This document shows, in pieces, positions 1 through 41,455 of a stretch of DNA of 41,455 bases; position 1 is the first letter of the stretch; each line of letters starts with the position of its first letter. The position numbers were made by a program, and so were the translations under genes. The notes under the pieces were generated by a model that searched no databases, was not told where the DNA came from, and saw only the letters and a program-made list of their open reading frames with translations. The DNA lies in contig CAMAWJ010000003.1 of assembly GCA_945861955.1 (NCBI GenBank), forward strand, positions 1 to 41,455, in the 5' to 3' direction. The DNA is from Bifidobacterium breve (GTDB lineage Bacteria > Actinomycetota > Thermoleophilia > Gaiellales > F1-60-MAGs149).

Positions 1-681
1 GGGCTGTGGCCGGGCCTGACGGCGCTCGGACTGGTCGTGTCCTGCGCGCGCCTGCGCGGTGTGTCAGGACCGCAAGAGGCCGCCCGGCGCGCCCTGAAGA
101 CCGTCGACCTACTCGACGTCTCTGACCGCGACGTCAAGGGCTTTTCGCAAGGCATGCGTCAGCGCGTCAAGATCGCTCAGGCGCTCGTGCACGATCCGCA
201 GGTGCTGATCCTCGACGAGCCCCTCAACGGACTCGACCCCCAGCAACGCGAGACCACCATCGCCTTGCTACGCGACCTCGGCAACCAGGGTATCGCGACG
301 CTGTTTTCGAGCCACGTGCTGAGCGAGGTTGAGCGTGTCGCCGATCGCGTGCTCGTGCTCGTCAATGGCCGACTCGTCGCTGAAGGATCGCCGCAGGGTC
401 TTCGTGAGTTGATGGACGAACGCCCACGGCGCATCCAAGTCGTCACCACGAATGCCCGTGCCATGGCCGCTGGTCTGGCCGGATTGCCTGGGGTCGTGAG
501 CGTCGAGCTCACCGACGACGGCGTCTTGATTGAGACGCGCGACGCGACAGCGCTTGCCAGGACACTCCCCGAGTTGGCCGTCGCGACGAACGCCCAATTG
601 CGTTCGGTCGAACCAACCGACGAAAACTTGGAGAGCGTCTATGGCTACCTGACCGAGCGAGCTCGCGGGGCGCGTCGATGA
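1..681 (+). CDS. ABC transporter ATP-binding subunit (5' end outside window)
   Basis: Frame is open from base 1 (GLWPGLTAL...). Signature FSQGMRQR, Walker B LILDEP, H-loop SSH. Walker A is absent, so the gene is truncated by the window edge. Confidence 0.9.
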   Translation, partial: GLWPGLTALGLVVSCARLRGVSGPQEAARRALKTVDLLDVSDRDVKGFSQGMRQRVKIAQALVHDPQVLILDEPLNGLDPQQRETTIALLRDLGNQGIATLFSSHVLSEVERVADRVLVLVNGRLVAEGSPQGLRELMDERPRRIQVVTTNARAMAAGLAGLPGVVSVELTDDGVLIETRDATALARTLPELAVATNAQLRSVEPTDENLESVYGYLTERARGARR

Positions 682-1391
682 CCGTCACGCGTCTCACTGT
701 TCGCGCGCTGCTGTTGCGTCGCCGCTCGCTGGCGTTGCTCCTGCCGGTGTCCTCAGTCCTCTTCTTCGTGGGGCTGTCCATTGTTCGCGGCGATGTCGTT
801 CCTGACATTCAGGCAATCATCGTCGGACGCCTGCTCGTGACGACCGTGGCGCCACTCGTGGCACTCGTCTTGGCCGTCACGGCGATCGGTGACGAGCGCG
901 AATCGGGCACGATCGTCTACCTCGCCACCGCCCGCATCTCGCGACTGCGGATTGCTGCAGAGAAGACGCTGGCTGCAGCCATCTGCACAGCGATCTTGCT
1001 GTCTCCTGCGCTGATCGCGATCGTCATTCTTGGCAACCATCTCGGCGTTGGCACCGACAACATCCTGCGTGGCCTCGCCGGCACGCTCCTCATAGCAACG
1101 GTCTATGTCGCTGTCTTTGTAACGGTCGGGCTGCTCTTGCGACGCGCACTCGTGGCGGGCATTCTCTACATCCTCGTCTGGGAGGGCGCGATCGCCACGA
1201 TCGCTCCCTCGGCCGAGCGGTTCAGCATGACTGCGTGGGGGCGGGCAATCACCGACAGTGGGATCTACGGATTGACACCAGACCTCGTACCCACACTTGG
1301 CGCGACCACAGGCGTGATCGCTTTGGTGGTCGCCACCGGACTTGCCGTCGTCTTGGCCGGTTGGCGCCTCGGGCGGATGGACCTACCTTAA
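678..1391 (+). CDS. ABC-2 type transporter permease
   Basis: About 6 hydrophobic segments; DERESGTIVYL motif typical of ABC-2 permeases; ATGA overlap with the ATPase. Confidence 0.85.
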   Translation: MTVTRLTVRALLLRRRSLALLLPVSSVLFFVGLSIVRGDVVPDIQAIIVGRLLVTTVAPLVALVLAVTAIGDERESGTIVYLATARISRLRIAAEKTLAAAICTAILLSPALIAIVILGNHLGVGTDNILRGLAGTLLIATVYVAVFVTVGLLLRRALVAGILYILVWEGAIATIAPSAERFSMTAWGRAITDSGIYGLTPDLVPTLGATTGVIALVVATGLAVVLAGWRLGRMDLP

Positions 1392-1402
1392 GACCTCTCC
1401 AA

Positions 1403-1422
1403 ACCTGAGAAAACTCTCAGGT
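1403..1422. promoter_or_regulatory. 8-4-8 inverted repeat ACCTGAGA-AAAC-TCTCAGGT, possible regulator site upstream of the Dyp gene
   Basis: Perfect inverted repeat in the intergenic region; function not known. Confidence 0.3.
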
Positions 1423-1537
1423 AACGCGCGTCAGATTTCAGCACACGCCGGGTCAGCACCAACGACCCACCACGCGGCAACAGAGCGATTTTGTTGTCGA
1501 CATCGTGCTCGACAAACAATCTGACCCTGGAGCCATC

Positions 1538-2989
1538 ATGAAGACACCTTCGCTCACCCGCCGCGGCATCCTCGCCGTCGCGGCCTCCACCGGCGCAGCA
1601 GTGCTACTCGCACAGCCCACTGGACTCGTCGATACAGCACGAGGCTCCGCCAACTCGAACTGCGACCCACACGCCAGCATTACGCCCTACGGCATCAATC
1701 AGGCCGGGATCACCACGAACGCCCCAGAGCACCTCCAACTGGCTGGCTTCGACCTCGTTGCCGGCACCACACGCGAGCAGCTGATTGCGCTACTGCAGAC
1801 GTGGCAGGAGGCAATGGGGCTGCTGACGAAGGGACTGCCAATGCCAGATGCGGGCGCGCCGGATGTGGCTCCCGCCGACACGGGTGAGGCACTCAGCCAG
1901 AGCGCCGACCGCTTGACCATCACCATTGGCTTCGGACCGTCGCTCTTTGACAGCCGGTTTGGGTTTACGAGTCTGCGTCCCACCGCGCTCGTCGACCTCC
2001 CAGCCTTCACGGGCGACGCCCTCGACCCTACGGCCTCTGCTGGCGACCTCTGCCTGCAATGCTGCGCCGAGACCCGGCTCGTAGCCGAGCATGCACTGCG
2101 CACGCTGGCACGTCTGGCCACCGGTCGCGCCACGTTGCGCTGGACACAATCGGGCTTCAATGAACTCCCCACCAATCCAGCAGACGGTGCCGGTCGTAAC
2201 CTGATGGGGTTCAAGGATGGCACTGCCAACCTCAACCCCAAGGATCCCGCCCGCATGGCCCGCAACGTCTGGGTCGATCCGAGCGACGGGGCAGCCTGGC
2301 TCGCAGGCGGCACGTATCTGGTCTACCGCCGCGTGGTTGCAAAGCTCCGCGAGTGGGACGAGAGCGTGCTGTCCGAGCAGGAGGACGTCTTTGGGCGCCG
2401 CCGGGCCACAGGAGCACCATTTGGCGGCACGCGCGAGAACGATCCTGTGCGCAGCGAGCTGATGCCCGTCACGGCCCACATCCGACTGGCTAACCCTCGA
2501 ACGGGGCAGGACAGCGAAGATGAGCGCATCTTCCGTCGTGGCTACTCGTTCCACGACGGTCTCGACGCAACCGGCGAGTACAACGCCGGCTTGGTGTTCA
2601 TCTCCTTCCAGCGCGATGTCCGCAGGCAGTTCATCCCACTTCAGACGCGCCTGGCGGCAAGCGATGCCCTCAACGAGTACATCACACACTCGGCGTCGGC
2701 GATCTTCGTGATCCCACCCGGCACGACAGCGGCGGGCTACATCGGCGAGACACTGCTGGGTGCAGCGCCACCACGCACCACGACCCCAAACCCGGCCGCC
2801 GACCTGCGGACACCGACAGTCCCCAGCGCTCCTGCTGCGCCTGCCGCTCCTGCTGCTCCTGCTGCTCCTGCCGCTCCAGCGAAACCGGCGGCACCAGCGG
2901 CTCCAGGCGCAACGCCGAAAGCGCCAACGCGGGCACCTCGCCCCAAAGCGACCAAAGCCAAGCCGAAGCGCAAGCGTAAGAAGGCGTAG
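1538..2989 (+). CDS. Tat-exported Dyp-type peroxidase (EfeB/DypA-like) with Pro/Ala-rich, Lys-rich C-terminal tail
   Basis: ATG at 1538 after GGAG; twin-arginine signal LTRRGIL; GFKDGTAN (GxxDG); proximal His in AHIRLANPR; IFRRGYSF. Confidence 0.9.
   Translation: MKTPSLTRRGILAVAASTGAAVLLAQPTGLVDTARGSANSNCDPHASITPYGINQAGITTNAPEHLQLAGFDLVAGTTREQLIALLQTWQEAMGLLTKGLPMPDAGAPDVAPADTGEALSQSADRLTITIGFGPSLFDSRFGFTSLRPTALVDLPAFTGDALDPTASAGDLCLQCCAETRLVAEHALRTLARLATGRATLRWTQSGFNELPTNPADGAGRNLMGFKDGTANLNPKDPARMARNVWVDPSDGAAWLAGGTYLVYRRVVAKLREWDESVLSEQEDVFGRRRATGAPFGGTRENDPVRSELMPVTAHIRLANPRTGQDSEDERIFRRGYSFHDGLDATGEYNAGLVFISFQRDVRRQFIPLQTRLAASDALNEYITHSASAIFVIPPGTTAAGYIGETLLGAAPPRTTTPNPAADLRTPTVPSAPAAPAAPAAPAAPAAPAKPAAPAAPGATPKAPTRAPRPKATKAKPKRKRKKA
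2828..2908 (+). repeat. Degenerate 9-bp tandem repeat encoding (APA)n linker
   Basis: gctcctgct/gcgcctgcc/gctccagcg-like units in frame within the Dyp tail. Confidence 0.8.
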
Positions 2990-2992
2990 TAA

Positions 2993-3031
2993 CCAATGTC
3001 CAGATGGGGCCTGGCCCCTTCTGGACATTGG
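2993..3031. repeat. 39-bp near-perfect palindrome (REP-like or bidirectional terminator) between the convergent Dyp gene and tRNA
   Basis: CCAATGTCCAGA-t-GGGGCC-t-GGCCCC-t-TCTGGACATTGG. Confidence 0.7.
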
Positions 3032-3044
3032 CCGACGAATGCGA

Positions 3045-3117
3045 TGGAGCCAAGGGGGATCGAACCCCTGACCTTCTGGCTGCCAGCCAGACGCTCTCCC
3101 AGCTGAGCTATGGCCCC
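3045..3117 (-). tRNA. tRNA-Ala(GGC), CCA not encoded
   Basis: Minus strand reads GGGGCCATAGCTCAGCTGGGAGAGCG-TCTGG-CTGGCAG-CCAGA-AGGTCAGGGGTTCGATCCCCCT-TGGCTCCA. G3:U70 pair and discriminator A; followed by TCG rather than CCA. Confidence 0.97.
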
Positions 3118-3128
3118 GTCAGCAGCGC

Positions 3129-3137
3129 ACGATAGCA
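3129..3137 (-). promoter_or_regulatory. Putative extended -10 (TGcTATCGT) for tRNA-Ala
   Basis: TGn-TANNNT box 11 nt upstream of the mature tRNA 5' end. Confidence 0.45.
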
Positions 3138-3192
3138 AGCCGGCTAGGAACGCCTTGACAGACCGTGCCGCTGCAACTCGCGTCGCGTGGCG

Positions 3193-3615
3193 CTAGCCCT
3201 CAGCGACGAGCGTATGTGGGACTTGGCCCCACAACTCGTCAAGGCGATACAACTCGCGCGACTCGGGCACGAAGACATGAACGACGATGTCGAGAAAGTC
3301 GATCAACACCCACGTGCCTTCCTTCATGCCCTCTGTGCGCAACGGGATCAGGCCATGCTCGCGCTTCATACGCAGCCCAACCTCTTCGGCGATGGCCTGA
3401 ACCTGGCGGGTGTTACTCCCAGTCATGACGACGAACCAGTCGGTGTACGCGACGACGCCGCGCATATCGAGCAGAACGATGTCCGTCGCGAGCTTGTCCG
3501 CACCAATAGAGGCAGCCTGCTCAGCGAGAACGGTGGTATCGCTCAGTGGTTCAGTCCCTTGCTCCAAGCACAAGCGGAACGTACCACGGCTGGCCGACGG
3601 ATCATCCGGCACCAC
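3193..3615 (-). CDS. rsfS: Ribosome silencing factor RsfS (true start probably near 3567 or 3546)
   Basis: DKLATDIVLLD...TDWFVV...RQVQAIAEEV...EG...WVLIDFLDIVVHVF..ESRELYRLDELWG; downstream of nadD. Confidence 0.92.
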   Translation of the reverse strand: MVPDDPSASRGTFRLCLEQGTEPLSDTTVLAEQAASIGADKLATDIVLLDMRGVVAYTDWFVVMTGSNTRQVQAIAEEVGLRMKREHGLIPLRTEGMKEGTWVLIDFLDIVVHVFVPESRELYRLDELWGQVPHTLVAEG

Positions 3616-4201
3616 CCGATTGATACAGACCCTCAGCGGCGATCAGCGCCGCCACGGACGGCGAAACGAGCCCGTCAATCGACTCGCCCGCGGTAATACG
3701 GCGCCGAATCTCGGAGCTGGCGATGTCCAGCTCGGGCATCGCGATCAGCGTTGCCGAACCGGCGGCAATCTCGACCCCTAGACGGGGCGCCACCGCAATC
3801 GTGGCAAGGCCCCGAAGGCGCTCTGGGTCGTGCCAGTCGTCGAGTGTCGCGTACTGATCTGCGCCCAACAGCAGGACCAGTTCCGCATCGCCGGCGGCGC
3901 GGGCCAACTGTTCCAGCGTGTCGGCCATGTACGACGGACCCGCACGTTCGACCTCGACGCTCGAGGCCAGCAAGACGGGCTCGTCGGCGGCAGCGGCCTG
4001 GGCGAGGCGCAGACGCATGCCTGCAGTGACGGCAGACGGCTCTCGATGAGCCGGAACGCCTGTCGGCACGAGCAAGACACACTCGAGGTCGAGCTGCTCG
4101 GCCGCCACTCGCGCCAAGGCGGCGTGCCCGAGGTGTGGCGGATTGCAGAGCGAGCCAAGCACGCCGATACGACTCGAGCTAGACACGGTACGGAACCTCA
4201 C
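3602..4201 (-). CDS. nadD: Nicotinate-nucleotide adenylyltransferase
   Basis: GSLCNPPHLGH (HxGH), PAHR, LLGAD, IASSEIR, GLY C-terminus; conserved synteny with rsfS. Confidence 0.92.
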   Translation of the reverse strand: MRFRTVSSSSRIGVLGSLCNPPHLGHAALARVAAEQLDLECVLLVPTGVPAHREPSAVTAGMRLRLAQAAAADEPVLLASSVEVERAGPSYMADTLEQLARAAGDAELVLLLGADQYATLDDWHDPERLRGLATIAVAPRLGVEIAAGSATLIAMPELDIASSEIRRRITAGESIDGLVSPSVAALIAAEGLYQSGGAG

Positions 4202-5507
4202 GATCGCCGATCTTGACGATGATGCCGTTTTTGCCGCCAGCGCGCACGAGCAGCGGCGTCAGCCGGCGCGTCTCAACGTAGTGCGCCACAGCCTGGGTCG
4301 CGGCCTCATCGTCCATCCGCTTGAGGTCCTCTTCGATCGTGGCTCCAATGATGCGCACGCCGGTCTCGTCGCGCAGGACACGCACGTTGGCGCTGCCAGA
4401 GCGACCGGGACGGTAGACGAGGTACTGAGCCAACTCGGCCTCGGCGGCAGGTGTGATCTCGGGCTCGGGCACCACACGTCCAAGCGTGCTCATCAGCTCG
4501 GGCACGCCCTCGCCTGTCACGCACGAGACCGGCACGATCGATGGCTTGCCTGTTGCTTCGTCGCGCAGCACGTTGCGCAGCGCGGAAATGTCGCCGAGCG
4601 CATCGAGTGCCTCCGCGAGCTCGTTGACGAGCACGTCGCGATCCGCTTCGCCGCTGAGGTCGATGCGGTTGAGCACCACGAGACGTGGGCGCGTCGAGAG
4701 GTCTTCCTGATACAGCTCGAGCTCGCGGTGGATGGCTACGAACGCCTCGATCGACTCCTCGACAGGCAGCCCTGCATCCACGACGTGCAGGAGCAGCTTG
4801 GCGCGCTCGAGGTGGGCGAGGAAGTCGAGCCCAAGGCCGTGACCCTCGGCGGCCCCTTCGAGCAGCCCAGGCACGTCCATCACGGTGATCTGACGATCGA
4901 CTGCGAGATCGACAATGCCGAGCACTGGCTCGATCGTCGTAAACGGGTAATCGGCAACCTTCGGCTTGGCATTCGAGATGCGACGCAGGAGCGACGACTT
5001 ACCGATGTTCGGAAAGCCAAGCAGCGCGGCATCGGCCAGTAGCTTGAGCTGCAGGACGAGCGTGTAGTCATCGCCGAGGCCACCGAACTCTGCCGTCCGC
5101 GGTGCTTGGCGGACCGAGGTTCGAAAGCGTCGGTTGCCCGATCCGCCATGGCCGCCATGAGCGATCGTCGCGGAGGCACCCGGCGCAGCGAGATCGACAA
5201 TCACGACCTCATCGTCGTCCAAAACCTGGGTACCGACGGGAACCGGAATAATCGTGTCCAACCCCATCGAGCCCGTGCGGTTGGAACCCTCCCCGCTATG
5301 GCCGTCCTCGGCCTTGAGGTGCGGATTGTTGCGGACGTTGGTGAGGTCACGGAGCGACGGATCGGCAACGAGAATGACGCTGCCACCATCGCCGCCATCG
5401 CCACCCGACGGACCGCCGCGCGGCACAAATTTCTCACGTCGAAACGCGACAGCCCCATCGCCGCCTCGGCCCGCCGCGGCGTAGATCGTCGCCCGGTCGG
5501 AGAACAC
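4179..5507 (-). CDS. obgE: GTPase ObgE/CgtA
   Basis: FRREKFVPRGGPSGGDGG Obg fold; GFPNIGKS, ADYPFTT, DVPG. Confidence 0.97.
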   Translation of the reverse strand: MFSDRATIYAAAGRGGDGAVAFRREKFVPRGGPSGGDGGDGGSVILVADPSLRDLTNVRNNPHLKAEDGHSGEGSNRTGSMGLDTIIPVPVGTQVLDDDEVVIVDLAAPGASATIAHGGHGGSGNRRFRTSVRQAPRTAEFGGLGDDYTLVLQLKLLADAALLGFPNIGKSSLLRRISNAKPKVADYPFTTIEPVLGIVDLAVDRQITVMDVPGLLEGAAEGHGLGLDFLAHLERAKLLLHVVDAGLPVEESIEAFVAIHRELELYQEDLSTRPRLVVLNRIDLSGEADRDVLVNELAEALDALGDISALRNVLRDEATGKPSIVPVSCVTGEGVPELMSTLGRVVPEPEITPAAEAELAQYLVYRPGRSGSANVRVLRDETGVRIIGATIEEDLKRMDDEAATQAVAHYVETRRLTPLLVRAGGKNGIIVKIGDREVPYRV

Positions 5508-5524
5508 GGGCTACGCCCTGCCGA

Positions 5525-5782
5525 CTACCCCTCGGCCGGTGCGACCGAGATGATGCGCTTGCCGCGACGCTGACCAAAGTCCACGACACCATCGCACGTA
5601 GCGAAGATCGTGTGGTCGACGCCGATGCCCGTGCCTGCGCCCGGGTTGAAGCGGGTGCCACGCTGACGAACGATGATGCCGCCTGCGCGGATAGCCTGAC
5701 CTGCGAAGACCTTGACGCCAAGTCGCTGGGAATTAGAGTCGCGGCCGTTCTTCGAGGAGCCGAGTCCTTTTTTATGCGCCAT
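5525..5782 (-). CDS. rpmA: 50S ribosomal protein L27
   Basis: [24 protein letters not shown]...IIVRQRGT. Confidence 0.98.
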
Positions 5783-6107
5783 CTTCAGTTCCCTTCTTGC
5801 CGAAGGCGATCGTCTCCACCTCAACGACGGTCTGCTTCGAGCGGTAGCCCATCCGACGGGCACTGCTCTTCTTCGAGCGATACGTGCGGATATTGATCTT
5901 CGGGCCGAGCTTGTGCTCCTTGACGCGCACGGAGACGGTCACAGGCTTGAGCTCGGATTCCGTCGCAAGCGTCTGCTTGCCATCCGATGCGAGAACCACA
6001 GGCGGCTTGAGGGTTGCACCCTCGTCAAGCGCCACGCGATCCACAACAATCCGCTCACCCTTGGTGACGCGGTATTGCTTTCCTCCGAGGGCGATTACAG
6101 CAAACAT
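5772..6107 (-). CDS. rplU: 50S ribosomal protein L21
   Basis: [14 protein letters not shown]...GYRSKQT; directly upstream of rpmA. Confidence 0.96.
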
Positions 6108-6203
6108 CGATGCGAGACTTTCGTACGGGTCGCCACCGGCGACAACGGGCGGGAACATAACAGAGAAGCGAAGCACAAGGCTCCGCCTCTCTGCCCTTTA
6201 CGG

Positions 6204-8678
6204 TCAGTCTTTGCCAAGGATACGGCCCAAAAGACCGCGCTTTGGCTTGGGTGCAGCAGCCGGCTTGGCTGCTGCTGGTGCCTCTGTTTTGGCTGCTGAA
6301 GTGGCTTCAGTGGTCCTGGGACGCGAATTCTGACCACGCGACTCCTGCGCGCCACCTTCGCCGTTGCCACTGGCAGTGCCTGCACCACTCCCGCTGCGCG
6401 AGCGACCGCGACCACCGCGGCTGCGACGTCGCTTCGGTCGTGCGGGGCCATCGCCATCGGCACCCTCAGCTGCGCCCTCCCGAGCGGGCTGAGCAGCACG
6501 TAGGGCTGGCTCATCGCCATCCACAGCCGGCGCGTCGCTTGGTGCATGCGCTGCAGCGGATCCACCGGTGGAACGACCGCGACCACCACGACGACCACGA
6601 CGACGACGCTTCTTGGGAGCACCGCCTTCTGCGGTCGCCTCCTCTCCGTCTTCATCCTCGTCGTCCTCATCGTCTTCGTCGTGCTCGTCGTCACCATCGA
6701 CCGACGAGTCGGACGTAGCCGTAGTCCGGCTGCGACGCCGCTTTGGCGTGGCCTCCAACTCTTCGCCCTCAACGACGACGACTTCGGGCTCTTCCGGCAG
6801 ATCAAGCGGCTCCGTCTCTTCGCCGACGGATGCCGTCATGTCGCCGGTTGGCGTATCGATCGTCGCCGATGGCGTACGACTGCGCTTGCCTTTGCGCTTC
6901 TTGCCCTCAAGGTCGATCCGCTCGCCCACGAGGCGCGGCGGCTCATGCACGTCGCTGCGAGGATCGACCATCTTGATCATCTCTTCCTCGGTGATTGGCT
7001 TCGCGTCGAGCAGCACGGCGTGCGCCTCGAGTCGACCAATCCGTTCGATCTTGATGCGCTGCTTCTCGCCGAGGTACGGGCCGGCTCCGGCAACAACCAC
7101 GCGATAGCCACCCTCGAGTACGGCAACCGCATCGGCTGCCTGGTACATGTGAGGCTCGGAGAGGGAAACCTCGAGCTCCTGTCCCGCCTCGACGGGAATC
7201 GCGTCTTCCAGCACCTCGGAGACGGTGCCTTCCTTCAGGAATGAGCAGCGCTCGCGCGGCACGCCATCGGTGGCAACGATCGAGAAGTGCTTGCCTGTCG
7301 CCATCTCCAGCTCTTCGAGGCGCGTGCCGCCGGGACCAATCATGCGTGCAGCCACGGAGGGATCAACCTCGATTAGGAAGGCCTCAGAGGCCGACTGCAC
7401 CGCGTGGCGGCGCATTTGGCGCAGATTGTCGAGGGCAAGCGTCTCGTCGCTGAGGACGCGGCCCTCGCCCGCACAGGTGGCGCACTCGCTCGTCATGATC
7501 TCGCGCACGCCGTCGGTCACATTCTGGCGTGTCATCTCGACGAGGCCCAACGGGCTGATCGAGACGAGGTAGACCTTCGAGCGATCCTTGGCAAGCTCTT
7601 CCTTGAGTGCCGTGATGACCGCGTCGCGATTCGTCTTCGACTCCATGTCGACGAAGTCGATCACGATGATGCCGCCGAGATCGCGCAGCCGCAGCTGACG
7701 AACGACCTCGCGAGCCGCCTCGAGGTTGTTGTGCACGATCGTGTCTTCGAGCCGTCCCTTGCCGACAAAGCGGCCGGTGTTGACGTCGACGATCGTGAAG
7801 GCCTCTGCGTAATCGAACAAGAGGTAGCCGCCCGAGGGAAGATCGACGCGACGCTTGAGCGTGCTCTCGATCGCCTCGTCGACGCCGTAGCGCCGCAGCA
7901 ACTCGGTCTGGGCCGTGTGGCGATGGACGCGCGTGACGAGCTCGGGGCTACGCTCCTGCACGTACGACACGATGCGTTCGTAGGTCGCCTCGTCGTCGAC
8001 GATCAACTCATCGACGTCCTGCCGAAAATCGTCACGCACGAGGCTCAACGCAATATCGACTTCGGTGTGAATGGCCGACGGCGCCACAGCGGTCTTGCAG
8101 CGCTCGATCACACCCTCCCATTGATCTTCGAGCAAGACGAGGTCACGCTCCAACTCGACGAGTTCTGCACCACGCGCAGCCGTGCGCACGATCAGACCGC
8201 CACCAAGACGCGGTGTCAGCTGCTTGACGAGCTCGCGCAGACGATCGCGCTCACCGTCGGGAAGGCGCTTCGAAACACCACCACCCTCGCCGTCTGGCAC
8301 GTAGACCAGGAACCGGCCTGCCAACGACACGTCCATCGTGACGCGGGCACCTTTTGTTTTCATCGGGTCCTTCGTAACCTGCACAAGCAGCGACTGGCCG
8401 CCCTTGACGAGGTCTTGGATCCGCTTGGAGCGGCGCGCACGTTGGTCGAGTCCGTCGATGCGGATCTCGGCGACGTGCAGGAACGCGTTCTTGTCTATGC
8501 CAGCATCGACGAAAGCCGCCTCCATGCCGGGCAACACGGTGTCGACCTTGGCAAGGTAGATGTTGCCGAGCAAGGATCGGCGCTCATCGCGCTCGATGTA
8601 CGTCTCGACGACGCGGTCGTCTTCAATCAGGGCTGCCTTTGTCTCATACGCATCGGCAGATATCAGGATTTTCTTCAT
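6204..8678 (-). CDS. rne: Ribonuclease E/G family endoribonuclease with TRAM-like domain and acidic/Arg-rich tail
   Basis: GNIYLAKV..VLPGMEAAFVD (S1 domain), DVNTG, RQLRLRDLGGIIVIDFVDM, Zn-link CATCAG. Confidence 0.93.
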   Translation of the reverse strand: MKKILISADAYETKAALIEDDRVVETYIERDERRSLLGNIYLAKVDTVLPGMEAAFVDAGIDKNAFLHVAEIRIDGLDQRARRSKRIQDLVKGGQSLLVQVTKDPMKTKGARVTMDVSLAGRFLVYVPDGEGGGVSKRLPDGERDRLRELVKQLTPRLGGGLIVRTAARGAELVELERDLVLLEDQWEGVIERCKTAVAPSAIHTEVDIALSLVRDDFRQDVDELIVDDEATYERIVSYVQERSPELVTRVHRHTAQTELLRRYGVDEAIESTLKRRVDLPSGGYLLFDYAEAFTIVDVNTGRFVGKGRLEDTIVHNNLEAAREVVRQLRLRDLGGIIVIDFVDMESKTNRDAVITALKEELAKDRSKVYLVSISPLGLVEMTRQNVTDGVREIMTSECATCAGEGRVLSDETLALDNLRQMRRHAVQSASEAFLIEVDPSVAARMIGPGGTRLEELEMATGKHFSIVATDGVPRERCSFLKEGTVSEVLEDAIPVEAGQELEVSLSEPHMYQAADAVAVLEGGYRVVVAGAGPYLGEKQRIKIERIGRLEAHAVLLDAKPITEEEMIKMVDPRSDVHEPPRLVGERIDLEGKKRKGKRSRTPSATIDTPTGDMTASVGEETEPLDLPEEPEVVVVEGEELEATPKRRRSRTTATSDSSVDGDDEHDEDDEDDEDEDGEEATAEGGAPKKRRRRGRRGGRGRSTGGSAAAHAPSDAPAVDGDEPALRAAQPAREGAAEGADGDGPARPKRRRSRGGRGRSRSGSGAGTASGNGEGGAQESRGQNSRPRTTEATSAAKTEAPAAAKPAAAPKPKRGLLGRILGKD

Positions 8679-9316
8679 GTGGTCTCCGTGGCCCCCACTC
8701 GCACCGGTTTCGGCGCGGCGTGGACCGCTCGTCGGGTAATGCCAGCCACAGCGAATGCGTCGGGCGCGCAGCTCGCAAGCGCGCGCCCAACCCCACTGGG
8801 CTTGGCAGAGCCATCGTCATCGATGGCGATCTGAACGATCGCCGCCTCGCCATCGAGCCGAGGCTCGGGTGCGTAGCGGTGAACATCAACAGCGCGGTGC
8901 TGCATAGGGCTGCACTGCGGTATCCGTAACTCCGAGGCCGCACGATGGGCGGCAACGGCCTGGGCGAGTGTTTCGCCCGGCGCATCGAACACGATGCGAT
9001 AGGTCGCACCCGTGACGGCGGTCGGAGGACCGGCGAGACAGGCTTCGAGCGGGACGACTCCACGCGGACAGTTCGCGGCGAATCGGACAACGAGGTCGTC
9101 GAGGTCGTGGCTGTCACCAACGAGCTCGACCGTGCAGCGCTCATCCTCCGCATCGCGCGTGGGCGCGAGGCGGATGACAGGTCGGGGTCGCATGCCGTTT
9201 GAGAGCGCTATCTGATACCCCGCTCGCCGCAACGCAGCCAGCAGGAGTTCAACCAGCTCGAGCTGGCTGAGGTACCGCGCACGGTCCCGGATGGCGAGGC
9301 GAAGCTCGATCCTCAC
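8675..9316 (-). CDS. TIGR03936/DUF2344 radical SAM-linked protein, divergent
   Basis: RARYLSQLEL..LLLAALRRAG...SNGMRPRPVI resembles the family N-terminus; canonical position upstream of rne. GTG start estimated at 9316 or 9325. Confidence 0.7.
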   Translation of the reverse strand: MRIELRLAIRDRARYLSQLELVELLLAALRRAGYQIALSNGMRPRPVIRLAPTRDAEDERCTVELVGDSHDLDDLVVRFAANCPRGVVPLEACLAGPPTAVTGATYRIVFDAPGETLAQAVAAHRAASELRIPQCSPMQHRAVDVHRYAPEPRLDGEAAIVQIAIDDDGSAKPSGVGRALASCAPDAFAVAGITRRAVHAAPKPVRVGATETT

Positions 9317-9341
9317 GGCATGCACTGCAGGATGCGTGGCA

Positions 9342-9800
9342 CTAGGCCGCCACCAACCGGTTCCGAACGGGGCCGACATGGGCGCTGCATTCGCTGCAGC
9401 CATCCCCTCGACAATCCCCGGTCGGCCGTTCGGCGCGACGCTGCCACCACTCATCCAGCAGGAACTCCTTGGTCACACCGCTGCGCACGTGATCGCACGC
9501 CAGCGGGTCGAGAGGGTCGCGCTCTTGCGTCGCCTCCACCTCGAGGTCGCGTCCGGCAGCGCTCAACGCCGTCCTGTACGCGTCCTCGCGGTGGTGCTCC
9601 GTCCAGGCGTCGAAGCATGCACCTGCACGCCACGCGGCCTCGAGCACGTCCCCCGTGATTGGATCTACCCGGCCGATCGCACCTTCGAGCATGCTGGTGC
9701 GTAGATCGTGCCGGGACAACGTTAGTTCAGGCCCGTTGAGCTGACGCCGCAGGGAGCCCTGCTTGACGCGCATCTGCTGTTGAAAAACGGGCTGAGCCAC
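9342..9800 (-). pseudogene. C-terminal fragment of a TIGR03960-family B12-binding radical SAM protein
   Basis: SMLEG...AWRAGACFDAWTEH...DHVRSGVTKEFLLDEW...DCRGDGCSEC matches the family C-terminus. No CxxxCxxC and no B12 domain; only 34 nt separate it from rodA. Confidence 0.7.
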
Positions 9801-9806
9801 CCCGTG

Positions 9807-9812
9807 AGTCTA
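9807..9812 (-). promoter_or_regulatory. Putative -10 TAGACT, 6 nt before GTG 9800 (leaderless type)
   Basis: Minus strand reads TAGACT-cacggg-GTG. Confidence 0.5.
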
Positions 9813-9834
9813 GCGAGGTGCCGCTAACCACCCG

Positions 9835-11028
9835 TCAGACAGTGTCACTCGGTACCTCAAGTGGATCGGCGAGTCGGCTCCGAGGGCGTTCCTGCCAGCC
9901 TGGCTCCAGCGCCTGCTCGCGCACGATCCGGGCACCCACCGCCAGCACCAGACCCACAGCAGTCAGGTTCGTGATCGTGTTGGAGCCCCCGTAGGTCATA
10001 AATGGCAGCGGAATACCCGTCGTCGGTGCAATCCCTAGATTCATCCCGATATTGATGGCGACCTGCGTCAACAGCAGACCGAACACGGCAGCGGCGATGA
10101 ATGACTCCTCGAGGTTGCGTGCCCGCGGGATCATCCGTCCGACCCGCCAGAAGATCAAGAGATACAGCAGCACGACCATTGCCGAGCCAACGAAGCCGCG
10201 ATTCTCTCCCACCACCGCAAAGACGAAGTCCGTGTGATGCTCTGGCAAGAAGCTACCGGCCGTCTGACTGACGCCCCCGCCACGCCCAGCCAGGCCACCC
10301 GACCCGATTGCGATCATCGATTGTTGCGCCTGGTAGGCCGCGTCGCTACCACCCTGAGGATCAAGGAAGGCCGTGATTCGCTCTGCCTGATACGGCCGCA
10401 AAAGCGGGAGTCCGATCGAGGGCAGGATGCCGAGCACGAGCACGACCAACGCGACCGCAATACCACCGAGAACAGCCACACTGCGACCCGGCAGACCCGC
10501 CACGACGAGTACCGTGAGCGTAATCGCGATGTAGACGATCGACGTGCCCAGATCTGGCTGGATAAACACCAACGCGAACGGTGGCAGCATTAGTAGCCCG
10601 GCCCGCGTCACCATGCCCCAGCCACGAATACCGCGACGAACGCAGTCCGCGATGATGATTGACAAGCAGACGATCATCGTCACCTTGCCGAGCTCGGATG
10701 GCTGCAACGTGAAGAATGGCAGCGGAATCCAACGCTGTGAGCCGCGAGCCGCCGAAAAGCCGAGCACGATGATCAGCAGCCCGATCGTGGAGCCGTAGAT
10801 GAACCAGAATAGTCGGCGATAGATGCGGGGGTCGATCACCATCGCGACCGCGGCAAAGCCCAAGCCAGCAACGATGTAGATGATGTGGCGGCGATCGAAG
10901 AAGCCTGGATCGCCGAGTAGATCGTTGACGGTTGCGGCCCGCACTGCACGTTCTCCGATCACGAGCAACAGCAAAACTGCAGCAACCAGGAGCCAGTCGA
11001 CGCGCCGCAAGAGCAAGGTCAGGGTCAT
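9835..11028 (-). CDS. rodA: Rod shape-determining protein RodA (SEDS glycosyltransferase)
   Basis: GSQRWI...LQPSELGK, QPDLGT, AIGSGG, LPEHHTDFVF, TGIPLPFMTYGGS; follows pbp2. Confidence 0.95.
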   Translation of the reverse strand: MTLTLLLRRVDWLLVAAVLLLLVIGERAVRAATVNDLLGDPGFFDRRHIIYIVAGLGFAAVAMVIDPRIYRRLFWFIYGSTIGLLIIVLGFSAARGSQRWIPLPFFTLQPSELGKVTMIVCLSIIIADCVRRGIRGWGMVTRAGLLMLPPFALVFIQPDLGTSIVYIAITLTVLVVAGLPGRSVAVLGGIAVALVVLVLGILPSIGLPLLRPYQAERITAFLDPQGGSDAAYQAQQSMIAIGSGGLAGRGGGVSQTAGSFLPEHHTDFVFAVVGENRGFVGSAMVVLLYLLIFWRVGRMIPRARNLEESFIAAAVFGLLLTQVAINIGMNLGIAPTTGIPLPFMTYGGSNTITNLTAVGLVLAVGARIVREQALEPGWQERPRSRLADPLEVPSDTV

Positions 11029-13295
11029 CCGGTCGACCCTTGCGTCGTCCGGGTCGAATCCTGTGCCTGCACCTCTTGGGCGGGATCGGTGCCGAGGGCA
11101 GGACCAAAGTAGACGCCCGCCTTCTCTGCGCTCGAGATCTGACCAATCGTAGCCTCTTGCACCCCAAAAGCCTGCGCCATCACCTGTCGCACAGCCGGTG
11201 CGGACGTCACACCACCGAAGCCACCTTGCTCGATCACGCAGACCACGACCAGCGTCGGATTCGCCGCGGGTGCGTAGCCAGCGAACCAGGCAAAGTCGCG
11301 CTTGCCAAGCTTTTCGGCTGTGCCCGTCTTACCAGCCACCAGAATCGGAAAGCCCTTGAACGCCGTGTACGCAGTGCCATCCGGATCTTGCGTGACACCT
11401 TCGAGGCCTTTACGGATCGTTGCCAACACGTAGGGATCAACAGCAACTTTTTCTCCGGGCGCCGACTCGAGCTTCTCGCGCATCGTTCCATCCTGCCCAT
11501 AAACTGACGCGCCAACGTGCGGCTGCACCAGCGTCCCACCGTTGGCAATGAGGGCGTAGAGGCGCGCAATTTGGAGCGGGGTCACCTCGAGATCGCCCTG
11601 GCCAATTGACTGCAAAATTGAATCGCCTGACGTCCAACGATTGTGGACGCGATCATCGCCAAAGCGACGCTTTTTATAGGCGGCGTCGGGCACGTTGCCA
11701 GCAGCATCGCCACCGATGTCAATGCCGGTCGAGGCACCAAAGCCAAGCCGCCGCGCCCACAGCGGCTGTGGCTCGAACTGCCCACTCTTCGGCGTCGCTT
11801 CGTACAGGCGCTTCCCGAGTTCGTAAAAATAGGTGTCGCACGAGGCAGTCATGGCCTGCACCAGATTCATCGGCTCGTTGACGCCCGATTCGAAGTTGCG
11901 ATACGTCTGACCGTCAATTGTGACGTCTGGGGTGCACTGGATGACGCTGTCGGACTTGGCGACACGTCCCTCGACAGAGGCAATTGCCGTCACAGGCTTG
12001 AAGGTCGAGCCGGCTGGGTAGAGCCCGGTCATCGCACGATCAAGCAGCGGTGAAGCGTTCGTATTGCGCGCTAGCGAGTCCCAATACTTCTGCCCCCCTG
12101 GCCCAGCCAAGATTGCCGGATCAAAGCCTGGATTCGAGACCATTGCGCGAATCGCACCGGTGCGGGGATCCATCGCAATGATCGCACCACCCTCTGCTGC
12201 TGGGTGCCCATGCGTCTTCGCATACGCGATGGCTTCGCGCAGCGCCATCTCCGCTGCTGACTGGATACCCGCGTCGATCGTCAGGCGAATGTTGTCGCCC
12301 GGGCGAGCAGCCTGCGAGCGCACAATCTCACCCACGGGATCACCAAACGCGTTGACGCGTCGCTGCAACGAGCCACTCGTGCCACGGAGGTAGCGATCAA
12401 AGTATCGTTCCACCCCACGCTGACCAACGAGATCGCCAGGCTCGGCATTGCGGTAGGTGACCTGATCCTTGATCTGTTCTGCGGAAACCTCGGCGAGTTC
12501 GCCCCAGAGGTGCGGAGCCAACGGGTACGTCTTACCCTGCGTGCCGCGAGACGTGCGATATGCGCGCGCAGTGCCCTCGACAATTCGTACTCCCGGGTAC
12601 TGGGCAGCGCGTTCCTTGAGATAGAACAGCACGTTACGGTCGACGTCTTTGGCCAGCACAATCGAATCGAAGGGTGCCCTGATCGCAGCCGTATGAATGG
12701 CATCTTCCAGCTCGACAACCGTAATTCCTGACACCTGTGCGAGCTCGGCGAGCTGCGGCCACTGCTTCGTGCAGCCGGCCCAGGCGCGCACCTGGTCTGT
12801 GCCATCGAGCTCTCTTTGGATGGCCGCAATGCGTGCCACCCGCCGCGCCTTCGAGAACTTGGCTGCCTCAATCAATGCTGCCGAAATCGCAAGTGCTCGC
12901 TCGTTACTCGTGCGACCATCGAAGGGGCCCGCAACATCGCGTCCACACAACGTGAGCAAATCGGGGAACCGCGTCGGATCGATCGCAACCGCGTTCGACG
13001 GTCGACTGCCAACCAACAGCTTGCCCTGCGCATCGAGGATCTGACCACGGGAAGCCGGTACATCGATGCTGCGCAAACCATTCGAGTTAGCCTGGGCCCG
13101 ATACGTCTGAACATCGAGGACCTGCAACGACCACAGGCGCAGAATCAGAATCACCACGATCACGATCGCAACCCCGCCGAGAATCGCGACGCGACGCGAC
13201 GCACCATCGCGATCGAACACTTCGGCGGTCGCGAGCGGCTGCTTCGGTGGCGGTGGCTGAGCGATCGTGGGCTCGTCAACCGACGGCGTACTCAT
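11025..13295 (-). CDS. mrdA: Penicillin-binding protein 2 (class B transpeptidase)
   Basis: N-terminal TM, ASRGQILD, GSTFKP (SxxK), SCDTYFY (SxD), GKTGTA; ATG at 13295 overlaps the mreD stop. Confidence 0.94.
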   Translation of the reverse strand: MSTPSVDEPTIAQPPPPKQPLATAEVFDRDGASRRVAILGGVAIVIVVILILRLWSLQVLDVQTYRAQANSNGLRSIDVPASRGQILDAQGKLLVGSRPSNAVAIDPTRFPDLLTLCGRDVAGPFDGRTSNERALAISAALIEAAKFSKARRVARIAAIQRELDGTDQVRAWAGCTKQWPQLAELAQVSGITVVELEDAIHTAAIRAPFDSIVLAKDVDRNVLFYLKERAAQYPGVRIVEGTARAYRTSRGTQGKTYPLAPHLWGELAEVSAEQIKDQVTYRNAEPGDLVGQRGVERYFDRYLRGTSGSLQRRVNAFGDPVGEIVRSQAARPGDNIRLTIDAGIQSAAEMALREAIAYAKTHGHPAAEGGAIIAMDPRTGAIRAMVSNPGFDPAILAGPGGQKYWDSLARNTNASPLLDRAMTGLYPAGSTFKPVTAIASVEGRVAKSDSVIQCTPDVTIDGQTYRNFESGVNEPMNLVQAMTASCDTYFYELGKRLYEATPKSGQFEPQPLWARRLGFGASTGIDIGGDAAGNVPDAAYKKRRFGDDRVHNRWTSGDSILQSIGQGDLEVTPLQIARLYALIANGGTLVQPHVGASVYGQDGTMREKLESAPGEKVAVDPYVLATIRKGLEGVTQDPDGTAYTAFKGFPILVAGKTGTAEKLGKRDFAWFAGYAPAANPTLVVVCVIEQGGFGGVTSAPAVRQVMAQAFGVQEATIGQISSAEKAGVYFGPALGTDPAQEVQAQDSTRTTQGSTG

Positions 13296-13885
13296 ACGGC
13301 TCCCCCAACCGGGACACCCATCAATCGCCGCAAAACTGGCAGCATGATGATGCCAACGAGAACCGTGAACATCACTCCAGCCGTACCGGCGATGGCAATC
13401 GAACGCCACGCAATCGACTCACTCTGAATGACAGTCGTTACGGCAATTTCGGCAGTCAGACAGAGGACGGCCGCAACCACCAGCACGACCACTGCCATTG
13501 CGAGCGACACGCGTCGTCGCCGTTGGGAAAAGACGCCAACTCCCCATCCAATTGGCGTCAACACCAGTGACGACATGCCGAGCGGAGCCTGCACTGCAAT
13601 GTCGATCAGAACCCCGGCCACGAACCCGACGGCAGCACCCCAGGCGGGACCAAAGCGCAACGCGAAGGCAACAAGCACGACCAGCGTGAAGTTAGGAATC
13701 GCACCCAGAACGCGCGCATCGATCGCCAAGGCAATCTGCAGATAGATCGCAACCACCAGAACAAGCAGCGGAATCACTCGTGTCGAGATCCAGTTCGGCC
13801 GGCGACGTGCGCTGTCTTTGACCACGTGGGCATCAGAAAACTGATCGTCGTCTGCGGCCTCGAACGTCGCCTCTGTCGCACTCAC
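13292..13885 (-). CDS. mreD: Rod shape-determining protein MreD
   Basis: Hydrophobic protein with GAIPNFTLV and GAAVGFVAGVLID; lies between mreC and mrdA. Confidence 0.88.
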   Translation of the reverse strand: MSATEATFEAADDDQFSDAHVVKDSARRRPNWISTRVIPLLVLVVAIYLQIALAIDARVLGAIPNFTLVVLVAFALRFGPAWGAAVGFVAGVLIDIAVQAPLGMSSLVLTPIGWGVGVFSQRRRRVSLAMAVVVLVVAAVLCLTAEIAVTTVIQSESIAWRSIAIAGTAGVMFTVLVGIIMLPVLRRLMGVPVGGAV

Positions 13886-14784
13886 GAGTCACCACCCGCA
13901 CCCGTCAAAATGACGACGTTCGCAAACGATCCGAGTTCGACCCACGGCACGACCAACACGCTCTTATAGGTGTTTGCATCGCTCTGCCGCGCCTCGCTCA
14001 CGACTCCAATCGGCAGACCACGCGGATAGGCGGATCCAAGTTTGCCCGAGGGGTCGAGGAAGCCACTGGTGATCACACGATCACCCGGTTTCACAACGCT
14101 TGAGCCCCGCACGAATCCGAGCACCAGCACGGAGGGGTCGGCTGCGCTCGGCTGCAAGATACCGTCTGCACCTCGCCGCCCCGAGACGGTCGCACCAACC
14201 GCCACGCTGGCATTCGAGAGTAGCGAAATCACGGCTGTCTCCGGCGTCGTCCGCTCGACGCGACCAATCAGTGCAGCACCACCAATGTCCGCCGACTGCG
14301 CCACACCGACCAACACGGGATCCCCGACCTTGACGCCGACAGCGTCGCCCGCGTCGACGACGACACTGCTCGACGTCAGCGATGGCGAGCGAGCAACGAC
14401 GCGTGCCGCGCGCGGCTGATAATTCTTGATCTGCGGGAAAGCCGGCGAGCGAACGTAGTCGAGTAGCCCTCGCAGCTCCTCACCATCCTGCTGGTTGACC
14501 TCTGCTTTTGCGAGGTCGGATCGCAGCACGGCATTCTCCTGTGCCAATTGGTCGCGCTCTTGCCGTGCAGTACGAACGTCGCCAAACCAGCCGATCAGAT
14601 CTCGCACCGGCTGCGTTGCGCGCTGGGCAAACTCCTGAATGGCGACCGACCGATCTGAGGATTGCGACTGCGCCGACTCGACCTGCGCCTGCGCGCGCAT
14701 CGAGAACGTGACGAGCACGATCGCAAGCACGACGAGGACAAACGGAATGATTCGGCGAGCGAGGCGGGTGCGGGCGGTGGGCAT
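13882..14784 (-). CDS. mreC: Rod shape-determining protein MreC
   Basis: N-terminal TM, coiled coil (LAQENAVLR), ARVVARSP, GDRVITSG...YPRGLPIGVV. Confidence 0.92.
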   Translation of the reverse strand: MPTARTRLARRIIPFVLVVLAIVLVTFSMRAQAQVESAQSQSSDRSVAIQEFAQRATQPVRDLIGWFGDVRTARQERDQLAQENAVLRSDLAKAEVNQQDGEELRGLLDYVRSPAFPQIKNYQPRAARVVARSPSLTSSSVVVDAGDAVGVKVGDPVLVGVAQSADIGGAALIGRVERTTPETAVISLLSNASVAVGATVSGRRGADGILQPSAADPSVLVLGFVRGSSVVKPGDRVITSGFLDPSGKLGSAYPRGLPIGVVSEARQSDANTYKSVLVVPWVELGSFANVVILTGAGGDS

Positions 14785-14901
14785 CCGGGTGGCATTCCTG
14801 TAGCTGGTGCCACGACGAGAATCTTGTCGTAGTACTGGATCAGCAGACGTAAGTGTACCGTCGTGGCGACCTGTTGACGGTGGTGCGGCTTGCTAAACCC
14901 C

Positions 14902-15228
14902 TCAGACGACGGTGCCGTCGAACGGCAAACGGGCCTCAACCCACCCCTGAAGGCCACCCGCAAGGTTGATGCAGCCACTGCGACCCTCTGCCGCGAAGGC
15001 CTCTGCTGCTGCCAGTGAACGAACGCCAACGCGACAGATAAAGACCGTGCAGTCTGCGTCGGGAAGCTCGTTCAAGCGGTTAGAAAGCTCGCTCATGGGG
15101 AGGTGAATAGAGCCGGCAATGTGCCCCGCATCCCACTCCAACTGCTCGCGCACATCCACCATCAGAGCGCCAGACTTCGCGAGCTCCGCGACTTCGACGG
15201 GTAGAGACTCTTGTACTTCGGCAGCCAT
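14902..15228 (-). CDS. Single-domain rhodanese-like sulfurtransferase
   Basis: DVREQLEWDAGHIAGS, CRVGVRS active-site loop, NLAGGLQGW. Confidence 0.9.
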   Translation of the reverse strand: MAAEVQESLPVEVAELAKSGALMVDVREQLEWDAGHIAGSIHLPMSELSNRLNELPDADCTVFICRVGVRSLAAAEAFAAEGRSGCINLAGGLQGWVEARLPFDGTVV

Positions 15229-15249
15229 TAGGATAAAGATACCAAGGCG

Positions 15250-16659
15250 CTACGCCGTTGGTGCAGACGGTTGAGCTCGCGCAAAGGCAATCGCTTCGGC
15301 CTCGTTCGAGATGGTGCCGGCTGCCTGCTCCTCCGCGATCTGTGCAAGCAGGGCTCCGATGACAGGACCCGGCTCACAGCCGAGCACCTCGGCGAGTGTA
15401 TCGCCGCGAAGCAGTGGTGCGGCGACAGGAAGAGCAAGGGCCTGCGCCATCTCGATAGCGAGCTGCTCATGACGACGGATCCAGCGCTGGCGAGCACGGG
15501 TCCCACGCGTCGACCAACGGTCTGCCAACGACACAACCACGCTCGCGATTGCCCAGGGATCGGTCGCGACGCGATAGCGGTGCACAGCACGCGCGTCCAA
15601 CACGCCATCTGGGACGAGAAAGCCAAGCCGTAAATGCTCACGCACGAGCACCGCCACACACTTTTGCATCGCGCTGCTGTACCGCAAGCGTTCGAGAATC
15701 GCAGTGGCTAACTCGGCACCTTGCTGGGCATGCCCCGGGAAGCCAATGTGGCCGCTCTCGAACTCTACTCGGGTATCGGGCTTAGCGATGTCGTGCAACA
15801 ACGCGCCCCAGCGCACGGCCAACGCAACATCGCAGTCGGCATCGAGGAGCTCCGAAAGTGCCGTCGCCACGGCCGGGGCAGCCTCGCCGAACGCGAACTC
15901 TGGTTGCTCGATCAGATCGGTCGTCGCATCGAGCACCTGCAGCGTGTGATCCAGCACATCAAGATGGTGATAACGGTTTTGCTCGACAGCGGCCAAGGCC
16001 TTGACCTCAGGCAGCACAACGCCGAGAAGTCCCAACTGATCGAGAAATCGGAGCCCATCGACGGGATCGCGCGACAGAAGAATTCGCTCGAGCTCCGCCC
16101 GCTGCCGCTCTCCCGCCGGCTCGGCCGCGAGGGCCGCGTCGCGTTGGGCAAGCGCCACGGTTTCGGGTGCAACCGCAAGGTCCAGTTCGACGGACAATCG
16201 GACGAGGCGCAGCAGACGTAACGGGTCATCACGAAACGACGAATCCGCAACGACGCGAAGGACGCGGTCCTCGAGATCGTCAAGAGCTCCTGGGACCGCT
16301 AACGTCTTGCCGTCTGCGACCCGCACTGCGATGGCGTTGATCGTGAGGTCGCGCCGCAAGAGGTCGGCCGTGATGCCATCCGGCGCACCCGTGATGTCGA
16401 CCTCGTGGTCCTCGCCAACGACACGCCACGCGCCATGTCGCTCCGAGAGGGGAAACACGGGCGCACCGACTGCCTTCGAGTAGCAGCGCGCTGTATGTTC
16501 GGCGTCACCCGTGGTGACCAGATCCCAGTCGGACAGGGGGCGATCCAGCAACACGTCGCGTACTGCGCCGCCCACGAGCCAGAGGTCACCATCGCCTGCA
16601 AATGCTTCCTGCAGCGGAATCAGGGCGCGCGCCAGCCGCGGATCAACTGCGTGAGCCAC
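15250..16659 (-). CDS. Class II tRNA nucleotidyltransferase (CCA/CC-adding family) with HD domain
   Basis: LVGGAVRD...DWD, RRDLTINA, DDPLRLLR, ER, HHLDVLDHT, LLHDIAKP; GTG at 16659 with AGGAG RBS. Confidence 0.88.
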   Translation of the reverse strand: MAHAVDPRLARALIPLQEAFAGDGDLWLVGGAVRDVLLDRPLSDWDLVTTGDAEHTARCYSKAVGAPVFPLSERHGAWRVVGEDHEVDITGAPDGITADLLRRDLTINAIAVRVADGKTLAVPGALDDLEDRVLRVVADSSFRDDPLRLLRLVRLSVELDLAVAPETVALAQRDAALAAEPAGERQRAELERILLSRDPVDGLRFLDQLGLLGVVLPEVKALAAVEQNRYHHLDVLDHTLQVLDATTDLIEQPEFAFGEAAPAVATALSELLDADCDVALAVRWGALLHDIAKPDTRVEFESGHIGFPGHAQQGAELATAILERLRYSSAMQKCVAVLVREHLRLGFLVPDGVLDARAVHRYRVATDPWAIASVVVSLADRWSTRGTRARQRWIRRHEQLAIEMAQALALPVAAPLLRGDTLAEVLGCEPGPVIGALLAQIAEEQAAGTISNEAEAIAFARAQPSAPTA

Positions 16660-17752
16660 AACCACTCCTGACTGTCGCTGCGCTCGAACGTGGCCGGACA
16701 CCACAGGTAATCTCGTACGGCACGGTGCCGACGTGGCGTGCGAGCTCTTCGGCCGAGACGACGTCATCGCCACCGACACCAAGCAGCACGACCTCGTCGC
16801 CCTCCTTTACCTCAAGCTCATCTGGCAGCACCACAGCGAGCTGATCCATCGATACGGTCGCGGCCACGCTGCAGCGCTGCCCGTGGATCAGCACCTCGCC
16901 AAGACCCGAAAGTCGGCGGGGGTAGCCATCGGCATAGCCAATCGGAACGAGGGCGACGCGACACGGCTTAGCAGCAACGAAACGGCGACCGTATCCCGTC
17001 GATTCGCCCGCTGCAAGCACGCGTAGGCTGCGGACCGTGCTGGTCCAGCGCATGACCGGCACGAGCCCATGATCTGCTCCGGAAACACCGAGCGGATCAA
17101 TCCCGTACACCGCTATTCCTGGCCGTACCGCATCGAAAGCGAGCTCGGGATAGCGGAGCGTCGCCGCGGAGTTCGAGAGATGCCGTGGACACGGTGGAAA
17201 ACCAGCGGCGATGGCACGAAAGGCCTCCGCCTGCTGATCGACAAAGTCGCGATCGGCATCATCGGCCGTGGCGAGATGACTCATCAGGCCAGCCAACCGC
17301 TCGGGACGTGGCCCACTCACGATCTGATCGGCAACCGCCAACGCCTCATCCGCGCTCAGGCCCCACCGCCCCATCCCCGTGTCGACCTTCACGTGCACAT
17401 CAACCTCGTGGCGGTCATGCAAACGATCCCAGCCCTCGAGCGTCGAGACCGTCACTGCACAGCCAACCTCGACGACCGCAGTTTCCTCTCCCTCTGTCAG
17501 CGGCGACAACACGAGCAACGGCACGGTCGGTAGCTCGACGCGCACGGCACGCGCTTCGCCAAGCGTCGCCGTGCAGAGCTTCGTGGCACCCGCGGCGATC
17601 GCAGCGTGGGCGACGTCAATCGCGCCGTGTCCATACGCATTTGCTTTGACCACCGCCCACACCTCAGCGCCACCGGCGGCATCCAACAGGCGTTGGACGT
17701 TGGCCGAAACAGCAGCCAGATCGATCTCGACGAGGCTGCGATGACGATGCAC
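16643..17752 (-). CDS. alr: Alanine racemase
   Basis: AVVKANAYGHG (PLP lysine), KVDTGMGRWG, GYG, GYADG, VSMDQ. Confidence 0.96.
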   Translation of the reverse strand: MHRHRSLVEIDLAAVSANVQRLLDAAGGAEVWAVVKANAYGHGAIDVAHAAIAAGATKLCTATLGEARAVRVELPTVPLLVLSPLTEGEETAVVEVGCAVTVSTLEGWDRLHDRHEVDVHVKVDTGMGRWGLSADEALAVADQIVSGPRPERLAGLMSHLATADDADRDFVDQQAEAFRAIAAGFPPCPRHLSNSAATLRYPELAFDAVRPGIAVYGIDPLGVSGADHGLVPVMRWTSTVRSLRVLAAGESTGYGRRFVAAKPCRVALVPIGYADGYPRRLSGLGEVLIHGQRCSVAATVSMDQLAVVLPDELEVKEGDEVVLLGVGGDDVVSAEELARHVGTVPYEITCGVRPRSSAATVRSGCGSRS

Positions 17753-17754
17753 CG

Positions 17755-18240
17755 CTATGTGACTTCCCCACCAAACTCAAAGCGATTCAGCGCGACGACG
17801 ACGTGACCACGCGTCAGCATGCCGGCGTAGACACCATGCTCGAGCACCGGTAGCTGCGAGACACCCTCCAAGGCCATGCGCTTGGCAGCCTCATGCACCG
17901 CCTCATCGGCTGTCGCGGTGATCGCGTCCGTTGTCATCAGGTCCGAGACGGTCACGGCAAACGCCTTCTCAATGTGCCGCTCCCACGAGCCGAGACTCTG
18001 CACGTAGACCATCCAATCAAGAAACGGTGCCACGTAGGGGACGTGCTCATCCGCCTCGACCTCTTGAAACAACATGTCCTGCGCAGTCACCACACCGACG
18101 ACTGCGTTGCCCGCATCGACCACGGCAACACCGTCAAGATTGTTCGTCGCCAACAGGTGCACGAGGTCCTTGATCGTCGTGTCGGGCGCAACGGTTGGTG
18201 TCGTCGGGTCCATCAATTCGCGCACAGGGCGGTCGATCAC
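17755..18240 (-). CDS. Tandem CBS-domain protein
   Basis: VRELM...VVD..VVGVVT..D and VSDLMT...LPV..GMLTR; GTGA overlap with nnr. Confidence 0.85.
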   Translation of the reverse strand: MIDRPVRELMDPTTPTVAPDTTIKDLVHLLATNNLDGVAVVDAGNAVVGVVTAQDMLFQEVEADEHVPYVAPFLDWMVYVQSLGSWERHIEKAFAVTVSDLMTTDAITATADEAVHEAAKRMALEGVSQLPVLEHGVYAGMLTRGHVVVALNRFEFGGEVT

Positions 18241-19754
18241 AGGGTGCTCCCAGGTGGTCCGAGCACACGTAGGTGCTCGATGAGGTCTCCCGCAATGATA
18301 GCCCCGCCTCTGCGTGCGGCCGTGGCGGTACGCGCACTCTGCACATGAGCAGCCGCTCCGGCAATTGCCGCCGTCCACGAATCCGCTCCACGAGCGAGGC
18401 AGGCGCCGATGATGCCGGCGAGCACGTCGCCCGATCCAGCCGTGGCCAACGCCGCCGAGTCAAGCGCTCGAATTCCGAGCCGCCCCTCAGGCGACAGCAC
18501 CAGCGTGTCACGTCCCTTTAGGAGCGCCACCGCCCCTGTCGTTTCGACAAGCGCACGAACAGTCGCCAGACGATGCTCGGCAATCCAGTCTGTCTCTACG
18601 CCGAGCAGTTTCGCGGCCTCACCGGCATGCGGCGTGATCACGGTCGGGGCTGTGCGCTGACGCAGCAAGGCAGGCTCGCGGGCAACCCACCAGAGCGCAT
18701 CCGCGTCGACGAGCAGTGGTCGGTCGAGCGCGAGCGTGGCACGCACCAGTTCGTCGGTTCCTGGTTCGCGCCCGAGCCCCGGACCAAGCACGACAGCGCG
18801 TGCCCGCTCTGCATAAGCAGCAATCTGATGCTCGACGCGAGACGAGGCGAGTGGTCGCACCATTGCCTCGCGGAGGCTCCCCGCGACCGTCGGTTGAATC
18901 GCCTCGGGGACGAGCACAGTCACGACACCCGCTCCCGCACGCAAGGCCGCTCCCGCGACGAGCGCTGGCGCACCCGCCATACCCACAGAGCCACCAATCA
19001 CGAGCACAGCTCCCGCGTCGTACTTCGAACCTCCCATGCCGCGGCCAGGCAACAGTTCGCGACCGTCCGCAACTGCAATGGCGACCGGGGCAACTGCAAC
19101 CGCAGCGGGAATTCCTATCGGTACGACGATTACCTTGCCGGCGAGTTCGCACCCGGGGGCGATCAATAGTCCAAGCTTGGCGGTAGCGAAGCTGACGGTG
19201 ATGTGCGCACGCACGACAGCGCCCAGCACTTCCCCCGTCGAGGCGTCGATCCCACTCGGAATGTCGAGAGCGAGGACGGGAAGCCCGGAGGCACAGATCG
19301 CAGCGATCGCCTGGGCAACAGCGCCGGTGGCGGCACCCATCGCCCCCATTCCCAGCAGCGCATCCACAATCAAATCCGCGTCGCCGAGATCGTCTGCGAT
19401 CAGGCCGTCGGGCCGCTCGCATAGGGCAACTCCAGCTGCAATCGCTCCGGCCAGCATCGTCGCGGCGTCGCCACTCGCTGGGCGCGCGCTCACTCCAACG
19501 ATCCGCACGCTGCGACCATGAGCCTGCAGCAGTCGCGCAACCTCGTAGCCATCGCCACCATTATTGCCACTACCGGCTACGACCACGACGTGCCGCGCGC
19601 CGGCGAAATGCCCTCGCACCACCCGCGCCGCAGCCGCGGCTGCGCTGCGCATCAGACTCTCTCCCGAGCCGCCGAGGAGCGCGATCGCCTGCGCATCGAC
19701 TGCCTTCGCACCCGCGGCGTCGTAGACAGGAAATTGGCTTTTCGACCCATCCAT
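18237..19754 (-). CDS. nnr: Bifunctional NAD(P)H-hydrate epimerase/dehydratase
   Basis: GSGNNGGDG, DALLG, DIPSG (YjeF-N); GPGLG, DADAL, TPHAGE, LATAGSGDVLAG (carbohydrate kinase-like domain). Confidence 0.95.
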   Translation of the reverse strand: MDGSKSQFPVYDAAGAKAVDAQAIALLGGSGESLMRSAAAAAARVVRGHFAGARHVVVVAGSGNNGGDGYEVARLLQAHGRSVRIVGVSARPASGDAATMLAGAIAAGVALCERPDGLIADDLGDADLIVDALLGMGAMGAATGAVAQAIAAICASGLPVLALDIPSGIDASTGEVLGAVVRAHITVSFATAKLGLLIAPGCELAGKVIVVPIGIPAAVAVAPVAIAVADGRELLPGRGMGGSKYDAGAVLVIGGSVGMAGAPALVAGAALRAGAGVVTVLVPEAIQPTVAGSLREAMVRPLASSRVEHQIAAYAERARAVVLGPGLGREPGTDELVRATLALDRPLLVDADALWWVAREPALLRQRTAPTVITPHAGEAAKLLGVETDWIAEHRLATVRALVETTGAVALLKGRDTLVLSPEGRLGIRALDSAALATAGSGDVLAGIIGACLARGADSWTAAIAGAAAHVQSARTATAARRGGAIIAGDLIEHLRVLGPPGSTL

Positions 19755-19835
19755 TAGCCGCAGCCTATCGCCGCGGTTGGTTAGCCGTGCTGGCCCGGGG
19801 CGAACTGGAGACAATGCGCAAGCTACCTCGAGATG

Positions 19836-19937
19836 CGACGAAGGGGTCAGACCCTCCTTTCGCATTCCCACCAGATCCCTTGCTCAAGTCGGCGCGCTGC
19901 TGCGGGCATGCGACAGAAGGGTCTGGCCCCTTCGTCG
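19836..19937. repeat. Element with 30-bp inverted repeats (27/30 match) around a 42-bp spacer; REP/MITE-like
   Basis: CGACGAAGGGGTCAGACCCTCCTTTCGCAT ... ATGCGACAGAAGGGTCTGGCCCCTTCGTCG. Confidence 0.7.
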
Positions 19938-19948
19938 AATCCGCTCCG

Positions 19949-20416
19949 TTAGACGGAGGCTTTGGCTGCCTTCATTACGGCGCTGGCGATCTTCGTGTAG
20001 CCCGTGCAACGGCAAAGGTTGCCGCCGAGCGCGAGGCGAACCTCCTCTTCCGTGGGATCGGCATTCTCGCGCAGCAACGCATGCGCGGAAACGAGCATGC
20101 CCGGCGTGCAGAAACCGCACTGAACGCCACCCTGGTCAAGAAAAGCCGACTGAAGGTTGCTGAGTGTCTCGCCATCGGCAAGCCCCTCAACCGTCGTTAT
20201 CTCAGACCCGATAGCCTGGAGCGCGAGATAGGTGCAGGAATTGACGGGACGCCCGTCGATCATCACCATGCAGGCGCCGCACTCGCAGTCGTCGCAGCCC
20301 TCTTTGGTACCAGTCAGACCGATGTCGTCGCGAATCGCGCGGACGAGTGTGGTGTCACCCTCGAGCTCGACCGGATAGGCCATGCCATTGACCGTGAGTG
20401 TCGCTGCGTGCTTCAT
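19949..20416 (-). CDS. Xanthine dehydrogenase/CODH family small [2Fe-2S] subunit (CoxS/CutS-like)
   Basis: [14 protein letters not shown]...[20 protein letters not shown]. Confidence 0.95.
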
Positions 20417-21324
20417 TGTCCAGACCCCTTCATGAATACGGGAGTAGCGGGAATCGGAAACTCCTCGCCGCGAGCACGTTGTGCAGCCACTGCAACAGCG
20501 CGCTTGGCGATCACACCGGCCATGGCGCGACGATAGTCCTCGTTGGCACGAAGATCCGAAATCGGCTTGGCGTCGGCCGAGGCACCTGCGGTGACCGCTT
20601 TGAGCGCCTCGTCGTTTCCATCGGTACCGATGATTGCGGCCTCTGCAGCGGGGCTGCGAATAATCGTCGGCGCAAGAGCCGTCAACGCAACCTTCGCGGC
20701 CGCCACGTTGCCATCGTCATCGAGCGTGATGCACGCGCTGGCGCCGACAATCGCGATTTCCATCGCCCGTCGGTACTCGAGGCGAACGTAGGCACTGCCG
20801 GTAAGAGCCGGCTGAGCCGGCACGGTGACGGCAACACAAATCTCACCCGGCTTCGCCGAAGTTTTGCCAGGACCGGTCCACAACTCTTCAATCGCGACTT
20901 CGCGGTCGCCCGCGGCGGAACGGAGCGTGACGGAGGCACCCAGCACGATCAGTGGACCACCCGTCTCCATCGCCGGCGAGGCATTCATCACGTTGCCACC
21001 AAGCGTGCCGACGTTGCGTGTCGCGTGCGATCCGACCAGCGCGGAGGCATCCGCAATCGCAGTCCAATTGCTGCGCACGCCGGCATCGGCACAGAGCGTT
21101 GCGTGGGACGTCAACGCACCAACCACCAAGTCGCCGCTCGAAGTGAGACTCCGCAGCGCATCGATGCGATGAATCGCAATCACCGTGCCCGGAAGCGACT
21201 TACCATGCCGTGCCTGCACGATCAAATCTGAGCCACCTGCAACGACGCGCGCATCAGAGCCGTCGCCTAGCAGCGCCAGCGCCTCATCGACTGTCGTCAC
21301 CGTATGGAATGCAACGTCTCCCAC
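20413..21324 (-). CDS. Xanthine dehydrogenase/CODH family FAD-binding medium subunit (CoxM/CutM-like)
   Basis: AGGSDL, TRNVGTLGGNVMNASP, PISDLRA..YR; GTG at 21324 with GGGAGG RBS. Confidence 0.92.
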   Translation of the reverse strand: MGDVAFHTVTTVDEALALLGDGSDARVVAGGSDLIVQARHGKSLPGTVIAIHRIDALRSLTSSGDLVVGALTSHATLCADAGVRSNWTAIADASALVGSHATRNVGTLGGNVMNASPAMETGGPLIVLGASVTLRSAAGDREVAIEELWTGPGKTSAKPGEICVAVTVPAQPALTGSAYVRLEYRRAMEIAIVGASACITLDDDGNVAAAKVALTALAPTIIRSPAAEAAIIGTDGNDEALKAVTAGASADAKPISDLRANEDYRRAMAGVIAKRAVAVAAQRARGEEFPIPATPVFMKGSGQ

Positions 21325-21482
21325 GAGAACCTCCCCCGTCCGTGACGACTGTCGTCGCGGACTGTGAGGAAGCCTACGCGGAAACCCGGCGGAGTGAAAG
21401 TGCAAGCCACGCCGAACGTTCACCAGCAAGACACACGCACGCTTGCAGAAGGGGTTAGGCTGTCGCGAGGGAGGCCGCACAC

Positions 21483-22991
21483 ATGCCCGAAGCAGAACCA
21501 GAAAATCCCTTCGCCGCCGACGTTCCTGGTGTAGTTGTCAAGCCAGCAACATACGTGTTGTTTGGCGCCTCGGGCGACCTCGCGGCGAAGAAGCTCCTAC
21601 CGGCGGTCTACAACCTCTATGCCGAAGGGCGACTGCCCGAACGCTTCCGCCTGCTCGGCATCGGCAGCAGCATGCCGGAGCACAACTTCCGTGATCACAT
21701 GATCAATGAGGTGACGAGGTACTCACGCAGCGGCGTCGATGAGAAGATCCTGGCGAGTCTGCTGGAGCGGGTCGACTACATCCAGGGCGACTTTACGAAG
21801 CCCGCACTGTTTGACAAGCTCAAGAAGAACCTGACCGCGGGCGATAGCGCACTCGGTGGCCCTACCCGCCGCCTTTTCTATCTTGCCGTCGCACCGCGCT
21901 TCTTCGGTCCGATTGGTGATTCGCTGCACAAGGTAGGGCTTGCACGTGGTGCAGAGCCCGAATCGGTCCTGATGATCGAAAAGCCATTTGGCCATGATCT
22001 CGAATCGGCGATCGCACTCAACGACGAGGTGACGGACGCCTTCGACGAGTCGCACATCCTGCGTCTCGACCACTACCTCGGCAAGGAGACGGTCCAGAAC
22101 CTCTTGGTCTTTCGCTTTGCAAACGGCATCTTCGAGCCGCTCTGGAACCGACGCTACATCGATCACGTGCAGATCACGGCAGCCGAAGATCTTGGCATCG
22201 GTACGCGTGCTGGCTACTACGACCAGTCGGGCGCGATCCGCGACATCATCCAAAATCACGCCATGCAACTGGTCGCGTTGACTGCGATGGAGCCTCCCGC
22301 CACCTTTGACGCCGACTCGATTCGCGACGAGAAAGAGAAGGCTCTCAAGTCGATCCGCTGCGTCGGCTCGGCGCGCGGTCAGTACACGGCTGGCGATGTC
22401 GACGGGAGCCACGTCACTGGGTATCTCGAGGAGCCCAACGTGCCCCCCACGTCGACGACTGAGACGTACGCCGCGCTCAAGCTCGAAGTCAACAACTGGC
22501 GCTGGGCCGGCACACCGTTCTACGTTCGCGCTGGTAAGCGCATGCCGCGCCGCTCGACGGAAATCACGATCGCCTTCCGCCCGGTGCCGCACATGCCCTT
22601 CTCGGATCCCAAGGTTGCGCAGAGCATCCGACCAAACTTGCTGACGCTCTCGATCCAGCCGAACGAGGGTGCGTCTCTGCGGATCGAGGCAAAAGCCCCC
22701 GGTGCCGAGACCCAGCTTCGTCCCGTCCGGATGGACTTCCTCTACGGCGAGACCTTTACGCGCGAGACGCCCGAGGCGTACGAACGCCTCATTCTCGACG
22801 CGTTGCGTGGCGACGCAACCCTGTTTACGCGGGCCGACGAGGTCGAACAGGCCTGGCGGATCGTCGACCCGGTGATCGCCGCGTGGGAGCAGAACGAGGT
22901 TCCACTCGAGCCCTATGTCGCAGGGACGCCGGGGCCAGATTCGGCCGAAGCGTTGATTCGAGCCGACCGCAGGAAGTGGCGTCGGCTATGA
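21483..22991 (+). CDS. zwf: Glucose-6-phosphate 1-dehydrogenase
   Basis: GASGDLA, EKPFG, RLDHYLGKE, RDIIQNH, WRWAGTPFY. Confidence 0.97.
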   Translation: MPEAEPENPFAADVPGVVVKPATYVLFGASGDLAAKKLLPAVYNLYAEGRLPERFRLLGIGSSMPEHNFRDHMINEVTRYSRSGVDEKILASLLERVDYIQGDFTKPALFDKLKKNLTAGDSALGGPTRRLFYLAVAPRFFGPIGDSLHKVGLARGAEPESVLMIEKPFGHDLESAIALNDEVTDAFDESHILRLDHYLGKETVQNLLVFRFANGIFEPLWNRRYIDHVQITAAEDLGIGTRAGYYDQSGAIRDIIQNHAMQLVALTAMEPPATFDADSIRDEKEKALKSIRCVGSARGQYTAGDVDGSHVTGYLEEPNVPPTSTTETYAALKLEVNNWRWAGTPFYVRAGKRMPRRSTEITIAFRPVPHMPFSDPKVAQSIRPNLLTLSIQPNEGASLRIEAKAPGAETQLRPVRMDFLYGETFTRETPEAYERLILDALRGDATLFTRADEVEQAWRIVDPVIAAWEQNEVPLEPYVAGTPGPDSAEALIRADRRKWRRL

Positions 22992-23920
22992 CGCGAGCGA
23001 TGTCCACGACGAAGGAGCTTGAGGCCGGGTTGCATTGGAAGGCTTCTGACACGTCGACAGATGTCGTAGCCGACTCGCTCGGCCGCCTACTCCGCAAGGC
23101 CGATCACCTTAGTGGCGATCACGTGTCGTTGCGCACGATGAACCTGATCGTCGCTCCCGATCGCCACCGCGCCACTGCGCACCGCGCCGGCACGCGCGAG
23201 ACCGCGCTCCACCCAGCACGCATGATTCGTCTGATCGAGCACAAGGAAGACCGACTCGATGCCGAGGTGCGTGTGCGCCTGATTGAAGTGGGCGACGCCG
23301 GCATGCACGTACTCGTCGAGGACATCAATATCCACGCGAATACCAGTCGTCTCGCCCATGCACGCTCGCTCGTGGCTCCACTGCTCGCCCGCGGACTCCC
23401 AACGGTCGCCTGGTTGCCGGGCTACGACCACGGAGAGGTCGCGCTTTCGCTGTCCGAAACAGCTCACGTAACCGTCTTCGATAGTGATCGAGATCCCGAC
23501 CCCGCCCGCGCCATCACCTTCGCCCACGACGTTGCGCTCAAGCATCCGTCTCGGGACCTCGCCTGGCTCCGCACGCTCGAATGGCGGCGACGCATCAGTG
23601 CAGGCTTTCAGTCCGAACAGGCCCTGGGAACGCTCGCGTTTGCACCATCGGGCGACGTCGTCGGAAACGTACATTCGCCTTCCGCCATGCTGCTCGCCGC
23701 CTGGATTGCGGTACGCGCCGACGTCAACGTGACGCTGCGACCCGGTGCAGGCCACGCACCGGTCGAGGGCGTCTCCGTTGCTGGCATTACGATCTCTCCC
23801 GGCAGTGGCGATCCGTGTAGTTCGGGCCAACTGCAGGAAGCCCTCGACACGGTGTATGCCGCACCCCTTGGGTATGAGGATGCCCTGCAGGCGCTGGACC
23901 GGGTGGCAATCGTCGCATGA
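22988..23920 (+). CDS. opcA: G6PDH assembly protein OpcA-like
   Basis: ATGA-coupled to zwf; RTMNLIV, HPARMI, LVAPLL..LPTVAW, DLAWLRT..WR. Confidence 0.8.
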   Translation: MTRAMSTTKELEAGLHWKASDTSTDVVADSLGRLLRKADHLSGDHVSLRTMNLIVAPDRHRATAHRAGTRETALHPARMIRLIEHKEDRLDAEVRVRLIEVGDAGMHVLVEDINIHANTSRLAHARSLVAPLLARGLPTVAWLPGYDHGEVALSLSETAHVTVFDSDRDPDPARAITFAHDVALKHPSRDLAWLRTLEWRRRISAGFQSEQALGTLAFAPSGDVVGNVHSPSAMLLAAWIAVRADVNVTLRPGAGHAPVEGVSVAGITISPGSGDPCSSGQLQEALDTVYAAPLGYEDALQALDRVAIVA

Positions 23921-24927
23921 GTGAGCCGACGGTTCTCGCCGGCGATATCGGCGGCACGCACGCACGTTTTGCTCGTGTTCACGCGAGCGCGGGACCTGTC
24001 GTACTCGATGATCAGCGCGTCTACGACGTACCTGGCTCGGCCTCGCTTGAAGCACTCGTCGCGCAGTACCTGCTCGATCATCCAGGCGATGTGGCCGTCG
24101 CAGCGATCGGGATTGCCGCCCCCGTTGTCGGTGGCAAGGCGAATCCCATCAACCTCCCCTGGGCGGTCTCGGAGGATGAGGTGCGTTCTGCAATCGGTCA
24201 CGCCGACGGCTTCCTGCTCAACGACCTGCTGGCAAATGCGTGGGGCATCAGCGAACTCGGGCCCGACCAATTCGAGGAACTGCAGCCGGACACGATTGGA
24301 CTCGGAGGCAACCGGGCAGTCTGCTCCGCGGGCACGGGTCTCGGCATTGCCGGAATGGTCGCGATCGGCGACCGCTGGCAGCCATTCGCCAGCGAAGGCG
24401 GCCACATCGACTACGGCCCACGTGGAACTCACGAGGATGCGCTGTTGCTGTACCTCCGCGAGCACTACCCCGACTGGGAGCACGTCAGCGCCGAGCGCGT
24501 CGTCTCGGGCCCTGGTCTCGTCCACATTTGGGAGTTCGTCACACAGACGGAGCGCGCACAGGCCGGAGCCGACCTGTTGGCCGCGATGGCTTCTGGCAAC
24601 CCCGGAGTTGCAATCTCACAGGCCGCCCTTGCAGGCTCCGACCCCAGCGCCGAGCTCGCGCTGGAGATGTTTGTGCACGCGTACGGTGCACAAGCTGGCA
24701 ACCTCGCACTCGTCTTGCTCTCGACGGGAGGCATGTACATCGGTGGTGGCATCGCTCCGCAGATCCTGCCGATTCTTCGTCGCGGCGGGTTCTTGAAGGC
24801 GTTTCAAGCCAAGGGACGCTACGACGGCCTGCTCGAGAACATGGCGGTCCGTGTGATCCTCGACGATCTCTGCGCGCTGCGCGGCTCGGCCCGCTTCGCC
24901 CTCACCCATTTAGAAGAGCGAGGCTAA
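23917..24927 (+). CDS. glk: Glucokinase (E. coli Glk type)
   Basis: AGDIGGTHARF, LLND, GTGLG, SEGGH, SAERVVSGPG, YIGGGIAP. Confidence 0.93.
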   Translation: MSEPTVLAGDIGGTHARFARVHASAGPVVLDDQRVYDVPGSASLEALVAQYLLDHPGDVAVAAIGIAAPVVGGKANPINLPWAVSEDEVRSAIGHADGFLLNDLLANAWGISELGPDQFEELQPDTIGLGGNRAVCSAGTGLGIAGMVAIGDRWQPFASEGGHIDYGPRGTHEDALLLYLREHYPDWEHVSAERVVSGPGLVHIWEFVTQTERAQAGADLLAAMASGNPGVAISQAALAGSDPSAELALEMFVHAYGAQAGNLALVLLSTGGMYIGGGIAPQILPILRRGGFLKAFQAKGRYDGLLENMAVRVILDDLCALRGSARFALTHLEERG

Positions 24928-24929
24928 CC

Positions 24930-25286
24930 ATGCAGGTGCGTAACCTTGATCGCGACGCGGAGCCCTTCATCACTGCGGACGGCTCGACGATTCGCGAGCT
25001 CCTCAACGTCGTGCACCCACCGACGCGGAATCAGAGCCTCGCGGAGGCCTCTTTACCCGCGGGCACCGCCACAGTGCGCCATCACCACGCGGTAGCCGAG
25101 GAGATCTACTTCATCCTCGAGGGCACAGCCACAATGGAACTCGACGGCGACCAGCGCGAAGTGGCACCGGGCGACGCGATTTTGATCCCACCCGGCGCCT
25201 GGCACCAGATTTCTGCACACACAGACCTCCGCCTCTTGTGCTGCTGCGCGCCACCCTATCGTCACGAGGACACGTACTTCGACTGA
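24930..25286 (+). CDS. Cupin domain protein
   Basis: HHHAVAEEIYFILEG...GDAILIPPGAWHQI (both cupin motifs). Confidence 0.88.
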   Translation: MQVRNLDRDAEPFITADGSTIRELLNVVHPPTRNQSLAEASLPAGTATVRHHHAVAEEIYFILEGTATMELDGDQREVAPGDAILIPPGAWHQISAHTDLRLLCCCAPPYRHEDTYFD

Positions 25287-25325
25287 ATCGGTATTCTGCA
25301 GCCACACGTACTGGAGGGAACAACT

Positions 25326-26399
25326 GTGGCTGGCATGGGCATCGATGGAATTAGCGAGATCCTCGGCGACAAAGCCGACGATCTGCTCGGACACACCTGC
25401 ACGACGATCGACAAGGATCGCCTGCACCTCCCAGGCCCCGACTTCGTTGAGCGCGTGATGCGCGACAGTGATCGCTCGGTGCCAGTACTCCGCAATGTGC
25501 AGACGATGTACAACGCTGGGCGCCTCGGCGGCACCGGCTACCTCTCGATCTTGCCGGTCGATCAGGGCATCGAGCATTCGGCGGGCGCCTCGTTCGCTAA
25601 AAATCCCGACTACTTCGACCCGGCCAACATTGTCGAGCTCGCGATCGAAGGCGGCTGCAACGCAGTCGCCTCGACCTTGGGCGTGCTTGGCTCGGTCTCC
25701 CGCAAATATGCGCATCGCATTCCGATGATGCTGAAGCTCAACCACAACGAGTTCCTCAGCTATCCGAACGGCTATGACCAGATCATGTTCGCCTCGGTCA
25801 ATCAGGCGTTCGAGATGGGCGCAGTCGCGGTCGGCGCCACGGTCTACTTTGGCTCGGAAGAGTCGAAGCGCCAGATCATGGAAGTCTCTGACGCCTTCCA
25901 GGCTGCCCACGAGTTGGGCATGGCGACCGTGCTTTGGTGCTACCTCCGCAACAGCGCCTTCTCGGCCAAGGATGGTGGCCCCGACTATCACGCCGCAGCC
26001 GATCTGACGAGCCAAGCCAACCACCTCGGCGTCACGATCCAAGCCGACATCATCAAGCAGAAGGCGCCCGAGACGGCAGCCCCAGGCTTCCTCGACATCA
26101 ACTTCGGTAAGACCGACAAGCGCGTCTACGAAAACCTGATGACGCCTCATCCGATCGACATGACCCGCTATCAGCTCGCTGGTTGCTACATGGGCCGCGC
26201 AGGACTGATCAACTCGGGCGGTGCCTCGGGCGACAACGATCTGCACGACGCAGTCTCGACGGCGGTCGTCAACAAGCGCGCAGGCGGCATGGGCATGATC
26301 TCCGGCCGCAAGGCGTTCCAGCGACCGCGTGCCGAGGGCATTGCTCTCCTCAACGCGATCCAGGACGTCTACCTCTGCGACGACGTCACAATCGCGTAA
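25326..26399 (+). CDS. fbaB: Class I fructose-bisphosphate aldolase (FbaB/DhnA type)
   Basis: [49 protein letters not shown]. Confidence 0.95.
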
Positions 26400-26402
26400 G
26401 CC

Positions 26403-26504
26403 CTAGGCGGACATCACATCCGCGCGGTTGTGATGTCCGCCTAGATCAACGGTCGCTGGCCAACAACAGGACATCACAACCGCGCGGATGTGATGTCCGC
26501 CTAG
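26403..26504. repeat. Doublet of REP-like palindromes (26403-26444 and 26469-26504) in opposite orientation
   Basis: CTAGGCGGACATCACAtCCGCGCGGtTGTGATGTCCGCCTAG and GGACATCACAaCCGCGCGGaTGTGATGTCCGCCTAG. Confidence 0.85.
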
Positions 26505-26565
26505 TCCTCTACATGCCGTATGCGCGCTAGGATTGGCACGAATCCGAGACCGACGAGGACAACTC

Positions 26566-27345
26566 ATGGCCGACAAAGCAAAAACACCACCTCCCCCGAA
26601 GAAGCCGTACACCAAGGATGGTGGGTCGCGCCGCAACCTCTGGGTGATCATCGGTGTCGCTGCAGTCGTCGCCGCGATCGCTGCTGGGGTGCTGATCTAC
26701 GTCTCCCAGCAGTCGAGCACCCCCAGCAATGGGAGCGGTGCCAGCGCAACCGACGTCGCAGCTGGCAAGCTGAAGGGCGTCAAAGAGGTCACCGCACGCT
26801 TTGAGGGCATCCCACAGAACGGCAACACCCTCGGCGATCCAGCCGCGCCGGTCACGATCACGGAGTACGCCGATCTACGTTGTCCAGCCTGCCAGAGTTT
26901 CGCTCTCGACCAAATGCCTCAGGTCATCACCGACCTCGTCAAGTCCGGCCAGGCCAAGTATCAGTTTCGGATCTGGCCCATCCTAGGGACGGATTCCGTG
27001 TCGGCGGCACAATGTGGCATCGCAGCGCAGCAGCAGAACAAGCTGTTTGAGTATCAGGACATCTGGTACATCAACCAGCAGGACGAGATGACCGACTATG
27101 CAACGCCCGCCTTCTGCAACGGCATTGCCACGTCGCTCGGTCTCGATCTGACCACGTTCGATAAGGACCGCCAGAACGAGACTCTCTGGAGCCCCGAGAT
27201 TCAGGACGTCCAAGTCGTCGCGGCCCAGCAGGGCTTCGGTGGTACGCCGTCATTCATCATCACCGGCCCCAAGGGTGAGAAGGTTCTGGGTGGAGCGATT
27301 CCAACGGCCGAGACTATCGCCGCAACAGTCAAAGCCGTCTCCTAA
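26566..27345 (+). CDS. Membrane-anchored DsbA/thioredoxin-fold oxidoreductase
   Basis: N-terminal TM, LGDPAAPVTITEYADLRCPAC (CxxC), GTPSF (cis-Pro); RBS GAGGA. Confidence 0.9.
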   Translation: MADKAKTPPPPKKPYTKDGGSRRNLWVIIGVAAVVAAIAAGVLIYVSQQSSTPSNGSGASATDVAAGKLKGVKEVTARFEGIPQNGNTLGDPAAPVTITEYADLRCPACQSFALDQMPQVITDLVKSGQAKYQFRIWPILGTDSVSAAQCGIAAQQQNKLFEYQDIWYINQQDEMTDYATPAFCNGIATSLGLDLTTFDKDRQNETLWSPEIQDVQVVAAQQGFGGTPSFIITGPKGEKVLGGAIPTAETIAATVKAVS

Positions 27346-27348
27346 CGC

Positions 27349-28698
27349 GTGGAGGTCCCCACCGTCGACGCGGTTGCCGAATCGCCAAGCGCGATCTGGC
27401 GCCGCGTCGAGGGGGCACTTGAGGACTTGGGCGGCGGCGTTGTTGAAGCCGAGGTACAGAAGTGTTTCCGCGCCTCGTCTGGGCACGTCTATCTCGATCT
27501 GACCGATGGCGAGGCGCTCGTCAAGTGCGTGATCTGGAAGAGCAACGCCGACCGGATTACCGAGCTGCCTCACGAAGGCCAACTGATCCAGGCGCGCTAC
27601 TCAAAGATTCGCGTCTACGCCAAAAATGGTTCGGTCTCGCTCGACGTCAATGCGATTCGCGGTGCCGGCGAAGGCGAGCTGCTCGCCCGTGTCCATGAGG
27701 CACTCGCACGGTTGGTGGCAGATGGACTCACTGATCCGGAGAGCAAGCTCCCCATCCCCCGCTTTCCTCGCCGTGTCGGACTTGTGACGGGCCGCGGCTC
27801 GGACGCTGAGGCAGATGTCATCCGCGCCCTTCGGGATCGCTTTGCACCAACTCGAATCGCCGTCTCCTACTCCCTCGTCCAAGGCGTTAACGCCGTGCCC
27901 GAGCTGATCGACGCCTTGGCGCGGCTCGACATGGAGCCCGACGTGGATGTGATCATTCTGGCCCGCGGCGGTGGCAGCGTCGAAGACCTGCTCCCCTTCT
28001 CTGACGAGCGTCTCTGCCGTGCAATCGCTGCACTCGGAACACCCGTCGTGACGTCAATTGGCCACACCAAGCAGCGTCCGAACTGCGACCACGTCGCCAG
28101 CGCCGCCGCCGAGGTGCCCGCCCGGGCCGCCGAGCGCGTGGTGCCAAGCGCCGCCGAGCTTGTCGAGCGAATCGACCGTCGCATTGCGGAGCTGACGGGG
28201 ATCGCGTGGGGTGCTCTCGCGACAGCCGAGGCTCAGATCGACCGCAGCGCGATGCGTCCGGCTGGACAGGCTGCGCTGATTGCCCGTCTCGGACGCATCG
28301 ACCTTGCCGGACAGTCTCTCTCCCACGCGTTGACGATCGCCGCGACCGCGCCGCGCGAACGCATCACACGGAGTGCCACGACGATGCTTCAGGCGCTGCA
28401 GGCCGTCCCCCGCGCAGCCTCGCTCGATGCCGTCCGCGAACGTCTTGGCCGCGCCACAGGCGCCCTGCGCCACCAACTAGCGCTCGGTGCGACTTCACTC
28501 ACCGGCGCGCTCAACCTCGTGCGGGCACGCGATTGGCGCGAACGCGGGTTCGCGCTGGTTCGCCTCGCAACGGGCGACCTCGTGCCCAGCACCGACGGTC
28601 TCGCTGCCGGACAACATGTGACCATTCAGTTGAAGGGCGGAACGCTTGCTGCAACCATCGAGCACGTCCACCCCGACGAGACGGAGACCGAGCAATGA
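27349..28698 (+). CDS. xseA: Exodeoxyribonuclease VII large subunit
   Basis: SGHVYL, LVQG, ARGGGSVEDL..F, SIGH. Confidence 0.93.
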   Translation: MEVPTVDAVAESPSAIWRRVEGALEDLGGGVVEAEVQKCFRASSGHVYLDLTDGEALVKCVIWKSNADRITELPHEGQLIQARYSKIRVYAKNGSVSLDVNAIRGAGEGELLARVHEALARLVADGLTDPESKLPIPRFPRRVGLVTGRGSDAEADVIRALRDRFAPTRIAVSYSLVQGVNAVPELIDALARLDMEPDVDVIILARGGGSVEDLLPFSDERLCRAIAALGTPVVTSIGHTKQRPNCDHVASAAAEVPARAAERVVPSAAELVERIDRRIAELTGIAWGALATAEAQIDRSAMRPAGQAALIARLGRIDLAGQSLSHALTIAATAPRERITRSATTMLQALQAVPRAASLDAVRERLGRATGALRHQLALGATSLTGALNLVRARDWRERGFALVRLATGDLVPSTDGLAAGQHVTIQLKGGTLAATIEHVHPDETETEQ

Positions 28699-28940
28699 GT
28701 AAGCCACAACACGTGTCGTTTGAGAAAGGCCTTGAGCGACTCGAGGCAATCGCCGAGCGACTCGGCGAGGCCGAGCTGAGTGTCGAGGAAACGATTGGTC
28801 TCCTGCGCGAAGGCAAAGGTCTAGAGCAGGCGCTGCGCGGCTACCTCGAGACGGCAGAGCACGACCTGCAGGAGATCGAAGCCGGGCGGGGACTGACGGA
28901 GTTTGTGATCGACCGCCCCGCGGATCCACCAAAGTCCTAG
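28695..28940 (+). CDS. xseB: Exodeoxyribonuclease VII small subunit
   Basis: SFEKGLERLEAIAERL...LSVEE..L..EG; ATGA-coupled to xseA. Confidence 0.9.
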   Translation: MSKPQHVSFEKGLERLEAIAERLGEAELSVEETIGLLREGKGLEQALRGYLETAEHDLQEIEAGRGLTEFVIDRPADPPKS

Positions 28941-28983
28941 CCCCAATCCGTGCACGGTGATCGCATCTGTCACGCTTTGCTCG

Positions 28984-29916
28984 ATGGCTGATCCGATCAT
29001 TCGCTGCGAAGGTGTCACCCGCACCTTCGGCAATCGCACTGCTCTCGATAACGTCACGTTGACCGTCGAGCCTGGCCGCTGCTTCGGCTTTCTTGGCCCA
29101 AACGGCGCTGGCAAGACGACGCTGATTCGTTGCCTCCTTGGGCTTGCTCGCCCGACGAGCGGCAACATCGTGGTGCGCGGCTTCGACATCAGCCGCGAGC
29201 CCGCTGCCGCACTGGCCCGCGTGGGCGCGATCGTCGAAGAGCCTCGCTTCTACGGCTACCTCAGCGGTCGCCAAAATCTCGAACTGTGGGCAGCCTACGT
29301 TGGTGCTGATGCGATCTCCCGCGTGCCCGCCTTGCTGTCCCGCGTGGGGCTTGATACCCGCGCGGGCGACAAAGTTTCAACGTACTCGCTCGGCATGCGC
29401 CAGCGCCTTGGCGTCGCGCGAGCACTCTTGTCCGATCCAGAGGTGCTCGTCTTGGACGAGCCGACGAATGGTCTCGACCCAGATGGGGTCGCCGAGTTTC
29501 GCGTCCTGATCCGCTCGCTCGTCGAGCAAGATGGTCGTGCAGTGTTCATTTCTTCGCATCTGCTCGACGAGATCGAGAAGATTTGTGACGACCTCGCGAT
29601 CGTCAACCAGGGCCGTGTGATCACATCGGGGACGTTGGCCGAGCTGATCGCCGCTGGCGGGCGCGAGTTGAGGGTTGAATGTGACGACCCAGCGCGCGCC
29701 GAAGCGTTGCTTCGCGGGCTGCCGACGGTCTCGGCAGTGACCGTCTCGGCCAACGGCACGCTGTCGGTGCAGTTGGCTCCCGATTCGACCGAGACGCGCG
29801 CCGGTGTCAATCGCAAACTGATCGAGGCCGGGCTCGCCGTCAGCCGACTCGAACCACGCGAGGATTCGCTCGAGGAGCGCTATCTATCGCTCGTGCACGA
29901 GGCGGGTCAGGCATGA
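28984..29916 (+). CDS. ABC transporter ATP-binding protein (BcrA-like)
   Basis: GPNGAGKTT, YSLGMRQRLG, LDEPTNGLD, SSH. Confidence 0.93.
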   Translation: MADPIIRCEGVTRTFGNRTALDNVTLTVEPGRCFGFLGPNGAGKTTLIRCLLGLARPTSGNIVVRGFDISREPAAALARVGAIVEEPRFYGYLSGRQNLELWAAYVGADAISRVPALLSRVGLDTRAGDKVSTYSLGMRQRLGVARALLSDPEVLVLDEPTNGLDPDGVAEFRVLIRSLVEQDGRAVFISSHLLDEIEKICDDLAIVNQGRVITSGTLAELIAAGGRELRVECDDPARAEALLRGLPTVSAVTVSANGTLSVQLAPDSTETRAGVNRKLIEAGLAVSRLEPREDSLEERYLSLVHEAGQA

Positions 29917-30656
29917 TCGCCGTCGCCCGCGCCGACCTGCGCCGCATGCTTGCTCGCCGCGGTCTGATCCTCGCGAGCGTGCTCGTTCCGGTCGCAATCG
30001 TGCTGGTGCTCGCAGCCGTCTTGATGTTCCTACACACCCGCAATGCGGTCGATCACCCGTCCGTGGGTGGCTCTGCGTTTTTCTCGTTTATTTCGCTGCT
30101 CGGTATTATCTCGGTCGTGTTCGGCACGGTGATCGGTGCGATCTTTGGCGCCGAAGATGTTGCCAGCGGCACGCTGCGGTACATCTTGCTGACCGGCTTT
30201 TCGCGCCTGCGACTCTTCCTCACAAGAATCCCCGTGCTGGCAATCGTGGCGATCGGTGTGGCACTTCCGGCCTTCGTGCTCTTGCTGATCGGTGCGCTGA
30301 TTCTCCCGCACGCAGGCGAGCCCAGCGTGACGGCGAGCGAGGTCGGACGCCTGCTGCTCAGCCTCGTACTCAACGTCGGTATCTACGCGTTGATTGCGTA
30401 CGGCATCGGCGTCGCAATTCGCTCGACTGGTGGAGCGATTGCCCTCGCGCTCGGACTCAACCTGATCGGCATCAGCCTGTTCAACCTGATTACCCTCGCG
30501 GTGCCAGGCGTCGAGCCCTGGCTGCTCGATTCGGCACTCACCCGCGTGTCCGACGGCGGCGACACCAGCATTGCGATTGCGATCGTCGCGTTGATCGTCT
30601 GGCCCGCTGTGTTTCTCGCTATTGGCGTCGTTCGCGCGTTGCGCACTGAGGCCTAG
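29913..30656 (+). CDS. ABC-2 type permease
   Basis: About 6 TM segments, EDVASGTLRYIL; ATGA-coupled to the ATPase. Confidence 0.85.
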   Translation: MIAVARADLRRMLARRGLILASVLVPVAIVLVLAAVLMFLHTRNAVDHPSVGGSAFFSFISLLGIISVVFGTVIGAIFGAEDVASGTLRYILLTGFSRLRLFLTRIPVLAIVAIGVALPAFVLLLIGALILPHAGEPSVTASEVGRLLLSLVLNVGIYALIAYGIGVAIRSTGGAIALALGLNLIGISLFNLITLAVPGVEPWLLDSALTRVSDGGDTSIAIAIVALIVWPAVFLAIGVVRALRTEA

Positions 30657-31684
30657 TGCCGCACGTTTCTTCGGAAATCGCTCCTGGCTGCTTTGCGGCG
30701 CCACTCGCCTCACTCGGGCGCGACACGGTGCCGACGGGTGAGCACTTCGTTCGCAGCCACTTCGGCGTACCGCAACTCGATACGGATCTGCACGCCATCG
30801 AGATCACGGGGCTCGTCAAGCGCTCGGTGCGTTGGACGCTGAATGACTTTCGCAAGCTGTCGCAGATCTCGACGCACGTGACGCTCGAATGCGCCGGGCA
30901 TCGCCGCCTGGAGCTCGACCCTTCGGCACCCGGCGTGCCGTGGCACCTCGGCGCGGTGAGCCACGCTCGCTGGGCGGGTGCGCAGTTGGCGGACCTTTTT
31001 GAGATTGTGCGCCCACTCCCCGAGGCCACGCACATCGTCTTGAGCGGTGCGGACGTAGGCGACGTTGAGGGGCGCACGAACCCAGAAGCGTTTGCGCGCG
31101 CAATCCCTTTGCGTGATCCCGTGGTGCGCGAAATCATCCTCGCTTGGTCGATGAACGGAAAGGGGTTGACGCCCGAGCATGGAGCCCCACTCCGTGCCGT
31201 CGTCCCCGGGTGGTACGCCGTGTCGTCGGTCAAGTGGCTCAACCGCATCGAGTTTGTCAGCCACGCGTTCGACGGCTTCTTTCAGGCGGTCGACTATCGC
31301 GTCAAGGAGGCGGGTGACGAGGGACCGGGCCGCGAGCTGACCGTCATGCCCACGCACTCGCTCATTACGTCGCCCAGCGAGTCCGAGACGATCCACGCGG
31401 GCGCAGTGGTGGTGGCGGGAACGGCCTGGGGCGGCGTCGGCGGCATTGGCCCCGTTGAACTCCAAGTCGATGACGGGGCCTGGCAGCGGGTTCGCACGGA
31501 GCCCGGCCCGGGCATTCACGCCCCGACGCAGTTTGCGCACACGATCGACCTTGCCCCCGGGACACACACGGTGCGCGCCCGTGCCACCGATCGCAAAGGC
31601 AACACGCAACCCGACTCAATCCCGTGGAACAGCCGCGGCTACGGCGTCAACACCGTGCACACGTTGACGCTCAACGTCATCTAG
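30656..31684 (+). CDS. Sulfite oxidase-family molybdopterin oxidoreductase
   Basis: FVRSH, LECAG (Mo-ligand Cys), MNG..L..EHGAPLRAVVPGWY..SVKWL, RATD..GNTQP. Confidence 0.9.
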   Translation: MPHVSSEIAPGCFAAPLASLGRDTVPTGEHFVRSHFGVPQLDTDLHAIEITGLVKRSVRWTLNDFRKLSQISTHVTLECAGHRRLELDPSAPGVPWHLGAVSHARWAGAQLADLFEIVRPLPEATHIVLSGADVGDVEGRTNPEAFARAIPLRDPVVREIILAWSMNGKGLTPEHGAPLRAVVPGWYAVSSVKWLNRIEFVSHAFDGFFQAVDYRVKEAGDEGPGRELTVMPTHSLITSPSESETIHAGAVVVAGTAWGGVGGIGPVELQVDDGAWQRVRTEPGPGIHAPTQFAHTIDLAPGTHTVRARATDRKGNTQPDSIPWNSRGYGVNTVHTLTLNVI

Positions 31685-32522
31685 CGCCCTGCGACAGCGT
31701 GCTCTGCGACGCGGCCGCCACTGCACCTGCCAGCGCCTCGGCGAGCGGTACGCCCTCTGCGATGCCCGCGGCGAGTGTCCCGCAAAGACAATCGCCGGCA
31801 CCCGTCGTGTCGACGGCGTCAACGATCGGCGCAGCGATGTGCTGCACACCGTCGGCCGTACACAGCAACGCACCCTGCTTCCCAAGCGTGACAATCACTG
31901 CGGCCCCGGTCTGTTCTTGGAGCAGCACTGCGGCTTGCTCGGGGTCGCTCTCGCCCGTCAGATCGGCCGCCTCATGTTCGTTAGGTACGAGCAGCGGATG
32001 ACATGCGAGCAGGCGGGGTGGCAGCGGTCGCGATGGCGCGGGATTGACAACGACGCTCCAGCCCGCCAGCGCGGCAGCCTCAGCCGCTTGACAGAGGGCC
32101 GGGTCGGGCGCTTCGAACGACAGGAGGAGCGCGCCGCGAGCGCCAGCCAGCGCCTCCGTGGGGAACTCCTCAACGAGGCGATTCGCACCGGGAGCGACTG
32201 CAATCTGATTCCCACCGTCGGCCGCCACGGTAATCAACGCCACACCGGTCGCAGCGGCACTGGTCTGACGTACGTACGTCGTATCCACCTTGCTGCCAGC
32301 GAGGTCGGCGAGGGCAGAGGCACCGTCTGCGTCCGCGCCTACGCACCCCACCAGCTGCACCTGTGCTCCCGCCTTCGCGGCTGCCACTGCCTGGTTCGCG
32401 CCCTTGCCACCACCGAAACGCTGGAAGGAGCCACCCGAGACGGTCTGTCCCGCTTGCGGGAGGCGCTCAACCGTCACCACGAAGTCGACGTTAACGGAGC
32501 CGACGACAACCACATTGCCCAT
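31677..32522 (-). CDS. rbsK: Ribokinase (PfkB family)
   Basis: VVGSVNVD, GGKGANQAVAAA, NPAP, PNEHE, VDTTGAGD. Confidence 0.85.
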   Translation of the reverse strand: MGNVVVVGSVNVDFVVTVERLPQAGQTVSGGSFQRFGGGKGANQAVAAAKAGAQVQLVGCVGADADGASALADLAGSKVDTTYVRQTSAAATGVALITVAADGGNQIAVAPGANRLVEEFPTEALAGARGALLLSFEAPDPALCQAAEAAALAGWSVVVNPAPSRPLPPRLLACHPLLVPNEHEAADLTGESDPEQAAVLLQEQTGAAVIVTLGKQGALLCTADGVQHIAAPIVDAVDTTGAGDCLCGTLAAGIAEGVPLAEALAGAVAAASQSTLSQGAR

Positions 32523-32535
32523 CAGACGACGTTTC

Positions 32536-33090
32536 TCACGTCGTCGCCGACGCGAGGATTTCGGCGTTCGTCAGCGATGTTGCGCCGTACATCTGCTCGG
32601 CATACGCGAGCCCCGTCGCATTGTCTTCTGGTGTAAAGGCGGTAATGCCTTCCGTGGCCAAGACCACGCGATAGCCCGCGATAAAGGCATCGCCCGCGGT
32701 GTGCTGCACACAGATGTGCGCGTGCTGGCCCGTCACGATCACGGTCTCGACGCCACGCTGCCGCAGATACATATCGAGGCCCGTCTGATGAAAACCTGAG
32801 TAGTAGCGCTTGCCGAACTCGACATCTCCAGGCTCGGGCGCCAATTCCGGGATGACCTGCGCACCGGGCGTTCCCGCCAGTGCGTGCGGCCCCCACAGCT
32901 GTTCTTCAGCGTCGCCAGGGAGGTGCGCGTCGTTGACGTAACAGATCGGCCATCCGCGCTCGCGTGCGCCGTGGAGCAGCGCCGCAAGCGGCGCGATGAT
33001 TGCCTCTGAAGGCGGGTTGGCAAGCGCGCCTGTGACGAAGTCGACGAGCATGTCGGCGACGATCACTGCGGGTCGAGATAGGGGTTCCAT
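32536..33090 (-). CDS. Isochorismatase-family cysteine hydrolase
   Basis: Catalytic triad D (VADMLVDF), K (GKRYYSGF), C (HICVQHT). Confidence 0.9.
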   Translation of the reverse strand: MEPLSRPAVIVADMLVDFVTGALANPPSEAIIAPLAALLHGARERGWPICYVNDAHLPGDAEEQLWGPHALAGTPGAQVIPELAPEPGDVEFGKRYYSGFHQTGLDMYLRQRGVETVIVTGQHAHICVQHTAGDAFIAGYRVVLATEGITAFTPEDNATGLAYAEQMYGATSLTNAEILASATT

Positions 33091-33198
33091 GACACAAAAC
33101 CGTATCAATCCGTACCCGTTTGGACTATCTGAGATGAATCTGCGGATCACGTGTGGCACCATGAGCACAGTTGTTCCCGACCACGAGGTTGTCTCCGC

Positions 33199-34368
33199 AT
33201 GCAGATGCGCACTACTCACGCACGCCGAATTCTGATCACGCTCGCCGCATGCGTTGCCCTGCTCGCCATCCCCGCACTGGCCAGTGCGAACAAGAACCTC
33301 CGTACTGGCTTTCTTGATAACTCCTACGTGATATCCGACCCGGCGGGCTTCTGGTCGGATGCAGTTGACCTGAATGTGGGCTTCATGCGCTGGGATGTTC
33401 AGTGGGTACACATGGCAGTCACCAAGCCTACGAACCCCCGCAACGTCGAAGATCCAGCCTACAGCTGGGGCGCAACCGACAATTTCGTCAGGCAGGCCGC
33501 TGAGCATGGCCTGCAAGACCGCATCATGTTTACCGTCTGGGCGACACCAAAGTGGGCCTCCTCGTTGAACGCCTCGGGCACGACTGCGGATATGCCAAGG
33601 ATCGACGCCTGGCGCGCCTTCGTGCACGTTGTCGCCACGCGCTACTCGGGCAACTACACCCCGCCCGGTGCTACCACCCCGCTGCCGCGCGTTATCTCGT
33701 ATGAGACTTGGAACGAGCCCAACGCCTCGTTTGCTCTGCGACCTCAGATCGTCAATGGCAAGGCCGTCTCGCCCGGCAACTACGTCAAGCTGCTGAACGC
33801 GTTGAAGTCGGAGGTCACGAAGGTCGTCTCTTTCAAGCCAACCTTCGTCGCAGGTGCGCTCTACAAGCAGGGTGGACGGCGTAGCGTCACACCGATCAAC
33901 TTTATACGTGGAATGGCGGCCGCGAAAGCGAAGTTTGACGTGCTATCGATGCACCCTTACAACAACACGCCGCGGCTCGGTCTCAAGGATGGGCTCGACC
34001 AGAGCAAGACGAATCCGAAGTTCATCGGCATCGGTAACTTCGATACCTTCATCACGTTGTCCAACCAGATCTTTGGCAAGAAGCGCCCGATCTGGGTGAC
34101 AGAGTTTGGTTGGCAGACGCCGAGAGACGGCAAGAACCAGTACGTCGCCACCGTCCAGCAACAGGCGCAATTCGCCTACGAGTCCGTGCAGCGACTCAAG
34201 CAACTGCCTCAGGTTGAGCGGGCTGCGTGGTTCCTCCTCCGCGACGATCCGCCCGGGAATGGCACGCGCTACACCACCGGCTTGCGTACCTTCGATGGCA
34301 CCAAGAAGCCCTCCTTTAACACGTGGAAGTCAGCAACCACGAAACTGCGGCGCTCGCCGATCAGGTAG
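33199..34368 (+). CDS. Secreted clan GH-A glycoside hydrolase (GH5/GH39-like TIM barrel)
   Basis: Signal peptide (RRILITLAACVALLAIPALASA), WNEPN acid/base, SMHPY, IWVTEFGW nucleophile, C-terminal GL...KP. Confidence 0.85.
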   Translation: MQMRTTHARRILITLAACVALLAIPALASANKNLRTGFLDNSYVISDPAGFWSDAVDLNVGFMRWDVQWVHMAVTKPTNPRNVEDPAYSWGATDNFVRQAAEHGLQDRIMFTVWATPKWASSLNASGTTADMPRIDAWRAFVHVVATRYSGNYTPPGATTPLPRVISYETWNEPNASFALRPQIVNGKAVSPGNYVKLLNALKSEVTKVVSFKPTFVAGALYKQGGRRSVTPINFIRGMAAAKAKFDVLSMHPYNNTPRLGLKDGLDQSKTNPKFIGIGNFDTFITLSNQIFGKKRPIWVTEFGWQTPRDGKNQYVATVQQQAQFAYESVQRLKQLPQVERAAWFLLRDDPPGNGTRYTTGLRTFDGTKKPSFNTWKSATTKLRRSPIR

Positions 34369-34371
34369 CTC

Positions 34372-34417
34372 GTTGTTGGTGGTGCGGCGGATCTATTTCG
34401 GCCGCACCACCAACAAC
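34372..34417 (+). terminator. 17-bp stem hairpin after the glycoside hydrolase
   Basis: GTTGTTGGTGGTGCGGC ... GCCGCACCACCAACAAC, starting 4 nt after the stop; no U-tract. Confidence 0.6.
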
Positions 34418-34459
34418 TAAACCCCATATTCGCTGGGCACGGCTCAGTCGCTAGGGGCA

Positions 34460-34511
34460 GTCTCTACGCTATGTCTCTATGCAGTGTCTCTTTGCAGTGT
34501 CTCTATGCTGT
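34460..34511 (+). repeat. Four tandem 13-bp repeats (consensus GTCTCTATGCAGT)
   Basis: gtctctacgctat gtctctatgcagt gtctctttgcagt gtctctatgctgt. Confidence 0.85.
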
Positions 34512-34636
34512 GGGCGACCGCGAATGCTGACCATCGATGCGCCGCAGCAACAGCAATCCGAGCTCAGCGATGGGCTCCAGACCCTCACTCGTCGTCTTGC
34601 GTTGCACCAGGACACCGCCGTCGCGTTGGCCGTTCG

Positions 34637-35827
34637 ATGCTAGCCACCTTCACGGTTCTCGTCGTGCTGACGACCGTCGCAAGCCTGATCTACAACGCGA
34701 TCCCGAGCCAAGTCACCTGGCTGCGACGCGGGCTGATTCTGCTCGTCTCAGCGACGGTCATTTACACGTTCAACCCCCGCACGCTCGCAATTGCCATTCT
34801 GATCACGGTTTTTGCCTTCGGTGTCTACATCCTCGCGCGCCGATTTCCTTCGCTCTCATGGATCCCTTGGCTGGTGATGGCCCCACTCGTACTGAACGCC
34901 ATCAGCGAGGTCGCCTTCGACCGTAACTGGGGCGATCTGCTGCCCTTCCCAACTGGATCTCCCGTCAGCCCGATGATCACGCAACTGGCCACGCTCGGGC
35001 TCTCGTTCTACTCCTTCAAGCTCTACATTTCGATCAAGGAGGGTCTTCATGCCGATCGACTACGCGTGCGCGACATGTTGACGGGAGTGCTCTTCTTTCC
35101 CAGTTTCCCAATTGGGCCGATCGATGGTGCCGCCGCCTTCAACGACGCGGCGATTCGTCGCCCTGCGAACCCTCGTCTATGGCTGCTCGGACTTGCCCGC
35201 ATCGGCATGGGTGGTGCGAAGGTCTACCTCGTCGCCGACTGGCTCACGAACGCACTGCCGGCCGCCCTCGGCTTCCACTCGCTCGAGTTTGTACAGACCC
35301 ATGTCTTTACGAGCCCCGGGCGAGCGCTCACCTTCATGCTGCTGAGTTTTTTGCTTCTCTACCTCAACTTCTCAGGCTTCTCGGACATCGCCATTGGCGC
35401 CGGCATGATGTTCAATCTACGCCTGACCGAGAATTTCCACTACCCGCTCCTGAGCAGCTCGATCCAAAACTTCTGGCAGCGCTGGAACCTCTCACTAGCC
35501 TCGTTTATTACAACGTACCTATTTAAGCCACTGCTGCGCACGACGGGCCGCCCGGTGGTGTCGCTGATCATCGCTTTCACGTTGATCGGACTGTGGCATC
35601 GCGTGTCGCTGGGCTACCTCTTTTGGGGCGTTGCTCACGGCACGGCACTCGGCGTGGCGCTGTGGTGGCGGAAGCGCGGTGGCAGGCCACTGCCGATTCC
35701 CAACAGCGTCCGGCAACTCGGTGGAATCGCACTGACCCTGCTCTTTGTCTCGTTCGTTTCGACGATCGCAAACATGCCGAATTGGCGTCGCACCCAACAG
35801 TTCTTGGAGGCCCTCGTTGGACAGTGA
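34637..35827 (+). CDS. MBOAT family O-acyltransferase (DltB/AlgI-like)
   Basis: LGLSFYSF, FFPSFPIGPI, YLNFSGFSDIAIG, ENFHYP...FWQRWNLSL, IGLWH; multiple TM segments. Confidence 0.93.
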   Translation: MLATFTVLVVLTTVASLIYNAIPSQVTWLRRGLILLVSATVIYTFNPRTLAIAILITVFAFGVYILARRFPSLSWIPWLVMAPLVLNAISEVAFDRNWGDLLPFPTGSPVSPMITQLATLGLSFYSFKLYISIKEGLHADRLRVRDMLTGVLFFPSFPIGPIDGAAAFNDAAIRRPANPRLWLLGLARIGMGGAKVYLVADWLTNALPAALGFHSLEFVQTHVFTSPGRALTFMLLSFLLLYLNFSGFSDIAIGAGMMFNLRLTENFHYPLLSSSIQNFWQRWNLSLASFITTYLFKPLLRTTGRPVVSLIIAFTLIGLWHRVSLGYLFWGVAHGTALGVALWWRKRGGRPLPIPNSVRQLGGIALTLLFVSFVSTIANMPNWRRTQQFLEALVGQ

Positions 35828-35978
35828 CCACAGCCAGCAGCCGCTTCACGAGCGTGCGTGGGCGTTCGCGCAGGAACACGCATTGTGGATCCAGATAGCG
35901 ATTGGCATCATCGCGTGGCTCGCGATCGCATTGGCCTTCCCACTCACCTCCACAACACCGATCTATGCCAGATACTGA
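35817..35978 (+). CDS. 53-aa single-TM DltX-like microprotein
   Basis: GGAGG-6 nt-TTG start; MDSDHSQQPLHERAWAFAQEHALWIQIAIGIIAWLAIALAFPLTSTTPIYARY; overlaps both neighbours; C-terminal xIYxx-aromatic motif. Confidence 0.75.
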   Translation: MDSDHSQQPLHERAWAFAQEHALWIQIAIGIIAWLAIALAFPLTSTTPIYARY

Positions 35979-37065
35979 GCCTATGCCTACAGACTCTTCG
36001 TCGTCGCACGGACGCTATCGCCTGACGCGCACCAACATCGTCTTTGGTGTCTTCGGGCTGTTCTCTGTGGTGCTCGTGGCACTGCTGCTGTGGTGGTCTG
36101 ACACGGCACCAGCACGCTACGCCGTCATGCCCTGCCAGTACAACGCGATCTTCGAAACTGCTGGTCCAGTCGGTGCCGTCGTGCTCGGCTCGTCGCGTGT
36201 GCAGCACGCTGTCTCGTCCCGCATCCTCTCCGCCGATTTGGCGGCTGCTGGTCGGCCAGACAACGTGATCAATCTCGCGCGGGGTGGTCGGGGACCAGAG
36301 CAGCTCTATCAAATGCTGCTCGACGTCGATCGGCAGCGCGGGCTGCAGGGCCCAATCATCGTCGAGTACTCGCCGCAGGACACGGCCTTTTGGCGCAACA
36401 CGCCGCTGTACTACCAGTACTACCCTGGCTTCGGTGCGAACGCCGAGTTTACGTCACTGACCGAGGATTGGCGTGCAAAACCACGCGAGCCTGCCTACAG
36501 CCGTCTCCGCGATCTATTCGGGTTGCTCGAGTATCGGCTCGATGCAGCGATCGAGAACAGCACCAACGGTAAGGCCAGCCGTAATCGTGTGCTGGCTACC
36601 GCAGGGCGGAACCACGACACTACGGTCTCGTGTTTGACCCGCCAAAAAAAAGGCCAAACTGCAGGACAACGCAATCAGCTTCGCCGTGTCTATGCCAAAA
36701 CAGTTCGCGTCTACGGGACAGACCCCACACCTGGCGACGTCCCGCCGGTGGCGAGCCAACTGCAGCTGATCAATCAGGATGCTCAGAATCACTACCTCGA
36801 TCTGATCATCTCGCTTGCCAAGCGGCGCGGCGTCCCCGTCTACCCCATCGTCGTTCCAGGATTCTTCGAGCCGGCTCCGTCGCCTGAAACGTTCACAGAG
36901 TTCGAAGCACGCTTCGGGATCCCCCTGCTCTATCCGGATTCCCAAGAGCTCGCTGCCTACGGCGACACGACACGATTCTTGGACGCCTTTCACCTCAACC
37001 TGACCGGCAGCGAGGCCTACACCGATTGGCTCGCCAGCATCATCGTGCAGGCACCCACCAGCTAG
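35965..37065 (+). CDS. Membrane-anchored SGNH/DltD-like acyltransferase
   Basis: N-terminal TM; VLGSSR nucleophile block (36181-36198); VINLARGG; FLDAFHLN (DxxH, 36982-36993). Start 35965 or 35983. Confidence 0.8.
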   Translation: MPDTEPMPTDSSSSHGRYRLTRTNIVFGVFGLFSVVLVALLLWWSDTAPARYAVMPCQYNAIFETAGPVGAVVLGSSRVQHAVSSRILSADLAAAGRPDNVINLARGGRGPEQLYQMLLDVDRQRGLQGPIIVEYSPQDTAFWRNTPLYYQYYPGFGANAEFTSLTEDWRAKPREPAYSRLRDLFGLLEYRLDAAIENSTNGKASRNRVLATAGRNHDTTVSCLTRQKKGQTAGQRNQLRRVYAKTVRVYGTDPTPGDVPPVASQLQLINQDAQNHYLDLIISLAKRRGVPVYPIVVPGFFEPAPSPETFTEFEARFGIPLLYPDSQELAAYGDTTRFLDAFHLNLTGSEAYTDWLASIIVQAPTS

Positions 37066-37137
37066 GCCTACCCGTCAGGCTGGGTCGAACTGGTTCCTTG
37101 TCGAACGCCCAGCGCTGAACGTCAAACAGCGGTAAGG

Positions 37138-38643
37138 CTATGGACAGCCGGTCGCAGTACCGGCCGTGGCAGCCAAGACGGTCGCTGGACTCAAGGTAGG
37201 GAGCGACGCTGGATCCGTCCCGACAGGTACGACGACTTGCACGGTCGCCGCAGGGAGCGTGTCTGCCACTCGGTTGACGACGAGACAGGGCGCCGATGGA
37301 AGCATGTCGAGTGCCAGCAGCGTCCCCAATGGCGCAGTCGCTTTCGGTGCGGTCACTGTCTTCCATGGCACGAACTCGCCCTTCTTGGAGTAGCCGAACC
37401 GATCCTGGTACTTGCGGTAGCGCACTCCTACCCCAGCCGACCAGGTGCCGTTTGGCTTCTTGTAGGTTGGGCGTCCGCGCTTCGTCCGCCAGCCACCATC
37501 GCGCCAGGCCGGCGCCCCCTTCGACCAAGTCCCGTCTGCGCGTTGCATGGTCTTCGTACCGGCTGCATTGACCCACCAGCCACCACCGAGCGCCACAATC
37601 GTCTTGCCTTTTCGCGTCACGCCGACCGAGCGTGCCACGACACCGTTCGTGCCGTAGAGGAAATCCTCTTGAAGGTTCTGGTTCTTGAGGCCGGCCACAG
37701 CCGATTTTGCTGCGCTGGCGGTCTGCTCACCCGCTGGTATCAGGTAGGCCAGGTTGAGGTTGCCAAGCGGACCTGGCGCGAGCGCGACTGGCGGCGGACA
37801 GTCGACGCCCTTCGGAACGAGCGTGAGGTCTCCCTTCGCTGGCAGTTTGAGTGTCTTATCGGGCGGGATCAGCACGTCGATGTGTTTACCGATGATCGCA
37901 CCACCTGTGTCATCCGCCGAGAAGCACCCCTTCGACGGCGTGTCCTTGAGCGCCTCGATGTAGATCGTGGTGCCCTTCGGAATCACCGACCGGTCCGTCG
38001 CAATCGAACGCCACGGCGTCACATTCGTACCAATACCAATGCCAAACGTGTCAGGGTAGCCACGGAAGTTGAGATCGTCGGGCTGCCCGAGAGCGACCGC
38101 TGCACGGTTGCAGACAACCGTGTACGCGGCCGGGTTGGTGGGCGGTGGGTTCTGCCAGGTGCCATCATTGTTGGCGAAGGTGGGTCGTTTGTTGTCGGTG
38201 GTCGTCGGAATCGGCACGCCGGCTGCGTCGATTGCCCACCAGACGCAGCCGCCAGGGCGCGAATAGGGCGAACCGTTGGTAAAGCCACTCGCTGCGGTTC
38301 TCGTCTCGGCACCCTCCTTGTTGACCCAGGGGCCAGCCCCGCTGCGCCAGTGCAACAGCACCCCGTCATCCCCGGTGCCCGTGCCTTGCATCGCGATGCC
38401 CCGCGCGGAGTAAAGAAAGTCTTCCCGGTAGGCGACCTTCAACCCGGGCGCGACCATTTTCTTGGCGGTAAACCAACCCTCGGGCGCAAACCAGTAGTAG
38501 GTGATCCAGTATGAGCCGAGTGCTTGAGGACGTGGCGGCATCGTCTGCGCCTCAGTGCTGTGCGTGCCAATCAGCGAGACGCCGCCGGCAAGCAGACACG
38601 CCGCAACCAGCAGTCGACCCGCGATACCGGCGTTCAATTGCAT
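37138..38643 (-). CDS. Secreted 3D-domain (MltA-like) protein with internal duplication
   Basis: Signal peptide; SIATDRSVIPKGT..YIE...ADDTGGAIIGKHIDV is the 3D signature. Confidence 0.8.
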   Translation of the reverse strand: MQLNAGIAGRLLVAACLLAGGVSLIGTHSTEAQTMPPRPQALGSYWITYYWFAPEGWFTAKKMVAPGLKVAYREDFLYSARGIAMQGTGTGDDGVLLHWRSGAGPWVNKEGAETRTAASGFTNGSPYSRPGGCVWWAIDAAGVPIPTTTDNKRPTFANNDGTWQNPPPTNPAAYTVVCNRAAVALGQPDDLNFRGYPDTFGIGIGTNVTPWRSIATDRSVIPKGTTIYIEALKDTPSKGCFSADDTGGAIIGKHIDVLIPPDKTLKLPAKGDLTLVPKGVDCPPPVALAPGPLGNLNLAYLIPAGEQTASAAKSAVAGLKNQNLQEDFLYGTNGVVARSVGVTRKGKTIVALGGGWWVNAAGTKTMQRADGTWSKGAPAWRDGGWRTKRGRPTYKKPNGTWSAGVGVRYRKYQDRFGYSKKGEFVPWKTVTAPKATAPLGTLLALDMLPSAPCLVVNRVADTLPAATVQVVVPVGTDPASLPTLSPATVLAATAGTATGCP

Positions 38644-38752
38644 CGGCTGACGGGTTCGCTTTGGGGCCACGCACCCCTCTTTTTCGATCCTGCGCACATC
38701 CCTCATAGTGCCCTAGGTTCAGGAAGAGGGGCCCTGCCGTCACACTTTCGTT

Positions 38753-39430
38753 GTGACCCTGCTCGCTGCCATCGCCATTGCTCTCGGCTGCATCATCGCG
38801 GCCGAGCCCCGGTTGCTTGGTCGCCGCTGGCCGCCCACCCTGCTGGCTGCGGGTGCTGGCATCGGGATTGCCTACGTGGTCATCCATCTGCTGCCCGAGA
38901 TTGCGATCGGCGCCGAGATTGTCCAGCGCTCCACCGAAGGCCGGCTCCCCTACGCCGAGCTGCACGCCTATCTGTTGGTTCTGATTGGCATCCTCGGCAC
39001 CTTGTTTCTGCGTGGGCTCCAGAGCGGCCTCCACGGCATGACGCCTCATCCGCGGGTGCGGATTATTCAACCCGCACTCTCGGCGCTGATCGTTGGCTAC
39101 CTCCTCGCGGTGCGCGACGATACCGAGGTCGGCTCGATCCTGCTCTTCACACTCGCCATCGGCCTCCATATCGCGCTCAATGCGCACGGCCTAGCGGTCA
39201 AGCTCAACTCGCCGCAGGGCGGGCTCGTGCTGGCCGGTGCGATCGCGGTTGGATATGCCCTTGGTGTCGGCTGGGAGGCGCCAGAAGTAGTCGTGGCTGG
39301 GCTTGTCGCACTGCTCGCCGGTGGTGTCATGACCCGCACGATCCACGAGGTGCTCGATGAGGAAAGCCACCTCGTCGCGCTGACCGTGGGTGCCACACTC
39401 GAGGCAGCACTGCTGCTCGGTGTGACCTAA
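38753..39430 (+). CDS. ZIP-like membrane protein (possible divalent metal transporter)
   Basis: GIGIAYVVIHLLPE motif, 7-8 TM segments, His in mid-TM segments, LLAGG..near the C-terminus. Confidence 0.6.
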   Translation: MTLLAAIAIALGCIIAAEPRLLGRRWPPTLLAAGAGIGIAYVVIHLLPEIAIGAEIVQRSTEGRLPYAELHAYLLVLIGILGTLFLRGLQSGLHGMTPHPRVRIIQPALSALIVGYLLAVRDDTEVGSILLFTLAIGLHIALNAHGLAVKLNSPQGGLVLAGAIAVGYALGVGWEAPEVVVAGLVALLAGGVMTRTIHEVLDEESHLVALTVGATLEAALLLGVT

Positions 39431-40692
39431 CGGACGAGCAGCATTGCTTCCTGGAGCGTCGCGAAAGGAGCGGCCACAGGCGGCACGCCGCTGCACTGCG
39501 GCGTCGGAGTGGCTCCATCGAAGAGTGCTCGCAGCCACGGGACGATCGTTGGTGCAGCCGTCGTGCCGGCGGCAACATGACCAACCCCACCCAGCCACAG
39601 CATCGTCAGGTTCGACCCGGCCGCACACCACGTCTCTTGAAGTGCGGCATTCGACTCGGGCGGAATCACCGTGTCGGCAGTGCCCTGAGCAATCAGGAGC
39701 GGGAGCGTCGCCGGCAGCGGCTTCGGTGTCTGTTCGGCGGCAGCCTTGGCGATGCGTGGTTCGTTGATGGGGTTGCCATTGAAGTACGGAATCCCAACGG
39801 CGGCGGCGGCGACGCCGAGCAGCAACGGCACTGGCACGCCCTCACCGAGACAGGCATCGGCTACCTCTGCCGTCCAGCGCTGGCCCTCGCTGGTAATCGC
39901 TGCGTCGATGTCGAGAGATGGGTAATTGGCTGTCCAAGACTGAGCAACTTCGGCACCTACTCCCCAACCAACGCCCGTGTTCCATTGCTTGCTGATGATC
40001 ATCGGGAGATCGGCAGCTGGGGCGGCAGCAGCAACGCCAAGCAGCGTACGTTCCGGCATTTCCTGGGCGGCAAGTTGGCCCGTCCAGAGCGCTGAATGCC
40101 CGCCCTGGGAGTGCCCGAAGACAACCCATTCCTGACTCGGGTCGGCTCCAGGAACCTGCTCGAGTGCCCGCACAGAGTTGACGATGTCAAGCGACTCGGC
40201 CTGGCCGATCAAGAACAGGTTGGGTCCGACCGTCCCAATGCCGGCGTAGTCCGTGGCCACGACGACGAAACCAGAGGCAATTGCCTGCGCGTACCACGCA
40301 TTGGGCCCAATCGGGTCGGTCCGACGCGAGGGCGCACAGCCTCGTCCCTGCCCGATCGTGCCGTGCGCATAGGCAAGCACAGGGCGACCCGCTACCGGGG
40401 CGGGAGCGATCGGTACGAAGACCATGGCTCCGGAGACCGTGGCGGTACCGTCTGGTCGCTCGGTGCGGTAGAGGACACGGAACGAGGACGCACCCACGAC
40501 GGGCGCCGTTGCGAGCGTTTCGACGCGGAAGACGGTGCCCGGCTTAGCCGCGTCGACTCCAGCGGGCGTGGCGTAGAAGGCGTCGAGAGCATTCTGCTGA
40601 CGAGAGTCCGCGACACGATGGGCGAGCGTGGACAAGCCGATTGCCAGCGCGATAACACCGATCGCGACGAGGATGATCTTTTTGAGCGACAC
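39427..40692 (-). CDS. Secretory lipase (LIP family alpha/beta hydrolase)
   Basis: N-terminal signal/TM, AHGT.G...CAPS, ATDYAG, GHSQGG, QGTADTV, catalytic His in GVGH. Confidence 0.88.
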   Translation of the reverse strand: MSLKKIILVAIGVIALAIGLSTLAHRVADSRQQNALDAFYATPAGVDAAKPGTVFRVETLATAPVVGASSFRVLYRTERPDGTATVSGAMVFVPIAPAPVAGRPVLAYAHGTIGQGRGCAPSRRTDPIGPNAWYAQAIASGFVVVATDYAGIGTVGPNLFLIGQAESLDIVNSVRALEQVPGADPSQEWVVFGHSQGGHSALWTGQLAAQEMPERTLLGVAAAAPAADLPMIISKQWNTGVGWGVGAEVAQSWTANYPSLDIDAAITSEGQRWTAEVADACLGEGVPVPLLLGVAAAAVGIPYFNGNPINEPRIAKAAAEQTPKPLPATLPLLIAQGTADTVIPPESNAALQETWCAAGSNLTMLWLGGVGHVAAGTTAAPTIVPWLRALFDGATPTPQCSGVPPVAAPFATLQEAMLLVR

Positions 40693-40775
40693 ACAACGAG
40701 AGTATCAGCGCCTTCACCATCTCCGCGGCTCCTGCCCGGAACCTGATCACGACGAGATGTGGAACGATCCGTCCT

Positions 40776-41288
40776 GTGAAGCACACTCCGAAGACCCAGC
40801 CTGTCGCGTACATCGAGATCCCGAAAGGGAGCCGCAACAAGTATGAGTTCGACGAGACATACGGCACCGTCGTCTTGGATCGCACGCTGCGCGGCAGCAC
40901 GCACTACCCGACGGATTACGGTTTTTTGCTCGATACGTTGGGCGAGGACGGCGATCCACTCGACGTCCTCGTACTCCTCACCGAGCCGACCTTTCCTGGC
41001 TGTCTGATCCCCTGCGACCCGATCGGCGTGCTGCATATGATCGACGAGGCGGGCGACGATCCAAAACTGCTGATGATCCCGCATGACGATCCGTCGTGGT
41101 CGCACAAAGAGCATGTCGAGGACATCAACCCGGCATTGCTCGAAGAGATCGCGCACTTCTTCTCGGTCTACAAAGACCTCGAGGAGAACAAGAAGGTCGC
41201 GATCGATGGCTGGGAAGACCGCGATGCCGCCGAGGCAATCATCATCGCCGGCCGAGCCCGCTTCGCAGCCGCGCATCCCGAGAACTAG
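40776..41288 (+). CDS. ppa: Inorganic pyrophosphatase (family I)
   Basis: EIPKGSRNKYE, LDR, YPTDYG, DGDPLD, FFSVYKDLE. Confidence 0.96.
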   Translation: MKHTPKTQPVAYIEIPKGSRNKYEFDETYGTVVLDRTLRGSTHYPTDYGFLLDTLGEDGDPLDVLVLLTEPTFPGCLIPCDPIGVLHMIDEAGDDPKLLMIPHDDPSWSHKEHVEDINPALLEEIAHFFSVYKDLEENKKVAIDGWEDRDAAEAIIIAGRARFAAAHPEN

Positions 41289-41339
41289 CCACCTCGTCGG
41301 CCCGCGTCGCGCCTTAGCGGCGGCTTGTTAGCTCACAGA

Positions 41340-41369
41340 GGACATGACACGTGCGCACGTGTCATGTCC
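41340..41369. repeat. Perfect 30-bp palindrome, same family as the 26.4-kb doublet
   Basis: GGACATGACACGTGCGCACGTGTCATGTCC followed by GCCAG; lies between convergent genes. Confidence 0.85.
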
Positions 41370-41374
41370 GCCAG

Positions 41375-41455
41375 CTACGCAGGCTGCTCGTCGAGCCCTT
41401 CCATCGACTCAAGCTCGGCACCCTTCGTCTCTTTGACGAAGCGCCAGACGTAGAA
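41375..41455 (-). CDS. C-terminal end of a sugar-porter MFS transporter (partial)
   Basis: Minus strand reads FYVWRFVKETKGAELESMEGLDEQPA*; ETKGxxLE is the sugar-porter C-terminal motif. Confidence 0.75.
   Translation of the reverse strand, partial: FYVWRFVKETKGAELESMEGLDEQPA

Follow-up and report, generated by a model that had tools for sequence, protein, structure and literature searches.

A three-gene MBOAT, microprotein and SGNH locus in a Gaiellales genome, and its reading as a Dlt-architecture acyl relay outside the Dlt clade

Genes and features of the locus

We focus on three overlapping genes on the forward strand of the window, the whole stretch of 41,455 nucleotides that was analysed. 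They encode an MBOAT, a 53-residue transmembrane (TM) peptide ending in PIYARY, and a TM-anchored SGNH protein, at the positions at which a sequence-only reading had placed them. Its assignment of the host to the actinobacteria agrees with the names of the close relatives, which are Gaiellales or Thermoleophilia. The genes, their proposed active residues and the features immediately upstream are as follows.

33151..34368, + strand: secreted glycoside hydrolase, upstream (Pfam Glyco_hydro_cc, 2.1e-10); its membership of the system is uncertain
34372..34417, + strand: inverted repeat of 20 nt, 95% complementary, with a 6-nt loop, directly 3' of the hydrolase stop
34637..35827, + strand: MBOAT gene, 396 aa from ATG, ending FLEALVGQ without a fused Tyr motif
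35597..35599, + strand: codon of MBOAT His321, the catalytic His of a W-H pair; W320 and H321 are invariant in 21/21 aligned sequences
35805..35809, + strand: GGAGG ribosome-binding site of the microprotein, 7 nt ahead of its TTG, read from the sequence
35817..35978, + strand: DltX-like microprotein gene, TTG 35817 to TGA 35978; 53 aa, one TM helix, C-terminus TTPIYARY
35964..35966, + strand: codon of microprotein Tyr50, the proposed acyl-shuttle Tyr; the only invariant column in 26 microproteins
35965..37065, + strand: gene of the DltD-like, TM-anchored SGNH protein, 366 aa (ATG 35965) or 360 aa (ATG 35983)
36193..36195, + strand: codon of SGNH Ser71 in G69-S70-S71-R72, the proposed nucleophile (block I); G69, S71 and R72 are invariant in 30/30 homologues
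36982..36993, + strand: SGNH D334-A-F-H337, the block V Asp and His of the triad; D334 and H337 are invariant in 30/30 homologues

The MBOAT and microprotein genes overlap by 11 nt, and the microprotein and SGNH genes by 14 nt if ATG 35965 is the SGNH start; the SGNH residue numbers used here (S71, D334, H337) are those of the 360-aa form. Together the three genes probably constitute one operon for a Dlt-architecture relay in which a tyrosine shuttles the acyl group. A promoter scan of positions 33000-37300, which is uninformative for this host organism, returned no sigma-70-like promoter. The inverted repeat probably separates the hydrolase transcript from the operon; no U-tract follows it. 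The hydrolase has weak matches in the PDB to GH128 (0.0021) and PslG (0.003), and possibly acts on the same glycan as the relay. Elsewhere in the window there is an MreC / PBP2 / RodA cluster, and immediately downstream of the three genes, in convergent orientation, lies the gene of a 3D-domain (MltA/RlpA-like) wall protein.

Family relations and a predicted complex

The first protein belongs to the Pfam MBOAT family (E 7.8e-13), and its homologues align from residue 1 of the ATG-started form. The histidine singled out by the sequence-only reading at 35597 proved to be H321 of the W-H pair, which is invariant as well in all 23 carrier-linked and all 6 type A/A' MBOATs of the relatives described below. 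DltB is the only NCBIfam match of the protein, with 95.2 bits on model TIGR04091 against a cut-off of 375, and among PDB sequences the MBOAT profile of the clade matches only DltB (E 1.9e-27). The DltB-model score was nevertheless dropped as a measure of affinity, since six long MBOATs (470-482 aa) reach 145-226 bits on the same model, above the Gaiellales MBOAT (95), and the match thus says only 'MBOAT'.

The third protein gave no Pfam or NCBIfam match at E<=0.1, and its relationships were approached through an AF2 model (pLDDT 87.9). All top 10 Foldseek matches of the model are DltD chains. With VIA-align, DltD yielded Z 9.3-9.9 over 257-260 residues, generic SGNH hydrolases Z 10-11.5 over 158-200 residues and PatB Z 9.7-9.8 over 177-178 residues, and the Z score does not separate DltD from generic SGNH hydrolases. 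By this model, the protein is of the SGNH fold, with the block I Ser and the block V DxxH set on an alpha/beta/alpha architecture. The GSS...DxxH signature noted earlier corresponds to G69-S70-S71 and D334-x-x-H337, and in 67 divergent representatives of the family the Ser and His are invariant and the Asp is at least 90% conserved. The partner family comprises 284 representative clusters at E<=1e-10 and is without a Pfam model. Its profile found two matches in 400 other Actinomycetota genomes; both are weak (~1e-6) and have no MBOAT beside them, and they were rejected as members of the same system.

Between the two larger proteins lies the microprotein, whose ORF was expected to be conserved beside orthologous MBOATs if it were genuine. 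This was borne out by a synteny survey. An ORF ending Y-x-x-[FY] is present between the MBOAT and SGNH genes at 16 of the 20 loci from genomes of the same genus, and a short MBOAT is followed by such an ORF at 15 of 16 proteobacterial loci; at the remaining one (L073), no ORF with this ending follows the short MBOAT. Across 26 microproteins from two phyla, the Tyr at position -4 from the C-terminus is the sole invariant residue, and Pro at -6, Ala at -3 and a Trp in the TM helix are at least 90% conserved. Codon comparison with two close relatives (L030 was left out as out of register) revealed 7 and 8 synonymous changes and 2 and 2 non-synonymous ones. Judged by its GGAGG site, synonymous drift and conservation, the ORF is a real gene and more than a chance reading frame. 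No Pfam family matches the microprotein at E<=0.1. The DltX-type motif FXYXXF, as published in the accessible part of PMC12148441, likewise places the Tyr at -4 from the C-terminus; the microprotein, which is unfused and spans the membrane once, has an aromatic residue at -1 in addition to the Tyr at -4, and Pro rather than Phe at -6. Its Tyr would face the outside of the membrane.

The sequence-only reading asked whether, in a predicted ternary complex, the peptide Tyr is seated between the MBOAT His and the SGNH Ser. Co-folding of the MBOAT, SGNH protein and microprotein gave an ipSAE of 0.77 (median of 3 runs) against 0.00 for the best of 3 controls. Of 157 solved complexes, 116 attain this mark, as do 2 of 215 mismatched pairs; these counts serve only as a rough benchmark for a fold with custom alignments and three chains. 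Partner pLDDT does not fall below 73, and 91% or more of the contacts are shared between the runs. In the predicted complex, the microprotein TM helix packs on MBOAT residues 180-201 and 240-248, and tail residues 47-49 touch MBOAT 158-159 as well as SGNH 191 and 194-195. The peptide is placed on the MBOAT with its tail reaching both partners, but the confident contacts of this Tyr tail do not include the catalytic His321. The good score may also be due to likeness to solved DltB structures.

Paralogues, their clade and the carrier cassette

In the tree, 31 short MBOATs, that of the window included, form one clade (SH-aLRT 96), and 23 MBOATs with a fused motif form a separate one (SH-aLRT 96). 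The short-MBOAT clade stands apart from DltB, which was represented by a single long-branched reference from an orphan plasmid gene in a quick search. Members of the clade were found in freshwater Gaiellales and several Proteobacteria, and a free microprotein accompanies all but three of them (two A' rows and L073; P0056 and P0060, which have no locus, are excluded from this count). Among the more distant loci (L074-L107), 25 of 34 carry fused F-x-Y-x-x-F ends.

Within the clade, the Gaiellales sequences of three types, A, A' and B, group together (SH-aLRT 97). Type B is the single-copy core version in the genus of the window, and the window copy is a carrier-less paralogue of type A, an accessory form present in a minority of the genomes of the genus. 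The sister A' loci are without a microprotein gene, and one such peptide-less pair (L035) sits directly upstream of a type B carrier cassette. A homologue of the upstream hydrolase adjoins type A/A' loci in five cases (L010, L011, L012, L029, L031); none was found in the covered sequence of L030 and L032-L036. One relative (G018) has a type A MBOAT that reads in two frames. Type A SGNH proteins are 88-93% identical among three relatives despite drift of the DNA, and type A MBOATs retain 53 of the 56 columns conserved across the 23 carrier-linked MBOATs. One position that differs is the His of an RW-H motif, invariant in 23/23 carrier-linked MBOATs and replaced by Asn in type A; RW-N is found in 3/4 type A and 1/2 A' MBOATs. 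Going by the sequences, this change could mark a switch of donor or of chemistry.

The core version comes with a gene that the window copy does not have. An ACP-like carrier (LLDSLDSM; PP-binding 5.8e-4) is encoded by one gene in 22 of the 26 other genomes of the genus, directly upstream of the type B MBOAT, and in 19 of these 22 it lies ~1.4-1.7 kb from the type B SGNH gene on the same strand. A carrier is likewise present at 12 of 16 proteobacterial loci; in L068, L069, L071 and L078, which were searched by tblastn, none was found. The companion of the carrier, P211, has a double hot-dog fold (pLDDT 92.6) whose best structural matches are PKS dehydratase domains and TesB-type thioesterases. 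ORFs of 707-715 aa that appeared to be a 'fusion' with a third SGNH copy were rejected, as their N-terminal portion is the P211 gene read on its opposite strand, in a high-GC genome; their LAL_C2 match (4.4e-4, below cut-off) was not accepted as real. Eight proteobacterial loci also contain a FabH-like gene; within ~6 kb of the Gaiellales loci there is none, and no carrier loader is evident there. Sulfotransferase or GT4 glycosyltransferase genes were seen in proteobacterial loci.

The earlier observation that no carrier gene adjoins the three genes holds for this paralogue only: neither dltA nor dltC occurs in the window or the assembled genome (68.7% complete), but the core type B paralogue does have its ACP-like carrier. 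Among the genomes of the genus with a type A or A' locus, 8 of 10 encode the carrier, and the two without it are the least complete (61% and 68.7%). In these two, the assembly of the window and its relative G001, no carrier, P211, type B MBOAT or type B SGNH gene was found. The nearest relatives of the carrier-less genomes (G018 and G020) have both locus types. It is also conceivable that the carrier-less lineage truly lacks the carrier, since both genomes may be streamlined (~1.6 Mb by the completeness figures). At the type A/A' loci with a covered upstream flank (L029, L031, L034), L035 excepted, no carrier gene is present.

A proposed relay and its place among known systems

Taken together, we consider it fairly probable that the locus encodes a Dlt-architecture relay of a separate, non-Dlt clade, and that the window copy is fed by a remote carrier. 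In such a relay, the MBOAT, with His321, would take an acyl group from a cytoplasmic thioester donor and pass it through its membrane tunnel to Tyr50 of the microprotein, whose TM helix would be bound to the MBOAT. The flexible C-terminal tail would then bring the acyl-Tyr to Ser71 of the DltD-like SGNH protein, and this protein would acylate a hydroxyl on an extracytoplasmic glycan. The window copy would be a duplicated acceptor-side module ('type A') that lost its linkage to the carrier gene, most likely drawing on the same carrier in trans and decorating a second glycan. Genes, conservation, folds, co-fold, phylogeny and the carrier of the relatives were computed; the chemistry of each step, along with donor, acyl group and acceptor, we infer. 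The sequence-only reading had left the donor as either acyl-CoA or a remote carrier. Its departure from ordinary Dlt stands, and of the two donors a remote carrier is most likely, because the core paralogue and 12/16 proteobacterial loci carry the carrier gene. Instead of D-alanine, the group transferred is probably a short acyl, either fatty or beta-functionalised, since the core form of the clade is fed by an ACP-like carrier with a hot-dog protein and, in eight loci, a FabH-like enzyme.

Several other readings have to be weighed against this one. The type A MBOAT could be independent of any carrier and use acyl-CoA (e.g. acetyl) directly, as PatA and AlgI do, with the split architecture kept. 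The missing carrier, P211 and type B genes in the two incomplete assemblies, the bare flanks of the three type A/A' loci and the RW-N replacement would all fit such a switch, as would the acyl-CoA use reported for non-Dlt MBOAT/SGNH pathways in the accessible part of PMC12148441. Yet a free microprotein goes with a carrier donor in every case characterised in that part of the source and in the core form of the clade, type A has kept nearly all of the clade-conserved columns, and the nearest relatives of the incomplete genomes possess both locus types; we regard direct use of acyl-CoA as unlikely, though worth keeping in mind. Ordinary D-alanylation by a Dlt system with dltA and dltC in the unassembled part of the genome is largely refuted. 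The incompleteness of the assembly leaves room for it, the MBOAT matches nothing but DltB in NCBIfam and among PDB sequences, and the third protein finds its best Foldseek matches in DltD chains. Against it, the best score on the DltA model (TIGR01734, cut-off 559.85, passed in 2 of 14 control genomes) was 49.8 bits in the 68.7% complete genome itself and did not exceed 62.1 bits in 5 relatives of 76-95% completeness, and DltC (TIGR01688) had no match at E<=1 in the own genome. The carrier of the relatives reaches 14-21 bits on DltC models with cut-offs of 52 (52.35) and 68, generic ACP models being equally weak, and it is accompanied by a hot-dog protein and a FabH-like enzyme rather than by an adenylating enzyme. 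Moreover, the MBOAT scores below the long MBOATs on the DltB model and far under its cut-off, the tree puts the clade away from the DltB reference, and the third protein matches no NCBIfam model. The earlier claim that this is not an ordinary Dlt system is supported on these points.

The remaining alternatives concern the acceptor and the state of the genes. The acceptor could be peptidoglycan, which would make the locus a split O-acetylation system resembling PatA/PatB. PatB is indeed among the structural matches of the SGNH protein, the 3D-domain wall protein is encoded next door, and the MreC / PBP2 / RodA cluster lies in the same window. However, PatB fits no better than other SGNH matches and its alignment is shorter than that of DltD, no Ape-type esterase was seen, and both the GH128/PslG-like hydrolase common to several type A/A' loci, which suggests a glycan other than peptidoglycan, and the sulfotransferase or GT4 genes of the proteobacterial loci point elsewhere; this acceptor appears quite improbable. 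That the locus is a non-functional copy of the core type B system, now decaying, is more improbable still. It would agree with the minority distribution of the paralogue, the A' loci without a microprotein gene, the MBOAT of G018 in two frames and the H-to-N change at a conserved motif, but all three frames are intact in the window, the catalytic His, Tyr, Ser, Asp and His are retained, the GGAGG site is kept, synonymous codon changes in the microprotein outnumber non-synonymous ones by 7-8 to 2, and the type A SGNH proteins stayed nearly identical in the relatives while their DNA drifted. There is, finally, a modest chance that two things hold jointly: that the clade is a second class of carrier-fed relay for an acyl group other than D-alanine (ACP, double hot-dog protein and often a FabH-like loader), and that the window copy has switched to acyl-CoA, with RW-N as its mark, and acylates the glycan of the GH128/PslG-like hydrolase. 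If both were true, the rule that a free microprotein means a carrier donor and a fused motif means acyl-CoA would be broken.

The locus bears on how these systems are divided. According to the accessible part of PMC12148441, a carrier protein together with a free DltX microprotein is stated only for Dlt, and the other bacterial MBOAT/SGNH pathways are stated to use acyl-CoA and a fused motif. The locus leads to a clade (at least 31 MBOATs in the tree) that contradicts this dichotomy as given there. A full-text literature search returned no report of a DltX-like microprotein outside Dlt, and the founding DltX study may already mention others. The DltX mechanism itself is reportedly due to Schultz et al. 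2023. The distribution of the clade points to acylation of the envelope or of exopolysaccharide in abundant freshwater Actinomycetota and in marine Proteobacteria, and cultured Actibacterium strains, Actibacterium sp. 188UL27-1 and A. ureilyticum LS-811, hold the full cassette, which makes the question directly testable.

Among known systems, the closest likeness is to Dlt of the Bacillota, which D-alanylates teichoic acid. In both, the MBOAT is short and lacks a fused motif, the Tyr stands fourth from the C-terminus of a separate microprotein with one TM helix, and the SGNH protein is anchored at its N-terminus; the closest Foldseek matches of the SGNH protein described here are DltD chains. 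The core paralogue further resembles Dlt in that a small phosphopantetheine-type carrier is encoded beside its MBOAT. Unlike Dlt, the system of the window has no DltA and its own copy no carrier gene, and the carrier of the relatives falls below the DltC cut-offs, its companions being the double hot-dog protein and, in the eight proteobacterial loci, the FabH-like enzyme instead of an adenylating one. The motif is P-x-Y-A-x-[YF] rather than F-x-Y-x-x-F, and the genes run (carrier-)B-X-D in the Gaiellales loci and carrier-D-B-X in the proteobacterial ones. Neither larger protein reaches its equivalog model: the MBOAT stays below the DltB cut-off and falls in its own clade, and only the fold of the SGNH protein resembles DltD. 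PatA/PatB, which O-acetylate peptidoglycan in Gram-negatives, and AlgI/AlgJ/AlgF/AlgX, which O-acetylate alginate, share the pairing of an MBOAT with an SGNH partner. Their MBOATs, however, are ~450-520 aa long, draw on acyl-CoA and include the Tyr hexapeptide in their own chain, on two additional TM helices, whereas that of the window ends at 396 aa and leaves the motif to a separate gene. OatA-type fusions similarly feed an extracytoplasmic SGNH transferase with acyl-Tyr via a membrane acyltransferase, but their membrane domain is AT3 rather than MBOAT and the whole is a single polypeptide. A logic of His to Tyr to Ser to polymer has been proposed for all bacterial MBOAT-SGNH pairs (PMC12148441, in its accessible part), and the elements on which it would run, a conserved His, an invariant Tyr in a C-terminal hexapeptide and a partner with a Ser/Asp/His triad, are all encoded by the three genes described here.

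The three-gene operon and its surroundings

Three overlapping open reading frames within 34637-37065 of the window, all on the forward strand, encode an MBOAT, a microprotein and a DltD-like SGNH protein (360-aa numbering). The features referred to below are as follows.

Features of the window
9835-14784, minus strand: cluster of RodA (FTSW_RODA_SPOVE), a PBP2-type transpeptidase and MreC
16643-17752, strand not stated: alanine racemase
5' of the operon: secreted hydrolase (Glyco_hydro_cc, 2.1e-10), weakly like GH128 glucanases and PslG
34637-35827, plus strand: MBOAT gene, ATG at 34637, stop at 35825-35827; 396 aa, C-terminus FLEALVGQ; Pfam MBOAT 7.8e-13
35486-35488, plus strand: codon N284 of the MBOAT, Asn replacing the His of F-W-Q-R-W-H
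7 nt 5' of the microprotein TTG, plus strand: GGAGG, read from the sequence
35817-35978, plus strand: microprotein gene, TTG at 35817, stop at 35976-35978; 53 codons, 11-nt overlap with the MBOAT stop
35965-37065, plus strand: SGNH gene, ATG at 35965 (14-nt overlap with the microprotein stop) or in-frame ATG at 35983
37138-38706, minus strand: secreted 522-aa protein, 3D domain (9.9e-13), MltA/RlpA-like, with weak matches to wall-binding Ent proteins
38753-39430, plus strand: small membrane protein downstream of the operon, weak ZIP-like match
39427-40692, minus strand: secretory lipase downstream of the operon, LIP family (1.6e-23)

An alternative GTG start at 34484 would lengthen the MBOAT, and alignments with homologues begin at residue 1 of the ATG form. 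The microprotein has a single hydrophobic stretch and ends in TTPIYARY, and the SGNH protein consists of a basic N-terminus, one TM helix and a domain of ~320 aa for which Pfam and NCBIfam searches returned no match. An inverted repeat of 20 nt lies between the hydrolase gene and the operon, with which the 3D-domain protein gene is convergent. The host genome is a MAG of 1.1 Mb that is 68.7% complete, the GC content of the window is 0.59-0.66, and the locus has close relatives in freshwater MAGs labelled Gaiellales, Thermoleophilia or Actinomycetota. The RodA/PBP2/MreC cluster shows that elongasome genes are present in this Gaiellales lineage.

The SGNH protein, the microprotein and their predicted complex

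The SGNH protein was modelled with AlphaFold on an alignment of 30 homologues, at a mean pLDDT of 87.9. The ten best Foldseek matches in the PDB were all DltD chains (3bma, 7dxm, 6pfx and 6o93; E 9e-5 to 9e-4, TM 0.31-0.36), with generic SGNH esterases ranking below them. VIA-align gave Z scores of 9.3-9.9 for DltD over 257-260 residues (rmsd 5.8-6.5), 10-11.5 for many small SGNH hydrolases over 158-200 residues and 9.7-9.8 for PatB. The SGNH fold is secure as modelled, and the specific likeness to DltD is drawn from the alignment length and the Foldseek ranking. G69, S71, R72, D334 and H337 are invariant in 30/30 homologues, and the Ser and His remain invariant in 67 far more distant representatives of the family. 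At E<=1e-3, 1e-10 and 1e-30 this family counts 1216, 284 and 42 representative clusters, respectively, among 1.84 billion, and no Pfam model matches it convincingly, the matches being five with single members (E 0.0018-0.0076).

For the sequence-only reading, conservation of the peptide ORF next to orthologous MBOATs was a point to check, and it was seen in most loci. Among the 20 best-scoring loci of same-genus genomes, retrieved with the SGNH protein as query, 16 carry a small frame ending P-[IV]-Y-A-[NRG]-[YF] between the MBOAT and SGNH genes; in the remaining four (L010-L013) there is no such frame and the SGNH gene begins straight after the MBOAT stop. Short MBOATs, 31-40% identical, also occur in 16 proteobacterial loci (Actibacterium, Hyphomicrobium, Halioglobus/Haliea, Geminicoccaceae, Caulobacterales and others), and in 15 of these the MBOAT is followed by a short reading frame whose product ends P/V-x-Y-[AQE]-x-[YF]; none with this ending was found in L073. 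Compared with two relatives (~96% identity), the microprotein gene shows 7 and 8 synonymous and 2 and 2 non-synonymous codon changes. In an alignment of 26 microproteins the sole invariant column is a Tyr, always fourth from the C-terminus, the same offset at which the FXYXXF 'acyl shuttle' motif of DltX and PatA carries its Tyr (PMC12148441). By these sequence comparisons, the microprotein is a real, conserved gene. Loci of type A' (L010-L013, L035:5994-8205 and L036) have an MBOAT directly followed by an SGNH gene; they lack both a fused motif and a separate gene for the microprotein, which they presumably borrow in trans.

The MBOAT, SGNH protein and microprotein were co-folded in three runs, with the microprotein scored as partner. 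These gave ipSAE values of 0.78, 0.77 and 0.75, versus 0.00 for the best of three controls, with a partner pLDDT of at least 73 and contact agreement between runs of at least 91%. The pass mark is met by 116/157 solved complexes and 2/215 mismatched pairs, counts that are only roughly valid here because of the custom alignments and the three chains. In the model, the microprotein helix (residues 22-45) packs on MBOAT residues 180-201, which include the invariant G185, R188, G192 and K195, and 240-248. The microprotein tail (47-49) contacts MBOAT 158-159, which adjoin the conserved F-x-x-G-P-I-D loop, as well as SGNH protein 191 and 194-195. His321 of the MBOAT is absent from the confident contacts. 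The co-fold supports binding of the microprotein, short of demonstrating it, and since DltB structures exist, the pass may owe something to likeness to them.

Carrier-bearing relatives and the place of the window's copy

That no carrier is adjacent is true of the window's copy, which is of type A (MBOAT, microprotein and SGNH protein, without carrier or the ~211-aa protein P211), but not of its relatives of type B, the core cassette, where a carrier gene lies upstream of the MBOAT. Weak matches to the DltC model in five relatives all fall just upstream of this paralogous MBOAT. The gene product is an acidic protein of 81 aa with the motif LLDSLDSM (PP-binding 5.8e-4), which generic ACP and DltC models match equally weakly. 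It is 83-100% conserved and present as a single copy in 22/26 other genus genomes, and was not found in the window's own assembly (68.7% complete). Of these 22 genomes, 19 allowed the distance to be read, and in each a type B SGNH gene was 1.4-1.7 kb away on the same strand. The type B gene order is LysR regulator, P211, carrier, MBOAT, microprotein (ending PIYANY or PVYANY) and one or two SGNH genes. P211, without a match in Pfam or NCBIfam, is modelled as a double hot-dog (pLDDT 92.6), with PKS dehydratase domains and TesB-type thioesterases as its top structural matches (E from 3e-6). Examples (L027:7234-7869, L072:2941-3600 and homologues; ~211-219 aa) come from two phyla and are always near the carrier gene. 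A third, more divergent SGNH paralogue (~32% identical; L024:6417-7500, minus strand, G002:C304, G010:C53, G011:C66, G012:C107 and G023:C19) shares a contig with the type B SGNH gene, a few kb away on the opposite strand; in L024 it sits just upstream of the P211 gene. The open frames in which it is embedded, of 372-884 aa, are spuriously long.

The proteobacterial order is P211, FabH-like, carrier, SGNH, MBOAT and microprotein, with the carrier seen in 12/16 loci and the FabH-like gene (ACP_syn_III, 1e-26 to 7e-30) in eight; none of the latter was found within the Gaiellales locus sequences examined. In three gammaproteobacterial loci (L062, L063 and L064, two named Halioglobus) the carrier, with PP-binding matches of 2.5e-5 to 1.5e-4, above the Pfam cut-off, precedes the SGNH, MBOAT and microprotein genes, and L062 and L063 have an additional sulfotransferase gene upstream. 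In an alphaproteobacterial locus (L078:4136-6804), the genes after the short MBOAT and its microprotein encode a methyltransferase and a protein of 559 aa that matches FkbH_N weakly (0.0013, below cut-off), which might represent a different carrier-loading route.

In the MBOAT tree, a single Gaiellales clade (97) unites types A, A' and B and neighbours proteobacterial loci that bear a carrier; on this placement, carrier linkage looks ancestral and type A a derived duplicate. G018 and G020, the nearest relatives, have both locus types, and in G018, a long-read MAG, the type A MBOAT (L006, G018:C4:54464-55649) is split over two frames (residues 1-106 and 101-396), through a frameshift in the gene or an indel in the assembly. 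An A' pair that lacks the peptide lies directly upstream of the type B cassette in L035, which suggests that extra MBOAT/SGNH pairs can share a carrier and microprotein. A search of 400 other Actinomycetota genomes with the SGNH family profile gave no comparable match (two weak ones, no MBOAT adjoining), and 16 genomes covering four other families within the same order gave none; a distribution this patchy across Gaiellales and Proteobacteria suggests horizontal transfer.

Proposed relay and comparison with Dlt

By analogy with Dlt and PatAB chemistry, and given the architecture, invariant residues, folds and co-fold, a relay is likely in which the acyl group would pass from His321 of the MBOAT to Tyr50 of the microprotein, then to Ser71 of the SGNH protein and finally to a glycan; PMC12148441 describes this chemistry as demonstrated for Dlt and PatAB. 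Its donor in the window's copy could be a carrier encoded elsewhere or acyl-CoA. Among the genus genomes searched, 10 have a locus of type A or A', and 8 of these also have the carrier, the exceptions being the window's own (G000, 68.7% complete) and G001 (61% complete). Across 23 carrier-linked MBOATs, 56 columns are conserved to at least 87%, and type A keeps 53 of them. A notable loss concerns the F-W-Q-R-W-H motif, whose His, invariant in 23/23 carrier-linked MBOATs, is Asn in 3/4 type A MBOATs, the window's N284 included, and in 1/2 A' sequences, which may mark a change of donor or chemistry. We lean slightly towards a remote ACP-like carrier; acyl-CoA seems an unlikely donor. The presence of FabH-like and hot-dog proteins beside the carrier favours an acyl group that is short fatty or beta-functionalised over an amino acid, and the GH128/PslG-like neighbour, together with sulfotransferase and GT4 genes in proteobacterial loci, points to a polysaccharide acceptor rather than teichoic acid or peptidoglycan.

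An ordinary Dlt system was rejected, in agreement with the sequence-only reading, which had seen no dltA or dltC alongside the three genes. The best DltA scores (TIGR01734, cut-off 559.85) are 49.8 bits in the window's own genome (68.7% complete) and 62.1 bits in five relatives (76-95% complete), far below cut-off, and against the DltB equivalog (cut-off 375) the window's MBOAT reaches 95 bits, less than the six long MBOATs tested (470-482 aa; 145-226 bits). In a quick IQ-TREE analysis of 66 sequences, 31 short MBOATs form one clade (SH-aLRT 96), with members from Gaiellales (types A, A' and B) and Proteobacteria and two further rows that have no locus, and a free microprotein adjoins most members. 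The 23 fused-motif MBOATs form a separate clade (SH-aLRT 96), eight motif-less Chloroflexota-type MBOATs a third (99), and the lone DltB reference, a long-branched Bacillus mycoides sequence from an orphan gene on a plasmid, lies on the far side. The tree argues against nesting of the short MBOATs within Dlt, a test that is not strong with one DltB reference. The Chloroflexota-type MBOATs (~470-530 aa; L082, L089, L094, L099, L105 and L107, all Anaerolineae/Chloroflexota by record name, and P0061 and P0068) terminate right after the core (...LFG..) without a fused Tyr motif, and no Tyr-ended small ORF occurs within 700 nt downstream; they may be another split system, its microprotein encoded elsewhere.

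Full-text searches found no report contradicting the restriction of carrier and microprotein to Dlt, and an earlier mention in the 2023 founding paper is possible. MBOAT/SGNH pathways other than Dlt are described as having neither a carrier nor a DltX-like microprotein (JBC 2025, PMC12148441). The whole clade is of greater interest than the window's copy, an offshoot of it that has no carrier.
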